Shown here piece after piece: positions 1 through 64,000 of a stretch of 64,000 bases of DNA. Made by a program: the position numbers and the translations under genes. Within the stretch, counting starts at the first letter, position 1; every line of letters begins with the position of its first letter. Under the pieces are notes generated by a model, which searched no databases, was not told where the DNA came from, and saw nothing but the letters and a program-made list of their open reading frames with translations. The stretch comes from Dehalococcoidia bacterium (GTDB taxonomy: Bacteria; Chloroflexota; Dehalococcoidia; GIF9; JBFMDU01), in NCBI GenBank assembly GCA_034431935.1, contig DAOUCU010000059.1, forward strand, positions 2,132-66,131, in the 5' to 3' direction.

Positions 1-1071
1 TGGGTCTTTGATATCAAGGATGAGGACATCTTCTGGTGCACTGCAGACATCGGCTGGATTACCGGTCACAGCTATTGTGTTTACGGCCCGCTGGCCGCCG
101 GTGCTACCAGTCTTATGTTTGAATCGGTCCCGACGTATCCCAAAGTCGACCGTTTCTGGCAGATTGTGGAAAAGTTCAAGGTGAGCGTGTTCTATACAGC
201 ACCGACCGTCCTTCGCTCCTTGATGAGGGAGGGGGATGAGTGGCCAAACAGAAGGGACCTCTCCAGCCTGAGACTGCTTGGCAGTGTCGGCGAGCCGATT
301 AACCCCGAAGCCTGGATGTGGTATTACCGGGTTATCGGTAAGGAAAGGTGTCCGATCGTGGACACATGGTGGCAGACTGAGACCGGCGGCCACATGATTA
401 CGCCCATCCCCGGAGCCACCCCGTTGAAGCCGGGTTCGGCGACTTTTCCTTTCATGGGTGTTGACCCGGTAATTCTGCGTGAGGATGGTAGTGAGGTCGG
501 CGTAAATGAGGGGGGCTACCTTTGCATACGCAAGCCATGGCCCGGCATGATGCGGTCGCTCTTCGGGGATCCGAAGCGTTTTAAGGAAGCTTACTTCACC
601 AAGTTTCCGGGCTATTACTGCGCCGGTGATGGCGCCCGCCGCGACGAGGACGGCTATTTCTGGCTCCTCGGCCGTATCGACGACGTTATCAAGGTGTCCG
701 GCCATCGTATCGGCACTGCTGAAGTTGAAAGCGCCCTGGTTTCTCATGCCAAGGTTGCCGAGGCGGCGGTGGTCCCGATGCCTCACGATATCAAGGGTGA
801 GTCTATTTACGCCTACGTTACCCTTAAGGCCGGCGTGCCCAAGAGCCCGGAACTGGCCAAGGAGCTTATTGCCCATGTCCGCACCACCATAGGCCCCATC
901 GCGGCTCCTGAGAAGATACAGTTTGCGGACGCTCTCCCCAAGACACGCAGCGGCAAAATCATGCGCCGGATTCTGGTGAAAATCGCCTCCGGTGATGTTT
1001 CGAATCTGGGCGATACCAGCACCCTGGCTGACCCGAGCGTGGTTGACCAGCTCGTTAAAGGCAGAGTCTAA
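1..1071 (+). CDS. acs: Acetyl-CoA synthetase (AMP-forming), 3' part; the gene begins upstream of the window
   Basis: The ORF frame is open from base 1 (115-1 is divisible by 3). The C-terminal Acs region shows the motifs [31 protein letters not shown] and the acetylatable-lysine motif [11 protein letters not shown]. Confidence 0.9.
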
Positions 1072-1110
1072 GAGCCATCAAAGAAACGTTTTAAGGAGGT
1101 TTTCCAACAC

Positions 1111-1668
1111 ATGTCTTCCACCGAAGCGGGACAGGTGAAGTGGGCGCACCCGGGAGCACTCGGTCTGATGTGCTTCGGGTTCAACACTATCCTGCTCCAA
1201 ATCCACAACATCGGACTCATCAAGGGCGATATCCCCATCCTGTACGCTTTCTTCTGGGGAGGACTGGCTCAGGTCGTTTGTGGCATAATTGACGCCCGCC
1301 GGGGCGATACCTTCGGATTCACGGCCTTTACCGCCTACGGATTCTTCTGGATTGGTCTGGCATTCTTGCACTTCTTTGGCTATACCAAGGACTCCGCCGG
1401 CTTAGCGTGGGCCATGTTGTTATGGGGGTTGTTTACCCTGTACATGACTTTCCCGGCCACCAAGGTCTCGGTTACCCATACCATCATCTTCGCGTCTTTA
1501 ACGGTGCTTTTTTTCCTGCTGGCGGGCGCCTTCTTCGGTTTCTTGCCGGTGCAGGTAGCCGGCTGGGAGGGACTTATCTGCGGTGGTTCCGCTGTTTACG
1601 GTTCTGCGGCGGTCATCTTTAACGATAAGTATGGCAGGTGGGTGCTACCCCTCGGCTTGCCGAAGTAG
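1111..1668 (+). CDS. satP: GPR1/FUN34/YaaH (SatP) family acetate/succinate transporter
   Basis: 185 aa and about 6 TM segments. The N-terminal motif NPGALGLMCFGFNTILLQIHNIG and a GNTFGFTAFTAYGFFW block match the YaaH family signature (NPAPLGL...FG.TAF..YG.FW). An SD-like AAGGAGG lies 10 nt upstream. Confidence 0.8.
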   Translation: MSSTEAGQVKWAHPGALGLMCFGFNTILLQIHNIGLIKGDIPILYAFFWGGLAQVVCGIIDARRGDTFGFTAFTAYGFFWIGLAFLHFFGYTKDSAGLAWAMLLWGLFTLYMTFPATKVSVTHTIIFASLTVLFFLLAGAFFGFLPVQVAGWEGLICGGSAVYGSAAVIFNDKYGRWVLPLGLPK

Positions 1669-1704
1669 CGTGGCGTTGGACTGAAGGCACATAACTGGTG
1701 GACA

Positions 1705-1741
1705 AACAGAATGGCGGCGTTCTCAACGCCGCCATTCTGTT
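1705..1741. terminator. GC-rich perfect hairpin between convergent satP and the CoA-transferase/GNAT gene; putative bidirectional terminator
   Basis: AACAGAATGGCGGCGTT-ctc-AACGCCGCCATTCTGTT forms a 17-bp perfect stem with a 3-nt loop. No clear T-tract on either side. Confidence 0.4.
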
Positions 1742-1795
1742 AGGGCGTAAACTAAACAACTGAGTGATAGTCGAACCGTGGTCTGATTTCGCCAG

Positions 1796-3733
1796 TCAGG
1801 CCATGCGGTTGCTGAAGTCGTTTGTCTGGCCGGGTGGCGGTTCTTCTTCGAAACTTGTCTTTAAGGTACACATCCCCTCATCCTCTTTTTCGATATTGAA
1901 GCCGCTCTTGCACAGTACGTGGATAACCGCTCTGTTGTCAGCCAGCGCTTCAGCCGTACAACCGAGAAGCCCTTCGCGGCGCGCGATGTAGGTAAGGTAT
2001 TTTAGCAGTTCAGTGCCGACTCCCCTGTTCTGGTAATCGTCACGAATCGCCAGGGCGGTTTCAGCATGATGAGTTTTTTCATTGATGAAGTACTGGCCCA
2101 GTCCGATAATCTCTTCTCTTTCGCCGCGTTTGATAATCGCCAGTATCGCCATTTCTCGGTTGTAATCGACCACCACGAAGCTCTGGAGCCGCTCGTGAGG
2201 CATGTCCTGGCGGCGGTTCAGGAACCTGCGGTACATGCTTATATCGGAGAACGAGTAGAAGAAGTCCTTGAGTTTCGGCTCGTCGCTGATGCGGACCGGC
2301 CTTATGAAGATTTCAAGCCCTGACTTGGTGGTACGATAGGTTTCAAGGTGCTCCGGGTACTCGCCGCCCTTGCCCGTAACGTATTTCTGGTCCTGGTAGA
2401 TAAGACGGCGTTTCTTGGCCTCCTCGATGAGCCAGGGCCGGAACTTCGGATGGGCGATGGCGATAAGCTCCATGGCCCTTTCCCGGATGTTCTTGCCGTG
2501 GAGATAGGCAATGCCGTATTCAGTCACGACATAGTGAATGTCGCCGCGGTTTAACGTCACGCCGGCGCCTTCTTTGAGGAAGGGTACGATTCTGGAGACT
2601 TCGCCATTCTCGGCGGTGGACTGAAGGGCGACGATTGTGCGCCCGCCGGGAGACAGGACAGCCCCGCGCATGAAATCGGCCTGACCGCCGATACCGCTGT
2701 AAAAAGTCTGACCGATTGATTCGGCTGTGGCCTGGCCGGTGAGGTCGATTTCGAGAGCGCTGTTGATCGCTACCATGTTGCGGTGCCGGGCGATGACGAG
2801 CGGGTTGTTGGTGTAGTCGATCCGGCGGAACTCGATGGAAGGGTTATCGTGAATGAATTCATAGGTTGCCTTCTTGCCCATGCAGTAGGAGGCAATTGTC
2901 TTGCCCATGTTGACATTCTTTCGGCTGTTATCGATCGTGCCCTTCTTGATGAGGTCAACGATCCCATCCCAGAGCACCTCAGTATGAACTCCGAGGTGGG
3001 CTTTTCCTTCCAGGTGCGGCATGATGGCATTTGGTATATCGCCATAGCCGACCTCGATCGTGTCGCCGTCCTTTATCAGGCTGGCGACGTATTTGCCGAT
3101 ACGCCGTGTCTCTTCACCGTCGGTCGGGCTGTCGAATTCGAGGATGGGTTCATCGTATGGTACGATGAAGTTGACATTTTTAATGTGAATGAAGCCGTCG
3201 CCGTGCACTCTGGGCATGAATGAGTTAACCTGAGCGATTACCGTAGAAGCATTCTCGGCGGCGGCCTTGACGACATCAACACTGACTCCGAGGCTCATAT
3301 ACCCGTGTTCGTCGGGAGGGGAGGTCTGGATTAGGGCCACATCAATAGGGACAGCTTTGCGATAGAACAATTCGGGGACTTCTGAGAGGAAAATCGGCGT
3401 GTAGTCGGCAGTCCCCTGGTTGACCGCCTCGCGACTGTTGCTGGCGACGAAGAAAGAATTGTGTCGAAAGTTGTGCTGGAATTTTTCGTCGGCGTAAGGC
3501 GAATAGCCCAGAGTCCAGATATGGATGACTTCAGCATCGAAGAAAGCTTTGGGGTGGGTCTCGACGTAGTTGATCAGAGCACGGACGAGGTACTGTGGTT
3601 CGCCGCAGGCGGAGCTTATGAAAATGCGGTCGCCACGGTGAATATGACTGAATACCTCGTCCTCGAGACGAAACTTCTCGGGGTACTTATTCCTGACCTC
3701 TTCAAGCCTGGCTGTCTTCTGTAGAAGACTCAT
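1796..3733 (-). CDS. Acetyl-CoA hydrolase/transferase family protein with a C-terminal GNAT acetyltransferase domain (fusion)
   Basis: 645 aa. The N-terminal ~480 aa resemble the Ach1/Cat1 CoA-transferase family. The C-terminal ~150 aa form a GNAT fold with the acetyl-CoA motif QNRGVGTELLKYL. Confidence 0.75.
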   Translation of the reverse strand: MSLLQKTARLEEVRNKYPEKFRLEDEVFSHIHRGDRIFISSACGEPQYLVRALINYVETHPKAFFDAEVIHIWTLGYSPYADEKFQHNFRHNSFFVASNSREAVNQGTADYTPIFLSEVPELFYRKAVPIDVALIQTSPPDEHGYMSLGVSVDVVKAAAENASTVIAQVNSFMPRVHGDGFIHIKNVNFIVPYDEPILEFDSPTDGEETRRIGKYVASLIKDGDTIEVGYGDIPNAIMPHLEGKAHLGVHTEVLWDGIVDLIKKGTIDNSRKNVNMGKTIASYCMGKKATYEFIHDNPSIEFRRIDYTNNPLVIARHRNMVAINSALEIDLTGQATAESIGQTFYSGIGGQADFMRGAVLSPGGRTIVALQSTAENGEVSRIVPFLKEGAGVTLNRGDIHYVVTEYGIAYLHGKNIRERAMELIAIAHPKFRPWLIEEAKKRRLIYQDQKYVTGKGGEYPEHLETYRTTKSGLEIFIRPVRISDEPKLKDFFYSFSDISMYRRFLNRRQDMPHERLQSFVVVDYNREMAILAIIKRGEREEIIGLGQYFINEKTHHAETALAIRDDYQNRGVGTELLKYLTYIARREGLLGCTAEALADNRAVIHVLCKSGFNIEKEDEGMCTLKTSFEEEPPPGQTNDFSNRMA

Positions 3734-3879
3734 TCACGTCCCCCAACGTGCACCTTTCAGGGACTGGCAGTGGATACCACTAAGTAATTACCCTGAAGCT
3801 TATTCTACATCTGGACTCGTGCCTTTTCAACGTAGTGACTTCCGGGAATAATGTGATGAAGAAAGCTGTCGGGACGCAG

Positions 3880-3918
3880 GTCGGAAAGAAAATGAGAAAC
3901 TGGTCTGTTAGACCAGTT
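3880..3918 (-). terminator. Putative rho-independent terminator of mtaB (minus strand)
   Basis: The hairpin AACTGGTCT-gtt-AGACCAGTT overlaps the stop codon. On the minus strand it is followed by TCTCATTTTCTTTCC. Confidence 0.4.
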
Positions 3919-5173
3919 CACCCCATAGTCCGTTGCTGGCGTATCCAATGAGCCGGGCATGAAGGAACATGTTGGTGATGGGCCTTCCGCTTTTCGTAAA
4001 GACACGAAGGTAGTTTGAAGTCAAACCGGAGTAGATCCCGCTTCCCGGCAGCGTCTCGGCTTCCCAGAGTATCCGTTGTACGGAACCGATCATGTTCTCT
4101 CGGAATTTTCTCGCTGAACTGCGCGCCAGGCTTAATGCTTTAAGTGTCCGTTCCCGTTTGACTGATACTGGTACTTGTTGCGGCATCCCAGCGGCGGCCG
4201 TTTCCGGCCGTGGCGAGAATGGGAAAACATGCACGGCAGAGAAACCGCACGCCTCGACGAAGGCACAGCTTTCGGCGAAGTGGCGGTCATTCTCGCCGGG
4301 GAAACCAATAATGAGGTCGGTGGTAATGCCGGCGTCTGGCACATATTCGCGAATCATGGCCAGGGTTTGGCGGTAGGCGTTTGCTGAGTAACCCCGCTTC
4401 ATTGCGGCCAAGGTGGCATCGCAGCCGCTCTGGAGGGCGACATGGAAATGACGGGCTAGCCTGGGGTCCTGCCAGGATGACAGCATCTCCGCCGTAATCT
4501 GGCGCGGCTGGAGTGATGACAGATGCAGTCTCTCCAGCGAGGTCTCATTGAGAACACGTTTGATAAGCCCGGCGAGATTAACGGTCTGGTGGTTGTAGGT
4601 TCCGATTTCCGTTCCGGTCAGCACGACCTCTTTGTATCCCATGGCGATGCGGCGGTTTATCTCGGCCACGACCTGGTCAGGCGGTGTTGAATAAACGTCA
4701 TGACGTATTCTGGGCACGATGCAATAGGCGCAGGAACGGTGACAGCCGTCCTGAATTTTGATAAAACTGCGCGTCCTGAATCGCGGTTGGGGTGCGTTGT
4801 CGGTGTTGTTGTGTGTATCGTTGCCAAGGCGTTGTGCAATGAGCTGAGCGAGACGTTCTTTGTCGTGGTTACCGTAGATTAGGTCGGCACCGAGGCGGTT
4901 AAGCTCGGGTGCCGCCCTTTCGGCATAGCACCCGGTGACTATTACCAGACTGTCTGGGCTCTGCCGGCGCGCCCGTCTTAGCCATTGCCGTGCTTTGCGG
5001 TCGGCAACGTGGGTAACGGTGCAGGTATTGAGCACCATCACGTCTGCGGGACTATCATCAGTCACGGCATATCCAAAGCTGGCGAGTTGCAGGGCGATAC
5101 TTTCGCTCTCGGCCTGGTTAAGCTTGCAGCCATGGGTTTGCAGGCATATCCTTATGGGTTTGGAGTTTCCCAT
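3908..5173 (-). CDS. mtaB: Radical-SAM methylthiotransferase of the MiaB/RimO/MtaB family (MtaB-like, tRNA ms2t6A)
   Basis: 421 aa. The N-terminal MTTase domain has Cys in [16 protein letters not shown] and VTGCYAE. The radical-SAM motif [11 protein letters not shown] is present. Confidence 0.85.
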
Positions 5174-5333
5174 ATCATGGCATTATAAGATTGGCCCGGC
5201 AGGTGGTCAAAAAAGTCAGGGTTATCCCTGCCTGGGACTGTACGAGTCGTTTTGCAAGGGTTGTCTCGTTTGTGGTATAAACCGCGGAACTAGTGGCGGG
5301 TGTCCCGCTCGGGTAATGGAGGCATTGGCAATT

Positions 5334-6584
5334 ATGAGTCGTCGTGTTGTGGTTACCGGACTTGGGGTTATCAGTCCTCTCGGGTTGAATGTTGCGGATA
5401 CCTGGAAGAATGCCATATCCGGCAAGTCAGGTGTCGGCCCGATTACCCATTTTGATGCTAGCGGGTATGAAGTCAGAATTGCTGCGGAAGTTAAGGGGTT
5501 CGACCCCGGCGTCTATTTGGACCGCAAAGAAGCCCGGCACATGGACAGGTTCAGCCAGTTCGCGCTGGCGGCGACACTTCAGGCGATGCGGGAATCGGGT
5601 CTGAAGGTGGACGAGACGAATCAGGACGATGTTGGCGTGCTGTTTGGAAGCGGTGTCGGCGGCATACTTACTATTTACAATCAGGTCAGGATGCTTGTGG
5701 AAAAAGGTCATGACCGGGTGAGCCCATTCACCGTCCCGATGATGATTGCTGATGCGGCTTCGGGGCAGATTTCCATCAGGCTCGGCGTGCGCGGGCCAAA
5801 TCTCTGCGCCACGTCGGCGTGTTCGAGCAGTTCCGATGCTATCGGTGAGGCTTATGAGATAGTAAAGCGCGGTGATGCAGTAGCGATGATAACCGGCGGC
5901 AGTGAAGCGCCGATTAACCCGTTTGGCATCGCCGGGTTTCACGCGGCACGGGCACTTTCCACCAGTAATGCTGAGCCAGAGAAAGCCTCACGGCCGTTCG
6001 ACGCCAAGCGTGATGGTTTCGTAATGGGAGAAGGCGCTGCGGTGCTGGTTCTTGAGGAGCTCGAGCATGCTCTGGCCAGAGGAGCCAGGATCATCGCTGA
6101 GATAGTCGGCTACGGGGCGACCAGCGATGCCTACCACATAACTCAGCCCATGGAAGATGGTGATGGGGCTGGTCGGGCCATGATGAAAGCATTGAAGAAA
6201 GCTGGCCTCCGGCCGTCGGACGTGAACTATATCAATGCCCACGGGACTTCGACACCGCTTAACGACAAGTGTGAGACTATTGCTATTAAGAAAGTGTTCG
6301 GCGAGTATGCACGCTCAATCCCGATTAGCTCGACAAAGTCGATGACCGGGCATTTACTGGGGGCGGCGGGGGCTCTGGAGGCTGTTTTTACCATCCTTGC
6401 CATCAGGGACGGTATCGTCCCGCCGACTATCAACCTGGTTAACGCTGATCCGGACTGTGACCTTGACTATGTTCCTAATCAGGCGCGTCAGGTGGAGGTC
6501 GAAGTTGCAATGTCAAATACCTTTGGCTTCGGCGGTCATAACTCGGTGTTGGTCTTCAGAAGGTACACCGGGGCGCCGGCGTGA
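5334..6584 (+). CDS. fabF: 3-oxoacyl-[ACP] synthase II
   Basis: [17 protein letters not shown] with a Cys-His-His KAS II layout (ATSACSSS...HGTSTP...GHLLGAAG). GGAGG lies 11 nt upstream of the ATG at 5334. The longer ORF from 4935 is a spurious N-terminal extension that overlaps mtaB. Confidence 0.9.
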
Positions 6585-8263
6585 TCAAGAGCGATTGGAG
6601 AGTTCTGCCGCCAGTACCAACGGACGTACTGTCATCTGAAGAGCTGCCGCCTCTACTGCGGCAGCTCCTTTATAATCGCGGCGTCAGGGATGTTGTCCAG
6701 GCCAGAGCTTTCCTTGCCGCGGATAACACCAGTGGCGGTGACCCATTTGCCCTGCCTGACATGGATGCCGCAGTCAGCCGTATCTACCGGGCCCTACTTT
6801 CGAGCGAAAAGATTGCTGTCTATGGTGATTTCGATGCCGATGGTATTACTTCCACAGCCCTGCTTGTGGAAGGTCTCTCTTTACTTGGAGCCTCGGTTGT
6901 ACCCTACATCCCGCACCGCATTAACGAGGGATACGGGCTTCGCGCTAACAGCCTTGATAAGCTTCGGCAGGCTGGCGTCAGTCTGGTGATCACGTGTGAT
7001 TCTGGCATCACCGCCATCGAGGAAGTCAGGTACGCTCAGAAGATTGGACTTGATGTCATCGTGACCGATCATCACCACCCGCTTTCGTCGTTGCCGCGCG
7101 CCTGTGCCGTGGTAAACCCGAAGCGTAAGGATTCGCGGTATCGCTTTCCGGATTTGGCTGGGGTTGGGGTTGCCTACAAACTGCTTGAGGCGCTGTTTTG
7201 GGGGACCCGTCGGCGAAATGAGGTCAACAAATTCCTGGACCTGGTGGCGCTGGGTACCATTGCCGACATGTCGCCGCTGCTTGGAGAGAATCGATATCTG
7301 GTCAAAAGGGGGTTGGATCTTCTACGCTTGGGTCAACGTCCCGGGGTATGCGAGCTGGTGCGGCGAGCTGGGCTTGGACTGGAAAGCATAACTGCAGAGA
7401 CGGTTTCCTGGGTCTTGGGGCCACGGCTAAACTCCGCGGGGCGCCTTGACGAAGCTATTCCCAGCTATGACTTGCTGGTTACCAGGGATGTGGCTGAGGC
7501 GGGCAGACTGGCAGAGGAGCTTGAGCGGCGTAATGCCGAGCGCCAGCAACTTACCAAATCGGTGCTATCGAGTGTCCGTGCGATAATTCAAGAGACGGAA
7601 GCTACTTCGCCAGTACTGTTTGCCGGAGGAGAGGAATACCCGCCGGGAGTCGTTGGACTGGTTGCCGGGAAGCTGGTCGAGGAGTTCTATCGTCCGGTCT
7701 GTATCATAAAGAAAGGTGACGGGGTGTGTCGCGGAAGCGCTCGCAGTATACCTGAATTCGACCTGATGACTGCTCTGGAACAGTGCGCCGACCTGCTTAT
7801 TGAGTTCGGCGGCCATTCGCGGGCAGCCGGGTTTACGGTATCAAGTCAGAGACTGCCAGAGTTTGAAAGCCGTATGCGTGATCTGGCATCCAGACAGCTC
7901 CAGGGACTTGACCTGCGGCCGCACATTATTATTGACGCCGAAGTGCCACTGTCGTCTCTTAATCGAAATGTTTACAACACTATCCAGCAACTGGCACCCT
8001 TTGGCGTCGGTAACCCGGTTCCGGTGCTGTTGAGCCGCCGGGTCAAACTGGTTGAATCTCGCAGGATGGGTGGTCATGGTGAGCATCTACGCCTGAAGTT
8101 GAGGGATAAGAGCGCAGTCTGGCAGGGCGTCGGCTTTGGGCTGGGGAGTCTGGAGAGCGGGCTTGGGCCCTACGTTGACGTGGTCTATGATTTTGATTTG
8201 GATCGCTGGCGCGGCGAAGAAACGCTCCGGCTTAACCTGCTTGGTGTGGCCCCGAGTCAGTAG
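6581..8263 (+). CDS. recJ: Single-stranded-DNA-specific exonuclease RecJ
   Basis: 560 aa. DHH motifs ([22 protein letters not shown]) and a DHHA1 region (GGHSRAAGF). There is a 4-nt ATGA overlap with fabF. Confidence 0.9.
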
Positions 8264-9059
8264 TAGCGGTTGAGGATGTGATGACGGCGGTTTGGGCGCG
8301 GCGTATTCTAACGACCAGTATCGCCGCGGCGGTGAGCAGTACCGTCAAGCTGATAACCTGTGCCTGCAACAGGCCAGCGAGCGGCAGTTCTCCCTCCCGT
8401 ACGAAACGGATCGCAAAATCACCGGTGGCGTACGCAATCAGATAGAGAAGGAAGAGAGCCCCCTGCGGACGGATGCGGTAGCGGGCCCATAACAGCAGTC
8501 CGAAAACGGCTAGGTTCCACAGGAGGAGGTACACCTGGGCCGGATGAACGGCTATGCCGACTGGTGCGAAGCTTTTCGGATCGGTCCATATGAATGCCCA
8601 TGGCGCATCGGTCGGTGTACCGTAACAACACCCGTTGAGGGTACAGCCAACCCGTCCTATTGCCTGGGCCAGCACGGCTCCGGGAGCAACGGTGTCTCCC
8701 AGCTTCCAGAATGATATGCGCTTGCGCCAGGCATAGAGTCCGGTAGCTATTGCCGCGCCCAGGATAGCTCCCCAGACGGCAAAGCCCTCGAAGCCGAATA
8801 CCTCAAGCGGGTGCTGGGAATAGTAGCTCCAGTGGTCAACGATGTGGACGAGTCTGGCGCCGATGATTCCGGCCAGAATGGCATATGCCGCCAGTTCGTA
8901 AATCTGTTCTCTGGAGATGCCGTAGCGCCTTGCCTCACGGGCCGAAAAAAGCACTACGGCTACCATGGCCAGTACAATCATGATACCGTACCAGGCAACG
9001 GCCAGCGGTCCAATCCGAAAAGCAATCGGGTTTACCGGGATAGTTATGACAGCATTCAC
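8232..9059 (-). CDS. lgt: Prolipoprotein diacylglyceryl transferase
   Basis: 275 aa membrane protein with the Lgt signature GRVGCTLNGCCYGTP. Its 3' end overlaps the recJ 3' end by 32 nt (convergent). Confidence 0.9.
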   Translation of the reverse strand: MNAVITIPVNPIAFRIGPLAVAWYGIMIVLAMVAVVLFSAREARRYGISREQIYELAAYAILAGIIGARLVHIVDHWSYYSQHPLEVFGFEGFAVWGAILGAAIATGLYAWRKRISFWKLGDTVAPGAVLAQAIGRVGCTLNGCCYGTPTDAPWAFIWTDPKSFAPVGIAVHPAQVYLLLWNLAVFGLLLWARYRIRPQGALFLLYLIAYATGDFAIRFVREGELPLAGLLQAQVISLTVLLTAAAILVVRIRRAQTAVITSSTATTDSGPHQAG

Positions 9060-10075
9060 TGGTGTTGCTCTCTAGTATCTTCGAATATCGCTTCGACGAA
9101 TGTACGGGGGTCGAATGGCACGATGTCCTCCAGTTGCTCGCCCGTACCTATATAGAGTATCGGTATTCTGAGTTCGTCGCAAATCGTCAGCGCAATCCCG
9201 CCGCGGGCTGTGCCGTCGAGCTTGGAAAGAAAGATGCCGCTGACTCCTACCGCTTCGGTGAAATTCTTGGCCTGCGAGAGGCCATTTTGTCCGGTGGTAG
9301 CATCGATTACCAGGAGCACCTGCTGTAGGAGATTGCCATCGCTCTTAGATGCAACGCGCTGTATCTTTTTCAGCTCTTCCATCAAGTTAAATTTGGTATG
9401 CAGGCGTCCTGCGGTATCGATGATAATCACGTTAGCCCGGCGGGCATGAGCGGCCTGAATGGTATCGAAAACAACGGCGCCCGGGTCGCTGCCCGGCTGG
9501 TGGGCAATAACATCGGCCCCGGACAGTTCTCCCCAAAGTTTGAGCTGGTCTATGGCCGCGGCGCGGAAAGTATCGGCCGCTCCCAGGATAACCTTCGCTC
9601 CATCATTTTTGACATAGTAGTTGGCCAGCTTGGCGATGCTTGTTGTCTTGCCCGAGCCATTGACACCAACCACCAGGATGAGTCGCCTGTTGCTTTTCAC
9701 CGGGTGTTCTACAACAGCGGCAGGTCTGGCGGAGTTAAGAAGGTTCACCATTTCCTGCTTGAGCAGGGCATAGACCCGGGAACCATCATTTGTCCTCTCT
9801 TCGCGTGCTCCCGTCTTCACCAGCTCCAGCAGTCTAGAAGTCGTGGAAACGCTGACGTCGGCTGAAATTAATAGTTCCTCAAGCTGGTCCCAAGTGTCGT
9901 CGTTGATATTGCTGCGGAATAGTCCAGCAATCCGGTGGAACCATTGCTGACGGCTCTTGCTTACGCTTTGGCTGGTACGTTTGAAGAGGTCAAGCAACTG
10001 AGAATGCCCCTGACTTCCCAAGTTTATGTTGACACAAGGACACGTGATTATACTACCGGTACTTGTGGCAATCAA
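9056..10075 (-). CDS. ftsY: Signal recognition particle receptor FtsY
   Basis: SRP GTPase motifs [20 protein letters not shown] and TKLDG, plus an NG domain. The true start may be the internal TTG at 9997 (LLDLFKRT... aligns with the short-FtsY N-terminus), because no SD precedes the ATG at 10075. Confidence 0.9.
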
Positions 10076-10108
10076 ACGTTGCCTGGCAGCTATCGAACCG
10101 GTTTCAGG

Positions 10109-12406
10109 TCAGGGGGCGTGTTTCTCCGCTGATACCAGTGCTTCGAGCAGAATAATTGCCGCCTCCTTGTCGAGGGGTTCATTGTTATTGCCGCATTTTG
10201 GGGACTGGATGCAGGCAGGGCAGCCGTCCTGGCATGGGCACTCGGCGACCGCTTGTAAAGTAGCCCGCCACAGGCGGGGAAGTATCCTATAGCCGTTCTC
10301 AGCTATGCCAATGCCTCCGGGGTGGGCATCATAGATGAAGACCTGCGGTTTGCCTGTTCGCGACTGGAGGGGAGTTGAGACACCACCGATGTCGTTGCGG
10401 TCGCAGAGTGCAAAGAGAGGCAGGATGCCGATAGCGGCGTGCTCAAGTGCGTGGATACCGCCATGAAAGTCCAGCCCCCGCTCGTTTACAAAGTCGATGC
10501 CGCATTGAGGGAGTTCGAACCATAGAGCTTGGGTCATGAAGCGCTGGGGTGGTAAATCCAGAGGCTGCTCGTCAATAACCTCTTCAGAATATTGGCGCTT
10601 CTTCTTGAAGCTGACGACCATGGTAGTGACTTCTACCTCACCGAAACATACCGTGACTCCAGATTCGGTGCGTTCTTGGACAGTTCGTAGAATAGATATG
10701 TCGGTAAGTTCTTTAGCGACGGTATAGTAAGGTACATCCGCCGGCTCGACAATGGCGGTCTTGGTTTCAAGGTCGAGGCGGGTGACGATGAAAGATTCTC
10801 CCTGATGGAAGTAAACGGCGCCGGTGTGCAGTTGGGAGAAGGCGGTATTTGCAGGGACGGTCTCAAGGAGCTGGTAACCGTGTGAAGCGTTGACCAGCGC
10901 GTAGTTGTCGTTACTGCTGGAACGGATGTTGATGTCCTGGGCCGGATAGGTTACCGATGTGGCCGGATACCATTGCCGTCCACGTCTTCTTAGTTTGCCT
11001 TCGCTCTCAAGCGAGGTGACCGCGGCTTTGAATGCGTCTCCGAGGAGCGGTACGTCTGAGTCATCGAGTGGCTTTTCCCAGGCGGCGCATAGCAGGTGGG
11101 GTTTCAGGATTTGAGGGTTGTGCGGGTTGATGAGGGCGCTTTCAAAATTTCTGGCGAAAAAGAAATCCGGATGTCTCATGAAATACTGGTCAAGAGGGTC
11201 GTTCTGTGCGATGAGGAAGCTGAGGGCTTTGCGGCGGTCCCGGCCGCTTCTTCTGGCCTGCTGCCATGTACTTGATATGCTTCCGGGGTAGCCGGTGAGG
11301 ATGGTTGCCTCGAGGTCACCGATGTCGATACCGAGTTCGAGGGCTGTTGTTGCCACCACTCCGCGGAGGTCACCGTTGAATAGTCCGCGCTCGATACGTC
11401 GCCGGTCTTCAACGAGATAGCCGGCCCGGTAGGGGCTAATTGTTCCTGCCAACTCTGCTGGGAGCCGTCCTCTGACGTATCGGTAGATGAGTTCAGTCAG
11501 CTTCCGTGTTCTGGCAAAAACGAGGGTACGGAGGCCGTTTTTAATCAGGTGACTGAAAATGAAGGTAGCTTCAGTGTTGGGACTGCGCCGGGTCGCCTTG
11601 ATTTTATCAACTATCGGTGGGTTCCAGAACACGAATCGTCTGGGACCAGCTGGTGAGCCATCCTGCACAATGACTTCGAAGGGTAGCCCGGTCAGCCTCT
11701 CGGCATGCTCCTTCGGGTTGGCGATGGTGGCCGAGCACAGTATGAACTGCGGGAAGGACCCGTAGAGGCGGCATAACCGGCGCAGTCGGCGCATGATGTT
11801 GCTCACATGTGACCCAAAGACGCCACGATAGATGTGTGCTTCGTCACAGACTACGAAGCGGAGCTGTCGCAGAAGTCGTATCCAGGACTGATGGTTGGGG
11901 AGGATGCCGAAGTGAAGCATGTCGGGGTTGGTCAGGATGACGCGAGCCCTGGACTTAATCCGCGCCCGAATGTCGGACGGCGTGTCGCCATCGAAAGTGG
12001 CGTATTCGTCATGGTTAAGTATGTCGGGGTGAGCCAGTTGATGGAAGTGCCGTAGCTGGTCTTGGGCAAGAGCCTTAGTAGGGAAAAGGTAAATAGTGCG
12101 GCTGATGTGCTGGGTGAGTATGGATTCGAGGACCGGTACGTTGTAGCACAGACTCTTGCCGCTGGCGCTTGGTGTCGCGACTATGACGTTCTTGCCGGAA
12201 CGGATGAGGTTGATAGCATCGACCTGATGTGAGTAAAGCTTGGAGATGCCAGCGGATGCGAGCTTATTTTGCAAGATCTCGGGTAAAGAGTAGCTCAATT
12301 CTGCGGTCTTGGCAGACCGCGGTGGTATGTACTGGATGTGGCTCGCCTGTCCCTCATAGTCGGGGAGGGATAGCAGCCGGTCGAGGAAGGCAAATGCATC
12401 GCTCAT
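10109..12406 (-). CDS. DEAD/DEAH-box helicase with a C-terminal DUF1998 zinc-finger domain (MrfA/YprA-like)
   Basis: 765 aa. Walker A (ATPSASGKSL), DEAH box (VVCDEAH) and helicase C domain, followed by a C-terminal 4-Cys cluster CPCQDGCPACIQSPKC typical of DUF1998. Confidence 0.8.
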   Translation of the reverse strand: MSDAFAFLDRLLSLPDYEGQASHIQYIPPRSAKTAELSYSLPEILQNKLASAGISKLYSHQVDAINLIRSGKNVIVATPSASGKSLCYNVPVLESILTQHISRTIYLFPTKALAQDQLRHFHQLAHPDILNHDEYATFDGDTPSDIRARIKSRARVILTNPDMLHFGILPNHQSWIRLLRQLRFVVCDEAHIYRGVFGSHVSNIMRRLRRLCRLYGSFPQFILCSATIANPKEHAERLTGLPFEVIVQDGSPAGPRRFVFWNPPIVDKIKATRRSPNTEATFIFSHLIKNGLRTLVFARTRKLTELIYRYVRGRLPAELAGTISPYRAGYLVEDRRRIERGLFNGDLRGVVATTALELGIDIGDLEATILTGYPGSISSTWQQARRSGRDRRKALSFLIAQNDPLDQYFMRHPDFFFARNFESALINPHNPQILKPHLLCAAWEKPLDDSDVPLLGDAFKAAVTSLESEGKLRRRGRQWYPATSVTYPAQDINIRSSSNDNYALVNASHGYQLLETVPANTAFSQLHTGAVYFHQGESFIVTRLDLETKTAIVEPADVPYYTVAKELTDISILRTVQERTESGVTVCFGEVEVTTMVVSFKKKRQYSEEVIDEQPLDLPPQRFMTQALWFELPQCGIDFVNERGLDFHGGIHALEHAAIGILPLFALCDRNDIGGVSTPLQSRTGKPQVFIYDAHPGGIGIAENGYRILPRLWRATLQAVAECPCQDGCPACIQSPKCGNNNEPLDKEAAIILLEALVSAEKHAP

Positions 12407-12454
12407 GGTGATAAGATGTGCTCGCAGGCATTGTACAGGTATTGCCGCGTGAGA

Positions 12455-12748
12455 CTAGAACACCGGGATTATCTCAGTCTCGTGGCTGACAATCTCCACC
12501 TGTGGGTAGTTGTGGACAATGAAGTTTAGCGCATTGGCAAGGACTTCATCGGCGTGGCGGGAGTGGTTGCTGACGCAAGCGATGCCGATGCTCGCAAGTT
12601 GCCAGAGCTCATGGTTCTCGACTTCGGCCACGGATATGCGGTATTCGTTCTGGAGACGAGCGATGAGGGACTTTATGATTCGCCGCTTGTCTTTCAGTGA
12701 CTGGCTTTCGGGTAAACGAATCTCTACTCTACAAACTCCGATATTCAT
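12455..12748 (-). CDS. DUF503 (YlxP-like) family protein
   Basis: 97 aa. MNIGVCRVEIRLPESQSLKDKRRIIKSLIARL...SNHSRHADEVL matches the DUF503 consensus. Confidence 0.7.
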   Translation of the reverse strand: MNIGVCRVEIRLPESQSLKDKRRIIKSLIARLQNEYRISVAEVENHELWQLASIGIACVSNHSRHADEVLANALNFIVHNYPQVEIVSHETEIIPVF

Positions 12749-12823
12749 CGGGCGAGTAAAGTTGGCTCCGGGTAATATAGGTGCCTCTCAGGGGAGGAGG
12801 GCTGAGAGGCTGTTCCCAGCTAG

Positions 12824-13123
12824 TTAGCGGGTTTCTTTGATTTTCGCGTAGCAGGCGCTGCAGTATACGGGCCGGTCCTGCTTGGGTTCGAAAGGAACCT
12901 CGGCCGGCTGGCCGCAGGACGCACAGGTTGTCTGAAACATAGTCCTGGGGCGAGCGCTACCTCCGGTTGCGGAGCGGGACTGTCTCCTGGCCGCCCGGCA
13001 CTCCGGACAGCGTCCAGGGTCATTCTGGAGTCCCTTGGAGCGATAGAACTCCTGTTCACCGACGGTGAAGGTGAACGTCTTGCCGCATTCCCGGCAGGTC
13101 AGGGTTTTGTCCGCCAGAGTCAT
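12824..13123 (-). CDS. Small zinc-ribbon protein (duplicated CxxC pairs, zf-trcl-like)
   Basis: Start at the internal ATG (MTLADKTLTCRECGKTF...), with GGAGGT 8 nt upstream. Cys pairs are CRECG...CPECR and CASCG...CSACY. The longer ORF to 13210 lacks an RBS. Confidence 0.6.
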   Translation of the reverse strand: MTLADKTLTCRECGKTFTFTVGEQEFYRSKGLQNDPGRCPECRAARRQSRSATGGSARPRTMFQTTCASCGQPAEVPFEPKQDRPVYCSACYAKIKETR

Positions 13124-13425
13124 TAACTTACCTCCTAGGTGGTGAAAAATTGCGCCTCGTTGCGGTTCCCGTCTCTGAGCGTCAAACCCCTCTTTGCCAG
13201 GCTGCCACAAAAACGCAAAAGGGCGAACCCGCTCCTCCCGGTGAAGGGTGCCAGATGATCAACAGAACTGAACGAAGGTGCCACCTTATGTTTTAGTATA
13301 GGATTGGTGTCTGGCCGAAGTCAATATCTTGCATGAAAGACTGACCATAATCGCTGCAGGAGGCGATTGTGAAAGCTGCCTGTGCTCACAATCAGTTATT
13401 GCTATGATGTCGTATCTGACGTTGG

Positions 13426-13456
13426 GTCACAGTATTTTGGCAGTTGTGATATAATC
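13426..13456 (+). promoter_or_regulatory. Putative sigma70-type promoter for rpsO-pnp
   Basis: Extended -10 TGaTATAAT (13447-13455) with a weak -35 GTCACA 18 bp upstream. It lies about 40 nt upstream of the rpsO start in an AT-rich divergent region. Confidence 0.3.
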
Positions 13457-13495
13457 TTCCGACATTATTTTTTAGTATTGTTAAGGAGACTTATA

Positions 13496-13759
13496 GTGGA
13501 CGCAGAGAGGAAGAAGCGTATCATCGCCGATTTTAAAATGCGTGACGGTGATACCGGATCCACCGAAGTGCAGGTTTCGCTGCTTACGGAACGGATTAAC
13601 GAAATCACGGCACATCTCAAGGCAAATCCCCACGATTTTCATTCACAGCGCGGATTGTTCAAATTGATCGGTCGGCGCCGCCGTCTTCTCACCTACCTGA
13701 ACAAGAAGAATCTGAAGAGTTATCAGGCATTAATTGACAAGCTCGGCTTGAGGAAGTGA
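13496..13759 (+). CDS. rpsO: 30S ribosomal protein S15
   Basis: GTG start with AAGGAG 7 nt upstream. DGDTGSTEVQVSLLTERINEITAHLKANPHDFHSQRGLFKLIGRRRRLLTYL is a canonical uS15 sequence. Confidence 0.9.
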   Translation: MDAERKKRIIADFKMRDGDTGSTEVQVSLLTERINEITAHLKANPHDFHSQRGLFKLIGRRRRLLTYLNKKNLKSYQALIDKLGLRK

Positions 13760-13767
13760 CACTGGTG

Positions 13768-15969
13768 ATGGTTAATTCTGTTAGGGCTTCAGTTGCTGGC
13801 CGGGATCTGGTTATTGAGACTGGTCTGCTGGCTTCTCAGGCCGACGGTGCGGTTACCATAAGGTATGGCGAATCAGTGGTTCTCGTGACAGCGTGTGTTG
13901 GCCGGGAGCCTCGGGAAGGGGTTGACTTTCTGCCACTGACAGTAGACTACGAGGAGCGGCTGTATGCCGCGGGTAAAATCCCTGGGGGATTCATTAGACG
14001 TGAGGGGCGTCCCAGTGAGGACGCGATTCTGGCCAGCCGTCTAACTGACCGGCCATTGCGACCGCTCTTTCCGAAGGGGTTCCGTAACGACGTTCAGGTT
14101 ATCATCACCGTTTTATCGGCTGATCAGGTTAATGATCCGGATATTCTGGCGCTTGTCGGTGCTTCTGCTGCGCTGACAATATCGTCAATCCCGTTCGCGG
14201 GACCGGTTGGGGCGGTGAGGATGGGCTACATGAATGGGCGGTTGGTGGTTAACCCGACGCTTGTTGAGTTGATGGACAGCGACCTTGATTTGGTAGTGGC
14301 CAGTACTAGGGACGCTATTGTGATGGTAGAAGCCGGTTCGCGTGAAGTGTCACGCGAGCTTCTAGTTGAGGCGATCAAGGTCGGTCATGAGGCTAACCAG
14401 GATATCATCCGGATCCAGGAAGAACTGCGAAAGGCGTGCGGAAAGCCGAAACTGGACTTCCAGCCGCCTGAGGTCAAACCGGACATCACGGCGGCTTGTT
14501 CGGCTATTGTGGAGCGGCTGAATCAGGCACTGACGAGCGGTAATAAGTCCGACCGCGAGAAGATGGTCAGTGCGCTGCAACAGGAGATAGTGGCTCAGCT
14601 TGGCGGTGATTATCCGGAGGGGGAGATAGCTTCAGCATTCGACGCGCAACTGAAGAAGTGCGTTAGGGAGCGTATACTCCAGTTAAATCAGCATGTCGAT
14701 GGCCGGCGGTTTGATGAGATACGTCCTATCAGCTGTCAGGTTGGCCTTCTGCCGCGAACTCATGGCTCGGGACTGTTTAGCCGTGGCCAGACTCAGGTTC
14801 TAACGATTACAACGCTTGGTTCCAAAGGCGAACAGCAAATGCTTGACGGCCTTGGGATAGAGGAAACAAAGCGGTTTATGCACCATTACAATTTTCCCCC
14901 GTTCTCGACCGGCGAAGTGAAACGTGTTGGGTCGCCGGGGCGTCGGGAAATCGGGCATGGGGCACTTGTGGAGCGAGCCATTTCCAGGGTGCTTCCCAAA
15001 GAAGAGGAGTTCCCTTACACTATCCGGCTGGTGTCGGAAGTGCTCAGTTCCAACGGTAGTACCTCTATGGCGAGTGTCTGTGGGTCAAGCCTTTCCCTAA
15101 TGGATGCCGGTGTACCTATCAAAGCGCCAGTGGCCGGCATCGCTATGGGGCTGGTTATGGGAGACGATGGCCGACGGGTTATCCTTACCGATATCGAAGG
15201 TATGGAAGATGCCTGCGGCGATATGGACTTTAAGATAGCCGGTACCGCTAAGGGGATTACGGCGCTACAGCTCGACATAAAGCGGCCCGGTTTGAGCTGG
15301 GAGATACTGGCTGAAGCTCTGGGGCAGGGGTGCAAGGGCTACCTTTTTGTCCTGGATAGGATTAAGGAAACAATCAGCACCAGTCGGCCGGAGACGAGCC
15401 GGTACGCGCCACGCATTTATCAGATAACGATTCCCACGGAGAAGATTGGCGCAGTTATCGGACCTGGTGGTAAGACGATACGGTCAATTATTGAGAAGAC
15501 CAAGGTGACGATTGATGTTGGCGATGATGGTAAGGTGCAAATAGGTTCGACCAGTGAAGATGCGGCTCAGGCCGCCATTCGGATGATTGAGGACCTTACA
15601 CGTGAGGTGGCCGTGGGTGCCGTGTATACTGGCAAGGTGACACGGATATTGAATTTTGGTGCTATGGTGGAGATTCTGCCAGGAAAAGAAGGGCTGGTTC
15701 ACATCAGTGAACTCGCTCCTTACCGGGTGAATGCGGTGGAAGATGTTGTCAAGGTTGGCGACGAAATAATGGTCAAGGTTATAGAAATCGACCGTATGGG
15801 AAGGGTGAATCTGTCCCGGCGGGCGGTCTTTGACGAACAAGCCAAAGCTCCGGTAGCCGGCGGCAGAGCCACCGCTGTATCAAGCCGCGGTGCTGACAGG
15901 CCTGATAAGCGTCGGCCGGGGCCACCGCCATCGCGTCCGACTGGTGGTACTGGGCGCCGTCGTAACTAG
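13768..15969 (+). CDS. pnp: Polynucleotide phosphorylase
   Basis: Two RNase PH domains, a KH domain (GPGGKTIRSI) and an S1 domain. There is an Arg/Pro-rich C-terminal tail. An alternative GTG start exists at 13756. Confidence 0.9.
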   Translation: MVNSVRASVAGRDLVIETGLLASQADGAVTIRYGESVVLVTACVGREPREGVDFLPLTVDYEERLYAAGKIPGGFIRREGRPSEDAILASRLTDRPLRPLFPKGFRNDVQVIITVLSADQVNDPDILALVGASAALTISSIPFAGPVGAVRMGYMNGRLVVNPTLVELMDSDLDLVVASTRDAIVMVEAGSREVSRELLVEAIKVGHEANQDIIRIQEELRKACGKPKLDFQPPEVKPDITAACSAIVERLNQALTSGNKSDREKMVSALQQEIVAQLGGDYPEGEIASAFDAQLKKCVRERILQLNQHVDGRRFDEIRPISCQVGLLPRTHGSGLFSRGQTQVLTITTLGSKGEQQMLDGLGIEETKRFMHHYNFPPFSTGEVKRVGSPGRREIGHGALVERAISRVLPKEEEFPYTIRLVSEVLSSNGSTSMASVCGSSLSLMDAGVPIKAPVAGIAMGLVMGDDGRRVILTDIEGMEDACGDMDFKIAGTAKGITALQLDIKRPGLSWEILAEALGQGCKGYLFVLDRIKETISTSRPETSRYAPRIYQITIPTEKIGAVIGPGGKTIRSIIEKTKVTIDVGDDGKVQIGSTSEDAAQAAIRMIEDLTREVAVGAVYTGKVTRILNFGAMVEILPGKEGLVHISELAPYRVNAVEDVVKVGDEIMVKVIEIDRMGRVNLSRRAVFDEQAKAPVAGGRATAVSSRGADRPDKRRPGPPPSRPTGGTGRRRN

Positions 15970-16042
15970 CGCCGCAGGCTCATCGGCCTCTTGAGTTTCA
16001 CTGGAGGCTGTTTTTAGAGAAACTAGTTAGGAAGATTATTCA

Positions 16043-16855
16043 ATGGGGAGTGCTGTAGTGGAACCAATTAGAGTAGTTGTCAACGGAGCTTTGGGTCGCA
16101 TGGGGAAGGAGGTGATGTGGGGGTTGTCCCGGGATCCGGGGATTGAGATTGTCGGCGCGGCTGAGAAGCAGGTGACCCAGATGCGCCTGCCGCTCCCGGA
16201 AAAGTCGGAGTCGGTGCCGTTCTCATCGAATCTGGGTGCACTTCTTGATAGTGTGCGCCCCGATGTCCTGATCGACTTTACCACGTATGAGGCGTGCATG
16301 GCTGCGGCCCGTATTTCCCTTTCGCATGGAGTAAATATAGTGGTGGGCACCACCGGGCTTGCCCCGGCGGATTTGCAAGAAATAGAAGAACTTGCAATTA
16401 AGAACAAGGTAGGCGCAGTTGTCGCGGCCAACTTTTCCATCGGGGCAGTTCTTCTTCAGCACTACTGCAAACTGGCGGCAAAATGGTTTGACCATGCTGA
16501 GATAATTGAGTTGCACCACAACGAAAAGGCCGACGCGCCGTCCGGTACAGCTCTGTCCACTGCCAGAATGATGGTTGAAGGGAAGGGGGGTAAGTTCGCC
16601 TACTCGCCAACGAAAAAGGAGACCCTCGGCAACGTCCGGGGCGGCCAGGTCGACGGCATCGCGATTCACAGTGTGCGTTTGCCAGGCTTCATGGCCAGTC
16701 AGGAAGTCATCTTTGGAACGCTCGGGCAAAGGCTGGTTCTGCGTCACGACGCAATTAACCGAGAGTGCTACATCCCCGGTGTTACCATGGCCGTCAAGGA
16801 GGTGGTCAAGAGGAAGGGTCTGGTGAACGGTCTGGACAAACTGCTTAACTTGTGA
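16043..16855 (+). CDS. dapB: 4-hydroxy-tetrahydrodipicolinate reductase
   Basis: RVVVNGALGRMG NAD(P)-binding N-terminus and the EIIELHHNEKADAPSGTA signature. AGGAAG lies 8 nt upstream. Confidence 0.9.
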   Translation: MGSAVVEPIRVVVNGALGRMGKEVMWGLSRDPGIEIVGAAEKQVTQMRLPLPEKSESVPFSSNLGALLDSVRPDVLIDFTTYEACMAAARISLSHGVNIVVGTTGLAPADLQEIEELAIKNKVGAVVAANFSIGAVLLQHYCKLAAKWFDHAEIIELHHNEKADAPSGTALSTARMMVEGKGGKFAYSPTKKETLGNVRGGQVDGIAIHSVRLPGFMASQEVIFGTLGQRLVLRHDAINRECYIPGVTMAVKEVVKRKGLVNGLDKLLNL

Positions 16856-16871
16856 TTCTGCGGGAGGCATA

Positions 16872-17885
16872 ATGAAGAAGTACCGCGTTGCCGTGGTAGG
16901 GGCGACGGGCATGGTAGGGCAGGAGTTTGTCAAGATGCTCCAGCAGCGGAATTTTCCCCTGTCCTCCATCCAGCTTCTCGCATCCGATCGTTCTGTTGGC
17001 AAGAAGATGTTCGTCGGTCATAAGGACTTCATTGTTCGCGAGACCACCGCTGAGTCGTTCCGGTATGTTGACCTGACTCTTTTCTCCGCCGGACCTGAGG
17101 TTAGCCGGTATTTCGCACCGATTGCGGTGAGATCTGGTTCCATTGTTATCGATCACAGCGCGGCCTTCCGCATGGATACGACAGTGCCACTGGTTGTCCC
17201 GGAGATTAATCCTGATGATATCAGGAACCACAAGGGCATTATCGCTAATCCGGACTCGCCGACCACCCAGCTTGTGGTTGCCCTTTATCCTCTGCATAAG
17301 GTCAATCCAATAAAGCGCATTATTGTTACAACCTTCCAGTCGGTTTCCAGTACCGGCACCGCAGGTATGGAGGAATTGACCCTCCAGACCAAGCTGGTAC
17401 TCGAAGGGCATGCGGTCATTCCCCATGTGTATTCTCATCAGATAGCCTTTAACATCTTGCCTGAGATAGACGTTTTTATGGATGACGGCTACAATAAAGA
17501 GGAATGGCGTATTGCCGAGGAGACCCGCAAGATCCTGCGTTCTGACCAAATAGGTATATCTGCTACCTGTGTCCGTGTGCCTGTGTTTATGGGGCATAGT
17601 GAGTCGGTGAACGTTGAGTTCACCTATCCCATGGGTCCGGATGAGGCACGACAGATCCTTGCCCAGGCGCCGGGTGTCAAAGTGCTTGATGACCCCAGTG
17701 TCAGCCTGTATCCTCAGCCGTGGACAGCGGCCGGACTGGATGACGTGCTGGTCGGCAGGATTCGCAAAGACCCGTCGCATCCTAACGGCCTGGCGATGTG
17801 GATTGTAGCTGATAATCTGCGCAAAGGAGCGGCATTGAACGCCATCCAGATTGCTGAGGAGGCAATTCGAAGGGGTGTTCTCTAG
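16872..17885 (+). CDS. asd: Aspartate-semialdehyde dehydrogenase
   Basis: RVAVVGATGMVGQE N-terminus, a QSVSSTG active-site Cys-to-Ser variant region, 337 aa. Confidence 0.9.
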   Translation: MKKYRVAVVGATGMVGQEFVKMLQQRNFPLSSIQLLASDRSVGKKMFVGHKDFIVRETTAESFRYVDLTLFSAGPEVSRYFAPIAVRSGSIVIDHSAAFRMDTTVPLVVPEINPDDIRNHKGIIANPDSPTTQLVVALYPLHKVNPIKRIIVTTFQSVSSTGTAGMEELTLQTKLVLEGHAVIPHVYSHQIAFNILPEIDVFMDDGYNKEEWRIAEETRKILRSDQIGISATCVRVPVFMGHSESVNVEFTYPMGPDEARQILAQAPGVKVLDDPSVSLYPQPWTAAGLDDVLVGRIRKDPSHPNGLAMWIVADNLRKGAALNAIQIAEEAIRRGVL

Positions 17886-17952
17886 CCTCATGATTCCAGT
17901 CGCATACTCTGTCTCAGTACCAAGTCACACGATGATGTTCAAGGAGTAGGCT

Positions 17953-18843
17953 GTGGCTGAAATCGGTCGGTTGCTGACAGCAATGGTCACGCCTTTCGAC
18001 GCCGCAGGCAAAGTCAACTATGAAAAGGCCAAGAAGCTGGCCGTGGCTTTGTTGAAGTCTGGAAGTGACGGCCTGGTGGTTGCCGGTACAACTGGCGAAT
18101 CACCAACTTTGACCCACGAAGAGAAACTGAGGTTGTTTTCGGAAATCAGGTCGGTGGTAGACAAACCGGCGGCGGTCATTGCGGGGACCGGCAATAACGA
18201 TACGGCCGAAAGTATCCGGTTTACCATGGAGGTGGAGAAGACTGGCGTTGATGCCGTTCTTCTGGTGGTACCTTATTACAACCGTCCGACTCAGGACGGC
18301 CTTTACCTGCACTTTAAATCGATTGCCGACGCTACTAGATTGCCGTGCATTCTCTACAACGTGCCGGGACGTACTGTCACCAGCCTATCTTCTGAGACGG
18401 TTGTCAAATTGAGTCAGATTCCCAACATCATCGGGATTAAAGAGGCCAGTGCCAATTTGGAACAGATTGCTAGGATAATCGACGGTGCGCGTAAGGGCTT
18501 CCTCGTCTGGAGCGGTAACGACGCCGACACTCTGCCGATTATGGCAATCGGCGGTTACGGCGTTATCGCTGTGGCCTCACACCTGGTGGGCAACCAGATT
18601 AAAGACATGATTAACCTCGTGCTTGCAGGCAAAGTGACTGAGGCGGCGGTGATCCATAGAAGGCTTCTACCGCTGGTTAATGCGCTGTTTGTCATACCTA
18701 ATCCTATGCCGATTAAATACGCACTTGGTGTTGTCGGCTTCGACGTCGGCAAGCCACGCCTACCGTTGACAGAGCCGGATGAAAAGTCGGCCGGTGTTAT
18801 CAGGAGTGCTCTCAGGAACTGCCAGATTGACCTTCTAATCTAG
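17953..18843 (+). CDS. dapA: 4-hydroxy-tetrahydrodipicolinate synthase
   Basis: GTG start with AAGGAG 6 nt upstream. Motifs TAMVTPF, VVAGTTGESPTLT and YNVPGRT, 296 aa. Confidence 0.9.
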   Translation: MAEIGRLLTAMVTPFDAAGKVNYEKAKKLAVALLKSGSDGLVVAGTTGESPTLTHEEKLRLFSEIRSVVDKPAAVIAGTGNNDTAESIRFTMEVEKTGVDAVLLVVPYYNRPTQDGLYLHFKSIADATRLPCILYNVPGRTVTSLSSETVVKLSQIPNIIGIKEASANLEQIARIIDGARKGFLVWSGNDADTLPIMAIGGYGVIAVASHLVGNQIKDMINLVLAGKVTEAAVIHRRLLPLVNALFVIPNPMPIKYALGVVGFDVGKPRLPLTEPDEKSAGVIRSALRNCQIDLLI

Positions 18844-18885
18844 GGCCGAGTGCCCGGCAATTCGAAAATTGGGAGTTGAGACAGC

Positions 18886-21078
18886 ATGAGCGAGATTATC
18901 CTCACAATCGACGGGGTGGAAGTGAAAGGAAAAGAAGGGTCTACCGTGCTTCAGGCATCCCGGGACGCCGGCATCTACATCCCGGCATTGTGTTCGCATC
19001 CCGATTTGAAGTCCATGGGACAGTGCCGACTATGTGTGGTAGAGATCGAAGGCGCCTCGGAGCCGATGCTGGCTTGCCAGACCCAGGTTGCCTCCGGAAT
19101 GGCGGTGGTCACGAACTCAGAAACAGTGAAGAAGCGAAGACAGGAGAATCTGAGGGATATTCTGCTGACTCATCCTCACGCCTGCCTTGACTGCTGGAGA
19201 CGTGAGCGTTGTAAACCGTTTGATATCTGCCTGCGTAACGTGACTATTACTGAGCGATGCGTTACCTGTGAGAAGAACGGCCACTGCGAATTGCAGATGG
19301 TGGCCGATTTTATCGGCGTGCTACCGGAGATACCTTACACGCCCAAAAAGGAACCGGTCCGGGTTGAGAGTCCGTTCTTCATTCGTGACTACAATCTGTG
19401 TATTCTTTGCGGCAGATGTGTCCGTGTTTGTCGTGATGTGCGCGGCGTCGGCGTCTATGCCTTTGATAACGAAGAGAAACCGACCAGAGTGCTGACGGTG
19501 AAGGATGATTCGGTACTCGAGTCCGGATGTCGGTCGTGCATGGCCTGCGTCGAAGTCTGTCCTACAGGGGCCCTGATGGACCGGCGTAAGGAGAAGCTCT
19601 GGGACGACCGTCAGGCATTCGTAGTGCCGTGCAAGCACGCCTGTCCGGCCCACATCAATATCCCCCGTTATGTCACCTTGTGCGGTGCCGGTAAGTATGC
19701 CGAAGCCCTCGCGGTGATCCGGGAGAAGGTACCGTTCCCGGGGTCACTTGGCCGGGTGTGTATTCACCCATGTGAAGAAGCCTGCCGCCGCGGCGAGTTG
19801 AACTCACCCATTTCCATCAAGGAGCTGAAGCGCATTGCCGCCGACCGCGGGGGAGATAACTGGAAGGTCAAATCGAGGAAGCTGGCTGCGACCGGCAGGA
19901 AAGTTGCTGTAGTCGGCGCCGGACCGGCTGGTCTGACGGCGGCATACTATCTGGCGAAATGCGGCCATTCCGTTACCGTCTTTGAGGCTTTGCCAGAAGC
20001 CGGGGGAATGATGCGCGTGGGCATTCCTGAGTATCGTTTGCCAAGGAATGTTCTGGCTGACGAGGTGAGGGTAATTACGGACACCGGAGTGGAACTGAAG
20101 ACGAATACCAGGGTAGAGTCGGTTGACGAGCTTATGTCCAAGGGTTTTGAGGCTGTTCTGCTGGCGGTAGGCGCCCATCGCGGCACCAAGATGCGGGTGC
20201 CCGGCGAAGAATTGCCGGGCGTTATGGATGGGGCCACTTTTCTCAGGGAAGTGAATCTTGGCAGGAAAGTGAATGTCGGGAACAAAGTCGCGGTTATCGG
20301 CGGCGGCAACTCGGCGATTGACAGTGCCCGTGTGGCGCTGAGGGCCGGTGCCAGGGAGGTGGTGATGATCTACCGGCGGACACGCGCTGAGATGCCGGCG
20401 GCCCCCGAAGAGATTGAGGACGCTTTGCATGAGGGAATCAAGATTGAATTCCTGGCGGCGCCAAATAAGATTGTCCAGAAAGACGGCCGGCTCAGCCTTG
20501 AGTGTATCCGTATGAGGCTGGGCAGACCTGACGCCAGCGGGCGGCGTTCTCCGGAACCGATACCAGGGAGCGAGTATTCCGTGGAGTACGACACCATCAT
20601 CGCGTCTATCGGCCAGGCTCCGGATGTGCCCCAGGGATTCGGCGTCAAGACCGGCCGGGGCAATGTCATAGCGGCCGATGAAAAGACACTTGAGACCAGC
20701 CGCAGGGGAGTGTTCGCCGCCGGTGACACGGTTACCGGTCCGGCTTCGGTAATAGAGGCCATTGCCGCCGGCCGCTTGGCGGCTGTCTCCATCGATAAGT
20801 ACCTTGGTGGTAAGGGTGTGATTGAAGAGTCGCTGGCCCCGGTCGAGCCTGTAAGCAGGTGGCTGGGTAAAGACGACGGCTTCAGTGAGAAGAAGCGTGA
20901 GGAAGGCGCTCTGCTGGCTCCGGCTGCCCGTGTCGGGAGTTTTATCGAGTGTAAAGCGGCCTTAACCGACGAACAGGCAAGGCGCGAGGGCAACCGCTGT
21001 CTTCGTTGCGATCTGAGATTGACTATATGTCCCGCGCCGATGCCTCCGGCACGGAAGGAGTCACCGGTCTTAGCCTAG
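18886..21078 (+). CDS. Fusion protein: NuoG/HydA-type N-terminal Fe-S module ([2Fe-2S], His-ligated and two [4Fe-4S]) joined to a GltD/NfnB-like FAD/NAD(P)H oxidoreductase
   Basis: 730 aa. The N-terminal Cys patterns (CSHPDLKSMGQCRLC...C; HPHACLDCWRRERC; CILCGRCVRVC; CRSCMACVEVCP) are followed by GltD-type clusters (CKHACPAHINIP...CIHPCEEACRRG) and by FAD (VAVVGAGPAGLTAAYYL) and NAD(P)H (VAVIGGGNSAIDSAR) dinucleotide folds. Confidence 0.8.
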   Translation: MSEIILTIDGVEVKGKEGSTVLQASRDAGIYIPALCSHPDLKSMGQCRLCVVEIEGASEPMLACQTQVASGMAVVTNSETVKKRRQENLRDILLTHPHACLDCWRRERCKPFDICLRNVTITERCVTCEKNGHCELQMVADFIGVLPEIPYTPKKEPVRVESPFFIRDYNLCILCGRCVRVCRDVRGVGVYAFDNEEKPTRVLTVKDDSVLESGCRSCMACVEVCPTGALMDRRKEKLWDDRQAFVVPCKHACPAHINIPRYVTLCGAGKYAEALAVIREKVPFPGSLGRVCIHPCEEACRRGELNSPISIKELKRIAADRGGDNWKVKSRKLAATGRKVAVVGAGPAGLTAAYYLAKCGHSVTVFEALPEAGGMMRVGIPEYRLPRNVLADEVRVITDTGVELKTNTRVESVDELMSKGFEAVLLAVGAHRGTKMRVPGEELPGVMDGATFLREVNLGRKVNVGNKVAVIGGGNSAIDSARVALRAGAREVVMIYRRTRAEMPAAPEEIEDALHEGIKIEFLAAPNKIVQKDGRLSLECIRMRLGRPDASGRRSPEPIPGSEYSVEYDTIIASIGQAPDVPQGFGVKTGRGNVIAADEKTLETSRRGVFAAGDTVTGPASVIEAIAAGRLAAVSIDKYLGGKGVIEESLAPVEPVSRWLGKDDGFSEKKREEGALLAPAARVGSFIECKAALTDEQARREGNRCLRCDLRLTICPAPMPPARKESPVLA

Positions 21079-21104
21079 ATTAGGGTGTAGTGTTCGTGTG
21101 TCAT

Positions 21105-21143
21105 AAAGGAGCGCTGTCGACCTTACCGGCGCTCCTTTTTTGC
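21105..21143 (+). terminator. Rho-independent terminator after the Fe-S/GltD fusion gene
   Basis: AAAGGAGCGC-(13-nt loop)-GCGCTCCTTTTTTGCG is a 10-bp GC-rich stem followed immediately by a T6 tract. Confidence 0.7.
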
Positions 21144-21169
21144 GTCCGTTATTTATATTGTCGATGCCT

Positions 21170-21198
21170 GTTGACCGAAGCGGGATTGTGTGATTAAA
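21170..21198 (+). promoter_or_regulatory. Putative promoter of the nuoE-nuoF-fdhA-nfnAB operon
   Basis: -35 TTGACC (21170-21175), a 17-bp spacer, and an extended -10 TGaTTAAAT (21190-21198). This leaves a leader of about 110 nt to the nuoE-like start. Confidence 0.4.
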
Positions 21199-21314
21199 TA
21201 TCCGGGACATACGCGGTTTACTCTAAGTGATTTCACTATCTACCTGGGCCGCCCGAGCGCGGCTCATTTCTATGTACGGTGGCTCCGTTCCAAAGCTTGC
21301 CTGTTGGAGGTACC

Positions 21315-21764
21315 ATGGATGTTGAGCTAGCCAAATCGCTTGAGCCTTACCGCAACCAGAAGGGTGCCCTGATCACCGTGCTTCAGAAGGTTCAGGAAAA
21401 GTACGGCTACCTGCCAAAGGATTTGTTGTCTGAGGTTGCCAAACTCTGCCGTACCTCCGTGAGTGACGTATTTGGAGTGGCCTCATTCTACGCACAGTTC
21501 TATTTCTCTCCCAGAGGGCGTCATACAATAAAGTGCTGTGTGGGAACTGCCTGCCACGTTCGTGGTGGTCAGCGTATTCTGGAAAGTGTGGAGAGAGAAC
21601 TGGAGACGAAGGCTGGTGGTACAACCCCGGATGGCAGATTCTCGGTGGAGAAAGTGGCTTGTTTCGGTTCTTGTGCGCTGGGGCCAGTAATCGTTATTGA
21701 CCGCAATGTTTACGGCCGCATGACACCAACTAAGGTTAAGGGTGCTCTGGAGAATTATCGTTAA
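21315..21764 (+). CDS. NuoE/FdsG/HoxE-like thioredoxin-fold [2Fe-2S] subunit
   Basis: CxxxxC...CxxxC arrangement (CCVGTACHVRGG ... CFGSCALGP). GGAGG lies 4 nt upstream of the ATG at 21315. An in-frame upstream ATG exists at 21279. Confidence 0.8.
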   Translation: MDVELAKSLEPYRNQKGALITVLQKVQEKYGYLPKDLLSEVAKLCRTSVSDVFGVASFYAQFYFSPRGRHTIKCCVGTACHVRGGQRILESVERELETKAGGTTPDGRFSVEKVACFGSCALGPVIVIDRNVYGRMTPTKVKGALENYR

Positions 21765-21777
21765 GGTGCGGTGAGAC

Positions 21778-24700
21778 ATGACCTTCGAAGAGTTAAAGTC
21801 ACGAGCTTTGGCTGAATGGCAGAGCTGGCACGACAGCCCAAAAGTACGTATCCTCGTGGGTACAGCTACGTGCGGCAAGGCCGCCGGTGCCGACAGTGTT
21901 GTAAAGGCTATTAGAGAGGAGCTGGCAAATCGGCACGTGGACGCAATTGTAACCGGGGTTGGTTGCATAGGCCTGTGCTATTTGGAGCCGATAGTAGATA
22001 TCATCAAGCCGGGTCAGCCCCGCATCGCGTACGGAAATGTCACGCCGGAGATTGCCGTTGAATTAGTGCGTGACTACGTCGTCGGAGACAATCCTCGTCG
22101 GGACTTGGCGCTGGGGACTATTGGAGAAGGTTCAGTCCAAGGAATACCCCGGCTTTTCGATACTCCGGTTCTCAAGCACCAGGTTCGGCTAGTCTTACGC
22201 AATTGCGGTTTTATCGACCCTGAAAGTATTAGTCACTATATTGCCAATGGTGGCTACTCAGGCTTTGTCAGGGCTCTCGGTATGAAGGCCGATCAGGTGA
22301 TTGACGAACTAAAGAAATCGGGGTTGAGGGGACGTGGTGGTGCCGGTTTTCCTACGTGGCAGAAGTGGGAATTCTGCCGCAGGTCACCCGGCACCCCAAA
22401 GTATGTCATTTGTAATGCCGATGAGGGTGACCCGGGGGCATTTATGAACCGCTCGCTACTGGAGGGCGACCCCCACGCCTTGTTAGAGGGCATGTTGATC
22501 GGCGGCTATGCGATTGGTGCTAGTCATGGCTACATATACTGCCGCGCTGAATACCCCCTGGCTTTGGAGCGCCTGCGCCTTGCGATTAGCCAGATGGGAA
22601 AGTGCGGTTTGATCGGCGATAACATTCTGGGCTCTGGCTTCAGCTTCGATATTACGATTAAGGAGGGTGCCGGAGCCTTTGTTTGTGGTGAAGAGACTGC
22701 TTTGATGGCCTCAATCGAAGGCAAGCGGGGTATGCCGCGTCCCCGTCCGCCCTTCCCGGCGGTCTCGGGTCTATGGGGTAAGCCAACGAATATCAATAAC
22801 GTTGAGACCTGGGCCGATGTTGCCCTGATACTTCAAAGAGGTGCCGACTTTTATGCTGGTTATGGTGTTCCTTCATGCAGGGGTACTAAGACCTTCTCGC
22901 TTGTGGGTAAGGTTGAGCGCACGGGGTTAATCGAAATCCCGTTTGGCATGACGCTGAGAAAAGTAATATATGACATCGGCGGCGGTATTCTGAAAGGAAA
23001 GAAATTCAAAGCAGTTCAGACCGGTGGTCCATCGGGGGGATGTTTGCCTCCTGCGGTGCTTGATATGCCGATTGATTACGAGTCCTTGACTGCCGCCGGG
23101 TCAATTATGGGGTCGGGTGGGATGATTGTGATGGATGAAGGGACATGTGTTGTCGACCTGGCCAAATACTTTCTTAATTTTGTTCAGGCCGAATCGTGCG
23201 GCAAGTGCGTGCCGTGCCGTGTGGGGACGCGGCAGATGCTGTCAGTCTTGACCCGGATAACCAGTGGCCAGGGTCGGGTGGGTGACATCGAACTGCTAGA
23301 AAAACTGGCCAGCACCGTCAAGAATGGCTCGCTCTGCGGTCTTGGCCAGACAGCTCCGAACCCGGTGCTAACCACGCTTAAGTATTTTCGCGAGGAGTAC
23401 GAAGAGCACATCAAGAAGCATCACTGCCGCGCGGCGGTATGCAAGGGGCTGGTTGAGGCGCCGTGCAGTCATACCTGCCCTGCCGGTATCGATGTACCGA
23501 GGTACATACGGTTTATCGAACAGGGCGAGTTTGGTGAGTCTTGCGCCACTATCCGTGAGAAGGTGCCGTTCCCCGGTGTGCTGGGCAGGGTCTGTTTCCA
23601 TCCATGTGAATCGAGATGCCGGCGCGGCCAGCTCGAACAGCCTGTTGCTATCAAGGAACTTAAGCGGCTTGCGGCTGATTTCGATAGCGGCGTCTGGAAG
23701 AAGCGGTTGACGCCAACCAAGCCGACAGGGAAAAGGGTGGCGGTAGTCGGCTCCGGTCCGGCCGGTCTGACCGCGGCTTACTATCTGGCCCGGCTGGGGC
23801 ATGAGGTGACTGTTTTTGAGGCATTGCCTCATGCCGGCGGCATGATGCGAGTTGGTATTCCTGAGTACAGGTTGCCCCGTAAAGTGTTGGATGGTGAAAT
23901 TGATGACATTCTCAGCATGGGCGTCACTATTAAAACGAATACGAAAGTGGCTTCACTGGATGTCCTCAAGGCTGATGGGTTTCAGGCGGTATTCGTGGCT
24001 GTCGGTGCCCACCGTGGTCAAAAGATTGGTATACCCGGAGAAGGAAGCTCCGGTGTCATGGAGGGTGTGGAGTTTCTGAGGTGCATCAGCCTTGGTGGAA
24101 AAGTGGTGGTGGGGGAGCGCGTAGCGGTTATCGGCGGCGGTAATGTTGCTATCGATGCCGCGCGCACCGCTCTGAGATTGGGTGCTAAGGATGTCTTGAT
24201 CCTTTATCGCCGTACCGAGGCGGAGATGCCGGCGGCACCAGAGGAAATCGAAGGTGCACGGCAGGAAGGAGTCAAGATAGTCTTTCTTGTAGCACCGCAC
24301 CGCATAGAGAAAAGGGATGGTAAGCTGGTTCTGGAAATGTTGCGGATGACACTCGGGGACAAGGCTGATGCCAGAGGTCGAAGACAGCCGGTAGCCGTTG
24401 ATGGTAGCCAGTTCTCGGAAGAGTTTGATACGGTAATTGTGGCCATTGGTCAGGTCCCCGATGTTCCCGCAAATTTCGGACTACCATCGGGTGACGGCGG
24501 CGTTATCAAAGTTGACCCGGATACGCTGGCGACTGTGAAGCCGGGAGTATTCTCCGGTGGTGACTGTGTCAGCGGTCCGGCTTCTGTGATTGAGGCAATA
24601 GCCGCCGGCCGCCAGGCTGCGGTCTCGATCGACCAATTCCTCGGCGGTAAAGGGAACATCGAAGAGAAATTGGCTCGTGAGGAGACGATAACCCCGCCGG

Positions 24701-24861
24701 AAATAGAAGAGGGAGAGGCCTACCGTCCCAAAATGCGTCATGCAAGCATGATTAGGCGCTGTGCCAGCTTCACCGAGGTAGATATTGGTCTCACTAGAAA
24801 AGCCGGAGTAAAGGAAACAAAGCGATGCCTTCGGTGCGACCTCGAGCCGAGGGAGGAGTAG
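21778..24861 (+). CDS. NuoF/FdsB-like NAD(H)/FMN subunit with an N-terminal thioredoxin-like [2Fe-2S] domain, fused C-terminally to a GltD/NfnB-like FAD/NAD(P)H oxidoreductase
   Basis: 1027 aa. FMN motif GRGGAGFPTWQKW, NADH site CNADEGDPGAF, N3 cluster ESCGKCVPCRVG...CGLGQ, then GltD-type Cys clusters (CSHTCPAGIDVP...CFHPCESRCRRG) and two dinucleotide folds (VAVVGSGPAGLTAAYYL, VAVIGGGNVAIDAAR). Confidence 0.85.
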   Translation: MTFEELKSRALAEWQSWHDSPKVRILVGTATCGKAAGADSVVKAIREELANRHVDAIVTGVGCIGLCYLEPIVDIIKPGQPRIAYGNVTPEIAVELVRDYVVGDNPRRDLALGTIGEGSVQGIPRLFDTPVLKHQVRLVLRNCGFIDPESISHYIANGGYSGFVRALGMKADQVIDELKKSGLRGRGGAGFPTWQKWEFCRRSPGTPKYVICNADEGDPGAFMNRSLLEGDPHALLEGMLIGGYAIGASHGYIYCRAEYPLALERLRLAISQMGKCGLIGDNILGSGFSFDITIKEGAGAFVCGEETALMASIEGKRGMPRPRPPFPAVSGLWGKPTNINNVETWADVALILQRGADFYAGYGVPSCRGTKTFSLVGKVERTGLIEIPFGMTLRKVIYDIGGGILKGKKFKAVQTGGPSGGCLPPAVLDMPIDYESLTAAGSIMGSGGMIVMDEGTCVVDLAKYFLNFVQAESCGKCVPCRVGTRQMLSVLTRITSGQGRVGDIELLEKLASTVKNGSLCGLGQTAPNPVLTTLKYFREEYEEHIKKHHCRAAVCKGLVEAPCSHTCPAGIDVPRYIRFIEQGEFGESCATIREKVPFPGVLGRVCFHPCESRCRRGQLEQPVAIKELKRLAADFDSGVWKKRLTPTKPTGKRVAVVGSGPAGLTAAYYLARLGHEVTVFEALPHAGGMMRVGIPEYRLPRKVLDGEIDDILSMGVTIKTNTKVASLDVLKADGFQAVFVAVGAHRGQKIGIPGEGSSGVMEGVEFLRCISLGGKVVVGERVAVIGGGNVAIDAARTALRLGAKDVLILYRRTEAEMPAAPEEIEGARQEGVKIVFLVAPHRIEKRDGKLVLEMLRMTLGDKADARGRRQPVAVDGSQFSEEFDTVIVAIGQVPDVPANFGLPSGDGGVIKVDPDTLATVKPGVFSGGDCVSGPASVIEAIAAGRQAAVSIDQFLGGKGNIEEKLAREETITPPEIEEGEAYRPKMRHASMIRRCASFTEVDIGLTRKAGVKETKRCLRCDLEPREE

Positions 24862-24863
24862 AG

Positions 24864-27539
24864 ATGACGACGAATGTCACTCTTACCATAGATGGCAGGG
24901 CAGTCTCTGTTCCACCGGGAGTAACCGTCCTGGAGGCGGCACGTAAGGCTGGCGTTTACATACCGACCCTCTGTCACCATGAGGCGTTAGACCCCTACGG
25001 CGGTTGCCGTATGTGTATCGTCGAAATTGAAGGTATGCGTGGCTTCCCTACCTCGTGTTCGACGCCCGTGGCCGATAAAATGGTGGTCAGGACCAGCACA
25101 ACCCAGATTCAGGAACTGAGGCGCAATATCTTCGAGCTGGTCCTTAGCGAGCACCCTTTCCAGTGCACGTCCTGTGTCAAGAATATGCGCTGTGAACTTC
25201 AACAGGTGGCTGCCCATATCGGGCTGGACAGAGTTTCTCTGCCGTCTGCAGTCAAGGACCTGCCGGTGCTTACTGATAGTGCTTTCTTTGACCGCGATTA
25301 CAAGCTGTGTATTCTCTGCGGCCGCTGTGTGCGTATGTGTCAGGAAGTGCGTGGCGCCGCCGCTATCGCTTTTACTTACAGGGGTGGTGATTCGCTGGTA
25401 GGCACTGCATTCGGGCAGACCCTTCAGGATGCCGAATGCCAGTTCTGCGGCGCCTGTGTTGACGTTTGTCCCACCGGCGCCCTGATGGACCGTGCTCTCA
25501 AGCCGGTCCGCTCGGTTGACCGCCGCGTCATTACCACCTGTCCTTACTGCGGAGTCGGCTGTCAGCTTCTTCTTTCGGTCAAGGACGGGAAGATAGTCTA
25601 TTCGGAAGCCGCACCCGGCATGTCGCCCAACAATGGACAGTTATGCGTCAAGGGCAAATACGGTATTCAAGAGTTCGTGCACCATCCGGAGCGTCTGGCC
25701 AGACCACTAATCCGTAAGGGCGGCAGGCTGGTCGAAAGCACCTGGGACGAGGCGCTTTCGTTGGTCGCATCCAGGCTATCACAATACAGGGGTGACCAGT
25801 TCGGTTTCGTCTCTTCGGCCAAGTGTACCAACGAGGAGAACTACGTGGGGCAGAAATTCGCTCGTCTGGTCATGGGCACCAACAACGTCGACCATTGCGC
25901 CCGGCTGTGTCACGCCTCGACCGTGGCTGGTCTAGCACAGGCCTTTGGTAGTGGTGCTATGACAAATCCCATCGGAGAAATCGCTGATGCCGGCTGTATC
26001 GTGGTCATCGGCAGTAACACCACGGAAGCTCACCCGGTGATCGGCCTCGAGGTCAAGCGCGCGGTGCGGCGTGGTGCTAAACTCATCGTGATTAATCCAC
26101 TTGAAATTGCTCTCTGCCGCAGGGCTGATATCTGGCTCAGACACAGACCGGGCAGTGACGTAGCCCTTGTTATGGGCATGGCCCGGGTTATTCTGGAGCA
26201 GGGTTTGGCCGATATGGACTTCGTCAATCAGCGCTGTGAAAACTTTGATGAGTTTAAAGAATCGCTGGGGGAATACGACCTTGATACAGTTGAAAGGCTG
26301 ACCGGTGTCAGCCGAGAAAATATCGTCGAAGCCGCCCGGACGTATGCCACCTTCAAACCGGCGGCTATTCTTTACACAATGGGCATAACACAGAGCAGCC
26401 ACGGCACCGATAATGTCCTCGCCATCGCCAACCTTGCCATGCTCACGGGCAATCTCGGCAGGTCTTCCAGCGGGGTTAATCCACTGCGCGGGCAGAATAA
26501 TGTCCAGGGTGCCTGCGATATGGGTGCTTTGCCTAACGTCTATCCGGGTTATCAGTCGGTTGCCGACCCGGCAATTGCTGCTAAGTTCGAAGCCGCTTGG
26601 GGCGGTAAGATGAACACCAAACCAGGGCTGACCATGACCGAGATGGTCGGCGCCATTGACCGCGGTGAAATGAGGGCTTTATATGTCATGGGCGAGAACC
26701 CGGTGCTGGCCGATGCTGATGCCAATCATGTTATTAAGGCTCTTGAGAAGCTGGAATTCCTTGTAGCTCAGGACATCTTTCTGACTGAGACCAGTCGGCT
26801 GGCCCATGTGGTACTCCCGGCGGCCAGCTTTGCCGAGAAAGATGGTACTTTTACCAACACCGAGCGCCGTGTCCAGCGTGTTCGTAAGGCGGTCGAGCCA
26901 CCGGGAGAGGCTTTGCCTGACTGGAGGATTGTCTGTAATGTAGCGTCCAGAATGGGGGCGAGCGGGTTCGCCTATTTGACTGCGGAAGAGATTATGAAAG
27001 AGATTGCTGCCTTGACACCGAGCTACGGAGGTATTACCTACGAGCGTCTGGAAAGTTGCGGGTTGCACTGGCCGTGTCCCATGATAGACCATCCCGGGAC
27101 GCCGGTCCTGCACCGGACAACCTTCAGCCGCGGCAAGGGTAGATTCTTCCCGCTCAAGTACCGTCCGCCGGCAGAGTTGCCGGACGCGGACTATCCACTG
27201 GTTCTAACTACAGGACGCTCTCTATTCCACTATCATACCGGCACTATGACTAGGAAGGTAGCGGGGCTTAACCAGATTGAGCCGGGCGGCACCGTTGAAA
27301 TCAATCCGGTTGATGCTGAAAGTCTTGGCATCGCTGATGGCGAGACGGTGAGAGTGAGTTCGCGGCGCGGCGCGGTCATGACCAAGGCAAAGGTGACCGA
27401 AGCTGTGGCCCCCGGAGTGGTCTTCATGGCGTTCCATTTTGCCGAGAGTCCGGCCAATGTGCTGACAAATGCGGCGCTTGACCCGGTGTGCAAGATACCG
27501 GAGTTCAAGGTATCCGCAGTAAGGATAGAAAAGGCTTAA
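24864..27539 (+). CDS. fdhA: Formate dehydrogenase catalytic subunit (FdsA/FdhF-like), Cys-type, with a NuoG-like N-terminal Fe-S domain
   Basis: Start at ATG 24864 with GGGAGGAG upstream, 2 nt after the previous stop. It has the Mo/W-bisPGD fold and a 4Fe-4S site CPYCGVGC...C. The catalytic motif NNVDHCARLCHAS aligns with FdhF RVUHGPS with Cys replacing Sec, and the Arg motif PLRGQNNVQGACDMGALPN is present. Confidence 0.9.
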   Translation: MTTNVTLTIDGRAVSVPPGVTVLEAARKAGVYIPTLCHHEALDPYGGCRMCIVEIEGMRGFPTSCSTPVADKMVVRTSTTQIQELRRNIFELVLSEHPFQCTSCVKNMRCELQQVAAHIGLDRVSLPSAVKDLPVLTDSAFFDRDYKLCILCGRCVRMCQEVRGAAAIAFTYRGGDSLVGTAFGQTLQDAECQFCGACVDVCPTGALMDRALKPVRSVDRRVITTCPYCGVGCQLLLSVKDGKIVYSEAAPGMSPNNGQLCVKGKYGIQEFVHHPERLARPLIRKGGRLVESTWDEALSLVASRLSQYRGDQFGFVSSAKCTNEENYVGQKFARLVMGTNNVDHCARLCHASTVAGLAQAFGSGAMTNPIGEIADAGCIVVIGSNTTEAHPVIGLEVKRAVRRGAKLIVINPLEIALCRRADIWLRHRPGSDVALVMGMARVILEQGLADMDFVNQRCENFDEFKESLGEYDLDTVERLTGVSRENIVEAARTYATFKPAAILYTMGITQSSHGTDNVLAIANLAMLTGNLGRSSSGVNPLRGQNNVQGACDMGALPNVYPGYQSVADPAIAAKFEAAWGGKMNTKPGLTMTEMVGAIDRGEMRALYVMGENPVLADADANHVIKALEKLEFLVAQDIFLTETSRLAHVVLPAASFAEKDGTFTNTERRVQRVRKAVEPPGEALPDWRIVCNVASRMGASGFAYLTAEEIMKEIAALTPSYGGITYERLESCGLHWPCPMIDHPGTPVLHRTTFSRGKGRFFPLKYRPPAELPDADYPLVLTTGRSLFHYHTGTMTRKVAGLNQIEPGGTVEINPVDAESLGIADGETVRVSSRRGAVMTKAKVTEAVAPGVVFMAFHFAESPANVLTNAALDPVCKIPEFKVSAVRIEKA

Positions 27540-27552
27540 AGGAGGCCTGCTG

Positions 27553-28410
27553 ATGTACCGGATTGTAGCCAAGGAGACGCTGGTCCCAAGCATCCAGTTG
27601 ATGAAAATAGACGCTCCGGCGGTGAGCCGCAAAGGCAGGGCTGGCCAGTTCGTCATTGTCCGCACCCACGAGCGCGGCGAGCGGATTCCTCTGACTATTG
27701 CCGATATGGACCCCAAAGAAGGGACGGTGACCATTGTTTTTCAGGAGGTCGGCAAGAGCACTCGCGAGCTGGCCATGTTTAAAGCCGGGGACTTAATTAA
27801 GGACTTCGTCGGCCCGCTGGGCATTCCAACTCATGTTGATAAAGTCGGCACTGTCGTTTGCGTCGCTGGCGGCGTTGGAGTGGCTCCCATCGCCCCCATT
27901 GCCCGGGCCTTTAAGCAGGCGGGCAACAGGGTGATTACCATCATGGGCGCGCGGAGCAAGAACCTGCTTTTCTGGGAAGACCGACTGAAGGCCGTCAGTG
28001 ACGAGTTGATTGTAACTACCGATGATGGCACCTACGGCCGCAAGGGCGTCGTCACCGTTCCTCTGAAAGAGGTGCTGGAGCGGCCTGAAAAAATAGCCGA
28101 GGTCATTGCTATCGGTCCGGTGGTGATGATGAAGTTCTGCTGTGTGACCACCAGGCCGTTCAACGTCAAGACCATCGTCAGCCTCAACTCGCTGATGCTT
28201 GATGGTACCGGTATGTGCGGCTGTTGCCGTGTTTCTGCTGGCGGTCAGACCAAGTTCGTCTGCGTTGACGGCCCGGATTTCGATGGTCACACTATCGACT
28301 GGGACATCTTCCAGGCACGCCAACAGATATATCTTGACGAAGAAAAGCAGGCGTTGCAGGAGTGGGAAAGGTGTGGGTGTGTCAGCGCCGCTCAGAAAGC
28401 GAGGGCTTAA
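27553..28410 (+). CDS. nfnA: NfnA/SudB/PyrK-like FAD/NAD(P)H oxidoreductase subunit with a C-terminal [2Fe-2S]
   Basis: 285 aa. AAAGGAGG lies 8 nt upstream. It has a ferredoxin-NADP reductase fold (GQFVIVR...RIPLTIAD; VVCVAGGVGVAPI) and a C-terminal Cys cluster MCGCCRVS...CVDGP. Confidence 0.8.
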   Translation: MYRIVAKETLVPSIQLMKIDAPAVSRKGRAGQFVIVRTHERGERIPLTIADMDPKEGTVTIVFQEVGKSTRELAMFKAGDLIKDFVGPLGIPTHVDKVGTVVCVAGGVGVAPIAPIARAFKQAGNRVITIMGARSKNLLFWEDRLKAVSDELIVTTDDGTYGRKGVVTVPLKEVLERPEKIAEVIAIGPVVMMKFCCVTTRPFNVKTIVSLNSLMLDGTGMCGCCRVSAGGQTKFVCVDGPDFDGHTIDWDIFQARQQIYLDEEKQALQEWERCGCVSAAQKARA

Positions 28411-28413
28411 GCC

Positions 28414-29808
28414 ATGGCCAAGCTTGATTTGAACCGTGTGGAGATGCCTCGTCAGGAGCCTAAGGTCCGGGCGAAGAACTTCAAAGAAGTGGCCCTGGGA
28501 TATACTGAAGATATGATGAAGGCTGAGGCCAGCCGGTGCATTCAGTGCGCCAAGCGTCCCTGCGTCGCCGGCTGTCCGGTCAATGTTGATATTCCCGAGT
28601 TCATCAGGGCACTTAAAGAGGGCAATTTGGCCGAGTCAGTGCGAATTCTCAAGGGCAAAAATGCCCTGCCGGCTATATGCGGTCGCGTCTGTCCTCAGGA
28701 GACTCAGTGCGAGGAGGCATGTACTTTGGGCAAGAAAGGCGCGCCTGTAGCCATCGGCCGCCTCGAGCGGTATGTCGCCGACTGGGAGCTTGCCCACCAC
28801 TCTGAGGGCAAGCCTCAGATACCGCCGCCGACCGGTAAGAGAATAGCCGTGGTTGGCACCGGGCCTGCCGGCCTCACCTGCGCCGCCGATCTCGCTAAGA
28901 TGGGCCATAAGGTGACCATGTTTGAGGCACTCCATGAGCCCGGTGGGGTGCTTATCTACGGTATCCCCGAGTTCCGTCTTCCCAAGGCTATCGTCAAGGC
29001 CGAGGTCGAGTACGTCAAGTCACTCGGCGTCGAGGTGCGTCTCGATTCCGTTATCGGCAAGCTGAATACCGTTGATGAGATTCTGGGCAGCTACGATGCC
29101 GTTTTCCTCGGCACCGGTGCCGGTCTGCCGATGTTTCTCGGTATCCCGGGAGAGAACCTGAATGGGGTCTATTCTGCCAACGAGTTCCTGACTCGTGTGA
29201 ACCTTATGAAAGCATACCTGTTTCCCGAGTACGACACGCCGGTGAAGAAAGGCCGTAAGGTGGCTGTCGTCGGCGCTGGCAATGTCGCCATGGACGCTGC
29301 CCGTTGTGCCCTGCGTCTGGGCGCCGAGCAGGTCTATATCGTCTACCGCCGCTCCAAAGTGGAAGCTCCGGCCAGGCATGAAGAGCTGGAAAACGCCGAA
29401 GAAGAGGGTGTCATTTTCAAATGGCTGACCAACCCCAAGCGCTTCATCGGCGACGCCAGAGGGTGGGTGACCGGGATGGAATGCCTTGAGATGGAGCTTG
29501 GCGAGCCGGATGCGTCGGGTCGGCGCCGTCCCATTCCCAAACCCGGTACCGAGTTCACCATTGAGTGCGATGTCGCCATCGTCGCCCTCGGCACTACCCC
29601 CAACCCTCTAATTGCCCAGACCACCCAGGGCCTGGCGACTACCAGCCACGGTACTGTAGTGGCCGATGAGCAGACTGGTAAGACAAAGAAAGATAGGGTC
29701 TGGGCCGGAGGCGATGTCGTCACCGGTGCCGCCACCGTCATCAGTGCTATGGGTGCTGGCAAACGTGCCGCGGCCTCAATAGACCAGTTCCTTAGAGGCG
29801 CTCAATAA
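28414..29808 (+). CDS. nfnB: NfnB/SudA/GltD-like NADPH-dependent oxidoreductase subunit
   Basis: 464 aa. Fe-S cluster motifs CIQCAKRPCVAGCP and CGRVCPQETQCEEAC, an FAD fold IAVVGTGPAGLTCAADL and an NADPH fold VAVVGAGNVAMDAARCALR. Confidence 0.85.
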   Translation: MAKLDLNRVEMPRQEPKVRAKNFKEVALGYTEDMMKAEASRCIQCAKRPCVAGCPVNVDIPEFIRALKEGNLAESVRILKGKNALPAICGRVCPQETQCEEACTLGKKGAPVAIGRLERYVADWELAHHSEGKPQIPPPTGKRIAVVGTGPAGLTCAADLAKMGHKVTMFEALHEPGGVLIYGIPEFRLPKAIVKAEVEYVKSLGVEVRLDSVIGKLNTVDEILGSYDAVFLGTGAGLPMFLGIPGENLNGVYSANEFLTRVNLMKAYLFPEYDTPVKKGRKVAVVGAGNVAMDAARCALRLGAEQVYIVYRRSKVEAPARHEELENAEEEGVIFKWLTNPKRFIGDARGWVTGMECLEMELGEPDASGRRRPIPKPGTEFTIECDVAIVALGTTPNPLIAQTTQGLATTSHGTVVADEQTGKTKKDRVWAGGDVVTGAATVISAMGAGKRAAASIDQFLRGAQ

Positions 29809-29852
29809 AATCACCCCTGCCAAATTGGAGAGCGCAGGTTGCGGGTGAGAAC

Positions 29853-30368
29853 CTAACCCGTCAGTGTTTTTGCTATCTCCGTCGCCCACTTATCTATTGC
29901 ATCCCACTTGCGGAAGTCGCCGGCCTGTGCCTTGACCCGGCCCGTCATGAATTTCTCCAGGAAATTCAGTCTCTTAGTATCAATCAACCCGTGGAAAATG
30001 GCGATATCATTGGGGTGTATCCGTTCGATAGCCGGTTTCAGCCTTCCCGGATATTTCCAGCCGCTCACTAATTCCACCGCATCGCCTTCGCCCGTTGGAC
30101 CGCTGGAAAATATCCATACCTGACGTTCGGTTAACAGCTTTTCATTCCGGATGACGAACTTGACCGCCTCCCTGCGCCACTGCCCGATGTAAACGGCGCT
30201 GCCCATGATTATCGCCCGGTAATGGGAAAGGTCGCTTGCCCGGTTGAAAGGCAGGACATCCACTTCCAGCCCTGCCTTACGTAGCACCTGTCCTATCTTG
30301 TTAGCGATCTCCGCCGTTGCGCCGTACTTGGAAGCAAACGCCACCAGAACCCTGTTCTCAATCTGCAT
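29853..30368 (-). CDS. Flavodoxin-domain protein (long-chain flavodoxin-like, HemG-like architecture)
   Basis: 171 aa. Flavodoxin-like phosphate-binding N-terminus VLVAFASKYGATAEIA and IMGSAVYIGQW. Confidence 0.55.
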   Translation of the reverse strand: MQIENRVLVAFASKYGATAEIANKIGQVLRKAGLEVDVLPFNRASDLSHYRAIIMGSAVYIGQWRREAVKFVIRNEKLLTERQVWIFSSGPTGEGDAVELVSGWKYPGRLKPAIERIHPNDIAIFHGLIDTKRLNFLEKFMTGRVKAQAGDFRKWDAIDKWATEIAKTLTG

Positions 30369-30460
30369 CGTAGCTCTCCGTTACCACCTGTCTGCTAATA
30401 GCCTACCATACCGTGCAATAGACCCTTTGTAGATACTGCCGGGTGGGGTAGAATATCTCC

Positions 30461-33025
30461 ATGTCGGTAACTCCCATCCGCCGCCAGTACCTGCGCGTCA
30501 AACAGCAGCACCCCGGTGCTATTGTCCTCTTCCGCCTCGGTGATTTTTACGAGACCTTCGACGAGGACGCTAAGGTCGCTTCACGTGAGCTTGAAATCGT
30601 CCTTACCTCACGTGAAATGGGCAAGGGCCAGCCGGTGCCGATGGCCGGAATTCCATATCACGCACTTGATAATTATTTAGCGAAGCTCATCGACCGTGGC
30701 TACAAGGTGGCCATATGCGAGCAGTTGACCACGTCGGGTAAGGGGTTGGTAGAGCGTGATGTGGTGCGCGTCGTCACACCGGGGACGGTCACCGAGCCAG
30801 ACCTCCTGGAAGGTAAGAGCAACAATTATCTGGTCGCCTTATCGCTTGAAGGCGATGCCGCAGGGATAGCTTACGTAGATATCAGTACCGGAGAGTTCGC
30901 TGTTACCCAGCTTGCGGCCGGTCGGGCCAATGCCGAACTGGAACGCCTCGATCCCGCGGAACTGCTCGTCCCCGAAGGCGTTCCGTTAGACGGCGTCAGG
31001 TGTCCGAAGACGGTAACGAAGCTGGAAGCCTACTGGTTTGACGTCGAGGTCGCCGCCGAGACTCTTAAGGGCCATTTTAAGGTATCCAGTCTTGAAGGCT
31101 ACGGTTGTGCCGGGCTTCCCCTCGCTATCGGCGCCGCCGGCGCCGTCGTGCACTACCTTCAGGAAACGCAGAAATTGGTCTTGGCACAGCTCGAGCGTCT
31201 TTCCACTTATTCTACCGGGTCGTTCATGGTGCTTGACGCTCAGACACGTCGCAATTTGGAATTGTTTCAGAATAGCCGCACCGGTGCCGCGACCGGGTCA
31301 TTACTTTCTGTTGTTGATATGACCGTTACCGCGATGGGCGGGCGGCTGTTGAAGCGCTGGCTGGGGCAACCCCTGCTCGATATCGGAGAGTTAGGCAAGC
31401 GGCACCAGGCGGTTGGATGGCTTGTTTCAAATACCACCGCGCGGCAGTCAATTAGAGCGGCTCTGGGCGATATTGCCGATCTGGAAAGGCTTATGAACCG
31501 CGTGGTAGCATCATCGGCCATGCCGCGCGAAGTAGCCAGGATCGGCACCAGCTTGAGCAGGGTCCCTGAGCTTAAAGCTGCTATCGCTGGCAGTGAAGCC
31601 CTGTCGGCTATTGACGGTGAGTTGAAAGCCAGTCCCGAAGTCGTTGACCTGATATCCCGCGCCATTGTCCCCAATCCGGGCCTGCTGACCGATGGCAGCG
31701 TAATACGCGAAGGCTTCTCTGAAGAATTGGACAGGTTGCGCCAGGCATCCGGCGATGCCAGACAATACCTGGCCAATCTTGAGAAGCAGGAACGGGAGCG
31801 CACCGGCATCAAGACGCTTAAGGTGGGCTACAACCGCGTTTTCGGCTACTACATTGAAGTATCGAAGCCTAATTTGGCTTCGGTGCCCTCCGACTATATC
31901 CGCAAGCAGACCATTGCCAATGGAGAGCGTTTCTACACACCTCAGCTTAAGGAATACGAGTCGCTGGTCCTCTCTGCCGAAGAGCGGCTGGCCGAGCTCG
32001 AGCAGGGGCTTTTCCGGCAGGTCTGCGTACAGGTAGCGGCCTCGCGTCAGGTGGTACTTTCGACAGCGCGAGCGCTGGCCGAGCTCGACGTGCTGGCCAG
32101 TCTTGCCGAAGCCGCCGTCAGGTACGGCTATGTCCGGCCGGAAATGACCGCGGATGATGTTATTACAATAAAAGCGGGTCGGCACCCTGTTGTTGAACGG
32201 TTTCTCGGCGGCGATGGTTTTATTCCCAATGACGTCTATCTTTCGGGCAAGGACACTCAGGTCATCATCCTCACCGGGCCGAACATGTCGGGCAAGTCAA
32301 CATATTTGCGGCAGGTGGCTTTGATTGTTCTTATGGCGCAGATTGGCAGTTTTGTGCCGGCGGAATCGGCGAGAATTGGCATTGTTGACCGTGTTTTCAC
32401 TCGCATCGGGGCCCAGGAGGATCTGGCCGCCGGTCAGTCGACTTTTATGGTGGAGATGATCGAGACCGCTAACATCCTCAACAATGCCACGCCGCGTTCG
32501 CTGATAATCCTTGATGAGATTGGGCGTGGCACCAGCACCTATGACGGGCTTTCAATTGCCTGGGCGGTGGCTGAGTATATCCACAACCATCCTAAGCTCG
32601 GGGCAAAGACCCTGTTCGCCACCCACTACCATGAACTGGTCGAGCTCGCCGCCGTCCTGCCGCGGGTCAGGAACTTCAATGTGGCGGTGACCGAGGAAAA
32701 GGGCAGGGTGGTATTTCTCAGGCAGATTGTCCCCGGTGGTGCCGATCGCAGTTACGGCATTCACGTTGCCCAGCTTGCTGGCCTGCCGAAGTCAGTCCTC
32801 TACCGTGCGCAGGAAATCCTGGCCGGGCTTGAGAGAAAACAGCAGGTCGAGATTAAACTGGCCCGTGGCAAGGTGAAGGAAACGTCCGCGCCCCAGTTGC
32901 CGCTATTTACCGGCGGTACTGAGCTTGTAAAAGAGCTTGCCGGTCTTGATGTTGACTCCATGTCGCCGCTGGAAGCTATCGCCAAGCTGTACGAGTTGAA
33001 GAGGAAGGCGAGAGACTCGGCGTAG
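30461..33025 (+). CDS. mutS: DNA mismatch repair protein MutS
   Basis: 854 aa. Mismatch-binding N-terminus TPIRRQYLRVKQQHPGAIVLFRLGDFYETF, Walker A GPNMSGKST and the DEIGRGTSTYDG motif. Confidence 0.9.
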   Translation: MSVTPIRRQYLRVKQQHPGAIVLFRLGDFYETFDEDAKVASRELEIVLTSREMGKGQPVPMAGIPYHALDNYLAKLIDRGYKVAICEQLTTSGKGLVERDVVRVVTPGTVTEPDLLEGKSNNYLVALSLEGDAAGIAYVDISTGEFAVTQLAAGRANAELERLDPAELLVPEGVPLDGVRCPKTVTKLEAYWFDVEVAAETLKGHFKVSSLEGYGCAGLPLAIGAAGAVVHYLQETQKLVLAQLERLSTYSTGSFMVLDAQTRRNLELFQNSRTGAATGSLLSVVDMTVTAMGGRLLKRWLGQPLLDIGELGKRHQAVGWLVSNTTARQSIRAALGDIADLERLMNRVVASSAMPREVARIGTSLSRVPELKAAIAGSEALSAIDGELKASPEVVDLISRAIVPNPGLLTDGSVIREGFSEELDRLRQASGDARQYLANLEKQERERTGIKTLKVGYNRVFGYYIEVSKPNLASVPSDYIRKQTIANGERFYTPQLKEYESLVLSAEERLAELEQGLFRQVCVQVAASRQVVLSTARALAELDVLASLAEAAVRYGYVRPEMTADDVITIKAGRHPVVERFLGGDGFIPNDVYLSGKDTQVIILTGPNMSGKSTYLRQVALIVLMAQIGSFVPAESARIGIVDRVFTRIGAQEDLAAGQSTFMVEMIETANILNNATPRSLIILDEIGRGTSTYDGLSIAWAVAEYIHNHPKLGAKTLFATHYHELVELAAVLPRVRNFNVAVTEEKGRVVFLRQIVPGGADRSYGIHVAQLAGLPKSVLYRAQEILAGLERKQQVEIKLARGKVKETSAPQLPLFTGGTELVKELAGLDVDSMSPLEAIAKLYELKRKARDSA

Positions 33026-33195
33026 CCCTTTAGTCTGCCTACAGGAGTAGGCCACTTCTTGATTTGCGGTTGTTGTCAACCCCGACAGGCCCTCAGTACT
33101 AGGCGACTCTGATGCCGCAGTGAAATGACATATTAGGAGGGGAGTATTGTGCTGCTCATTGGCAGTGCTGTTGGCGGCTGATATACTATCCGCCT

Positions 33196-34398
33196 ATGGA
33201 TACGAAGCTGACACGAATCAATGGCGGCACGGTTACTACGCCAAAAGGATTTCTGGCGGGAGCAGTTGAGGCGGGTATTAAGTACCGGGGGCGGCTCGAT
33301 TTCGGCGTGCTGTTTTCGGAAAGACCGTGCAACGCCGCGGCTGTTTTTACGACTAACAAAATAAAGTCGGCGCCGGTGGTCTTTGACCGCCAGCAGATGA
33401 CCAAAGGTAAGGTCCAGGCAATAGCCGTCAACTCCGGCTGTGCCAACGCCTGTACCGGCGACAAAGGGATGAAGAACGCCGCGGAAATGGCGGCACTGAC
33501 CGGCCGCAAGCTGGCCATTTCCCGCAATGCGGTACTTGTTGCCAGTACCGGCGTCATCGGGACGCAACTGCCTATGGACAAAATTGAGGATGCGATTAAG
33601 CGGCTGAAACTGGCCGCGAGCGGGGGACATGACCTGGCCCGGGCCATGATGACCACAGATACCTTCCCCAAGGAAATTGCCGTTCTGGTGGAGACAGCCA
33701 GCGGCAGATACGCTATCGGTGGCGTAGCCAAGGGCGCGGGTATGATCCACCCGAATATGGCGACTTTGCTGTGTTTCATCACCACCGACGCCTCGGTAAA
33801 CCGGGCACTCCTGAGTTCTGCTTTGAAGAAGGCAGTTAATCAGTCGTTCAATATGGTCAGTGTAGACGGAGATACCAGCCCGAGCGATACCTTGGTTGTG
33901 ATGGCTAACAGTCTGTCCGGCGTGAAGGTAGACCGCGAGAATATGCCGGCATTTCAGGCGGGACTGAACGAGGTATGCTTGCATCTGGCCAAATGTGTCG
34001 CCCGGGACGGCGAGGGCGCGACCAAGCTGGTTGAGATTATAGTAGAGGGCGCGGTCAGTGAAAAAGAAGCGCGACAGGCGGCACGGACCATAAGCACCTC
34101 GCCGCTGGTCAAGACGGCAATACACGGCGCCGATCCCAACTGGGGAAGGGTCATCGCCGCGGTCGGGCGGAGCGGGATCAGACTTGATGAGAAGAGAATA
34201 GACATGTTCCTGAACGGGACGTGCGTTATGTGTGGGGGAGTACCGCGCGACTTTGATAAGGAGGCCCTCAGCCTTTCCATGAAAAGCAAAGAAGTCAACA
34301 TTAAGGTTAAGCTTAACCTAGGGGTCGGTAAGGCCACAGCCTGGGGATGTGACCTGTCCAAGGAATATGTCGCTATAAATGCGGATTATACAACATGA
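33196..34398 (+). CDS. argJ: Bifunctional ornithine acetyltransferase / N-acetylglutamate synthase
   Basis: 400 aa. Autoproteolytic cleavage site ATLLCFITTDA (ATML-type). Confidence 0.9.
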   Translation: MDTKLTRINGGTVTTPKGFLAGAVEAGIKYRGRLDFGVLFSERPCNAAAVFTTNKIKSAPVVFDRQQMTKGKVQAIAVNSGCANACTGDKGMKNAAEMAALTGRKLAISRNAVLVASTGVIGTQLPMDKIEDAIKRLKLAASGGHDLARAMMTTDTFPKEIAVLVETASGRYAIGGVAKGAGMIHPNMATLLCFITTDASVNRALLSSALKKAVNQSFNMVSVDGDTSPSDTLVVMANSLSGVKVDRENMPAFQAGLNEVCLHLAKCVARDGEGATKLVEIIVEGAVSEKEARQAARTISTSPLVKTAIHGADPNWGRVIAAVGRSGIRLDEKRIDMFLNGTCVMCGGVPRDFDKEALSLSMKSKEVNIKVKLNLGVGKATAWGCDLSKEYVAINADYTT

Positions 34399-34578
34399 TT
34401 TGTAACCGCTTCTCTCGAGCAAGGTGGGAGGAAAGACCTATCTATGAAAGGGATCCAGCCCCTCTTAGTATTTGATTAGGTGAAGTAGTTCTCCAGAGGG
34501 ATTGATCTCCTCTGGATACCCGAATGAGGCATACGTCAACAAACGGGCCAGTGATGCTGCAGGACTCCGGAGGAGCTG

Positions 34579-35358
34579 ATGAAAGGAACTTTAGTAGTCA
34601 AGATTGGCGGCAGCACATTTGGGAGTGGTGATACCACGGTGGAAGACCTGGTGGCGCTCCAGAAGCGCAGTGTCCCGCAGGTGGTGGTACACGGTGGCGG
34701 TGCGATGGTGACCGACTGGCTGAAGAGGCTGGGTGTGACGGCGAAGTTCGTCCACGGCTTGCGTGTCACCGATGGTGGGACACTCGAGGTGGTTGTCGCT
34801 GTTCTTGCGGGGCTCGCCAATAAGGCCTTAACGGCGGCGATTGAGCTGGCCGGCGGTAAGGCTATTGGTTTGAGCGGGGTTGATGGCGGGTTGCTTAAAG
34901 CAGAGGTGACCAACCCGGAACTCGGCCTGGTGGGCGACGTTACAGGCGTCAATACTGCGCTCCTGGGGACAGTCCTTCGGGCCGGTTTCATCGCCGTGGT
35001 GGCGCCGGTGAGCCTGAACGCTGGTTTTAAGGCGGGTACAGACATGATACTTAATGTCAACGGCGATACTGTCGCCGGTGAAATTGCCGCGGCTTTGAAG
35101 GCGGAGCGGCTTATTTTCCTGACTGATGTCGCCGGCGTACGCGACAGGGACGGAAAGACGGTGGCGAAGCTCACGCCTGAAGAAGGAGAGGGTCTCATCG
35201 CCTCGGGAGTCGCTACCGGCGGCATGGAGCCCAAGATTCGCGCCAGTATTAAGGCGCTGAAAACAGTCAAAGCTGCCCGCATTATTGACGGGCGTCAGCC
35301 CCATGCCCTCCTGGCCGAGATTGATGGCAAGGGACAGGGAACCACGATCAGTGTATAA
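34579..35358 (+). CDS. argB: Acetylglutamate kinase
   Basis: VVKIGGS N-terminus and amino-acid-kinase-family motifs VVVHGGG and NVNGDTVAGEIA. GGAGGAG lies 4 nt upstream. Confidence 0.9.
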   Translation: MKGTLVVKIGGSTFGSGDTTVEDLVALQKRSVPQVVVHGGGAMVTDWLKRLGVTAKFVHGLRVTDGGTLEVVVAVLAGLANKALTAAIELAGGKAIGLSGVDGGLLKAEVTNPELGLVGDVTGVNTALLGTVLRAGFIAVVAPVSLNAGFKAGTDMILNVNGDTVAGEIAAALKAERLIFLTDVAGVRDRDGKTVAKLTPEEGEGLIASGVATGGMEPKIRASIKALKTVKAARIIDGRQPHALLAEIDGKGQGTTISV

Positions 35359-35404
35359 TAGGCAATTCAACCGGTCTTGCGTCGGTTGAGGTGCCTGCAG
35401 GCTT

Positions 35405-36610
35405 ATGAAAGACATGGACAAGTGGCAGGAACTCGAAGCCAAATACTTCATGCGCACGGTGAAACGTCTCCCGGTGACGCTGGTCAGAGGGAGGGGTTGC
35501 CGCGTGTGGGATGCGTCCGGCAGGGAATACCTCGACTTCGTCGGTGGTTGGGCCGTCAATAGCCTCGGCCATTGCCACCCTGTGTTGACCAGGGCAATTA
35601 GGGATCAGGCGGGGAAGCTTATTCAGGCCTCAAACCAGTACTACACCGTACCACAGGTGGAACTGGCGGAACTGCTGGTGAAGAACTCATGCCTGGAGCG
35701 CGTCTTTTTCTGCAACAGCGGCGCTGAAGCCAACGAAGGCGCCACTAAGCTGGCGCGCCGCTACGGCAAACTGCACCTCAAGGGTGCCTACGAAATCATC
35801 ACCACCCACAGTTCCTTCCATGGGCGGACGCTGGCGATGGTAGCTGCTACCGGGCAGCACAAGTTCCAGGACCCGTATATTCCGCTGCCTGATGGCTTCG
35901 TTAATGTGGAGTACAACAGCATCGAGGCAATCAAGTCGGCGGTGTCAGATAAGACCTGCGCCGTGATGCTGGAGCCTATCCAAGGTGAGGGTGGGGTCAA
36001 TGTGCCCGCCGATGACTACCTGAAAAAGGTCCGTGCCCTCTGCGACGAGAAGGGCATACTGCTTATTCTCGACGAGGTGCAGACGGGGCTGGGACGCATC
36101 GGCAGTCTTTTCGGTTACCAGCAGTACGGCGTCGAGCCGGATATCATGACGTTAGCCAAGGGGCTTGGGAGTGGTGTGCCGATAGGGGCGCTGATGGCCA
36201 AGGAACGGGCCGCGGTGTTCCAGCCGGGTGAGCATGGTTCGACTTTCGGAGGCAATCCGCTGGCCTGCGCCGCGGCGGTAGCGGTGGTGAAATACATTAT
36301 TGAAAACGACATCCCGGGCAAGGTGATGAAGCTGGGCGAGTACTTCACCGCGGGGCTGCTCCAGATGAAACAGGAGTTCCCCTTTATCACCCAGGTGCGG
36401 GGACGCGGTCTCTTGCTGGCCATTGAGTTCAGCACTGATATTGGGGAGCAGATAACCGATGCCTGCCTGGAACGGCGATTACTGGTCAACCGGGTCAAGC
36501 CCAACGCACTGCGCTTTATCCCGCCGCTCATCGTGACCAAAAGCGAAATCGATGAGGGACTGGGCATACTGAGGGAGGTCTTTAAGAAATGGCAAGTCGA
36601 AAGAAAGTAG
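35405..36610 (+). CDS. argD: Acetylornithine aminotransferase
   Basis: Class-III PLP aminotransferase with ILLILDEVQTGLGRIG and the PLP-lysine region TLAKGLGSG. Confidence 0.9.
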   Translation: MKDMDKWQELEAKYFMRTVKRLPVTLVRGRGCRVWDASGREYLDFVGGWAVNSLGHCHPVLTRAIRDQAGKLIQASNQYYTVPQVELAELLVKNSCLERVFFCNSGAEANEGATKLARRYGKLHLKGAYEIITTHSSFHGRTLAMVAATGQHKFQDPYIPLPDGFVNVEYNSIEAIKSAVSDKTCAVMLEPIQGEGGVNVPADDYLKKVRALCDEKGILLILDEVQTGLGRIGSLFGYQQYGVEPDIMTLAKGLGSGVPIGALMAKERAAVFQPGEHGSTFGGNPLACAAAVAVVKYIIENDIPGKVMKLGEYFTAGLLQMKQEFPFITQVRGRGLLLAIEFSTDIGEQITDACLERRLLVNRVKPNALRFIPPLIVTKSEIDEGLGILREVFKKWQVERK

Positions 36611-37797
36611 TTTTAGCTTACAGCGGCGGGCTGGATACATCGGTTGCCGTCCGCTGGATTGGTGAGAAATACAACATGGACGTTATTGCCGTCTGTGTCG
36701 ATATCGGCACAGTGAAAGACCTGCCGGCGATACAGGAGAAGGCGCTCAAAGTTGGCGCCGTCAAGTCGATGGTTATCGACGCCCGCGATACCTTCGTCAA
36801 TGACTATGTTTTTTCGGCGTTGATGGCCGATGCCGTCTATGAGGGGCAGTACCCGCTGGCGACGGCACTGGGACGGCCGCTGATTGTCAAAATCATGGTG
36901 GACATCGCGCGCCAGGAGAAGGCGGTGGCGGTGGCCCATGGCTCGACCGGAAAGGGCAACGACCAGGTGCGCTTTGACGCCGGTATAATCGCGCTGGCGC
37001 CGGACCTAAAAATCATCGCACCGGCCCGGGAGTGGGGTATGACCCGCGAGCAGACGATGGCCTACGCTAAGAAGCACGGTATCCCGGTGCCGACCACGGT
37101 TGCCAAGCCGTACTCGATTGACGAGAACCTCTGGGGCCGCAGTATTGAGTCCGGTATCCTCGAAGACCCGATGGTCGAGCCGCCGGAAGATATCTACAGT
37201 TGGACGAAGTCGGTGGACAAGTGCCCGGAGAAGCCGGCCTACGTTGAGATTGGCTTTGACAGAGGCGTGCCGGTCAGTCTTGACGGCAAGAAGCTCGGCG
37301 GTGTGGCCCTGGTTCAACAGTTGAACAAGCTGGCCGGTGATAACGGAGTGGGCCGTATTGACCATATTGAAAGCCGGCTGGTGGGCATTAAGTCGCGTGA
37401 AATCTACGAAGCACCGGCTGCGGTGACGCTGGTCAAAGCGCACCTAGCGCTGGAGGCGATGACGATGACGCGCCAGCAGTTGCGCTTCAAGGAACGGGTA
37501 GCCCAGGAGTACTCCGAGCTTGTCTACAACGGGTTATGGTTTTCCGCTTTGAGGCAGGAGCTTGATGCCTATGTGAGGATGTCGCAGCGCTTTGTCAGTG
37601 GCACGGTACGGGTTCGCCTGCACAAGGGCAACTGCACCGTGGTCGGGCGCGAGTCCGAGGTCTCCCTTTACAGTCATGCTTTGGCCACCTATGATAAGGG
37701 TGACGCGTTCGACCAGAGTCTCTCACCGGGTTTCATCCAGCTCTGGGCGCTGCCTTCCAAGATTCAGACTCAGAAACAGACTAAGGGGAAGTACTAG
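36589..37797 (+). CDS. argG: Argininosuccinate synthase
   Basis: KVVLAYSGGLDTS PP-loop, 402 aa. Its first 22 nt overlap the argD 3' end in a different frame. Confidence 0.9.
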   Translation: MASRKKVVLAYSGGLDTSVAVRWIGEKYNMDVIAVCVDIGTVKDLPAIQEKALKVGAVKSMVIDARDTFVNDYVFSALMADAVYEGQYPLATALGRPLIVKIMVDIARQEKAVAVAHGSTGKGNDQVRFDAGIIALAPDLKIIAPAREWGMTREQTMAYAKKHGIPVPTTVAKPYSIDENLWGRSIESGILEDPMVEPPEDIYSWTKSVDKCPEKPAYVEIGFDRGVPVSLDGKKLGGVALVQQLNKLAGDNGVGRIDHIESRLVGIKSREIYEAPAAVTLVKAHLALEAMTMTRQQLRFKERVAQEYSELVYNGLWFSALRQELDAYVRMSQRFVSGTVRVRLHKGNCTVVGRESEVSLYSHALATYDKGDAFDQSLSPGFIQLWALPSKIQTQKQTKGKY

Positions 37798-37804
37798 GGC
37801 AGGT

Positions 37805-39199
37805 ATGAAAGTGAAGACGGAGCAACTGCGCGGGCGCTTCGCCGGAAAACTGGATGATGCGGCCGCTGGCTACATCGCTTCGATTAACTTCGACCAGCGA
37901 CTCTACAAGCACGACATCGCCGGCAGTATCGCCCATGCCCGTATGCTGGGGGAGACCGGCATCATCAAGAAGGTTGAGGCAAAAAAAATTATCGCCGGGC
38001 TTAATGCCGTTCTGAAGGATATCGAATCCGGGAATGCCAAGCTGACGGTAGAGCTTGAGGATATCCACATGAACGTGGAATCGCTTTTGGCGGCGAAAAT
38101 CGGTGACGTTGCCGGCAAGCTTCATACGGCGCGGTCTCGTAACGACCAGATAGCGCTGGACATGCGCCTGTTCGTAAGAGACGCCATTGACGAGACGGTC
38201 GGTGCTTTGAGCGCAATGCAGGAAGCGCTGGTCAACCTGGCTGAGGCCAACAGGACCGTCGTCATGCCCGGCTATACACACCTCCAGCGTGCTCAGCCGG
38301 TGCTCTTTGCCCATTACCTGCTGGCTTATTTCGAGATGTTCCAGCGCGATGTCGAGCGGTTTGAGGACTGCCTGGACCGGGTAGACGTACTGCCGCTGGG
38401 GAGTGGGGCATTGGCTGGGGTGGCTTATCCCATCGACCGCGAGATGGTGGCGAAGGAGCTGGGATTTACTAATATCAGCCGCAACAGCCTTGATGCCGTC
38501 TCCGACCGCGACTTTATTGTTGAGTATGAGGCAGCGGCGGCGCTGGTTATGGCGCACCTTTCGCGGCTGGCTGAAGAGATAGTTTTGTGGTCGTCGGCCG
38601 AGTTCGGGTTCATCGAAGTCAGCGATGCTTACGCTACCGGCTCGAGCATTATGCCGCAGAAGAAAAACGCCGATACCGCCGAACTGGCGCGTGGCAAGGC
38701 GGGCAGGGTCTTCGGCCATCTGGCGGCGGTGCTGGCAACGCTCAAGGGCCTGCCGCTGGCTTACAACCGCGACATGCAGGAAGATAAGGAGGGGCTGTTC
38801 GATACGGTTGACACGGTCGTAAACAGTCTTAACATGATGGCCAGCGTGTTAGCGACGTTGAAAGTCAACGCCGATAGAATGCGTGCGGCTGCGGCGGGTA
38901 GCTATACGCTGGCTACGGACGTTGCTGATTACCTCGTTAAGAAAGGCCTGCCCTTCCGACATGCTCATAACATCGCCGGCAATCTGGTGAAATACGCCGC
39001 GGCGAAAGGCAAAGAGCTAAAGGAGTTGACTCTTAAAGAGTACCGTTCGTTCTCGCCGCTGTTCTCAAAAGATGTGCTTGACATAACAATCGAAGCGTCT
39101 TTGATGGCGCGCTCGGTCTATGGCGGCACGGCGCCGTTGCAAGTCAACAGGGCGCTGGCCGAAGCCAGAAAACTTCTGCGAGGCGAAGGTGGTGGGTAG
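37805..39199 (+). CDS. argH: Argininosuccinate lyase
   Basis: Internal ATG at 37805 ([14 protein letters not shown]...). Fumarate-lyase signature [12 protein letters not shown]. The ORF-track extension from 37592 overlaps argG and is rejected. Confidence 0.9.
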
Positions 39200-39860
39200 G
39201 AAAATCAAACTGGCGCCGTCAATTCTTTCGGCCGATTTCAGCCGGCTGGGTGAGCAGGTTGAGGAAGTTGCTAGGGCCGGTGCCGATTATATTCACCTTG
39301 ATGTTATGGATGGTCACTTTGTGCCGAATATCAGCTTTGGGCCGGCAGTGGTCGAGGCGGTCAGGGGAGTGACCAAAATGCCGCTCGATGTGCATCTGAT
39401 GATTTCGAAGCCGGAGAACTACGTCGCCCGGTTCGCCGAGTCGGGGGCAGATATCATTACCGTGCATGTCGAGGCCTGCCTGCATCTGCACCGAACGGTC
39501 CAGCAGATAAAAGACTTGAAGGTGAAAGCCGGCGTGGCACTCAACCCGGCGACGCCACTCATTTCAATCGAGGAAATCCTGCCGATGGTTGACCTGGTGC
39601 TACTGATGTCGGTCAATCCCGGCTTCGGTGGGCAGAAGTTTATCCCTGAGAGTTTTGGTAAGATTAGAGCCCTTCGGGAAGCGCTCGACGAAAACCGGCT
39701 GAAGGCGGAAATCGAGGTTGACGGTGGCATCGGGCCGGAAAACATCGCCGCTATAGTTAATGCCGGAGCGAGGGTAATTGTCGCCGGTGCGGCGGTATTC
39801 AACAACAAAGAGAGCGCCACAAGGGCGCTCCTGAGACTGAGGAAGGCGGCCGCCGGCTAG
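39189..39860 (+). CDS. rpe: Ribulose-phosphate 3-epimerase
   Basis: GTG start 11 nt inside the argH 3' end. Motifs [27 protein letters not shown] and [12 protein letters not shown]. Confidence 0.85.
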
Positions 39861-40045
39861 CGGACCAGCCGTTGCTGGCTGCGGATGCAGCGGGTGCAGA
39901 AGTTGCCATGGACCGGCTTACCATCAATGATGAGGGTTGCAGGGTGGATATTCGGCATCCAGCGGCGCCGGGTATGAACTTTAGAGTGGCTCACGTTACT
40001 GCCGTACACGGGAGCTTTGCCGCAAAGGTCACATTTGGTGTTCAC
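39857..40045 (-). CDS. rpmB: 50S ribosomal protein L28
   Basis: 62 aa. [28 protein letters not shown] is a bL28 signature. Confidence 0.85.
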
Positions 40046-40224
40046 AGGACGAACCTCTTTACCTTGGACTAACTTCTGTTGTAATATAAGTCACAATGGC
40101 GGATATGATACCACACCGCGGTTGGCGCTAGCAACAATCCACAGCTAGGGCGCTTGGTCTTCTACAATTGTTCAACGTGCGTCTTCTATTCGCGTGCTAA
40201 TTAGCGGCCCTGGTAAGGAGAACT

Positions 40225-41862
40225 ATGAAAGCAACAATCGAAACCGGGCAGGAACTCCGCGATATGTTCGGGGCCGCTGCCAGATGGCTTGAGAAGAGTG
40301 CCTCCGAAGTCGATGCAATTAATGTGTTCCCGGTGCCTGATGGGGATACCGGCACCAACATGCTCTTTACCATGCGCTCCACTATGGAAGAGGCGTTTCG
40401 CGCTCCGGACCACAGCACTGCTCAGGTGATGAAGGCGATGGCGCATGGGGCCTTGATGGGTGCCCGGGGTAACTCTGGAGTAATCCTGTCCCAGGTCTTT
40501 CGCGGTTTGGCCAAGAAGCTGGGCGACAAAGACGGCATCGGCCCCAAAGAATGGGCAGAGGCGCTGGGGGAGGCTTCTCGAACCGCCTATCAGGGTCTTT
40601 CGCGTCCGGTAGAGGGAACCATACTGACAGTCATGCGTGATGCGGCTGAGGCAGCCACAGCGGCGGCGGAGAAGGGTGGCGTTACCTTAACTGAAGTTAT
40701 GGAGGCTGCAGTGGAGGCGGCGAAGAGGTCGGTAGCCAGGACGCCTTTGCTCCTTCCAGTACTGAAAGAGGCCGGGGTTGTGGATGCCGGGGGACAGGGA
40801 CTGTATATTATTCTTGATGGTGCTTTACACTATATGCGTGGTGAGGCCGATGAGCTACAGTACCGTCGGCCGCAGCTGGTCGCCGCTGCGGACCCGATGC
40901 CGCCAAAGGTGACACCGCTGACTGGTGTTAAAGAAGAGCCTTACGGCTACTGTACCGAGTTTATTATCACCGGCGAAAAGCTCGATGCTGACCGCATCAG
41001 AAAACGTCTTGACCGGAAAGGGCAATCCCTGGTGGTTGTTGGGAATGAAAATGCGGTCAGAGTGCATATACATACACTCGACCCGGGCGCCATCCTGCAC
41101 TGGGCGGTCTCCTTGGGTACTCTGCATCAGCTCAAAATACAGAACATGGATGACCAGCACGTTGATTTCATAGAGATGCAGAAGGAAAGACTGCCGACCC
41201 TTGATATTGGAATTGTTGCGGTGGCCGCTGGCCAGGGCATTACCGAACTGCTTCAAAGTCTCGGCGCCTCCGCCATTGTTCCCGGTGGTCAGACAATGAA
41301 CCCTAGTGTCAGGGATATCCTTCAGGCAGTGGAGACGGTCCCATCAGATAAAGTCATTATCCTGCCGAACAATAAAAACATCATCCTGACGGCCTCTCAG
41401 GTACACAACCTGACTTCAAAAAAGGTAGCGGTTATCCCGACCAAAACGATTCCCCAAGGCGTGGCGGCTTTGCTGGCCTTTAACTACGAAGGCAATCTCG
41501 AGGAAAACACCAGGGCTATGGAAGCGGCGGTAAAATCGGTGCGGACAATTGAGGTGACCAGGGCGGTGCGTTCGACGCGGTTCGACGGGCTGAGGATAAA
41601 ACGCGGGCAGTACATTGCGATTGTCGATGATGAAGCGCTCATCGCCAACGATGACGAGATAGAACCGGTGATTCTCCGTGCCCTGCAGAAGATGGTATGT
41701 GGGAACGTCGAAGTGATTACACTCTACTACGGGGCTGACAGTCAGGCGTCGCAGGCAGAAGGGATAGTCCAGCAGATACGTCAGAAGTATCCGCAGGTGC
41801 AGGTGGAACTGGTCCGTGGCGGACAGCCGCATTACAATTACATAATATCTCTGGAAGGATAA
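40225..41862 (+). CDS. yloV: DAK2 domain fusion protein YloV (DhaL-like N-terminal domain plus C-terminal domain)
   Basis: 545 aa. Dak2 motifs (PVPDGDTGTNM, GARGNSGVILSQ). AAGGAG lies 6 nt upstream. The rpmB/yloV/degV/recG neighbourhood is conserved in Firmicutes-like genomes. Confidence 0.85.
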   Translation: MKATIETGQELRDMFGAAARWLEKSASEVDAINVFPVPDGDTGTNMLFTMRSTMEEAFRAPDHSTAQVMKAMAHGALMGARGNSGVILSQVFRGLAKKLGDKDGIGPKEWAEALGEASRTAYQGLSRPVEGTILTVMRDAAEAATAAAEKGGVTLTEVMEAAVEAAKRSVARTPLLLPVLKEAGVVDAGGQGLYIILDGALHYMRGEADELQYRRPQLVAAADPMPPKVTPLTGVKEEPYGYCTEFIITGEKLDADRIRKRLDRKGQSLVVVGNENAVRVHIHTLDPGAILHWAVSLGTLHQLKIQNMDDQHVDFIEMQKERLPTLDIGIVAVAAGQGITELLQSLGASAIVPGGQTMNPSVRDILQAVETVPSDKVIILPNNKNIILTASQVHNLTSKKVAVIPTKTIPQGVAALLAFNYEGNLEENTRAMEAAVKSVRTIEVTRAVRSTRFDGLRIKRGQYIAIVDDEALIANDDEIEPVILRALQKMVCGNVEVITLYYGADSQASQAEGIVQQIRQKYPQVQVELVRGGQPHYNYIISLEG

Positions 41863-41879
41863 AACAGGAGGACAGCGTT

Positions 41880-42788
41880 GTGGTCAAGATTGTGACGGAT
41901 ACCCTTTCGGATCTTCCGGCAAGCCTGATAAAAGAACTCGGGATAAGCGTCGTCCCTTTGAATCTGCATTTCGGTACCGAGGTGTATCGGGATACGGTAG
42001 ACATCACAACGGATGTTTTTTACCAGAAGCTGATGAGCAAGCAGGTATTTCCGACCACTTCGGCACCAGGCCCCGGTATTTTCGTGGAGTTGTACAATCA
42101 GTTGGCCAAAGAGACGGATGCCATAGTCGCTATCATGACATCGCGCAAAATAAGCGCCGTTGGCGAAAGCGCCATGCAGGCCAAAAACATGGTCAAGCTC
42201 GATGCGCGGATTGAGGTGATTGATACCCAGCAGGTTGCTGGTGCTCTGATGCTTGTGGTCATTACTGCTGCCGAAGCGGCTAAAGCCGGTGCTAATTTCG
42301 AGCAGGTGGTGTCTCTGGTGAAAGACACCGTACAGCGGACACATGTACGCATGGCGTTCGATACGCTGGAGTATCTGAGGCGCGGTGGTCGCATCGGCAA
42401 AGCGCAGGCGCTTCTTGGCAGTCTCTTGAAGATCCATCCTGTGCTTGGCCTCAAGGACGGTGAGGCGTTTCCTCATCATCGGGCCAGGAACCGGGCGGGC
42501 GCCGTGGATTTTCTGGTAAATTTCGCCCGCGGCTTCGCCAAGATTGAGAAGATGGTCGTTGAAGATGCCACCACGCCACAGGAAGCGGATGATCTGGTTG
42601 ATCGTCTTGCAGCCTTCTATCCCAAGGAGCGCATCTACCGCGCCAAGGTTAGTCCGGTCTTCGGCGCTCACGTCGGGCCGCATGTTCTCGATGTGGCGAT
42701 TATAGAGGGGAAGAAAGAAGCCGGCGATATCCCGGTACCGGCTGCCCAGAAGGCGAAGGGCCTCTCTCCGTCTCCAGCTATCCTCTGA
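41880..42788 (+). CDS. DegV family fatty-acid-binding protein
   Basis: GTG start with AGGAGG 8 nt upstream. DegV N-terminus KIVTDTLSDLP and TSAPGPG motif, 302 aa. Confidence 0.85.
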   Translation: MVKIVTDTLSDLPASLIKELGISVVPLNLHFGTEVYRDTVDITTDVFYQKLMSKQVFPTTSAPGPGIFVELYNQLAKETDAIVAIMTSRKISAVGESAMQAKNMVKLDARIEVIDTQQVAGALMLVVITAAEAAKAGANFEQVVSLVKDTVQRTHVRMAFDTLEYLRRGGRIGKAQALLGSLLKIHPVLGLKDGEAFPHHRARNRAGAVDFLVNFARGFAKIEKMVVEDATTPQEADDLVDRLAAFYPKERIYRAKVSPVFGAHVGPHVLDVAIIEGKKEAGDIPVPAAQKAKGLSPSPAIL

Positions 42789-42803
42789 CGAGGATATTGT
42801 CTC

Positions 42804-45266
42804 TTGATTGTGCCTGTAGAGCCGCTGAAAAGCATCCTCCAGCTTGAGCAGAAGCGGCACTATGATAACGGAGCGGTCATTGGAGGGCTTGATGGCTTTG
42901 TGTCGAGATGGGCCGCTCAGGTGAGCCAGCGGAGGGTCGGGCCGCGTTTTCTTGCACGTCTCAAAAAGCTTGAGCTAACCCGGCCCAACTATGCCTCATG
43001 GGATGTCGAAAAGCGGCGCAAATGGGTGGAGCGCCTTCTAGCATGGCTGGCGGTCGCCGAGGACGAGGCACAGCAGTCCGCTACGGTTTCGTCTAAAGCA
43101 CCGCCTTTGTCTCGTCCAACAAAGCCGGTCGTGTGGCGTGCCATACCGGACGCCGGTCTCAATGCGCCTATTGCCAGCGTGAAGGGCGTTGCCTCGGGTG
43201 TTGGTGGTAAGCTGTCGCGTCTCGGAGTCAGAACGGTACGGGACATGCTCTATTTCTTCCCACGGCGTCATATCGATTACAGCAACCGGCGCTTCATTGC
43301 CGATTTGAAGGAGGGTGAAGAGCAGACCGTCGTGGCTACAGTGTGGCAGGCCAGCAGTGAGTTTCTTGGCGGCCGGCGTGGTACGGTGGCGGTGGTAGGT
43401 GATGAGACCGGGAACATGCGGGTGGTGTGGTTCAATCAGCCGTACCTTGCCGAGCGTCTACGGACGAACTCTCGAATTGCCATCAGCGGCCGGATAACGG
43501 TGTATCGTGGGATCAAGCAGTTTGAGTCTCCTGAATGGGAGTTCATCGGTGATGCTGATGAGGACCTGCTTCATACCGGTCGCCTCGTGCCCGTCTACCC
43601 GCTGACCCAGGGGCTTTTCCCCAAGCAGATGCGTCGTTTGGCCAAGACGGTGGTCGATGGGTGGGCCGACCGTGTGGTGGACTTCATGCCGGATGCAATT
43701 CGGGAAAGGTGTCATCTGGCAGGACTGTCCTGGGCGATCCGACAGGCGCATTTCCCCGATTCCCATGAGACTCTGGGTGGGGCCAGGCGTCGGCTGGCCT
43801 TCGACGAGCTGTTTCTTTTCCAGATGGGTGTTCTTGGGCGAAAGAGGGAGTGGCAGGAAAGCCAGCCGGGTAGTCCGCTATCGGTTGACCGTGGACTGGT
43901 TGACCGGCTGGTAGCCAGTCTGCCGTTTAGCCTGACCAAGGCGCAGGCGAAGGCGCTGGATGAGATTCTAACCGACATCCAGAAGCCCAAGGCGATGTCG
44001 AGGCTCCTTCAGGGCGAGGTCGGTAGTGGTAAGACCGTGGTGGCAGTAGTGGTGCTGATTGTGGCGGTAGCTAACGGTTGTCAGGGCGCATTCATGGCGC
44101 CCACCGAGATACTCGCTGAACAACACTTCAACAGCGTTTGCCAGTTTTTGAAGATGCTGGGCGGTAGAGAAGAGGAGAGTGAGGCTAGTATGCGTCGCTA
44201 TCACGGTGTCCTAGATAGGCCGGTGGTCGTGGCGCGCCTGGTGGGTGCGCTTTCGGCTAGAACCAAGAAGGCTTTGCATCAACAGGTTGAAGACGGTGAA
44301 GTGGGAATCACTATCGGTACGCATGCCATCATTCAGAAGGACGTATCTTTCAGAAAGCTGGGACTGGTAGTTGTTGACGAACAGCACCGCTTCGGCGTGG
44401 AACAGCGCTCGGCGCTGCGCCAGAAGGGTTTTAACCCGCATGTGCTGGCGATGACGGCGACACCGATCCCGCGCACCATGGCCCTAACTTTGTACGGTGA
44501 TCTCGACCTATCGGTCATCGATGAACTGCCTCCTGGCAGACAGAGGGTGAGAACGAGGTGGGTATACCCGGAGGAACGTCCTAAGGCATATGATTTCGTC
44601 CGGCGCCAAGTAGCCGAGGGCCGACAGGCGTTCATCATCTGTCCTTTGATTGAGGAGTCTGAAGCGGTGCAGGCCAGAGCCGCAGTCGCTGAATACGAGC
44701 GTTTGTCCGGTGAGGTTTTTCCTCAGCTGCGTCTGGGACTGCTTCATGGGCGCATGTCGGCTGAAGACAAGGAAAGTGTTATGGCTCAATTCCGTGCCGG
44801 CGATCTTGATATTCTTGTTTCCACGGCGGTGGTCGAGGTTGGTATTGATGTCCCCAATGCCACGGTTATGCTGGTCGAGGGCGCTGATAGGTTTGGCCTT
44901 TCTCAGCTTCACCAGTTCCGCGGTCGAGTGGGTCGCGGCCAGTATGCCAGCTATTGTCTCCTGCTAGCGGAAAACCCGTCTGAGGAAGGCAGGGAACGCC
45001 TGAGGCTGATCGAGCGGGTTCATAACGGATTCCTGCTGGCGGAAGAGGACCTCAAGATGCGAGGCCCTGGAGAATTCTTTGGGACGCGCCAGAGCGGACT
45101 AGCCGACTTTCGCATGGCGAAGCTGTCAGACGTGGCCTTGCTGGAGCTGGCAAGAACTGAGGCGATGTCGCTGTGGAAGGATATGCGTCTCATTAAGAGC
45201 CCTGAGTATCAGCCTTTGATGGCGGAACTGGCACGGACCTGGCCCGGCGTGGCCGAGTGGAGCTAG
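42804..45266 (+). CDS. recG: ATP-dependent DNA helicase RecG (about 110-aa N-terminal extension)
   Basis: 820 aa. Wedge-domain region, Walker A GEVGSGKTVVA, DEQHRFGV, and the TRG motif region. TTG start with GAGGA upstream; an alternative GTG lies at 42810. Confidence 0.9.
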   Translation: MIVPVEPLKSILQLEQKRHYDNGAVIGGLDGFVSRWAAQVSQRRVGPRFLARLKKLELTRPNYASWDVEKRRKWVERLLAWLAVAEDEAQQSATVSSKAPPLSRPTKPVVWRAIPDAGLNAPIASVKGVASGVGGKLSRLGVRTVRDMLYFFPRRHIDYSNRRFIADLKEGEEQTVVATVWQASSEFLGGRRGTVAVVGDETGNMRVVWFNQPYLAERLRTNSRIAISGRITVYRGIKQFESPEWEFIGDADEDLLHTGRLVPVYPLTQGLFPKQMRRLAKTVVDGWADRVVDFMPDAIRERCHLAGLSWAIRQAHFPDSHETLGGARRRLAFDELFLFQMGVLGRKREWQESQPGSPLSVDRGLVDRLVASLPFSLTKAQAKALDEILTDIQKPKAMSRLLQGEVGSGKTVVAVVVLIVAVANGCQGAFMAPTEILAEQHFNSVCQFLKMLGGREEESEASMRRYHGVLDRPVVVARLVGALSARTKKALHQQVEDGEVGITIGTHAIIQKDVSFRKLGLVVVDEQHRFGVEQRSALRQKGFNPHVLAMTATPIPRTMALTLYGDLDLSVIDELPPGRQRVRTRWVYPEERPKAYDFVRRQVAEGRQAFIICPLIEESEAVQARAAVAEYERLSGEVFPQLRLGLLHGRMSAEDKESVMAQFRAGDLDILVSTAVVEVGIDVPNATVMLVEGADRFGLSQLHQFRGRVGRGQYASYCLLLAENPSEEGRERLRLIERVHNGFLLAEEDLKMRGPGEFFGTRQSGLADFRMAKLSDVALLELARTEAMSLWKDMRLIKSPEYQPLMAELARTWPGVAEWS

Positions 45267-45282
45267 AAGACTGGCCGCCGTA

Positions 45283-45311
45283 TTGGACTTATGATGGCTT
45301 TCGTGTACAAT
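45283..45311 (+). promoter_or_regulatory. Putative sigma70 promoter upstream of the small ORF and argS
   Basis: -35 TTGGAC (45283-45288), a 17-bp spacer, and -10 TACAAT (45306-45311). Confidence 0.4.
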
Positions 45312-45359
45312 AGGCGTTCAAAGCACGTGCCGGAGCGCCAAGAAAGGAGGGCCTATATC

Positions 45360-45443
45360 ATGCCCCGCTGTGGTTGTGGAGCCTCCAAGAAGACAGCTGC
45401 GTCGAAAGGTGAGGCCAAAAAGACAGCTTCCAAGAAGTCCCTC
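45360..45443 (+). CDS. Hypothetical small protein (27 aa, MPRCGCGASKKTAASKGEAKKTASKKSLK)
   Basis: Strong SD AAAGGAGG 9 nt upstream of the ATG. A promoter-like element lies upstream and a perfect 13-bp hairpin immediately downstream. Lys-rich with an N-terminal CxC. No family recognised. Confidence 0.35.
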
Positions 45444-45460
45444 AAATAGTATCCGGTAGA

Positions 45461-45491
45461 GTGAGTGCCGCTGCGTCACAGCGGCACTCAC
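45461..45491 (+). other. Perfect 13-bp stem-loop between the small ORF and argS (terminator- or attenuator-like, no T-tract)
   Basis: GTGAGTGCCGCTG-cgtca-CAGCGGCACTCAC. Confidence 0.5.
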
Positions 45492-45502
45492 TTAATCCTT
45501 GT

Positions 45503-47161
45503 ATGTTGAGACGAAGAATAGCTGAATCCCTTGAGGTGGCGGTCCGCACGGCGCAGGAGCGCGGAGCTATCGTTCCCACGACGCTCCCGGAGTTGCTGGT
45601 AGAACGTCCTCAGGATCCCAAACACGGCGACTATGCCTCAAGCTTGGCTTTGAAGCTGGCAAGGGCGACACGTGCCAACCCGATGATAATTGCCGAGAAG
45701 CTTGCTGAATTGCTGCCCCCTATCGCTGGCGTGGAGCGCGTGACTATTGCGGCTCCAGGGTTCATCAATTTCACGATTTCCGGCAAGTGGCTGACGGAGC
45801 AGGTGAATGTAGTCCTCAAGCAGGGGGATGCTTATGGCAATGTGCCTCTCGGCGGCGGTAAGCGTGTGCAGGTCGAGTTCGTAAGTGTGAACCCGACAGG
45901 TCCACTGCATGTCGGCCACGGACGCGGCGCGGTATTGGGGAGTACCCTGGCTAACGTACTAACCGCGGCCGGTTATGATGTTGAGAGAGAGTACTACGTC
46001 AACGACGCGGGTACCCAGATAGACAACTTCCGGATTTCACTGTACGTGCGTTATCAGCAATGTTTCGACCGTGATGTGCCGATGCCTAACGAAGGGTATT
46101 TCGGCAAATACATGGTCGAACTGGCAAGGGATATTGCCTCATCCGAAGGTGACCGATTCTTGAGGATGCCGGAGGACAGAGCCATCTGCGAACTTGGGGC
46201 GATTGGTCTGAGCAGGATGGTCGATGCTATCAGGGATGAGCTGGATCGACTGCGCGTCAAGTTCGATACTTGGTTCAGCGAGCATGACCTGTATCAGGGT
46301 GGTCAATGGGATCGGGCTATGGACATTTTGAGGAACGGGGGATATGTGACCCAGAAGGAGAATGCCATCTGGTTCGTTTCCACGGCGCTTGGCGAAGACA
46401 GGGACAACGTTCTGGTTCGTAGTAATGGTTCGCCGACTTATTTTGCTTCGGACGTTGCCTATCATTACAACAAGTTCCTGGAGAGGAAATTCGACCAGGT
46501 CATTAATATCTGGGGAGCGGATCATCAGGGGCATGTATCGCGGATGAAGGCAGTGATCGGCGCCCTTGGAGTTTCCCCGGAGCGTCTAAAGGTGATTATC
46601 ACCCAGCTTGTGACGCTGCGGCGCGGCCAGGAAGTAGTAAGGCTATCCAAGCGCAGCGGGGACATCATTACTCTGGCTGAGGTCATGGATGAGGTCGGAG
46701 TTGACGCTTGCCGGTTTGTCTTCCTTTCCCGTTCCGCCGACAGCCAGATGGACTTTGACCTGGAACTGGCCAAGAAGCAGTCAGTTGAGAACCCGGTCTA
46801 CTATGTCCAGTATGCCTATGCCCGTATCGCCAGCATCCTCCGGCTGGCCCAAGAGCAGGGTATTAACTTCGCTGACGGCGACGTTTCTCTGCTGACGAAC
46901 GATGCCGAACTAGCGCTCCTTCGTGAGATAGTAAGATTGCCGGAATTGATAGAAATGATGGCCGCCAGGCTCGAACCGCACCATCTTCCGCATTATGCCC
47001 AGGACCTCGCTACCATTTTTCACAGCTTTTATCAACAGTGCCGCGTGATCTCCCCTGATCAGGCGGTGACCAAAGCACGGCTCAAGCTGGTTATGGCGGC
47101 GCGTATAGTCCTTGCCCGAGTATTGGATCTGATGGGGATGACTGCGCCAGAGCGCATGTAG
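45503..47161 (+). CDS. argS: Arginine--tRNA ligase
   Basis: Class I aaRS with HVGH (PTGPLHVGHGRG) and the KMSK-like SKRSG region, plus the DALR anticodon-binding C-terminus. The ATG at 45503 was chosen because it lies after the hairpin; the ORF-track GTG at 45461 sits inside the stem. Confidence 0.9.
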   Translation: MLRRRIAESLEVAVRTAQERGAIVPTTLPELLVERPQDPKHGDYASSLALKLARATRANPMIIAEKLAELLPPIAGVERVTIAAPGFINFTISGKWLTEQVNVVLKQGDAYGNVPLGGGKRVQVEFVSVNPTGPLHVGHGRGAVLGSTLANVLTAAGYDVEREYYVNDAGTQIDNFRISLYVRYQQCFDRDVPMPNEGYFGKYMVELARDIASSEGDRFLRMPEDRAICELGAIGLSRMVDAIRDELDRLRVKFDTWFSEHDLYQGGQWDRAMDILRNGGYVTQKENAIWFVSTALGEDRDNVLVRSNGSPTYFASDVAYHYNKFLERKFDQVINIWGADHQGHVSRMKAVIGALGVSPERLKVIITQLVTLRRGQEVVRLSKRSGDIITLAEVMDEVGVDACRFVFLSRSADSQMDFDLELAKKQSVENPVYYVQYAYARIASILRLAQEQGINFADGDVSLLTNDAELALLREIVRLPELIEMMAARLEPHHLPHYAQDLATIFHSFYQQCRVISPDQAVTKARLKLVMAARIVLARVLDLMGMTAPERM

Positions 47162-47272
47162 CCGTTATCTACGCATCAATCCTACCTACTATCTACCAGG
47201 ATTTTTTATGCTACCTATTGCTTTTCGGTAAAGTGATGTTTAGAATAGCTTTACAGTCAGCTGTATGGCAAC

Positions 47273-47305
47273 AATGACCGGCCGTATCAGCGCCGGACGG
47301 TCATT
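47273..47305 (+). other. Inverted repeat immediately upstream of the MFS-like ORF
   Basis: AATGACCG-(17 nt)-CGGTCATT, 8-bp arms. Confidence 0.25.
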
Positions 47306-49704
47306 TGGATATAGGTGATCAATTGGAAGGCGACCACGGGCGTTCCGGTTTATCCGGAATGCTTTCTCGTGAGCAGGTCAGGTCGAGCATAAGGTACTCC
47401 ACCGGTGAAGGGGTGGCGTCGGCGGCGAGTGAAGGAGCGACAGAGGAGTACTATGTTCCCTATGCACTGGCGGCCGGCGCATCAGCTTCAATTGTCGGTT
47501 GGCTGGTTGCTCTGGCGCAGCTGGCGCTGGCACTATGCTATTTAAAGGTCCCCGACTACGTCAGAAAGATAGGCAGCCGCAGGCGTTCTATTCTCGTCCT
47601 AGTTTTCGTTGATGTTGTCACCTTTCTACCCTTCGTGATTCTTCCGTTCCTGGTCAGAGACTATTTGGTCCAGACTATTTTCCTGTTTTACATTCTTTCG
47701 GTTGTTCCCACCATCGTCGTCGGCCCTATCTGGGCAAGCTGGATAACGGACCTGGTACCAGTGGGGGTTCGAGGCAGGTATCTGGGCCAGCGACTGACGT
47801 TTATGGGAGCCAGCGAACTGGCTTGCTTCATTGCCGCCGGAGTAATATTGAACTGGTTCAGCGGTCAGGTATTTGTTGGTTTCTCCATTATCTTCACTTT
47901 CGCCGCGCTAGCGAGACTGGCCTCATGGTTCATGTACTGGAAGATGAATGAGGTTCCGATAATACGGCGGGAAGAGGTCAGTCATTTCGGCTTCCACGAT
48001 GTGATGCCGGCGTTAAAGAATGGCAATGTCGGCCAGTTTATGGTATTTGCCGCGTCTTTGTATTTCACAATTTTCCTGGCGTCGCCTTTCTTCGCCGTGT
48101 TCATGCTTACGGAACTCAAATTCTCTTATCTGGCGTTTATGATTGTTATCTGCAGTGAGCAGGCGGCGCGGCTGGTCATTCTCAGGTTCTGGGGAAAGTA
48201 CGCCGACGCTAGGGGCAGTCTGAAGGTCGTAAAACTGGTATCTGTGGTTATCCCGGTAGTTCCGGCTTTGTGGCTGGTGTCTCAAAACATCATCTACCTT
48301 GTTTTCGTTCAGATAATTACAGGTCTGGCTCTGGCCGGGTTTGAGCTTTGCGCGGCCAATTTCATGTATGGGGCGGCGCCAACAGGCGGCCGCATTAAGT
48401 ATATAGCGTTGTTCCGTTCTCTTAACGGTATAGGGGCTGCGGCTGGTGCTTTGCTTGGCGGATATCTGGCAATAGTATTGGTCCCCATCTTCGGGCATAA
48501 GCTGCTGGCGCTTTTCCTGTTGTCCGGGATACTGCGCGGCGTCGTTGTTCTGAAGTTCCTGCCGCCGATAATCGATGTCTCTTTGAAAAGCGCTAAGAAA
48601 CCGGCGTGGGGTACCTTTCGGCCCAAAGGCATGCTGGCGGATGACGCTATCAGCGATGGTTTTGGCTGGGGACTGTTATACATACCCGAAAGCATGCGTC
48701 GCGATTTGAGTCGTGTTTTCGACATGGACCGGGGGCTTCTCCATGAGAAGTCCCACCCGGGCAGGGAAGGACTGTTTCAAAGGTGGGCGCGTCTCGCGGA
48801 GCGGCATCACGTTGTGGATGGGCCGCCGCCATCGCCGGGATCTGGTCAGCGCGAGGAATTGAGGCGCGCTGGTCTAATACATCTGGCGGCTGGCCAGGCC
48901 GCGGAAAGGCGTGTTAATGGGGAAAAGAAGACGTCTGCAGGTGAAAAAAGCCTGCACTATGGTGAGAGGTTATGGCACCGTCTCCGGCGGCGGTTCGGAA
49001 TCGAGACCGCGGCGTCTTCCGCGCAGGCTCGGGCCGGGGTTGCCTTACTTCATAATGTCGAGATCAGGCAGAAGGTGTCCGAGGCAGCGCTCAGTCAAGG
49101 TAATGCTGAGGTCTCAGGTCGAGAATGGCGCAGCGACCTGCGTCAGAAATGGTTGCGGGATGCCCTTAAACAGTGTGCGCAGACCGGGGGAAAAGCTCCA
49201 GTGGAGACAGGCAAGGCTCGGACTTTCGAGGGGCTACTTCATAACTCACGGGCATGGCAGGCGCACCTTGGTAAAGCTTCCAAGAATGGTGCAGGCTCGA
49301 GTGGCCAGCTTCAGCCAGAAGCCAGGATAGAAGGCCTGCTGCACAGAGATGGTGCACGGGAGGCGTTTAGGAGCCGGTCAGACGGTAACAGTGTGGGTGA
49401 CCATGGTGGCAAAACAAGTTCGTCCCATCGTGAAGGACTGCTTTATGATGAACGTGCGTGGGGTAGGTATCTTGGAGACTCGGGCAAGAGTTGGGACGCG
49501 CATGGTGAGATTGGAAATGTTACCCAGCCCGGTCAGCTTGGTACGGATAGGCGGAACGAAGTCCTGACTCGCGTAGATACGTGGAGTATGGAAAAACGTC
49601 AGGTATGGCGCATCGACAGGAGAGTCTCGGGTAGGGCAATGGTAGCGAGGTTAAGGAGTGGGCTAAACGAATTCGGTCGGAAGCGGTCCCGTTATTCTTT
49701 TTAA
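47305..49704 (+). CDS. MFS-like multi-pass membrane transporter (11-12 TM) with a ~350-aa hydrophilic C-terminal tail carrying repeated GLL(H/Y) motifs
   Basis: 799-aa continuous ORF. The ORF-track start is TTG; an in-frame ATG lies at 47359. TM segments occupy the first ~440 aa. The tail contains seven G-L-(L/I)-(H/Y) motifs: GLLY, RGLLHEK, GLIHL, ALLHN, EGLLHNSRAW, EGLLHRDGA and EGLLYDERAW. Confidence 0.6.
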   Translation: MDIGDQLEGDHGRSGLSGMLSREQVRSSIRYSTGEGVASAASEGATEEYYVPYALAAGASASIVGWLVALAQLALALCYLKVPDYVRKIGSRRRSILVLVFVDVVTFLPFVILPFLVRDYLVQTIFLFYILSVVPTIVVGPIWASWITDLVPVGVRGRYLGQRLTFMGASELACFIAAGVILNWFSGQVFVGFSIIFTFAALARLASWFMYWKMNEVPIIRREEVSHFGFHDVMPALKNGNVGQFMVFAASLYFTIFLASPFFAVFMLTELKFSYLAFMIVICSEQAARLVILRFWGKYADARGSLKVVKLVSVVIPVVPALWLVSQNIIYLVFVQIITGLALAGFELCAANFMYGAAPTGGRIKYIALFRSLNGIGAAAGALLGGYLAIVLVPIFGHKLLALFLLSGILRGVVVLKFLPPIIDVSLKSAKKPAWGTFRPKGMLADDAISDGFGWGLLYIPESMRRDLSRVFDMDRGLLHEKSHPGREGLFQRWARLAERHHVVDGPPPSPGSGQREELRRAGLIHLAAGQAAERRVNGEKKTSAGEKSLHYGERLWHRLRRRFGIETAASSAQARAGVALLHNVEIRQKVSEAALSQGNAEVSGREWRSDLRQKWLRDALKQCAQTGGKAPVETGKARTFEGLLHNSRAWQAHLGKASKNGAGSSGQLQPEARIEGLLHRDGAREAFRSRSDGNSVGDHGGKTSSSHREGLLYDERAWGRYLGDSGKSWDAHGEIGNVTQPGQLGTDRRNEVLTRVDTWSMEKRQVWRIDRRVSGRAMVARLRSGLNEFGRKRSRYSF

Positions 49705-49778
49705 GAGGTTTTGGCTCGGATGTTTTGGGGTGGAAGCATCTTGTTAGCACGTTGCCTTTCTGATAAACTACCTCGAAC

Positions 49779-50780
49779 ATGAAGCGTGTCTTTTCCGGGG
49801 CCCGGCCGACGGGCCGCCAGCATATCGGTAATTACCTCGGCGCCATCCAGAATTACGTCAAGTTACAGGATGAATACGAGTGCGTCTACTGCGTGGTGGA
49901 TGTTCACGCGCTGACGACCATGGAGGAGACGGAGAAACTGGCCGAGAATACTCGTGAGATGATGCTGGACTGGCTGGCGGCGGGGCTTGACCCTGAGCGC
50001 AGCATTCTGTTCGTCCAATCGCACGTGCCTGAGGTGATGGAGCTTCACACCTTGCTGAGTATGGTGACCCCGCTGGGCTGGCTTCTGCGTGTGCCAACAT
50101 TCAAGGAGAAAGCACGTTCCCAGCCGCACAATGTCAACTACGGGTTGGTCGGTTATCCGGTATTGATGACTGCCGATATCATCCTTTACAAAGCCGAGGT
50201 GGTTCCGGTCGGTGAGGACCAACTGCCGCATCTGGAACTGGCGAGGGAGATTGTACGGCGTTTCAACACTATCTTCGGCGATACGTTTCTTGAGCCGCAG
50301 GCTAAGCTGACTTCATTTCCGATGGTGCTTGGTCTTGACGGGGCGCAGAAGATGAGCAAAAGTTACGGCAATACTATAGATTTGGTATTGACGGACGAGG
50401 AAACAACCCAGCGGGTAATGACAGCGGTTACGGACCCGGCACGCAGGTTCCGGAATGACCCCGGGCATCCTGATGTCTGCAATGTTTACCGGCTTCACCA
50501 GTACTTCAATGCTGGGCAGGCTAGTCTAATTCATAATGAATGCACTTCAGCAAAGCGCGGTTGTGTAGACTGTAAGAAGCAACTCGCGGTGAGCATGAAT
50601 ACCTTTCTGGCTCCGTTCCGCCAGCGCCGGGCTGAGTTAGCGGGCCGGCCTGATTATGTGGATGACGTGCTTGTGGACGGGGCCAGACGTGCCCGCGCCA
50701 TCGCTCAAGGGACAATCGCCGAGGTTCGCCAGAGAATGGGCTTCCTCAAACTGCCAGCGTCCAGACCTGTCAATGGTTGA
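49779..50780 (+). CDS. trpS: Tryptophan--tRNA ligase
   Basis: 333 aa. HIGH-type motif (TGRQHIGNYLGA) and KMSKS (KMSKS at QKMSKSYGN). Confidence 0.9.
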   Translation: MKRVFSGARPTGRQHIGNYLGAIQNYVKLQDEYECVYCVVDVHALTTMEETEKLAENTREMMLDWLAAGLDPERSILFVQSHVPEVMELHTLLSMVTPLGWLLRVPTFKEKARSQPHNVNYGLVGYPVLMTADIILYKAEVVPVGEDQLPHLELAREIVRRFNTIFGDTFLEPQAKLTSFPMVLGLDGAQKMSKSYGNTIDLVLTDEETTQRVMTAVTDPARRFRNDPGHPDVCNVYRLHQYFNAGQASLIHNECTSAKRGCVDCKKQLAVSMNTFLAPFRQRRAELAGRPDYVDDVLVDGARRARAIAQGTIAEVRQRMGFLKLPASRPVNG

Positions 50781-51588
50781 GCTTCCGCAATCGTCAAGCG
50801 GCCGCGATATTATGGATGTTGTTGACAGTGCGGCCAGGCAAGCCGGAGCGATTATCAGGGCGAGCTTCCGTGGCCATAACCAGGTCAAAGTCAAAGGCAG
50901 GAGCAATCTCGTTACTCAGGTGGATGTGTCAGCTGAGCAGGCTGTCCTCACAATCCTGCGGGCTGAGTATCCGGGATGTCCGGTACTTTCCTAGGAGACG
51001 AACAGTAGTACAGAGCTTTCCGGCTATACGTGGATAGTCGATCCTCTGGACGGTACTAACAATTTCGTTTTTGGCATACCCTTCCTGTGCGTTAACATTG
51101 CGCTGGTAAGAGATGGTGATGTTATCTTCGGTCTTACTTACGATCCTCTTCAGGACGAGTGCTTTCGTGCCCGGGCGGGATCGGGCTGTTTTCTTAATGG
51201 TGAGCGGATTTGCGTCTCATCACGCTCGAAATTAGAGGCCGCCATCGTAGGGTTTGACATCGGATATGACGTGAAATGGGGTGAGGAGGTATTTGAGTTG
51301 GCAAGTTTTCTCCGACCTGAGGTGCATAGCCTGAGGGTGATGGGTTCTGCGGCATTGTCTCTGGCGTATGTCGCCTGCGGCCGGCTGGACCTCTATTTTC
51401 ACAAGTACTTGTATCCGTGGGACACCGCACCGGGGATACTGCTGATCAAAGAGGCCGGTGGTATGGTTTCAGACTGGAACGGCCAGATGGCCACGCCGCT
51501 GACGCGCCAGATAGTCGGGGCGGGTGACGAGTTGAGACGGGAGTTCCTGCAATGGATAACAGGCCGTGGAATTGAAGGCAGGCGTTGA
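50773..51588 (+). pseudogene. suhB: Inositol monophosphatase (SuhB/IMPase family) gene interrupted by an in-frame TAG at 50992-50994
   Basis: Two same-frame ORFs (50656..50994 and onward to 51588) are separated only by TAG. Read-through gives ...AEYPGCPVLS*ETNSSTELSGYTWIVDPLDGTNNF..., in which * aligns with the first Glu of the conserved metal-binding EE(S)G motif. The downstream motifs WIVDPLDGT and YPWDTAPGILLIKEAGG are intact. The start is ambiguous (ATG 50773, overlapping the trpS stop, or ATG 50812). Confidence 0.7.
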
Positions 51589-51589
51589 A

Positions 51590-52783
51590 TTATGTTTTGC
51601 CGTGACGGCTCATGAAACTGCCGATCCTTCGGAGGGCCTCTTCGATTTCAGGAAGCGAAGTCGCGTAGCAACAGCGTACATGTCCCTCTCCGCATCTGCC
51701 GAAGGCGGAACCGGGCACCACGGCAACTTTTTCCTCCATCAGTAGCTTTTCGGCGAATTCATCGGAATTCATGCCGCTCTTGCGTATTGACGGGAAGACG
51801 TAGAAAGCGCCTTTCGGTTCAAAGCAGGTGAAGCCGATGTCCCTCAGCCCCTTCAGGATAATGCGTCGGCGCTGGTCGTATTCTTGAAGCATGCTGGCAG
51901 TGTCGGCATCGCCGTTCTTGAGGGCTTCTAACGCCGCCATTTGGCCGACGGTTGGAGCGCACATCATGGAATACTGGTGAATCTTGGTGATGGCCTCAAT
52001 CAATTCGTGCCTGGCGGCTACGTAGCCGACTCTCCATCCCGTCATAGCGTAAGACTTGGAGAAACCGCCGACGAGGATAGTGTTATCTTTCATGTTTGGC
52101 AGTGCGGGAAAGCATACCGGCTCGACTCCGTAGACGAGCTCACGGTAAATCTCATCGGAGATGACGAGGATATCATGGTCGCGAGCAAACTCACCGATTT
52201 CAAGAAGTTCATCTTGGGACATGGTGGCGCCTGTCGGGTTGGCCGGATAGCCGAGTAAAACTGCTTTGGTTCGCGGAGAGAGTCGCGATTCGACGTCATG
52301 CGGACCGATGTGAAAATCGGTCTTTTCCGATGTCGGCACCATCACCGGCATGCCGCCGGCCAGAATGGTGCAAGCCGGGTAAGCTACGTATGATGGGTCG
52401 GGCATAATGACCTCGTCGCCCGGATTGAGAATGGCCCTTAGTGCAAGATCGAGCGCCTGGCTGCTGCCGGTAGTGATGAGTAATTCTCTGGTGGGATCGT
52501 AGGAGACTCTGTAATGCGATTCCAGGTACTTTGCCAGCTCCTGCCGCAGCTCAATCAGGCCGAAGTTTGAGGTATACATGGTATACCCCTTCTCGATTGA
52601 GTAGATAGCGGCCTCCCGGATGTGCCATGGCGTCACGAAATCAGGCTCACCGACACCAAGGGATATGACGTCCTGCATGGTCGTAATCAGGTCGAAAAAC
52701 TTCCTGATGCCGGAGGGTGAGACCATGTTTACCCTGTCGGAGATGGGACTGCGTGTAGTCTTGGTTGAATGGCTTGCGGACAT
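51590..52783 (-). CDS. Class I/II PLP-dependent aminotransferase (aspartate/aromatic aminotransferase-like)
   Basis: 397 aa from ATG 52783, with GGAGA 5 nt upstream. PLP lysine in GGFSKSYAMTGWRVGY. The ORF-track TTG at 52795 lies further upstream. Confidence 0.85.
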   Translation of the reverse strand: MSASHSTKTTRSPISDRVNMVSPSGIRKFFDLITTMQDVISLGVGEPDFVTPWHIREAAIYSIEKGYTMYTSNFGLIELRQELAKYLESHYRVSYDPTRELLITTGSSQALDLALRAILNPGDEVIMPDPSYVAYPACTILAGGMPVMVPTSEKTDFHIGPHDVESRLSPRTKAVLLGYPANPTGATMSQDELLEIGEFARDHDILVISDEIYRELVYGVEPVCFPALPNMKDNTILVGGFSKSYAMTGWRVGYVAARHELIEAITKIHQYSMMCAPTVGQMAALEALKNGDADTASMLQEYDQRRRIILKGLRDIGFTCFEPKGAFYVFPSIRKSGMNSDEFAEKLLMEEKVAVVPGSAFGRCGEGHVRCCYATSLPEIEEALRRIGSFMSRHGKT

Positions 52784-52807
52784 GGCTGTCTCCAACGCCG
52801 CCGGTGG

Positions 52808-53287
52808 CTATGGCGAGACGGGCAGACGTCTGATCTCTTCGCCGCCTTCGATGATGTCTCCGTCTTCCTTGTATTTTTTGAGGAGGAAGTGGGTCACGGT
52901 GCTTTGAACTCCCTCGATAGGCGCCAGCTTATCGGAGACAAACATGGCGACATCCTGCATTGTCTTGCCTGACACAAGGACGGCCAGATCATAGGTGCCG
53001 GAGACGAGATATACGGAGCGCGCCTGCGGGAATTCGTAAACGCGCCTGGCGATCTTATCGAAGCCCACATCCCGCTGGGGCGTGATTTTGACCTCCACCA
53101 GGGCCCAGACCTGCTCTTCTCCCAGCTTCGCCCAGTTAATGACTGTCTTGTATCTCAAGATGGTGTGATCCTTCTCAGCCTGTTTGATGGCCTCACTAAC
53201 CTTGCTCACCGGTATACCGGTCATTGTTGCAATCTGATCCGGGGTGGTACGAGCGTTATTCTGAAGTATCTCGAATATCTGTTTCAC
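52808..53287 (-). CDS. lrp: Lrp/AsnC family transcriptional regulator
   Basis: 159 aa. N-terminal HTH (ILQNNARTTPDQIATMTGIPVSKVSE) and a C-terminal RAM/AsnC_trans_reg domain. Confidence 0.85.
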   Translation of the reverse strand: MKQIFEILQNNARTTPDQIATMTGIPVSKVSEAIKQAEKDHTILRYKTVINWAKLGEEQVWALVEVKITPQRDVGFDKIARRVYEFPQARSVYLVSGTYDLAVLVSGKTMQDVAMFVSDKLAPIEGVQSTVTHFLLKKYKEDGDIIEGGEEIRRLPVSP

Positions 53288-53392
53288 TTGGGCTGTCCCC
53301 TTTTAATATACTGGCTTCGATCTTGAATTATAGCAAAGCTTAAGCAGATAGTCCTCTCAGTACTCCGGTATGAGTCAGCAGACAGCCTTAAC

Positions 53393-54850
53393 TTACAGCG
53401 CCGGGCGACGTTTGTGCCAGTCGGTCGCCTGCTCGTAAGTGTAGGCGATGCGTAGAAGCGTCTCTTCGGCAAACGGCCTGCCCATGATTTGCATGCCGAC
53501 CGGCAGGCCATTGGCGAACCCGGCTGGTATGGAAATGGCGGGTATACCGGCGATGTTGACTGAAAGGGTGCACACATCGCTGAGGTACATCTGGAGCGGG
53601 TCGCCGACTTTCTGTCCCAGCTTGAAAGGGACGGTGGGTGAGGTGGGAGTAATTAGAGCATCACATTTCTGGAACGCAAGATCAAAGTCCCGCCGGATCA
53701 GTGTCCGCACCTTCTGTGCCTTCAAGTAGTACGCGTCGTAGTATCCGGCCGAGAGTGCGTAGGTGCCGAGCATAATGCGGCGCTTGACCTCCGGCCCGAA
53801 GCCTATCTGGCGGGTTTTCTCGGTGGCATCCCAGATGTTTCTGGCCTCGTGGTAAGAGAACCCGTATTTGACGCCGTCGTATCGTGCCAAATTGGCCGAT
53901 GCTTCTGATGGCGCGATGATGTAGTAGACGGCAAGCGCATATTCCGTGTGGGGTAGGGAGAGCCACTCAAGCCTCGCTCCCATAGACTCAAACTTGGCCA
54001 GCGCCTGGTCCAGGACGTCCCTGACTTCAGCCTGCATGCCGGCCACGAAGTACTCTTTTGGCACGCCGAGGCGCATACCGGTTATGTTCGGGGAAAGGGC
54101 TCCGGGGTAGTCGGGGACCGGCTCGGCCACGGAGGTGGAATCGCGCTGGTCGTGTCCCGATATGGCGTTCAGCATGATGGCGCAGTCGGTAACATCCTTG
54201 GTCAGGGGGCCAATCTGGTCGAGGGAGCTGGCGAACGCGATAAGCCCGTAGCGGCTGACACGGCCGTAGGTAGGCTTCAGTCCGACAACATTGCAAAAGC
54301 CGGCCGGCTGGCGGATACTGCCGCCGGTATCGGAACCCAGGGCCGCCAGTGCCTCGTCCGCGGCCACCGCGGCGGCCGAGCCACCGCTGCTACCGCCGGG
54401 CACCCTTGTCAGGTCCCACGGGTTGTGTGTTGGATGGAAGGCCGAGTTTTCGGTGGATGACCCCATGGCGAATTCGTCCATATTGGTCTTGCCGACGATT
54501 ACGGCTCGACGCGATTTTAACTTCTCAATCACCGTTGCATCGAATGGAGGCACATAGGTCTCCAGAATGCGTGAAGAGCAGGTAGTGCGGATACCCTTGG
54601 TCGAGATGTTGTCCTTGATCAAGATTGGGATACCGGTGAGATGGTCAACTATGCCGCTCGCCAGGGCATCGTCGGCGGCTTTGGCCTGTTCCATCGCTGG
54701 TTCTTCGTTGACGGTGACGCACGCTTTGATTTTAGGTTCAACAGCGGCGATGCGGGACAGAACGGCCTTGGTCAACTCCACAGCTGATATCTTCCTTTGG
54801 TGCAGAAGCCGGGCGGCATCGTGGATGGTCAGGTGGTGTAGTTCGGTCAT
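53393..54850 (-). CDS. gatA: Glutamyl-tRNA(Gln)/aspartyl-tRNA(Asn) amidotransferase subunit A
   Basis: 485 aa. Amidase signature [13 protein letters not shown] and the Ser-cisSer-Lys region. Confidence 0.9.
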
Positions 54851-54853
54851 CGT

Positions 54854-55144
54854 TCAGTCTTCCAGGACAGCTCGCACCTTGAAGTAGCCGTCTTCTTTCT
54901 GCGGTGCGTTTGACAGGATTTGCTCGCGTGGATACGAAGGCATAACCGCGTCCTGCCGGAAGACGTTCTGGAGTGGTACCGAATGCGTGGTCGGTGCTAT
55001 ATCCCCGGTATCGAGCTGTCTCAGCACTTCGAAGTTTTCGAGAATGTTTGACAGCTGGGTTTGCATCAGCTCAATTTCGGCCTCGGTCAGACTTAGGCGA
55101 GCCAGAGTGGTAATGTGCCGGACTTCTTCTCGGCTCAGTTTCAT
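54854..55144 (-). CDS. gatC: Glutamyl-tRNA(Gln)/aspartyl-tRNA(Asn) amidotransferase subunit C
   Basis: 96 aa. MKLSREEVRHITTLARLSLTEAE is a GatC signature. It sits immediately upstream of gatA. Confidence 0.85.
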   Translation of the reverse strand: MKLSREEVRHITTLARLSLTEAEIELMQTQLSNILENFEVLRQLDTGDIAPTTHSVPLQNVFRQDAVMPSYPREQILSNAPQKEDGYFKVRAVLED

Positions 55145-55355
55145 AGGCTGCGCTCCTGTGTTTCACTGTGTTCTCGCCAGAGAATGGCAGGCATTATAGC
55201 ACGTGGCACGAATAGTGGTCATCTTCATTGAAGTTGCCGTGACCGCCGGGAACAAGCTATAATGTGCCAACGTCCCCAGACTGGCAGAGTTTTCACTGCG
55301 CCGTACTTTTTTGTTGCGGAGTATGCCAGACTCAGATCGTAGAGGTTAGATAGAA

Positions 55356-57425
55356 TTGCAACAGTATCTGCCGAAGCAAATTAGAAACGTGGTTCTATTG
55401 GGCCATTCCAATAGTGGCAAGACCTCTCTTGTCGAATCCGTGTTATTTTCTGCGGGGGCTATAAGCCGTCTTGGTACGGTTAATGACGGTACCACCACCT
55501 CCGACTTTGAGCCGGAGGAGACCAGAAGGAAGATCAGCATCAGCCTTTCTTTGCTTCCTCTGGAATGGAAGGGTACCAAGGTAAATTTTCTGGACACACC
55601 GGGTTATCCAGACTTCGTCGGTGAGGTCAAGTCGGGGCTTCGTGTTACCGAGGCGGCGATTATTGTGGTGTGCGCCGCTTCCGGAGTCGAGGTCGGTACG
55701 GAACAGGCCTGGGCTTTTGTCAATGAGGCCCGTATGCCCAGGGTCATTTTTGTCAACAAGATGGATCGTGACAACGCCGACTTCTTCCGGACGTTAAAGG
55801 ATATCGAGGCCAAATTCGGCGCAAACTGTCTGCCTTTGCAACTGCCAATTGGCGCCGAGAAGAACTTCAAAGGAATTGTGGACATTATCAGCGGCAAAAC
55901 TCTCGGTGCCGGCCAGACCGCCGGCCCAGGGGTGCCGGCCCAATTGAAACAGCAGATAGATTCCTATCGGGAGAAGCTGGTGGAGGTGGCGGTTGAGGCT
56001 GATGATGCTATCCTATCGCGATACCTCGAAGGCGGTACGGTTACCGATGAAGAAATACTTCGGGGATTGAAGCAGGCGGTCATTCAGGGCAGGCTTACTC
56101 CGGTACTTGTCGGGTCGGGGCTTGCTAATATGGGCGCCGCCGCGCTTCTTGATGTCGTTTGTCAGTATTTGCCGTCACCGGCGGATGTCGGCGTGGAAGC
56201 CGTAATAGCCTCGGGCGAAAAGGTCAAAATTGATGCCGATCCATCTGGCCCGCTGGCGGCCTTTGTTTTTAAGACTACCGCTGATCCGTATGTCGGAAAG
56301 CTAAGCTACTTCCGGGTGTATTCCGGGACGGTTTTCAGCAACTCTCAGGTGTGGAATGCGGCCAAGAACTCGGTGGAGAGACTTGGGCAGCTATTCATTC
56401 TCCGCGGCAAGAACCAGGAGACGGTCCAGCAGGTCATGGCTGGCGATATCGGGGCAGTAGCGCGCCTGTCAGCTACCAGCACAGGTGATTCATTGACGGC
56501 GCGTGAGAAGCCGGTGCTATTGCCGCCGGTCAATTTTCCTCAACCGAACTTGAGCAAGGCGGTCTATCCGAAGTCTAAGAATGACCTGGACAAGATGAGT
56601 ACCATCTTGCCCAGGCTTTGTGAGGAGGATCCGACTCTGACCGTGAGGCGCGATTCTGATACGGCTGAGATTATCCTTTCCGGGCTCGGTGAGACCCATC
56701 TTGAGGCTGCTGCTGAAAAGATGGCGCGCAAGTTCGGGGTTGAGGTCAAATTGGAGCCGCCGAAGATTCCCTACCGTGAAACCATACTGAAAAAGGTTAC
56801 GGCCGAGTACAAGCACAAGAAGCAAACGGGAGGGCACGGGCAGTACGGGCATGTGGTGATTGAGTTGGAACCGTTGCCCCGCGGCACCGGATTTGAGTTC
56901 GCCGAGCGTGTCGTTGGCGGAGCGGTACCAAAGAACTATTATCCTGCGGTTGAGAAGGGAATCAACGAAGCCAGGCAGGAAGGCGTGATGGCCGGATATC
57001 CGGTGATAGATGTCCGAGCAACGTTGACTGACGGCAGTTCACACCCGGTGGACTCGTCGGAAATAGCATTTAAAATTGCGGCCGCTGCGGCTTTGAAGAA
57101 AGGCCTGACAGAGGGGCAGCCAGTTCTTCTTGAGCCGGTGGTAAATCTGAATGTTGCGGTTCCTGAGGGTTTTGTCGGCGATATTATCAGTGACCTCAAT
57201 ACCAAGCGTGGCCGTGTCATGGGGATGACTCCGCAGGGAGGTGTTACTACAATTCAGGCGCAGGTGCCTCTGGCTGAGGTTATGAGATACTCAATTGATT
57301 TGAGGTCGATTACTCAGGGTCGCGGGACTTACAGCATGGAATTCAGCCATTACGAGGAAGTCCCGGCCCACGTGGCGCAAAAGGTGATAGCCGAAAAGCA
57401 AGCTCGCGAAACGGAAAAACAGTAG
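55356..57425 (+). CDS. Elongation factor G family GTPase (divergent EF-G paralogue; catalytic His of the DxPGH motif replaced by Tyr)
   Basis: 689 aa. TTG start with GAGG 9 nt upstream; it is the first start codon after an in-frame stop. G1 GHSNSGKT, G3 DTPGYPDF, G4 NKMD. EF-G domains II-V are present (for example GDIGAVARL and the domain IV/V regions). Confidence 0.8.
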   Translation: MQQYLPKQIRNVVLLGHSNSGKTSLVESVLFSAGAISRLGTVNDGTTTSDFEPEETRRKISISLSLLPLEWKGTKVNFLDTPGYPDFVGEVKSGLRVTEAAIIVVCAASGVEVGTEQAWAFVNEARMPRVIFVNKMDRDNADFFRTLKDIEAKFGANCLPLQLPIGAEKNFKGIVDIISGKTLGAGQTAGPGVPAQLKQQIDSYREKLVEVAVEADDAILSRYLEGGTVTDEEILRGLKQAVIQGRLTPVLVGSGLANMGAAALLDVVCQYLPSPADVGVEAVIASGEKVKIDADPSGPLAAFVFKTTADPYVGKLSYFRVYSGTVFSNSQVWNAAKNSVERLGQLFILRGKNQETVQQVMAGDIGAVARLSATSTGDSLTAREKPVLLPPVNFPQPNLSKAVYPKSKNDLDKMSTILPRLCEEDPTLTVRRDSDTAEIILSGLGETHLEAAAEKMARKFGVEVKLEPPKIPYRETILKKVTAEYKHKKQTGGHGQYGHVVIELEPLPRGTGFEFAERVVGGAVPKNYYPAVEKGINEARQEGVMAGYPVIDVRATLTDGSSHPVDSSEIAFKIAAAAALKKGLTEGQPVLLEPVVNLNVAVPEGFVGDIISDLNTKRGRVMGMTPQGGVTTIQAQVPLAEVMRYSIDLRSITQGRGTYSMEFSHYEEVPAHVAQKVIAEKQARETEKQ

Positions 57426-57439
57426 GGGTTCCCGGGGGT

Positions 57440-57479
57440 GTGAGTAAAGGGGGCCGTCGCGACAACCCCCTTTACTCAT
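57440..57479. terminator. Strong GC-rich hairpin between convergent EF-G paralogue and etfA; putative bidirectional terminator
   Basis: GAGTAAAGGGGG-ccgtcgcgacaa-CCCCCTTTACTC is a 12-bp perfect stem extendable by TG/CA. The loop itself contains the palindrome GTCGCGAC. Confidence 0.5.
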
Positions 57480-57497
57480 CCGTTGTGATGCGCTGGT

Positions 57498-58496
57498 TTA
57501 CCCGGCCAGCAGTTCTTTCACCTTTGCAGTGAAGGCGGGCAGGACCTGTTTCCAATCGCCAACAACACCGAAGCGGGCTTCTTTGAAGATGTTTGCCTCC
57601 GGGTCCTTGTTGATGGCGACGATGGTCTTGGCACCGGAGCATCCAGCAAGGTGCTGGCTGGCGCCGGAAATGCCGACCGCAATGTAGAGCTCCGGCGTGA
57701 CAATCTTGCCGGTGAGGCCGACCTGTATCGTAGCCGGTACCCAGTTGTTGTCGCATGGCGGACGGCTGGCTCCAACAGCGGCCTTGAGCACTTTGGCTAG
57801 CTCTTCAAGTTGCTTGAAACCGTCGGGGCCGCCGATGCCGCGGCCACCGGCCACTACCGTCTGAGCGTCCTCAAGCTTGATACCGGCCACTTCTTCCTTA
57901 ACTTTGCCGAGGTATTTTGTCTTAATCTGGGCGGGGTCAATGGTCACACTCACCGGAATCACCTGTCCCTGCCGGGTCGTGTCTGCGGGTAATGGGCTCA
58001 TGGCCTTCTGGCGGATGGTGGCCATCTGAGGGAACAACTCCGAAGTGAAGACGGCCCTGGCGTTGCCGCCGTAGACAGGTTTGGTCATGAGCAGGAACTT
58101 GGTGTCCGGGCTTAAAGCAAGGTCGATGCAGTCCAGGGTAGCCGCCGTGCCAAGCCGGAAGGCAAGTCTGGGCGCGAGGTCGCGGCCGATTGCTGTTTGA
58201 CCCATCAGCAGGATGCGCGGGAAGGTTTCCTTCACAAGCTTTTCCATCACGGCTACATAAGTGGCCGTCTGGTAGTCTTTGAGTTGGGCATCTTCGGCGA
58301 CGTATACTTTATCGGCCCCGAGAGCTATCAGTTCATTGGCGAAACCGGCGACTTTATCGCCGAGCAGAACCGCGGAAACTTCCTCGCCGAGTTCGGTGGC
58401 CAGTTTTCTGGCACAGCCCAGCAGTTCGCCGCTTATGTTTACCAGCTTGTCATTGGCGGCTTCAGCGATAATCATTACACCTTTGTATTCAGCCAT
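57498..58496 (-). CDS. etfA: Electron transfer flavoprotein alpha subunit
   Basis: 332 aa. C-terminal FAD-binding domain with [18 protein letters not shown]. Confidence 0.9.
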
Positions 58497-58532
58497 GTGT
58501 CCTCCTTAAATGCAATTTTAAAATGCCGAGCT

Positions 58533-59333
58533 TCAAATCACCTTGACCTCTCTGAGCTTCAAGGCCAGGTTGGTGCCAGCCTCGGCAGGGGTTTCGCCTT
58601 TCATGATTTCACACTTGCCTTCACGGACCGGCTGGAAGAGCTTCACCAGCCGCTGTCTTCGGCCAGAACTGCCGACCTGTGCTGCGTTGACGCCAATAGC
58701 GGCTGGTCCCCACACTATTGGGGCTTTCTTGGCGGCGGCCATAATACCCTTGAGGGTGGCGTACCGTGGTTCTCCGAGTTCGTTGCTCACGGTTATCAGC
58801 GCCGGTAGCATGACCTCGACGGTCTCGAAACCGTCCGAGACGACCCGGTCTACTTTGGCTTTGCCATCGACGATCTCGACCTTTTTGGCCACAGTGACAC
58901 TTGGTATGCCGAGCAGTTCAGCGATGCCGGAGCCAACCATACCTGCATCCCAGTCAGCGGCCTGGCGTCCGCAAAAAATGATGTCATACTGCCCGATTTT
59001 CTTGATAGCCTGAGCCAGAGCGAAAGCCGTTGACCAGCTGTCACCGCCATCAAATGCCGGGTCTTCCAGCAGAATCAGTTCGTCAGCACCCATAGACAGG
59101 GGCTTTTTGACAACATCACGCACCAGGTTGTTGCCCAAACTCAGCACGGTGACTTTTCCTCCCAGCTTGTCCTTCAGACGAAGTGCCGCTTCTACAGCCT
59201 GCTCGTCAAAGGGACTGACAACCGGCGGTACTCCTTGTGGGGGGAGCACCTTGTTGGCGGCGGCGTCAATTTTGAAGCTTGCCGGAGGCGCTTCAGGGTC
59301 AAGGACCTGCTTGCAGCAGACAATGATGTTCAT
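58533..59333 (-). CDS. etfB: Electron transfer flavoprotein beta subunit
   Basis: 266 aa. MNIIVCCKQV N-terminus and the ETF beta signature region. Confidence 0.9.
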   Translation of the reverse strand: MNIIVCCKQVLDPEAPPASFKIDAAANKVLPPQGVPPVVSPFDEQAVEAALRLKDKLGGKVTVLSLGNNLVRDVVKKPLSMGADELILLEDPAFDGGDSWSTAFALAQAIKKIGQYDIIFCGRQAADWDAGMVGSGIAELLGIPSVTVAKKVEIVDGKAKVDRVVSDGFETVEVMLPALITVSNELGEPRYATLKGIMAAAKKAPIVWGPAAIGVNAAQVGSSGRRQRLVKLFQPVREGKCEIMKGETPAEAGTNLALKLREVKVI

Positions 59334-59357
59334 ATGCGACAGTACCTCCTTGCTACT

Positions 59358-60212
59358 TTAATTCAGGACCAATCTGATTGTCCTGTCGAGGCCGTTAGGA
59401 TCTCTAAACAGCTCAACTTTTGAACGGGGAAAGCAGTTATCGACCATCGCCAGGACTGCTTTCGCCTGATCAGTACCTATTTCCATCACGATACAACCAC
59501 CGGGACGGACTTTTCCAGGGCTTTGTTCCAGAAACCGCCTGATTAGCTCCAGGCCGTCATTGCCGCCGGCCAGAGCAATACGCGGCTCGTACAGGGAGAC
59601 CTCCCTGGGGAGGCTTTCGATTTCTCGATCCGGTATATATGGCAGGTTGGCTGTGATAAGATCCGCAGGCCCAAGCAGGGGCTCCAGGAGGTCGCCGTGC
59701 AGAAACTTGATACGGTCGGAAACACCGAGCCGTGCTGCGTTCAGTTTGGCCACGTCCAGGGCGTCCCTGGAGATATCCACTGCGAAGAGCATTGCTGCGG
59801 GAAGTCTGGTTGCCAGCGCAATGGCGATGGCACCACTGCCAGTTCCAATATCAGCGATGACAAGCTGCTTCTCTCTATGTGCGGAGGCAAAGTCGAGCGC
59901 CTTATCCACGAGCAGTTCGGTCTCCGGTCTTGGTATTAAGACGTTCTGGTTCACATAGAACTCTAGCCCGTAAAACTCGCGTTTGTTTGTAATGTAGGCC
60001 GCAGGCCAACCAGCGGCACGCAGTGCCAGTGCCTGTCTCAATGCGCTGGCCTCGTTCTGTGTAAGCGGCCGTTCCGGATTTGTATACAGGTGCGATAGTT
60101 CAAGTCCGACGGTGTCCTGGAGTAAGAACCTGGCTTCGAAATAGGCATCATGAAGGCCGTGCGCATTCAGGAATCTTACTCCGTCACGAAAGGCTGTGCG
60201 AAGGGTCGTCAT
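59358..60212 (-). CDS. prmC: Release factor glutamine N5-methyltransferase
   Basis: 284 aa. SAM motif [14 protein letters not shown] and catalytic NLPYIP (NPPY-type). There is a 4-nt overlap with prfA. Confidence 0.9.
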
Positions 60213-61300
60213 GCCAAACTGGCCTCCAATAATTGGGCCTGTTCCCGAATGGCCAGCGCGTCAATAAGCTCGTCCAGGTTGCCATTCATGATATCCGGTA
60301 GGTTGTGGAAGCTCATGTCAATCCGGTGGTCAGTGATGCGGTCCTGGGGGAAATTGTAGGTGCGGATTTTTTCGGCCCGTTCACCACTGCCGATCTGTGC
60401 TCGCCGCGTTTCAGTTATCTCGGCGTTATGAGCGCGCTGTTTCAAATCATACAAGCGAGCCTTCAGTACCGCCATGGCTTTCATGCGGTTCCTGAGCTGG
60501 GAGCGCTCATCCTGACAGGAGGCCACGATGCCGGTGGGAATGTGAGTCAGACGTACCGCAGTCGTTACCTTGTTTACGTTCTGGCCTCCAGCGCCTCCAC
60601 TGCGGAAAAACTCCATCTTGATGTCGTCCGGGTCAATGTTGATATCAACATCCTCTGGCTCAGGGAGGACAGCTACGGTAGCGGTTGAGGTATGGATGCG
60701 CCCGGAGGCTTCGGTGACGGGTACACGCTGGACGCGGTGAACGCCCCGTTCAAACTTCAGACGGCTGAAGGCGCCTTTACCATTGACCTGGAAGATGATC
60801 TCTTTGAAACCGCCGACAGAGCTTTCGCTGACATCAACGACGTCTATTTGCCAGCCACGTGCCTGAGCGTATCGAGAGTACATTCGAAACAGGTCAGCGG
60901 CGAAGATGCTGGCTTCATCGCCGCCGGTGCCGGCCCTTATTTCCATGACTACGTTCCGGTTGTCGTTACGGTCACGGGGGATGAGAAGCAGTCTAATCTG
61001 GCGGAACAGTTCTTCCTGACGACGTTTTAGTGACGCGAGTTCGTCTTTGATCAGCGTCAGCATTTCCGGCTCGGTAGCATTGCCGAGCATTGCCTCGGTG
61101 ACTTCCATGTTGTGGAGTGTTTTCTTGTAGTCGCGGAACTTCAAGACTTTGTCTTTGAGCCCGGCCTGTTCCTGGGCCAGCGTCTGCAGGCGCTGGGGGT
61201 CACGAACGGTGTCCGGATCGGCCATCAACCGGTTGAGTTCCTCGTACCTTTTCTCGAGCAGTTCCAGTTTTTCTAAAATTGCCTTCTCTGTAGGCGGCAT
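60209..61300 (-). CDS. prfA: Peptide chain release factor 1
   Basis: PxT-type tripeptide region [13 protein letters not shown] and the GGQ motif [11 protein letters not shown]. Start chosen at the second ATG ([13 protein letters not shown]); an alternative lies at 61318. Confidence 0.9.
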
Positions 61301-61634
61301 AATTTGTCGCTTCCCCAAGCGCCAGTAAATTGGCCAATTATATCACAGTCCGCTATTGTTCATAAGGGTCCTGAGCATGTTTTGCGGGTATAAGCTGTAC
61401 GGTCATTAAGGCGCTACGGTGGCGAATTGTCCATATCGCCTTCACAAACTCTCTAAATTAGGTTGCTAACTTTTGGGTCATAAATCCCGTTAACTACAAG
61501 GATGCCGGCTACTTGGGCTTTCAAAATGATGGAGTCAGTCCTATAATGCTTTCTTAAACGCGGTTTTGCCGACCGTTACTTCCGGGACTACAGGGCCCGG
61601 GTGAGGCTTGTCTTGAAAGGCGGTAGATAGAGTT

Positions 61635-62969
61635 ATGAAGCGCTTCTTGCTGGTTGCAGTCGTTGTTATGATGGTTGGACTTCTGCTGTTGTCCGGTTGC
61701 ATGGCCGGTGGCAGCAGTCAACCTCGCCAGACAACCACGGTTCGTGTGGGCGACCTCGTCGTTAGCGTCGTTGCCACAGGTAATCTATCGTTTTCACAGA
61801 TACAGGACTTGACCTTTAGCATCGCTGGCACGTTGAAGGAATTAAAAGTTGATGAAGGAATGGTGGTGAAGAAAGGACAGGTAATAGCCACGCTTGATGA
61901 CCAGTCTTACCGGGACGACGTGACCGCCAAGGAATTGGCTTTGAAACAGCAGGAGCATGCCCTGCAAACGGCGGCGCTGGACCTCAGGAGGTCTCAGGAG
62001 CAGTTGGAAGAGATTGCTCCGAGGACATCTACGACGTACACGTACTACACCGATATTCCGACGGTGCAGCAGAATGTCTCTATAGCTATTGCCAGTATTC
62101 TGGATGCCCAAGAAAACCTGGCGGCTGGCAAGACACAGGAGGCAAAGTGGTTGCTGGATGATGCCATCAAATACCTGAATCTTGCATACTCGGCCTCCAG
62201 CACAAGCCAGTTTATACCGATTGAAAGACAGAAGGCAGTTAGCGATACGATAGTCACTCTCCGGCAGTACACTTACCAGGCGGAGAAGAACCAGTTGGCA
62301 TATGACAGAGCGGTTGCAGCAAGGGATGCTGCCAGGCTGGCGCTTGATCAGGCTAAGAAACAGCTTGATAAAACGGTGCTGACCGCACCATTTGACGGGA
62401 TAATCTCTGCGGTAAACGTCAAAGAGGGGGCGAATGTTGGCGTCAACACTGCAATTTGCCGACTTGTCGATCCGACTCAGGTCAAGATGAAAGGGCTGGT
62501 GGACGAAGGCGATGTGGGTAAGTTGAAGGTCGGGCAGGAAGCTCTTATTACCCTGGATGCAGTGCCTGATGTGGAATTGAAGGGCAAGCTGACGTTCATT
62601 TCTCCCGTGGCTACGATGCAATCAGGCGTCGTTTACTATCAGGTGATTGCCTCGGTTGAGCCATCGAAGAACGTCGTACTGCGTGATGGTATGACGGCAA
62701 GTGCCAATGTGGTGCTGGAGAAACGTACCGGCGTTCTGCTTGTGTCACGGCGGGCTATAGCCGGCACGGCCCGTGAGCGGTATGTCGATGTTATTGTGGA
62801 CGAAGCCACGGGCAGGACGGAGCGGCGGACTGTGACCACCGGCATGAGTGATGATGATAATATTGAGATCAAGTCCGGTCTCAAAGCCGGGGAAAAGGTG
62901 CTGATTGCTCAGTCAGCAGGAGCACGTACCACGGCTCAGACAGGGATGGGTGGTATGGTCATCAGGTAG
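61635..62969 (+). CDS. Efflux transporter periplasmic adaptor (HlyD/MacA-family membrane fusion lipoprotein)
   Basis: 444 aa. Lipoprotein signal peptide with lipobox LLSGC, a long coiled-coil, and beta-barrel/MPD domains. Confidence 0.85.
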   Translation: MKRFLLVAVVVMMVGLLLLSGCMAGGSSQPRQTTTVRVGDLVVSVVATGNLSFSQIQDLTFSIAGTLKELKVDEGMVVKKGQVIATLDDQSYRDDVTAKELALKQQEHALQTAALDLRRSQEQLEEIAPRTSTTYTYYTDIPTVQQNVSIAIASILDAQENLAAGKTQEAKWLLDDAIKYLNLAYSASSTSQFIPIERQKAVSDTIVTLRQYTYQAEKNQLAYDRAVAARDAARLALDQAKKQLDKTVLTAPFDGIISAVNVKEGANVGVNTAICRLVDPTQVKMKGLVDEGDVGKLKVGQEALITLDAVPDVELKGKLTFISPVATMQSGVVYYQVIASVEPSKNVVLRDGMTASANVVLEKRTGVLLVSRRAIAGTARERYVDVIVDEATGRTERRTVTTGMSDDDNIEIKSGLKAGEKVLIAQSAGARTTAQTGMGGMVIR

Positions 62970-62979
62970 GAATTCGGCA

Positions 62980-63660
62980 GTGGTCAAGATAGAGAAGGTA
63001 ACCAAGCTATATAAGATGGGCCGGACGGAGCTCTGGGCCCTGAAGGGTGTGAGCCTTGATATCGATGGTGGGGAGATGGTCTCCATTATGGGGGCTTCCG
63101 GTTCGGGCAAGTCAACGCTTATGCATATCATAGGCTGTCTTGACCGACCTACATCCGGCAAGTACTGGCTTGACGGGTCAGAAGTCAGTCGTCTCAATGA
63201 CAACAGGCTGGCCGAGATACGGAACAAGAAGGTGGGATTCGTTTTCCAAGCCTACAATCTGCTGGCTCAAAACAGTGCCCTGGCAAATGTGGAATTGCCG
63301 ATGATATATTGCGGTGGTAAACAACGTCGTGAACGGGCGATGATGGCCCTTGAGATGGTGGGGCTGGCGCACCGTGCGAAGCACAAGCCAAATGAGATGT
63401 CTGGCGGTGAACAGCAGCGGGTCGCTATCGCCCGGGCTCTTGTCAATAATCCCCCACTCATTCTGGCTGACGAACCGACCGGCAACCTGGATACAGCCTC
63501 GTCGCACGAGATAATGACGCTTTTCCAAAAACTTAATGACCGCGGTATTACTATTGTGCTGGTAACCCACGAACAGGATATAGCCGGCTACACGAAGCGT
63601 ACTATTAGACTTCGCGATGGCGAAATCATCAGCGACGTGAAAAATGATCATATTAAATAG
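62980..63660 (+). CDS. ABC transporter ATP-binding protein (MacB/LolD-type)
   Basis: GTG start with AGGTAGG upstream ([14 protein letters not shown]). Walker [10 protein letters not shown], signature [15 protein letters not shown] and Walker [12 protein letters not shown]. Confidence 0.85.
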
Positions 63661-63664
63661 CTTC

Positions 63665-64000
63665 ATGATGGCCCTGCGCACCCTATGGAGCAATAAAATG
63701 CGCTCCGGCCTGACCATGCTCGGCATCATCATTGGTGTTAGCGCTGTGATATCGTTGATGTCGGTCGGGCGCGGTACCCAGGAGCAGATTATTTCCCGCT
63801 TCGAGAGCATGGGGACTAATCTGCTCATGGTACGTCCCGGCGGGATGGTTGCCGGGCGTGTTGCTCAGACGACGCCAGCTTTCTTGACGATGGATGACGT
63901 GAAGGCATTGTCCAAGCCGGATGCGGCGCCAGCCGTAGCCATGGTGGCACCCCAAGTCAGCATGAATGTCCAGGTGAGTGCGGGTACGCAGACAACTACT
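63665..64000 (+). CDS. ABC transporter permease (MacB/FtsX family), 5' part; continues beyond the window
   Basis: MMALRTLWSNKMRSGLTMLGIIIGVSAVISLMSVG is the typical MacB_PCD/FtsX N-terminus with TM1. The frame is open to the window end. Confidence 0.8.
   Translation, partial: MMALRTLWSNKMRSGLTMLGIIIGVSAVISLMSVGRGTQEQIISRFESMGTNLLMVRPGGMVAGRVAQTTPAFLTMDDVKALSKPDAAPAVAMVAPQVSMNVQVSAGTQTTT

Follow-up and report, generated by a model that had tools for sequence, protein, structure and literature searches.

The locus lies in a window of 64,000 nt from a Dehalococcoidia (Chloroflexota) bacterium (GCA_034431935.1, contig DAOUCU010000059.1, positions 2,132 to 66,131), in which the gene order on the forward strand is recG, a small ORF, and argS. 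The recG gene (42804 to 45266), for an ATP-dependent DNA helicase, is an 820-aa ORF with a putative start codon, and in a relative with 94% ArgS identity (L081, from JGI 3300031749) an 820-aa product with the Pfam domains RecG_wedge, DEAD, Helicase_C, and RecG_dom3_C occupies the same position. The neighbors seen across loci were recG, argS, an MFS transporter gene, and a class-Ib tRNA synthetase gene. The promoter described in the first-pass annotation, TTGGAC (45283 to 45288) and TACAAT (45306 to 45311) with a 17-nt spacer, was read directly and was also recovered by a consensus scan, which places it as TGGACT-16-TACAAT with 9 of 12 matches; it is the single sigma-70-like site found by the promoter scan within 44800 to 45900 and precedes the small ORF. 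The strong Shine-Dalgarno (SD) sequence, AAAGGAGGG (45343 to 45351), was likewise present, 9 nt 5' of the ATG at 45360 that, as annotated, opens the small ORF. This ORF (45360 to 45449, MPRCGCGASKKTAASKGEAKKTASKKSLK) consists of 29 codons and a TAG. The encoded peptide is lysine-rich with a net charge of about +8 and a mass of roughly 2.9 kDa, and it is 29 aa long, not 27 aa as first given, although the sequence written out in that annotation also has 29 residues. Within the window, it is the sole ATG ORF of 15 to 60 aa with an SD sequence and at least 28% Lys plus Arg.

The small ORF is followed by a terminator-like hairpin, then UUAAUCCUU. Its arms (45460 to 45473 and 45479 to 45492) are perfect and enclose the CGUCA loop seen in the first reading, and the stem extends beyond the 13 bp noted then to 15 pairs (45459 to 45493), comprising 14 Watson-Crick pairs and one G-U pair. 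It lies 11 nt after the stop codon rather than the 17 nt previously counted. The folding energy was −30.7 kcal/mol (z = −7.7 versus shuffles), and the window contains just one other perfect hairpin of at least 14 bp; the arm of the hairpin is not a dispersed repeat. The argS gene for arginine–tRNA ligase (45503 to 47161, 552 aa, beginning MLRRRIAESLE) follows after a short spacer, 45494 to 45502 when counted from the 15-pair stem or 11 nt (45492 to 45502) from the 13-bp stem. The absence of an SD sequence from these 11 nt, TTAATCCTTGT, agrees with the earlier reading, whereas the 12-nt gap assigned there does not, given the ATG at 45503. Homologs of argS with 100 to 63% identity carry the Arg_tRNA_synt_N, tRNA-synt_1d, and DALR_1 domains, and in relatives the gene begins at the same Met.

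Eight distinct versions of the small ORF were found, each immediately upstream of argS and distributed over two ArgS clades. The clade A peptides (MPRCGCGAS..., 28 to 29 aa) and the clade B peptides (MPRCVRTK..., 24 to 30 aa) share an invariant M-P-R-C head and five invariant Lys positions, followed by a tail in which KK pairs about 5 residues apart are set amid Ala, Ser, Thr, and Pro. The MPRC head is invariant despite the use of different codons for Pro (CCC, CCT, CCA, and CCG), Arg (CGC, CGA, and AGG), and Cys (TGT and TGC), and codons 1 to 8 of the clade B ORFs vary at synonymous third positions only. In clade A, the variable sites fell at the first, second, and third codon positions in the ratio 7/4/23 (chi-square P = 1e-4). 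The pN/pS ratio of the small ORF was 0.09 to 0.26 (Fisher P values down to 1e-7), compared with 0.11 to 0.20 for argS in the same genomes. Since this codon-position bias is accompanied by a pN/pS ratio comparable to that of argS, we conclude, on comparative sequence grounds, that the small ORF is a real gene encoding a protein under purifying selection, which spans the whole peptide. This bears out the main idea of the first-pass annotation, an unannotated small basic protein, in that eight lineages have kept the ORF, with mainly third-position variation and low pN/pS. The product is probably a disordered, highly basic microprotein.

The same data bear on the trivial explanation, namely, that the ORF is a nonfunctional by-product of an A-rich argS leader in which only the promoter and the hairpin matter. 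The ORF is indeed very short and of low-complexity composition, it is dispensable in some relatives, and the protein databases searched contain no such gene. However, the 7/4/23 pattern, a pN/pS ratio well below 1 with its Fisher P values, and the invariance of MPRC across differing codons all argue against this, as do the frame, which is open in all members while the other frames carry stops, and the strong SD sequence (GGAG type, 4 to 9 nt 5' of the ATG) in 8 of 8 family members. We regard a chance ORF as very improbable.

The family is narrow. Close relatives have lost the ORF, which is absent from L089 and reduced to a remnant in L033, indicating that the gene is dispensable, and 76 of 80 species-level loci of the argS-locus scan have no ORF near argS. 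Homologs were found via argS neighborhoods or by one DNA pattern scan, which gave at least one true match; the strict linkage to argS may therefore be partly a matter of ascertainment, as the homologs were sought next to that gene. The pattern scan covered metagenome contigs with an SD sequence plus MPRC[GV], and among the matches listed, which were mostly random GC-rich sequence, at least one was true (L155, from the same species as L020).

The small gene was previously unannotated and has no relative in the protein collections searched. Neither the peptide, nor a 52-aa extended ORF, nor any of the eight members matched a Pfam or NCBIfam family at E values up to 10; a match to NCBIfam RPWMISH was noise (19.5 bits against a cutoff of 120). 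Searches of the PDB with phmmer and hmmsearch gave nothing meaningful, the best being a low-complexity match to CP29 (E = 0.55). A word-indexed protein search with the 52-aa ORF and three concatenated peptides gave no match, within an E-value ceiling that may mask short-peptide relatives, and an exact look-up of nine sequences found none in a collection of 15 billion proteins. Scanning all 1.84 billion representatives with HMMER yielded no relatives, its two matches being tandem-repeat artifacts, one of them aligned to the noncoding part of the query. A locus search of viral contigs with the peptide alignment also returned no relatives, the patterns being too degenerate. Literature searches covering lysine-rich microproteins, small proteins of Dehalococcoides, and the leaders of argS turned up nothing relevant.

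Relatives share the promoter and the hairpin as well as the ORF. The promoter aligned in five of five clade A sequences, even with different upstream genes, so that everything from the promoter through argS stays intact although the gene preceding it differs; L001 and L082 keep the promoter as TGGACT-16-TAGAAT. The sole upstream neighbor in L001 is a divergent 945-aa gene, and the strand of argS has no promoter-like site other than that preceding the small ORF. Because that only neighbor is transcribed divergently, the small ORF must lie in the argS leader. Homology of the promoter to the widespread TTGTGCTATAAT motif found no support, as no ORF-bearing locus matched that motif within 2 mismatches.

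The hairpin was also kept in five of five clade A sequences, with 13 conserved pairs, two of them doubly compensated, and at a nearly constant spacing (stop to stem, 11 to 13 nt; stem to ATG, 11 to 12 nt) within which the spacer sequence varies. Compensatory change thus shows the hairpin to be conserved, as judged from the alignment. A U4-5 tract follows it in three of five members (L001, L082, and L083), and together with the doubly compensated pairs this makes it look like a leaky intrinsic terminator. The L082 hairpin passes a terminator scan requiring at least 5 T in 8, whereas that of the window fails this T-tract criterion, and neither its tail (UUAAUCC) nor that of L081 (UCAAUCC) passes. 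Lacking a proper U tract, the window hairpin may terminate poorly or have another role. In clade B, the ORF is present and the hairpin absent: the L020 junction reads TAA-a-GTG, which puts the small-ORF stop beside the start of argS; the spacer of L003 is 35 nt long and carries its own GGAG, and that of L088, also 35 nt, is unstructured. Joint conservation of ORF and hairpin upstream of argS, proposed earlier as a check, therefore holds for clade A, with the ORF alone extending to both clades, and this is the opposite of a hairpin conserved by itself, the pattern named there as counting against a gene.

An Rfam search of 44500 to 46500 of the window gave no relevant match at E values up to 10, five related loci gave no gathering-level match, and no tRNA genes or Rfam families were found near the locus in relatives. 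A T-box or other known aminoacyl-tRNA synthetase RNA leader was rejected, there being no match to an Rfam covariance model.

The architecture nevertheless invites a reading in cis. Leader-peptide transcription attenuators are known from amino-acid operons and pheST, and here too a short leader ORF and then a terminator-like hairpin lie upstream of an aminoacyl-tRNA synthetase gene. The ORF, with no function in trans, could act as a leader peptide whose translation, together with the hairpin, tunes the number of RNA polymerases or ribosomes reaching argS, and the signal sensed could be Arg-tRNA(Arg) or the general capacity for translation. The position of the ORF in the argS leader, the lack of an SD sequence or evident promoter belonging to argS itself, the constant spacing of the clade A hairpin, the invariant Arg codon at position 3, and the adjacency of every known member to argS are all consistent with this. 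The peptide, however, is enriched in Lys, whereas the regulated gene would be argS, and there is no run of cognate codons: only 1 to 2 of the 24 to 30 codons specify Arg (position 3 in clade A, plus a C-terminal Arg in L082; two in clade B), and the CGC used in the window is its commonest Arg codon (27%). Codon usage likewise rejected a sensor of rare Arg codons, the AGG and AGA of clade B being minor rather than rare. A ribosome stalled at codon 3 would be about 85 nt from the hairpin, and RNAalifold, applied to the whole leader of the five clade A sequences, found no conserved alternative pairing or antiterminator; covariation supported the terminal hairpin alone, other predicted pairs being inconsistently kept. 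Half of the family, moreover, is free of the hairpin, with clade B retaining the ORF regardless. Purifying selection on the whole peptide is not needed by a simple codon-sensing leader, and lengths of 24 to 30 aa fit a precise nascent-chain arrest site poorly. The alternative raised in the first-pass annotation, control of argS by a leader ORF together with a structure, thus holds for the architecture but not for the antiterminator, the Arg codons, or the clade B hairpin, and we consider it unlikely.

The first-pass suggestion of a ribosome-associated protein like bTHX found no sequence similarity to bTHX or other ribosomal families in Pfam, NCBIfam, or the PDB, and a likeness to the N terminus of L35 (rpmI) was rejected (hhalign probability of 0.2% against Escherichia coli L35). 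Like bTHX, bS22, bL37, and eL41, the family is tiny (24 to 30 aa), carries a very high positive charge, and has strong signals for expression; unlike them, it is dispensable in relatives, rich in Lys, Ala, Ser, Thr, and Pro rather than Arg, and dissimilar in sequence. The suggestion of a metal-binding peptide did not survive as a family trait, since the second Cys of the CxC is absent from clade B and only Cys4 is invariant. A RiPP precursor or Cys-rich metal-binding peptide was likewise rejected, the CxC being restricted to clade A and the neighbors including no maturation genes. There is a compositional likeness to the SPKK or histone H1-like Lys-Ala-Pro tails of Chlamydia Hc1, the mycobacterial HupB C terminus, and Pseudomonas AlgP, with which the peptide shares repeated (S/A/T)(P)KK units (e.g., APKKEAKKTASKK and TKKPAPKKK) and a likely disordered, polycationic character. 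Those tails are parts of larger DNA-binding proteins, whereas here the whole protein is a tail with an invariant MPRC head, and the sole database echo is the low-complexity match at E = 0.55.

The explanation we favor, to which we give an even chance, is that the small ORF is the gene of a trans-acting polycationic microprotein in a two-gene operon with argS. The sigma-70-type promoter and strong SD sequence would drive the 29-aa gene, and the hairpin 11 nt past its stop would be its leaky, intrinsic-terminator-like 3' structure. The majority of transcripts would end there as a stable, abundant short mRNA, while a read-through fraction would supply the mRNA for the essential argS, which, starting 11 nt past the stem in an A/U-rich, SD-less context, would presumably be translated far less. 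The peptide, a polycation, would bind nucleic acid in trans, whether the ribosome and its rRNA, tRNA, or DNA. Nucleic-acid binding is its most likely role, judging by composition alone, and the constant position beside argS makes the target lean toward the translation apparatus; operon read-through, differential expression, and the molecular target are what we infer. Such an arrangement has precedents in E. coli rpsU-dnaG-rpoD and rpsO-pnp, in which a leaky internal terminator stands between the gene of a small, abundant basic protein and that of a low-abundance essential enzyme. As in those operons, a strong promoter and SD sequence serve a tiny basic-protein gene, a GC-rich hairpin directly follows its stop, and the essential gene downstream lacks an obvious promoter and has a poor SD sequence or none. 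In contrast to them, the upstream product is not a recognized ribosomal protein, the window hairpin has no good U tract, and termination and read-through are deduced.

The partner in trans might instead be ArgRS itself, with the polycationic peptide binding the enzyme and/or tRNA(Arg) and aiding tRNA capture. All eight members lie directly upstream of argS, across two clades and three junction types, and at one junction a single nucleotide separates the stop from the start of argS, which suggests coupled translation; the Lys-rich composition would also suit this role, as would the requirement of ArgRS for tRNA in amino-acid activation. On the other hand, the homolog search was biased to argS neighborhoods, the terminator-like hairpin of clade A implies that peptide and enzyme are expressed at very different levels, and L089, L033, and the 76 of 80 loci without the ORF near argS have no visible change in ArgRS. 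A shared ArgRS adaptation in the ORF-bearing lineages was rejected, as only three conservative columns are common to them; one of these, V24, also occurs in ORF-less relatives of clade B, which hints at common ancestry rather than coadaptation. A dedicated ArgRS partner therefore seems rather improbable.

A broader form of the trans-acting reading is that the MPRC microprotein belongs to the translation apparatus of certain Dehalococcoidia lineages, either as a new ribosome-bound polycation or as a free-standing tRNA/ArgRS cofactor, placed in the argS operon for the shared promoter; this, too, is doubtful. Eukaryotic AspRS and LysRS carry lysine-rich N-terminal tRNA-binding extensions, and a cofactor of this kind would be the bacterial equivalent of such appended domains, encoded in trans. 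In both cases a Lys-rich segment is genetically tied to an aminoacyl-tRNA synthetase, but here it is a separate gene, missing from most Dehalococcoidia ArgRS loci, and its binding is putative.

Comparative genomics has thus validated a gene that annotation overlooked, no longer than 30 codons and absent from the 15-billion-protein collection, Pfam, and NCBIfam, in an environmentally important and mostly uncultured class. Should the peptide prove to bind ArgRS, tRNA, or the ribosome, bacterial translation would gain a new accessory factor; should it act in cis, it would control a synthetase gene in a way of a new type. As the family has few members and close relatives do without it, the general impact is moderate.

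Gene callers miss the small ORF and also misplace the argS start: JGI calls of a 562-aa ArgS, which begin at a GTG in the loop of the hairpin, are probably overextended. A −10-like CTTAAT ends 6 nt 5' of the argS ATG, and a weak internal promoter may give rise to a leaderless argS mRNA.

On the forward strand of the window, a TTGGAC element (45283-45288) and, after a 17-nt spacer, TACAAT (45306-45311) formed a promoter-like site, the only consensus match in a promoter scan of 1.1 kb around the locus. Downstream were the Shine-Dalgarno (SD) sequence AAAGGAGGG (45343-45351), a 9-nt spacer, and an ATG at 45360 opening a frame that runs to the TAG at 45447-45449 (the small ORF; product, MPRCGCGASKKTAASKGEAKKTASKKSLK). 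A hairpin with perfect arms (45460-45473 and 45479-45492) and a CGUCA loop was located 11 nt past this stop, and a further 11 nt, TTAATCCTTGT, separated it from the ATG at 45503 of argS, which by its homologues encodes a 552-aa arginine--tRNA ligase. By gene order, the upstream neighbor on the same strand was recG, ending at 45266. These elements, all read in the sequence, confirmed the layout described in the first-pass annotation, except that the peptide is 29 aa rather than 27 aa long and the hairpin follows the stop by 11 nt rather than 17 nt. The small ORF was the sole SD-preceded ATG ORF of 15 to 60 codons with at least 28% Lys plus Arg in the 64-kb window. The hairpin (-30.7 kcal/mol; z = -7.7) was not found as a dispersed repeat, and the 64 kb contained just one further perfect hairpin with a stem of at least 14 bp; it is unlikely that these locus features arose by chance. 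That second hairpin, at 1705-1741 (AACAGAATGGCGGCGTT, a 3-nt loop, and AACGCCGCCATTCTGTT; 17 bp), was flanked on its 3' side by TAGGGCG, with no T tract.

The ArgS relatives placed the window in the Dehalococcoidia (Chloroflexota). Eight distinct versions of the small ORF, each directly upstream of argS, were obtained from 80 species-level argS loci and from contigs fetched via ArgS homologues. Clade A comprised the window (MPRCGCGASKKTAASKGEAKKTASKKSLK; ArgS identity, 100%) and the relatives' argS loci L081 (MPRCGCGASKKTAAPKEEAKKTASKKSPK; 94% ArgS identity to the window), L001 (MPRCGCGASKKTAAPKKEAKKTASKKSSK; 88%), L082 (MPRCGCGASKKAAAPKKEAKKTAPKKSSR; 87%), and L083-85 (MPRCGCGASSKPAAPKKEAKSATKKSSK; 79%). 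Clade B comprised L003 (MPRCVRTKEAGAKKASKKATTKKPAPKKKT; 68%), L020, which equals L155 (MPRCVRTKKTAAKEVSKKATTKKK; 66%), and L088 (MPRCVRTKKAATKETGKKVATKKAAPKKKS; 68%, as ArgS record P0111). All members had a GGAG-type SD, and M1, P2, R3, C4, and five Lys were invariant across the family. In clade A, 7, 4, and 23 variable columns fell at codon positions 1, 2, and 3, respectively (chi-square P = 1e-4), and the pN/pS of the small ORF was 0.09 to 0.26 (Nei-Gojobori), indistinguishable from that of argS in the same genomes (0.11 to 0.20), with a synonymous excess at Fisher P values down to 1e-7. The differences in codons 1 to 8 of clade B were confined to synonymous third positions, and the MPRC codons varied between clades (CCC/CCT/CCA/CCG, CGC/CGA/AGG, and TGT/TGC). 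The conservation test put forward in the first-pass annotation came out in favor of the ORF, and a chance ORF is effectively excluded as a highly improbable reading.

No similarity to the peptide was found in Pfam, NCBIfam, or PDB, no match was returned by a word-indexed search of 5.8 billion clusters, none of the sequences was present in a 15-billion-protein collection, and a HMMER scan of all 1.84 billion representatives gave repeat artefacts only. The small ORF was called as a gene in one assembly only (Logan, L088), without annotation. The earlier suggestion of an unannotated small basic protein is supported, and the small ORF defines a new family of small proteins whose general kind is familiar. 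The likeness to bTHX was not borne out by the Pfam, NCBIfam, and PDB searches, and the suggested CxC metal site was not supported, C4 being the invariant Cys across the family. The JGI calls P0001 and P0002 (562 aa) extend ArgS by 10 residues to a GTG within the hairpin loop (window, 45473-45502; L081, 3001-3030); the downstream Met (ML[KR][RK]...) is where every homologue starts, so the two calls probably carry 10 codons too many.

The hairpin was constant in position in five clade-A sequences (stop to stem, 11 to 13 nt; stem to ATG, 11 to 12 nt), with 13 consistent pairs, two of them with changes in both partners (U-A to G-C and A-U to G-C). The terminator scan covered the window, L001, and L082: the window (post-stem UUAAUCC) failed, L082 (UUUU) passed, and in L001 (UUUU) the scan took in the inner 5 pairs only, the full stem having a mismatch. 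The post-stem sequence was UCAAUCC in L081 and CCUUUUU in L083, whose loop exceeded the scan's length range. No structure comparable to this hairpin was found in clade B: in L020 argS starts 1 nt past the small-ORF stop (TAA-a-GTG), the 35-nt spacer of L003 contains a weak A/U hairpin along with a GGAG of its own, and the 35-nt spacer of L088 is unstructured. It is therefore the ORF that is conserved, and the hairpin is an addition of clade A. The architecture of the locus would also suit an attenuator, with the small ORF and hairpin as an argS-controlling, Arg-responsive leader. We consider this unlikely, as no antiterminator or other consistently conserved pairing was found in the leader, clade B does without the hairpin, Arg codons are few and non-rare, selection spans the whole peptide, and peptide length varies. 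No Rfam family matched the argS leader region, and therefore no T-box is present there. Within the small ORF, the E-A-K-K-T-A-S codons form a small GGAGGC...GCCTCC hairpin (window, 45408-45430; L001, 3910-3931; L082, 607-626) that scores as terminator-like on the minus strand, with T6 from Lys codons after it; it is probably a by-product of the coding sequence, because no convergent gene needs a terminator there.

In a rough ArgS neighbor-joining tree, clades A and B were not sisters. ArgS column V24 was common to both clades and to clade B's ORF-less relatives and occurred in almost no other lineage, so that one origin with later losses is plausible. Of the 80 species-level loci, the remaining 76 carried no small ORF of this kind in the 4 kb around argS. 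L089 (ArgS 86% identical to that of L020) cleanly lacks the small ORF (L089:1975-2022), and all that is left in L033:400-500 is a 3' remnant similar to the ...APKKK-stop end, which points to gene loss within clade B. The exclusive linkage to argS and the stop-start junction in L020 would fit a peptide acting as a partner of ArgRS or tRNA; we regard this as quite unlikely, given that ascertainment accounts for part of the linkage and that the close relatives L089 and L033 lack an intact gene.

We propose instead, at roughly even confidence, that the small ORF is a microprotein gene in its own right, expressed at a high level, that its terminator-like hairpin would set a high peptide-to-ArgRS ratio, and that the peptide, a polycation, may bind nucleic acid in trans. 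What points to such binding is the composition, with a net charge of about +8, KK pairs at five-residue intervals, and SPKK/H1-like units, together with the position in a translation-related operon. The layout of small ORF, hairpin, and argS is formally like those of rpsU-dnaG and rpsO-pnp, and the family would be of higher interest if the peptide proved to be a component of the translation apparatus.

On its 5' side the conserved block reaches a few bases beyond the -35 element, and what lies farther upstream varies: the window, L081, and L083 have recG, L001 has a gene transcribed divergently (945-aa product), and L082 has 698 nt without a called gene. In L001, a promoter-like site on the argS strand occurs only before the small ORF. 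The gene order of L081 (DegV, RecG, a gap, ArgS, MFS transporter, and class-Ib synthetase) agrees with that of the window, where the gene after argS (47305-49704) encodes a 799-aa protein with an MFS-transporter-like N-terminal half (weak PF07690 in the L081 homologue) and a charged, low-complexity C-terminal extension of ~350 aa. The essential gene argS lacks an SD, and no convincing promoter lies directly before it. Its expression most probably relies on read-through from the small-gene promoter, which would make the hairpin a leaky terminator. A weak internal promoter may be an alternative source; a -10-like CTTAAT ends 6 nt upstream of the argS ATG, and the clade-A bases at the place of TTGTGCTATAAT show little conservation, the key A of hexamer position 2 being absent. 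Of 89 Dehalococcoidia loci, 47 (among L002-L080, e.g., L005, L010, L012, L015, L022, L023, L029, L035, L055, and L065) had a near-perfect copy of this extended -10-like motif in the 320 nt preceding argS. In 10 of the 47 the motif ends just 8 to 13 nt ahead of the start codon, suggesting that leaderless or near-leaderless argS mRNAs without an SD exist in Dehalococcoidia. The argS leader at L026:2440-2515 carries a tandem duplication, two copies of TTTGGGCATAAAGGTGACTGAAA, directly after the promoter.

Follow-up and report, generated by a model that had tools for sequence, protein, structure and literature searches.

A repeated tryptophan-centred motif in the long cytoplasmic tail of a clade of major facilitator superfamily transporters from Chloroflexota

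Long disordered tails that carry arrays of short linear motifs are well studied on eukaryotic transporters. To our knowledge, they are hardly described in bacteria. The tails of the transporters ProP and BetP are about 50-60 residues long, consist of single helices or coiled coils, and are non-repetitive. In ProP of E. coli, a member of the major facilitator superfamily (MFS), activity is controlled by an extended C-terminal domain in the cytoplasm, which associates with lipids of the membrane (PMC10710835). BetP uses its C-terminal domain in a similar way (PMC10710835).

In Chlamydomonas, the transmembrane proteins RBMP1 and RBMP2 have disordered regions with multiple Trp-centred motifs, each with a Pro two to three residues upstream (PMC7673724). 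These motifs bind Rubisco and are proposed to recruit it to the tubules of the pyrenoid (PMC7673724).

The gene described here lies in a window of 64,000 nucleotides, the whole stretch of DNA that was analysed, from a Dehalococcoidia bacterium. It occupies positions 47305..49704 on the + strand (stop included) and encodes 799 amino acids according to the ORF list. The start codon at 47305 is TTG. An ATG at 47359 is a possible alternative start, because homologue P0004 and cluster members of 781 residues begin there. The same protein occurs unchanged in MAG GCA_964523555.1 (P0001), and the homologues are full length. The ORF is a genuine gene for a 12-helix MFS transporter with a long cytoplasmic tail.

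The membrane domain (residues ~20-430; 47362..48594, + strand) is supported by Pfam, AlphaFold2 (AF2), Foldseek, the positive-inside count and dN/dS, and its 12 transmembrane (TM) helices form two six-helix halves. Pfam family PF07690 (MFS_1) matches it in two stretches with 40.8 bits against a gathering cut-off of 33.4 (E = 1.7e-10); homologues score 29-100 bits. AF2 places the 12 helices at residues 22-431, with pLDDT above 90 for residues ~20-430. When this model is compared with the PDB by Foldseek, 375 matches are found at E <= 1e-3, the top ones being MelB, ferroportin, NorA and VMAT with target TM-scores of 0.7-0.8. The "transporter-like membrane protein" of the preliminary description is a secondary transporter of the MFS. 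Since the Foldseek matches are generic to the superfamily, they give no clue to the substrate. The window protein matches no NCBIfam family at E <= 1 and has no NCBIfam subfamily; the whole protein finds nothing significant among PDB sequences either (best E 0.72).

Inside loops contain 20 Lys and Arg residues and outside loops 3, as the positive-inside rule predicts for a protein with both termini in the cytoplasm. Basic cytoplasmic loops are found between TM2 and TM3 (KIGSRRRS) and between TM8 and TM9 (WGKYADARGSLK). Here the motif-A-type sequences are YVRKIGSRRRSI and WGKYADARGSLKVVKL, respectively. In comparisons with three relatives of 72-85% identity, dN/dS in the membrane domain is 0.07-0.09.

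The tail comprises residues 431-799 (48595..49701, + strand; supported by AF2, composition, charge and dN/dS), has a net charge of about +23, and is predicted to be mostly disordered. It had been described as about 350 residues after 11-12 helices; the helices number 12 and the tail has about 370 residues. Its cytoplasmic location agrees with the distribution of charge over the loops and with the net positive charge of every tail in the family (+1 to +13 per 100 residues). The sequence is hydrophilic, with 13% Arg, 12% Gly and 2.8% Trp. Tails across the family are 130-450 residues long, and the residues P, Q, S, T, A, G and N together make up 40-59% of each long tail that bears repeats.

That the tail is coding, as had been proposed, can be seen from the same three relatives. 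The reading frame is kept in all of them and indels are in-frame only. The tail as a whole has a dN/dS of 0.23-0.41, and its repeat block one of 0.13-0.30; some segments reach 0.41-0.50, and values stay below 1 everywhere. The gene has no tandem repeats at the DNA level, and the repetition is visible only in the protein.

The repeat originally noticed as GLL(H/Y) is real. The conserved unit is a larger one, a core of 14 residues, [RK]-x-G-L-[FL]-[YH]-x-P-x-x-W-x-x-[FY], in which Pro, Trp and an aromatic residue follow at +6, +9 and +12, and which recurs about every 34 residues. Among 191 instances in about 50 proteins, information is high at G1, L2, [FL]3, [YH]4, P6, W9 (96%) and [FY]12. Position 4 is Y in 63%, H in 29% and N in 6%. 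In the family logo, A or E precedes the Trp, A, S or E follows it, Y or F stands at W+3, and W+4 is unconserved. The period has a median of 34 residues (IQR 32-36), with multiples near 68 and 100 across decayed copies. The linkers are Pro/Gly-rich, 26-38 residues long, and without conserved residues. Copy number per tail varies from 2 to 8 or more. An example of a 20-residue motif peptide is SHREGLLYDERAWGRYLGD, and the consensus of subclade B is NRGLFYRPREWAAFGRQ.

Three canonical repeats, spaced 34 + 34 residues, are found in the window protein. Repeat 1 (residues 641-654, G643; 49225..49266, + strand; FE-GLLHNSRAWQAH) scores 18.1 bits with a position-specific scoring matrix (PSSM) trained only on proteins outside the window protein's own subclade, and 23.5 bits with an HMM. 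Its AF2 helix, 648-660, begins just past GLLH. Repeat 2 (675-688, G677; 49327..49368, +; IE-GLLHRDGAREAF) scores 11.8 bits with the same PSSM and has an AF2 helix at 684-692. In this genome its Trp is replaced by Arg: GAR stands where P0002, a homologue with 85% identity, has GAW (GLLHRDGAWEAF). Repeat 3 (709-722, G711; 49429..49470, +; RE-GLLYDERAWGRY) scores 26.8 bits and has an AF2 helix at 716-722.

A variant repeat lies next to the membrane (residues 454-467, G456; 48664..48705, + strand; GW-GLLYIPESMRRD), at the position of the first repeat in subclade B. It keeps the Gly, Leu, Tyr and Pro, and has Met in place of Trp. It scores 3.5 bits with the PSSM (p ~1.6e-4 per position) and is conserved in all relatives in subclade A as GWGLLY(I/V)PE or GWALLY(A/V)P.

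A strict count of G-[LI]-[LI]-[HY] gives six instances (G456, 477, 523, 643, 677 and 711), where the preliminary description had at least seven; ALLH (580-583) and EGLF (488-491) are near-motifs. Three instances, not four, read E-G-L-L-(H/Y). The (R/K)AW-type segment said to follow them is present after 643 and 711 (RAW) and absent after 677 (GAR). Even the closest relatives do not conserve the instances at 477 and 523, which are therefore treated as chance or decayed copies.

The six strict motifs compare with 0.03 expected and a maximum of 2 in 20,000 composition-preserving shuffles, so that the strict motif is about 200 times commoner than in the shuffles. The PSSM scores at 643 and 711 were reached by 0 of ~700,000 shuffled positions, and a score like that of 677 would be expected about 0.002 times per tail.

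Between the juxtamembrane variant and the canonical repeats lies an Arg-rich, partly helical region with degenerate copies (residues 490-630; 48772..49194, + strand; from AF2, alignment and PSSM). The copies are G489 (GLFQRW), S549 (SLHYGERLWHRL), A580 (ALLHNVEIRQKV) and W616; within the subclade, an alignment with L014, L001 and L016 shows their Trp or Leu positions to be conserved. Each of the weak PSSM matches in this region is alone at about chance level, but taken together the positions above the 99th percentile number 10, against 3.5 +/- 1.8 in shuffles. AF2 predicts helices at 491-502, 511-535, 545-564, 585-597 and 607-627 with pLDDT 45-70.

The extreme C-terminus (residues 790-799, FGRKRSRYSF; 49672..49701, + strand) is a basic cluster followed by a short apolar/aromatic end. 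The same order recurs in the family, as in ..GRKRFPNPF and ..SRKRFPSNF. Examples from subclade B are ..RxRTAPSLA, ..LQPATVLA and ..VAPALA.

AF2 models of the window protein and P0017, which are distant from each other in the family, have a confident MFS core and give no indication of packing between repeats. Tail pLDDT is 26-70, which is weak evidence of disorder since the underlying alignment is shallow. The only recurrent structure in the tail is a short helix in each motif, which starts at the Pro/Ser position or beside it, directly behind GL[LF][YH].

In an exhaustive profile search of 1.84 billion representative proteins, the motif is found only in the tails of one MFS clade. The sole matches outside the MFS, P0060 and P0062, are unrelated repetitive proteins with E ~1e-4. 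The tailed clade is monophyletic and consists of Chloroflexota/Dehalococcoidia MAGs. A neighbour-joining tree of the MFS domains groups all tailed proteins together, with tail-less homologues outside. The two tailed subclades share only ~33-40% identity in the membrane domain. One clade with two such diverged subclades points to a tail that was probably acquired once and then kept.

The preliminary description had held that the tail would be in doubt if homologues had a membrane domain ending near residue 440 with non-coding or frame-shifted sequence beyond it, or if no related sequence had the repeat. Neither is the case. Tail-less homologues do exist, but as an outgroup; in the sister clade, the repeat is present in all proteins except where a contig end truncates them. 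It had also raised the question of a tail encoded as a separate gene. One short tail-only match was inspected; it starts at base 22 of its contig and is therefore a contig-edge fragment. Outside the MFS genes, no six-frame ORF from the window or the fetched loci carries the motif. With the motif in no other ORF or protein family among those searched, there is no independent set of clients that would point to a receptor.

Pfam searches with the window protein and seven homologues give significant scores only for MFS families. Matches to DUF4481, Reovirus_M2 and LacY_symp fall far below their cut-offs. The repeat profile finds nothing significant among PDB sequences (best E 0.59). The repeat had not been recognised at the outset, and neither it nor the tail has a significant match in Pfam, NCBIfam or PDB sequences; judged by these searches, the motif is previously undescribed. 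A literature search on disordered MFS tails in Chloroflexi returned nothing relevant.

Gene order gives little further guidance. The order argS-MFS-trpS-suhB is kept only among close relatives of the window protein, and ftsA-ftsZ-HATPase_c_3-MFS only in one part of subclade B; no neighbour conserved across both subclades was found. That argS and trpS flank a gene with an Arg/Trp-rich tail is treated as a coincidence, since other clades do not keep this synteny. The small downstream ORFs at L002 and L003, considered as a clue to a partner, are unrelated. A BFN_dom gene adjoins two distant members and not the window protein. The tail-less relatives P0012 and P0019 adjoin KamA-like radical-SAM, ATP-grasp and GNAT genes.

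The explanation preferred here, though tentatively, is that the tail docks a putative cytoplasmic partner through short linear motifs in a multivalent array. The C-terminus of the transporter reaches into the cytoplasm as a net-positive tail, predicted to be intrinsically disordered and built of ~34-residue units, of which only the 14-residue core is conserved. In each core, a Pro-capped amphipathic helix of two to three turns, with Trp and Phe/Tyr on one face, would come after an extended G-L-aromatic stretch. The core could act as a short linear motif for which a soluble protein or oligomer of the cytoplasm would provide the pocket. The 3-10 copies per tail, on flexible, length-constrained linkers, would allow multivalent binding. 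Either the partner would thus be tethered or clustered at the transporter, or the reverse, and such tethering could couple transport to localisation or regulation.

Protein binding by the motif, and its consequence, are inferred from several observations. Gly, Pro and Trp stand at a fixed spacing, a pattern more typical of an epitope for specific binding than of generic amphipathicity. For the logic of such an array, the Rubisco-binding motifs of RBMP1 and RBMP2 offer a precedent (PMC7673724). Spacing between copies is also constrained although the linker sequences are unrelated. The Wimley-White interfacial energy of the 12-residue core averages -0.4 kcal/mol (-0.3 to +3.2 in the window protein), and spontaneous insertion into the membrane should therefore be weak. 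Several points temper a docking role, among them the absence of a neighbour conserved across both subclades and of an independent client set, and the weakness of the AF2 evidence for disorder. With the Trp of repeat 2 lost, the window protein has two intact canonical copies, so its multivalency would be modest, and the ~34-residue period could simply be inherited from an ancestral duplication unit.

Rather improbably, the tail could be a bacterial membrane-tether scaffold, in which Trp-centred helical motifs recruit and cluster a specific oligomeric assembly at the Chloroflexota membrane as a prokaryotic counterpart of the RBMP/EPYC1 logic. The assembly might be a metabolic enzyme complex, a cytoskeletal or division polymer, or a condensate. 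The ~34-residue spacing would then be tuned to the geometry of the partner, and the basic-plus-apolar C-terminus might be a second signal, for instance a degron or a PDZ-type ligand.

The main rival to docking is a regulatory tail like those of ProP and BetP, a sensor of osmolality or ionic strength. Basic and rich in aromatic residues, the tail would rest against the anionic inner surface of the membrane or against cytoplasmic loops of the transporter itself, and a change in ionic strength or lipid order would release it and switch transport on or off. This reading is doubtful. It would suit the positive charge of all family tails, the precedent of the ProP and BetP C-terminal domains (PMC10710835), and the additional Arg-rich helices at residues 490-630 in the window subclade. 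Cores are also richer than linkers in the interfacial residues L, F, Y and W (-0.4 against +4.1 kcal/mol) and have a higher helical hydrophobic moment (0.40 against 0.16). A very indirect hint is that the KamA-like neighbours of P0012 and P0019 fit an amino-acid-derived solute. However, the interfacial energy of the cores is about zero, and is positive in three of the four scored window copies (G456, G677 and G711). For a salt-dependent association of the tail with lipid, as in ProP, the calculated energies are weak. For an antiparallel dimerising coiled coil at the C-terminus, AF2 offers only the low-confidence helices at 490-630. Invariant Gly, Pro and Trp at fixed spacing are rare in lipid-binding helices, 3-10 copies over 130-450 residues far exceed known sensor tails, and no NCBIfam match relates the protein to ProP. 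The same invariance bears on sticker-and-spacer self-association, an improbable reading under which aromatic/Arg cores would be stickers and P/A/S/T/Q-rich linkers spacers, forming membrane patches or a condensate without a folded partner. Regularly spaced aromatic and Arg residues, the high content of P, Q, S, T, A, G or N, predicted disorder, and a copy number that varies from 2 to 8 or more are what such a tail would have. Yet strict conservation of G1, P6 and W9 exceeds the needs of sticker chemistry, and the net positive tails lack counter-charged blocks.

A tightly kept ~34-residue period might instead mark a folded repeat domain, such as a TPR-like helical or solenoid array, that binds a ligand or metal; His is common at motif position 4 in the window subclade. 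Such a fold is very unlikely. Pfam repeat families, TPR included, have no match, AF2 predicts no packing in the low-pLDDT tails of the two distant members, and the linkers are Pro/Gly-rich, unconserved and variable in length. Nor does the metal- or ligand-binding tail suggested earlier fare well: the mixture of Y, H and N at position 4 is not that of a metal ligand, and no pattern of Cys, His, Asp or Glu is conserved. The sensor or anchor role also suggested earlier may still apply. Non-functional read-through, whether a chance frame or a recent, neutrally drifting extension, could draw on the relaxed constraint of some tail segments (dN/dS up to 0.41-0.50), the canonical copy without its Trp, and the two unconserved GLL[HY] instances. 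It is effectively refuted by selection (dN/dS below 1 everywhere, with the frame kept in every relative), by a motif conserved between subclades so diverged in their MFS domains, by the shuffles, and by the tree.

A sharply defined motif of ~14 residues whose ~34-residue period has been kept since the subclades diverged makes this a tractable case, and one confined, among the 1.84 billion proteins searched, to a single MFS clade in an under-studied, largely uncultured phylum. The motif could directly become a new family or repeat model. It is also a concrete peptide handle with which to fish for partners or to test membrane sensing. Should a partner exist, the tail would reveal the way in which these bacteria link a transporter to a machine in the cytoplasm; a tail that instead senses the membrane would represent a new design of autoregulation in transporters. 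If it does neither, it is a well-documented lineage-specific decoration of an otherwise ordinary transporter.

The window protein shares with MelB, ferroportin/SLC40, NorA, VMAT and YajR the 12 TM helices in two six-helix bundles. With MFS transporters in general, it shares the basic motif-A-like loops after TM2 and TM8 and the cytoplasmic location of both termini. Identity to solved MFS proteins is only 12-17%, and the 370-residue repeat tail has no counterpart in the five proteins named. Like ProP and BetP, it is a secondary transporter with a basic cytoplasmic C-terminal extension, which in those two is thought to be regulatory through contacts with lipid or adjacent protomers (PMC10710835). 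Tails in the window family differ in having 130-450 residues and a repeated motif defined by G, P and W, and similarity to ProP is not detected with NCBIfam. TPR proteins have a period of ~34 residues in common with this family. Its unit, however, is one short helix with no helix-turn-helix predicted and pLDDT below 70; TPR identity is rejected on the predicted AF2 structure and on the lack of a Pfam TPR match in the window protein and seven homologues (E <= 1).

The algal Rubisco-binding motif (EPYC1, RBMP1/2, SAGA1/2) has the consensus [D/N]W[R/K]xx[L/I/V/A] (PMC7673724). The Chloroflexota motif, for which a relation to Rubisco is not known, is W-x-x-[FY], its W+1 is not basic, and unlike the algal motif it has G-L-[FL]-[YH] five to eight residues upstream of the Trp, so that identity of the two is ruled out on consensus. 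Both are nevertheless multicopy and Trp-centred, with Pro upstream and basic residues further upstream. Both also occur in regions that are disordered, by prediction in the Chloroflexota family, and that include the tails of transmembrane proteins, where the algal copies serve as multivalent tethers (PMC7673724). Between a eukaryotic alga and Chloroflexota, this likeness is an analogy of design only.

The membrane domain of the protein encoded at 47305..49704 (+) is an ordinary, though unclassified, MFS transporter. The novelty lies in the repeat family of its tail, an Arg- and Gly-rich, hydrophilic stretch that makes up the last ~370 residues. Judged from sequence searches, this family is restricted to one Chloroflexota MFS clade. 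The preliminary description did not recognise the repeat, and indeed it matches no family in Pfam or NCBIfam; searches of PDB chain sequences with the repeat profile and with the whole protein gave no significant match.

When sought in related sequences, the repeat is present, and its copies are far cleaner in homologues whose MFS domains show 31-48% identity; RGLFYRPREWAAF, RGLLHRPKEWSQL and EGLLHKPAAWTSM are three of these copies. A repeat HMM built iteratively from distant-homologue copies collected 191 instances from ~50 proteins, with the consensus [RK]-x-G(78%)-L(89%)-[F/L/Y]-[Y 63%/H 29%]-x-P(70%)-x-x-W(96%)-x-x-[Y/F 74%]. Information is confined to these 14 motif positions. The linker positions hold none; linkers are unconserved, with abundant Pro, Ala, Ser, Thr and Gln. 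The median distance from copy to copy is 34 residues (IQR 32-36); secondary peaks near 65-70 and 100 are explained by decay of the copies in between. The number of copies per tail varies from 2 to 8 or more.

In the window protein, the strict form G-[LI]-[LI]-[HY] occurs six times (G at 456, 477, 523, 643, 677 and 711), and looser copies lie at 488-491 (EGLF) and 580-583 (ALLH). E-G-L-L-[HY] is found three times, with RAW next in two of the three. The repeat noted in the preliminary description is thus real, and its counts, at least seven and four respectively, were slightly high. Composition-preserving shuffles of the tail contained a mean of 0.03 strict motifs and at most 2 (20,000 trials), against the 6 observed.

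The protein was also scored with a PSSM trained solely on proteins from outside its own subclade. Canonical repeats 1, 2 and 3, at G643, G677 and G711 (+), scored 18.1, 11.8 and 26.8 bits, and the juxtamembrane variant GWGLLYIPESM at G456 (+) was significant as well. Weak copies at 489, 549 and 580 are each at chance level and collectively in excess; 10 positions in the tail exceed the 99th percentile, versus 3.5 +/- 1.8 in shuffles. Even the nearest relatives do not conserve the instances at 477 and 523. In repeat 2, residue 685 (49345-49347) is Arg in place of the 96%-conserved Trp. The equivalent residue is Trp in the 85%-identical homologue P0002 and Arg in P0003 too, and the Arg may reflect decay of this copy or else a variant that arose in sequencing or assembly.

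A HMMER search of 1.84 billion representative proteins with a 32-column profile of 31 repeat units (A1) returned 39 proteins at E <= 1e-3. Except for P0060 and P0062, these are C-terminal tails, or tail fragments, of the same MFS family. The two exceptions are unrelated repetitive proteins near the threshold and were rejected as motif carriers. A check for the tail as a separate gene gave no such case: the single short match examined starts at base 22 of its contig and is a fragment. The motif is absent from other ORFs of the window and the fetched loci.

Apart from one 'Phycisphaerae' contig (L011, JAOUFU010000551.1), all tailed forms found among GTDB species genomes are in Chloroflexota/Dehalococcoidia MAGs. 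The HATPase_c_3 protein of L011 is ~94% identical to that of the Chloroflexi loci L003 and L009. By eye, the MFS fragment of L011 is also closely like theirs; the contig is probably mis-binned. In an NJ tree of MFS domains, all tailed proteins form one clade with two subclades, A (which includes the window protein) and B. Tail-less homologues (~445 aa; WOR-3, Woesearchaeota, Pseudomonadota and others) fall outside it. This points to a single acquisition of the tail, followed by retention.

An identical copy of the window protein is encoded in MAG GCA_964523555.1. The homologues P0002, P0003 and P0004 (85%, 72% and 72% identity) keep the entire tail in frame and share the argS-MFS-trpS context. 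By the Nei-Gojobori method, comparison with the DNA of these three put dN/dS at 0.07-0.09 in the membrane domain. Over the whole tail it is 0.23-0.41, and over the block with the three canonical repeats 0.13-0.30. Frameshifts, for which a check had been proposed, are not seen in the tail region: all indels relative to close relatives are in-frame. The tail is therefore under relaxed yet clear purifying selection, and its frame is genuinely coding, as the preliminary description held. No tandem repeats are present at the DNA level in the MFS gene; the repetition is thus old and seen in the protein alone.

The ORF itself is as first described, encoding 799 aa from a TTG start. Upstream of it lie recG and argS; trpS comes downstream, along with genes for an inositol monophosphatase and an aminotransferase. 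In Pfam its sole match is MFS_1 (40.8 bits, cut-off 33.4), and the NCBIfam search found no family. The start is uncertain between TTG 47305 and ATG 47359 (MLSREQV...). P0004 uses the latter, which also agrees with the 781 aa length of two proteins in the identical-protein cluster. In P0003, conservation of the first 18 residues is poor. Two long ORFs run antisense within the gene, at 48013-48498 (-) and 48309-48725 (-). Because apparent homologues of the former in loci L002, L003 and L006 are likewise antisense to MFS genes, it is no separate gene, only a shadow that the conserved sense frame casts. The latter, which overlaps it, had no match in the cross-locus comparison and is most likely a shadow too.

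Separate AlphaFold2 models of the window protein and of P0017, a distant member, share a 12-helix MFS core with pLDDT >90; their tails have pLDDT of 26-70 and 31-66, respectively. The sole recurrent tail element in both is a short helix per motif. In P0017 these helices begin at the motif Pro or within one residue of it; in the window protein they (648-660, 684-692 and 716-722) begin 1-3 residues past GLL[HY]. Residues 490-630 form an Arg-rich, partly helical middle region in the window subclade, which subclade B lacks. Foldseek returned a generic MFS fold (MelB, ferroportin, NorA, VMAT, YajR) at 12-17% identity, and these neighbours give no substrate clue. Predicted inside loops contain 20 Lys and Arg, versus 3 in outside loops, and every tail in the family carries a net positive charge. 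This places the tail in the cytoplasm, as had been supposed.

Two further features of the tailed proteins lie outside the repeats. TM1 contains E35 and E43, nearly invariant and eight residues apart, plus Y49 (47407-47451). In some MFS antiporters, such as MdfA, membrane-embedded acidic pairs of TM1 serve proton or cation coupling. At the extreme C-terminus (49672-49701, +), basic residues cluster ahead of a short apolar end, a pattern that recurs in the family, P0013-P0065 included. Window-subclade proteins end in ..GRKRSRYSF, ..GRKRFPNPF or ..SRKRFPSNF, and those of subclade B mostly in ..[RK]x[RKQ][TP]A(P)x[LV]LA, ..PALA or ..APA. This end could be a second signal, for example an ssrA-like degron or a PDZ/protease ligand.

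Across the window and the fetched homologue loci, no conserved neighbour points to a tail partner. A BFN_dom gene (PF02577, bifunctional-nuclease domain) adjoins the MFS gene in two distant members, the tailed P0009 and the tail-less P0016 (L002 4735-5310; L017, L018 and L019 5430-5939); the two BFN proteins are 41% identical, and the window has no such gene. In the tail-less P0012 and P0019, a KamA-like radical-SAM (LAM_C) gene lies directly downstream (L020 5956-7293; L021 5018-6355; L022 5025-8844), followed in L022 by genes for two ATP-grasp ligases and a GNAT acetyltransferase. These neighbours may hint that the family moves an amino-acid-derived compound. In part of subclade B, the tailed gene is embedded beside cell-division genes, in the order ftsA - ftsZ - 70-aa ORF - HATPase_c_3 (~505 aa) - tailed MFS - ~133-aa ORF - LigT-like (L003, L007, L008 and L009). 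The ftsA-ftsZ-MFS order (~1-6300 in L003) is not found in the window or L002.

Each unit combines fixed Gly, Pro and Trp with predicted disorder and one nascent helix. An array of short linear motifs fits better than a folded domain, given the 14-residue epitope, unconserved linkers, variable copies and predicted disorder. The best mechanism, advanced tentatively, is that the motifs would dock a putative cytoplasmic partner multivalently; the partner is conjectural, as is the outcome of binding, which might be tethering, clustering or regulation. It is more doubtful that the tail binds anionic membrane and responds to ionic strength, as in ProP/BetP (review PMC10710835). Its positive charge and aromatic residues would suit such a role, but the core's calculated Wimley-White interfacial energy lies near zero (mean -0.4 kcal/mol; window copies -0.3 to +3.2), and exact conservation of Gly, Pro and Trp is unusual for lipid binding.

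Sticker-and-spacer self-association, in which tails would bind one another, is unlikely. A folded repeat or metal-binding domain is very improbable: Pfam has no TPR or other match, the predicted structure shows no packing, and Asn is tolerated at the H/Y position, which also tells against the metal- or ligand-binding tail first suggested. A non-functional extension is effectively excluded by dN/dS <1, the period and conservation of the motif, its excess over shuffles and the tree.

The protein belongs to a known kind of transporter, one whose cytoplasmic extension serves regulation or scaffolding, and the tail is not categorically new. Its moderate interest comes from a motif that is ancient and sharply defined, extremely limited in distribution and open to direct tests with peptides. 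A similar design can be found in Chlamydomonas, where Trp-centred Rubisco-binding motifs, with Pro 2-3 residues upstream, occur in multiple copies in disordered regions, and those of the transmembrane RBMP1 and RBMP2 are proposed to bind Rubisco to pyrenoid tubules (PMC7673724). Both designs are multicopy and Trp-centred, but their consensus sequences differ, and the likeness is therefore one of analogy, not of membership.

Follow-up and report, generated by a model that had tools for sequence, protein, structure and literature searches.

An EF-G paralogue with tyrosine at the catalytic histidine position in a Dehalococcoidia genome: probable membership of the EFG II (EF-G2) subfamily

When an elongation factor G (EF-G)-like gene lacks the "universally conserved" catalytic histidine, is it an anomaly of one genome or the mark of a known family, and what would such a protein do on the ribosome? 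This question is raised by a 689-aa protein encoded in a 64-kb stretch of Dehalococcoidia DNA, the whole of which we analysed and refer to as the window. Our answer to the first part is that the gene is very probably an ordinary member of the known EFG II/EF-G2 family of second-copy translocation factors, so that the observation is correct and the thing observed is already known. The second part is answered below in more graded terms, with a slow and largely hydrolysis-free translocase as the preferred reading.

The gene and its GTPase motifs

A TTG start had been proposed for this gene from the sequence alone, and it was borne out by the 689-aa open reading frame on the plus strand, by a GAGG upstream of it, and by the start codon site, which is conserved in close relatives (TTG/TTG/GTG). 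The next in-frame alternative, a GTG (Val12), was rejected because it would delete the first beta-strand before the P-loop, and also since homologues align from residue 3. A consensus scan of the divergent intergenic region returned one promoter-like element, and comparison of intergenic sequences found it kept in relatives of 97% and 85% identity. An Rfam search of the whole window, including the region upstream of this gene, gave zero regulatory RNA matches, and the fold of the putative 95-nt leader was not superior to that of shuffled sequences (z = 0.45). The gene and its candidate expression signals are as follows:

55356..57425, plus strand: coding sequence of the probable EFG II (EF-G2-type) elongation factor G paralogue (689 aa, TTG start, stop included)
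55342..55345, plus strand: Shine-Dalgarno-like GAGG, 10 nt before the TTG start, kept in relatives
55234..55263, plus strand: putative promoter-like TTGCCG-18-TATAAT, from the consensus scan, in the divergent intergenic region

The gene is under strong purifying selection, with dN/dS of 0.09 and 0.05 against close relatives and low values in the G domain as well, and because of these ratios we conclude that it is functional and selected. An identical protein was found on independent assemblies.

All five EF-G domains, which the sequence-only reading had recognised, were recovered by Pfam (GTP_EFTU, EF-G_D2, EFG_III, EFG_IV, and EFG_C). The best structure matches were solved EF-G structures (E = 1e-199), and the near-gapless alignment to them settles the EF-G fold of the protein. 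The GTPase motifs and the tip of domain IV lie at the following positions:

55401..55424, plus strand: G1/P-loop GHSNSGKT, residues 16-23; fits GxxxxGK[ST], without the Ile and Asp of canonical AHIDAGKT
55527..55541, plus strand: G2/switch I RKISI, residues 58-62; Ser61 replaces the Mg-coordinating Thr of RGITI, as in the r/kxxSI of Chloroflexi EFG II
55593..55607, plus strand: G3/switch II DTPGY, residues 80-84; Tyr84 at the catalytic His position in an ungapped alignment
55755..55766, plus strand: G4 NKMD, residues 134-137; canonical guanine-specificity motif
56829..56843, plus strand: domain IV tip loop GGHGQ, residues 492-496; GGRGQ in canonical EF-G

The initial observation was of an EF-G paralogue with a complete nucleotide-binding site, with DTPGY for DTPGH and with an atypical P-loop, GHSNSGKT. 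These elements stand as described, both in the motif positions and in the G-domain alignment to T. thermophilus EF-G, which is ungapped and places Tyr84 exactly on the catalytic His; there is no indel that would bring a His into place. The Ser-type G2, RKISI, had gone unnoticed in that first observation. The P-loop Asp of canonical EF-G is missing as well, being replaced by Asn19, and the hydrophobic-gate Ile is replaced by Ser18; the P-loop His is retained. The G5 motif, GSGLAN, is canonical-like. After DTPGY comes (P)DFVGE, a motif of EFG II type, and the domain IV loops GGHGQYGHV and SHPVDSSE are well kept. The His form of the tip loop, GGHGQ, is common to T. thermophilus EF-G-2 and M. smegmatis EF-G2.

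Family assignment and the spread of the histidine loss

The EFG II subfamily was defined by Margus, Remm & Tenson (2011, PLoS One 6:e22789), who gave Gly16, Leu25, Thr291, Gly333, and Lys/Arg352 as its type I signatures (1WDT numbering). In the aligned columns, the 689-aa protein carries all five (G16, L25, T307, G351, and R370), where T. thermophilus EF-G has A, T, I, A, and G. The first of these signatures lies within the P-loop and the second, Leu25, two residues past the GHSNSGKT span. The same study describes the G2 motif of EFG II as relaxed from RGITI to xxxSx, with r/kxxSI in the Chloroflexi subgroup; it makes no comment on the residue after DxPG. The G1, G3, G4, and G5 consensus of EFG II is kept in our protein (GHSNSGKT, DTPG, NKMD, and GSGLAN), and no family-defining feature differs from the Chloroflexi sub-subgroup of Margus et al. 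(2011). Gly16 is family-typical here, and most Dehalococcoidia relatives carry Ser at that position.

In a simple neighbor-joining tree of 169 sequences, built on corrected p-distances, the protein grouped with the EF-G2 structures 1WDT, 9K0Z, and 7UVP. The bipartition between canonical EF-G and the rest was recovered in 100 of 100 bootstraps (50 taxa), the canonical side consisting of T. thermophilus EF-G, Dictyoglomus EF-G, and three other AHIDAGKT/DTPGH representatives. Judged by these signatures and this tree, the product of 55356-57425 very probably belongs to the EFG II (EF-G2) subfamily, in its Chloroflexota/Dehalococcoidia branch.

Family models place the protein less finely. It scored 963.5 bits against a cut-off of 583 for NF009381 (NCBIfam PRK12740.1-5, "elongation factor G" subfamily), with residues 1-687 aligned to model positions 1-691, and it also exceeded the trusted cut-offs of the TIGR00484 EF-G equivalog (714.2 vs 659.4 bits) and the NF009891 "elongation factor G" equivalog (696 vs 597). 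Scores fell below the cut-offs of NF009377 ("elongation factor G-like protein EF-G2" equivalog; 689.6 bits vs 890) and of NF058620, the Bacteroides-type EF-G2 model, which matched in two pieces (596 bits vs 1000). NF009377 covers a narrower EF-G2 lineage than the EFG II of Margus et al., and the TIGR00484 cut-off fails to separate this EFG II branch from fusA. Such genes are therefore annotated simply as "elongation factor G", which is the name that database sources give to the relatives of our protein.

The residue at the catalytic-His site was followed through three sets of relatives. Tyr occupied it in 120 of the 120 nearest protein clusters. At the species-genome loci, 67 of which were parsed out of 80, the counts were 65 Tyr, two Phe, and no His. 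The 150 nearest 50%-identity representatives were more varied: seven carried His and 143 another residue (Tyr in 72, Phe in 30, and the rest in smaller numbers), and the residues seen across the clade also include Asp, Ala, Leu, Asn, and Ser. The characterised relatives read DAPGY (1WDT), DTPGY (9K0Z), and DCPGS (7UVP). Given the cluster and locus counts, the recurrence of the identical protein on independent assemblies, and a dN/dS of 0.05-0.09, Tyr84 is neither chance nor a sequencing error. Loss of the catalytic His, usually to Tyr, is the norm of a large and already described EFG II/EF-G2 subfamily. The substitution that the sequence-only reading had singled out is real, but it is not peculiar to one gene; it is visible in 1WDT and was explicitly described for M. 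smegmatis EF-G2.

Genomic context

The gene had been noted as lying divergently from gatCA, and this position is confirmed, with an intergenic region of 211 bp; it is no evidence of functional coupling. Its neighbours are gatCA, etfAB, and prmC-prfA, the last two convergent with it. Across 80 related loci, gatCA was adjacent in 11, the etfAB genes in 32 and 29, and prmC-prfA in 17 and 16. Functional coupling to gatCA was rejected on the strength of adjacency in 11 of the 80 loci only, and the pattern looks like synteny inherited from a common ancestor within the Dehalococcoidia. The surroundings of the gene are those of a housekeeping chromosomal region with conserved synteny, and they show no mobile-element context.

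Searches with S12, S7, and EF-Tu (tblastn) found no rpsL, rpsG, or tuf in the window, and at the 80 related genome loci neither S12 nor S7 turned up within 10 kb; the gene is not part of the str operon (rpsL-rpsG-fusA-tuf). No other EF-G gene was found within the 64 kb, nor a second EF-G within 10 kb at any of the 80 related loci. A literature search for two EF-G genes in Dehalococcoides returned no usable report.

That the window holds no other EF-G, that relatives are named "elongation factor G", and that the trusted cut-offs of TIGR00484 and NF009891 are passed would all agree with the gene being the sole, canonical EF-G (fusA) of the organism, with an incidental His-to-Tyr change. We consider this very improbable, as AHIDAGKT, RGITI, and DTPGH are all missing, rpsL-rpsG does not adjoin the gene, whether in the window or at the 80 related loci, and every bootstrap splits the protein from canonical EF-G. 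In a survey of 305 genomes, moreover, every EFG that stood alone was EFG I, and no EFG II occurred without a second EFG, which was usually EFG I.

A ribosome-protection paralogue, which had also been suggested, is unsupported. The protein is a distant homologue of TetM/TetO, like all EF-G-like proteins (tet_protect, E = 1.5e-103), but it scored 347 bits for that model (NF012153) against a cut-off of 775, and its structure match to TetM/TetO was about 190 bits compared with 665 bits to EF-G. TetM itself keeps the catalytic His (DTPGH), and the housekeeping synteny without mobile elements described above also speaks against this reading. We find it scarcely credible that the gene encodes a TetM/TetO-type protein that dislodges tetracycline from the ribosome.

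Proposed function and comparison with known factors

Taken as a whole, the explanation that we favour, and hold to be probable with some reserve, is that of an EFG II member acting as a slow, largely hydrolysis-free translocase. Its functional part, an alternative translocase with little or no stimulated GTPase, is by itself about evenly balanced between being right and being wrong. Under this model, the gene would be a second, non-str-operon copy of the translocase, and a canonical EF-G (fusA) would be encoded elsewhere in the same genome. The five-domain body is retained in full, as are the pocket for the guanine nucleotide (Walker A, Ser-type G2, DxPG, NKMD, and G5) and the domain IV tip, the driver of tRNA-mRNA movement. 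Lost are the three elements by which, in canonical EF-G, the sarcin-ricin loop of the ribosome triggers fast GTP hydrolysis (catalytic His to Tyr84, P-loop Asp to Asn19, and gate Ile to Ser18). The protein would be expected to bind GTP, to dock in the ribosomal A-site/GTPase centre as EF-G does, and to translocate slowly, the ribosome stimulating its GTP hydrolysis little or not at all. Its role may be that of an alternative, energy-sparing or stress-phase elongation factor, presumably in conditional use.

The well-kept domain IV loops and G4/G5 motifs, with 44.8% identity to T. thermophilus EF-G, argue that the protein would still act on the ribosome as a translocase. A different role, in which it occupies the factor-binding site under stress and modulates or parks ribosomes without moving tRNAs, has been proposed for mycobacterial EF-G2, and M. 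smegmatis EF-G2 is both the nearest characterised protein in our tree (entering at a 31-terminal clade) and a DTPGY protein without ribosome-dependent GTPase. However, the domain IV tips that contact the decoding centre are much better conserved in our protein (GGHGQYGHV) than in M. smegmatis EF-G2 (GGHGQYAVC), G4 and G5 are canonical here where the mycobacterial protein shows TKLD and a G5 that has diverged, and translocation by EF-GII has been reported with no EF-G present. We regard such a non-translocating regulator as improbable, and a rescue or hibernation role, as also raised from the sequence alone, as speculation.

It is reasonable to predict the second half of the favoured reading, a ribosome-stimulated GTP hydrolysis that is weakened or missing. 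The earlier description of the protein as hydrolysis-impaired is plausible in that two of the three characterised relatives are without ribosome-dependent GTPase, but it is overstated, since activity is reported for T. thermophilus EF-G-2, which carries the same Tyr. The His argument alone is no proof of a hydrolysis defect for the same reason. Papers citing Connell et al. (2007) credit T. thermophilus EF-G-2 with ribosome-dependent GTPase, a higher intrinsic GTPase, and poly(Phe)/translocation activity, and its P-loop (GHAGSGKT) and DAPGY are similar to those of our protein. Of the EFG II proteins in the comparison, ours has diverged least (it keeps the P-loop His, NKMD, and G5) and, given the reportedly active Thermus protein with the same Tyr, it may hydrolyse GTP. 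It could then be a fully GTPase-competent second translocase, in which another group or an altered geometry replaces the His and which differs from EF-G mainly in kinetics or regulation. This would also sit well with the TIGR00484 score (714 vs 659). We think it unlikely, though to be taken seriously: the H88Y change removes nearly all GTPase from mycobacterial EF-G1, the activity is missing from M. smegmatis EF-G2, whose Tyr98 points away from the gamma-phosphate, and our protein lacks the P-loop Asp and gate Ile in addition. Phe, Asp, Ala, Leu, Asn, and Ser are furthermore all accepted at the site across the clade, which gives no sign of a conserved catalytic side chain.

It is also conceivable, although we hold it to be doubtful, that the Dehalococcoidia branch could be the principal, routine translocase of slow-growing, energy-limited anaerobes, working without GTP hydrolysis or by His-independent hydrolysis. 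In the His-independent variant, the near-invariant aromatic (Tyr/Phe) could be active at the sarcin-ricin loop. The branch could, as part of the same reading, be an unusually slowly evolving EFG II lineage (45% identity to canonical EF-G, dN/dS ~0.05). If true, this would provide a natural system in which to ask to what extent translocation depends on the hydrolysis of GTP.

What this analysis chiefly offers is a warning to those who annotate or scan genomes. An EF-G-like gene without the "universally conserved" catalytic His is no anomaly; the missing residue is diagnostic of the EFG II/EF-G2 family, which is widespread. EFG II genes are still labelled simply "elongation factor G" by standard EF-G models, TIGR00484 among them. 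EF-G2 proteins are increasingly seen as alternative translation factors, GTP-sparing or regulatory, that serve in starvation, and the near-universal presence and strong conservation of EF-G2 in Dehalococcoidia fit an energy-limited lifestyle. No new principle is added to those known from the EF-G2 proteins of Thermus, Mycobacterium, and Bacteroides.

Among known systems, canonical EF-G (EFG I, fusA; T. thermophilus EF-G, PDB 1DAR/2BM1) shares with our protein the five domains in near-gapless alignment, NKMD, G5, and the domain IV tips. It has AHIDAGKT, RGITI, DTPGH, and a place in the str operon, whereas the 689-aa protein has GHSNSGKT, RKISI, and DTPGY, is encoded outside that operon, and falls in a separate clade. 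TetM/TetO share the EF-G superfamily and its domain layout but keep DTPGH, and the protein is far below their family cut-offs.

The EF-G2/FusA2 of B. thetaiotaomicron (PDB 7UVP, 8DMF; NF058620) belongs to the same large non-His clade, at only 34.8% identity and with GSSGSGKT, YGYSV, DCPGS, NQLD, and a domain IV insertion. Papers citing Han et al. (2023, EMBO J; PMC9841332) report that it supports GTP-independent translation/translocation, lacks ribosome-stimulated GTPase, and is induced >200-fold on carbon limitation. M. smegmatis EF-G2 (PDB 9K0Z, 9K10; 40.0% identity) is alike in DTPGY, with Tyr for the catalytic His, and in DFVGE and GGHGQ; it has, however, lost the P-loop His (GPSGGGKT) and carries TKLD, a diverged G5, and a domain II insertion, and our protein is far less diverged. 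T. thermophilus EF-G-2 (PDB 1WDT, 2DY1; 40.9% identity) has TKLD, a diverged G5, and RTTV at G2 where our protein has NKMD, a canonical-like G5, RKISI, and about 25 more residues. The two share a GH..SGKT P-loop with its His, the Tyr after DxPG, DFVGE, and GGHGQYG.

The EF-G2-type gene and its surroundings

The gene encodes a 689-residue product with all five EF-G domains, as the sequence-only reading had described, and the ORF call, the Pfam matches and the conservation of the start codon in relatives all agree with that description.

Features of the EF-G2-type gene and its product (domains from Pfam; residues are those of the window protein)
55234-55263: promoter-like TTGCCG-18-TATAAT, kept in close relatives
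55356..57425 (+): EF-G2-type ORF, 689 aa, TTG start
Residues 7-274: GTP_EFTU
Residues 16-23: G1, GHSNSGKT
Residues 58-62: G2, RKISI
Residues 80-84: G3, DTPGY
Residues 134-137: G4, NKMD
G5: recognisable
Residues 300-382: EF-G_D2
Residues 394-467: EFG_III
Residues 469-586: EFG_IV
Residues 590-676: EFG_C

A GAGG lies 10 nt 5' of the TTG, and the start position is common to the 97% and 85% identical relatives (TTG and GTG). The next in-frame start, Val12, was rejected. The TTG start stands because starting at Val12 would trim the strand running into the P-loop, and because solved EF-G structures and homologues align with the window protein from residue 3. Nei-Gojobori dN/dS was 0.089 against the 97% relative and 0.050 against the 85% relative (0.157 and 0.066, respectively, for the G domain alone). 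Judged from its sequence, the gene is intact and under strong constraint, and looks expressed. An identical protein is encoded on the NCBI MAG contig CAZFZZ010000079.1 (GCA_964523555.1) and in an independent Logan assembly.

The gene is divergent from gatC-gatA, as previously noted, across a spacer of 211 bp. Upstream lie trpS and then, on the minus strand, an aminotransferase, an Lrp/AsnC regulator, gatA and gatC; downstream and convergent are etfA-etfB and prmC-prfA. This neighborhood is a housekeeping one. Among 80 related loci from species-representative genomes, etfA is the convergent downstream neighbor in 32, while prmC, prfA and gatCA occur in 17, 16 and 11, respectively. The gatA-gatC / EF-G2 / etfA-etfB-prmC-prfA order is widely kept among Dehalococcoidia genomes (e.g., L032, L002, L015, and L019), and locus L032 (4161-15893) holds the whole trpS-to-prfA block in the same order. 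The gene order is synteny inherited within Dehalococcoidia and gives no functional clue. No special structure was found in the leader, and Rfam had no match anywhere in the window.

Several other features of the window were recorded. The inositol-monophosphatase-like gene at 50656-51588 (+) is seemingly split across reading frames, with only a 96-aa Inositol_P fragment in the source annotation, and either a pseudogene created by a frameshift or a mistake in the MAG assembly could account for this. The redox cluster resembles a complex of the formate dehydrogenase type, linked to NAD(P)H and possibly electron-bifurcating. The seeming gap 5' of pnp (12455-13759) contains three small genes, identified by eye.

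Other features of the window
12455-12748 (-): DUF503/YlxP-like, 97 aa
12824-13210 (-): CxxC zinc-ribbon protein, 128 aa
Ending at 13759 (+): rpsO (S15), directly 5' of pnp
18886-29808 (+): large redox gene cluster with a 730-aa Fer2/Fer4/GltD-like fusion, a NuoE-like 2Fe-2S protein, a 1027-aa NuoF-GltD-like fusion, a 904-aa molybdopterin (formate-dehydrogenase-type) subunit, a DHODB-type Fe-S protein and a GltD-like protein
50656-50994 (+): inositol-monophosphatase-like N-terminal part
51271-51588 (+): inositol-monophosphatase-like C-terminal part, with the WDTAPG motif

The 645-aa acetyl-CoA hydrolase/transferase at 1796-3733 (-) carries a C-terminal GNAT acetyltransferase domain. Its neighbors are a GPR1/FUN34/YaaH acetate-transporter-like gene and an AMP-binding (acetyl-CoA synthetase-like) ORF, which lies at the edge of the window and is truncated. 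Between dapB and dapA, two ORFs of about 340 aa each, 16845-17891 (-) and 16872-17885 (+), overlap almost completely on opposite strands; the former has no Pfam match. Mechanical start calls make argH (37592-39199, +; TTG at 37592) overlap argG by about 200 nt and fabF (4935-6584, +; GTG at 4935) overlap a convergent radical-SAM gene. The true starts of both are further downstream, since the Pfam matches start only at residue 81 and residue 136, respectively.

Replacement of the catalytic histidine

In canonical factors, the sarcin-ricin loop triggers hydrolysis by way of the catalytic His, the P-loop Asp and the gate Ile. The window protein has Tyr84, Asn19 and Ser18 in their places. Both the GHSNSGKT P-loop and the DTPGY reported earlier are present, and the whole N-terminal G domain aligns with Thermus thermophilus EF-G without a gap, with Tyr84 on the catalytic His; no His is therefore concealed by an indel. 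In sequence, the nucleotide pocket is complete (Walker A Lys/Thr, Ser61, DxPG, NKMD, and G5), Ser61 being able to coordinate Mg like the Ser of other Ser-type GTPases (Margus et al., 2011).

The Tyr is no private oddity of this gene. All of the 120 nearest protein clusters (61-97% identity, Chloroflexota/Dehalococcoidia where named) have D.PGY, and none has the Asp of AHIDAGKT; the P-loop is SH[SQGC]GAGKT in most of them, the GHSNSGKT form being confined to the six closest. In the 67 of 80 species-representative genomes that could be parsed, the residue was Tyr in 65, Phe in two and never His. When 1.84 billion 50%-identity representatives were scanned exhaustively with HMMER, 6178 matched at E <= 1e-30. 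Among the best 150, the residue after DxPG was His in only seven (Tyr 72, Phe 30, Asp 10, Ala 7, Leu 6, Asn 5, Ser 5, and a few others). The former catalytic position thus holds an aromatic residue in 68% of these EFG II representatives and His in less than 5%. This tally across a very large clade is a by-product that may be useful. Two of the 150 (P0163 and P0241) have His together with a non-canonical P-loop, and another, P0190 (1040 aa), is a canonical-type EF-G extended at its N-terminus by 348 residues.

Assignment to EFG II

Among bacterial EF-G proteins, Margus, Remm and Tenson (2011) distinguished the canonical EFG I of the str operon, spdEFG1/2 and EFG II. The last keeps G1, G3, G4 and G5, sits outside the str operon, has a relaxed G2 (xxxSx, Ser for Thr, with lineage variants including r/kxxSI in a Chloroflexi sub-subgroup) and bears five signature residues (Gly16, Leu25, Thr291, Gly333, and Lys/Arg352). 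The window protein shows each of these traits, including RKISI as G2, and has G16, L25, T307, G351 and R370 at the signature columns, against A, T, I, A and G in T. thermophilus EF-G. Genes for S12, S7 and EF-Tu were sought without success in the 64-kb window, and none of the 80 related loci yielded one for S12 or S7. Two Chloroflexota genomes have tuf a few kb away from the EF-G2 gene, on the other strand (L016, 54-1256; L017, 1505-2711); neither rpsL, rpsG nor fusA adjoins it, so that in these genomes it stands apart from any str operon.

In a neighbor-joining tree of 169 sequences, the canonical sequences with AHIDAGKT and DTPGH (EF-G of T. thermophilus and of Dictyoglomus, and three others) branch off first, and the three EF-G2 proteins that have been studied experimentally all fall in the same clade as the window protein. 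The split between canonical EF-G and this clade was recovered in 100 of 100 bootstrap replicates on a 50-taxon subset. The NCBI curated subfamily model NF009381 matches end to end (963 bits; cut-off 583). It likewise scores above the cut-off of the TIGR00484 "EF-G" model (714 versus 659) and falls short of those of the narrower "EF-G2" equivalogs, which explains its plain database name, elongation factor G. The family-level explanation is secure.

Function and comparison with known EF-G-type proteins

With moderate confidence, we read the window protein as a translocase with weak or no GTPase, on the basis of its sequence and of analogy. It would bind GTP, dock on the ribosome as EF-G does and translocate slowly with little or no stimulated hydrolysis, and would act as an alternative, energy-sparing or stress-phase factor alongside a canonical EF-G. 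Domain IV tips promote tRNA-mRNA movement, and those of the window protein are well kept. In Mycobacterium smegmatis EF-G2, which is without ribosome-dependent GTPase, the equivalent Tyr98 faces away from the gamma-phosphate, and H88Y nearly abolishes the GTPase of mycobacterial EF-G1. Bacteroides thetaiotaomicron EF-G2 is reported to support GTP-hydrolysis-independent translation; carbon limitation induces it more than 200-fold, and fusA drops at the same time.

The main caveat to the weak-GTPase translocase is T. thermophilus EF-G-2, which bears the same Tyr and is reported to have ribosome-dependent GTPase, raised intrinsic GTPase and poly(Phe) activity. Of the EFG II proteins compared, moreover, the window protein has diverged least: it is 44.8% identical to T. 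thermophilus EF-G and retains NKMD, G5 and the His of the P-loop. These two points set the weights given here, under which a GTPase-competent second translocase is unlikely but worth keeping in view, and a regulator that does not translocate is less likely still. The "hydrolysis-impaired" label of the sequence-only reading is plausible but unproven. Its suggestion of ribosome protection finds no support: a TetM/TetO-type protein is excluded by a score of 347 bits against a cut-off of 775, and TetM itself has DTPGH.

The substitution and the family are already known. The 2011 description of EFG II already included a Chloroflexi subgroup, and structure 1WDT, of the 2004 era, shows the Tyr. For mycobacterial EF-G2, the change from His to Tyr has been set out explicitly, together with its consequence. 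In the deposited PDB sequences, the corresponding motifs are GHAGSGKT / DAPGY / TKLD in T. thermophilus EF-G-2 (1WDT), GPSGGGKT / DTPGY / TKLD in M. smegmatis EF-G2 (9K0Z) and GSSGSGKT / YGYSV / DCPGS / NQLD in B. thetaiotaomicron EF-G2 (7UVP). The window protein has two further marks in common with EFG II: switch II contains DFVGE, and the tip loop of domain IV contains GGHGQ.
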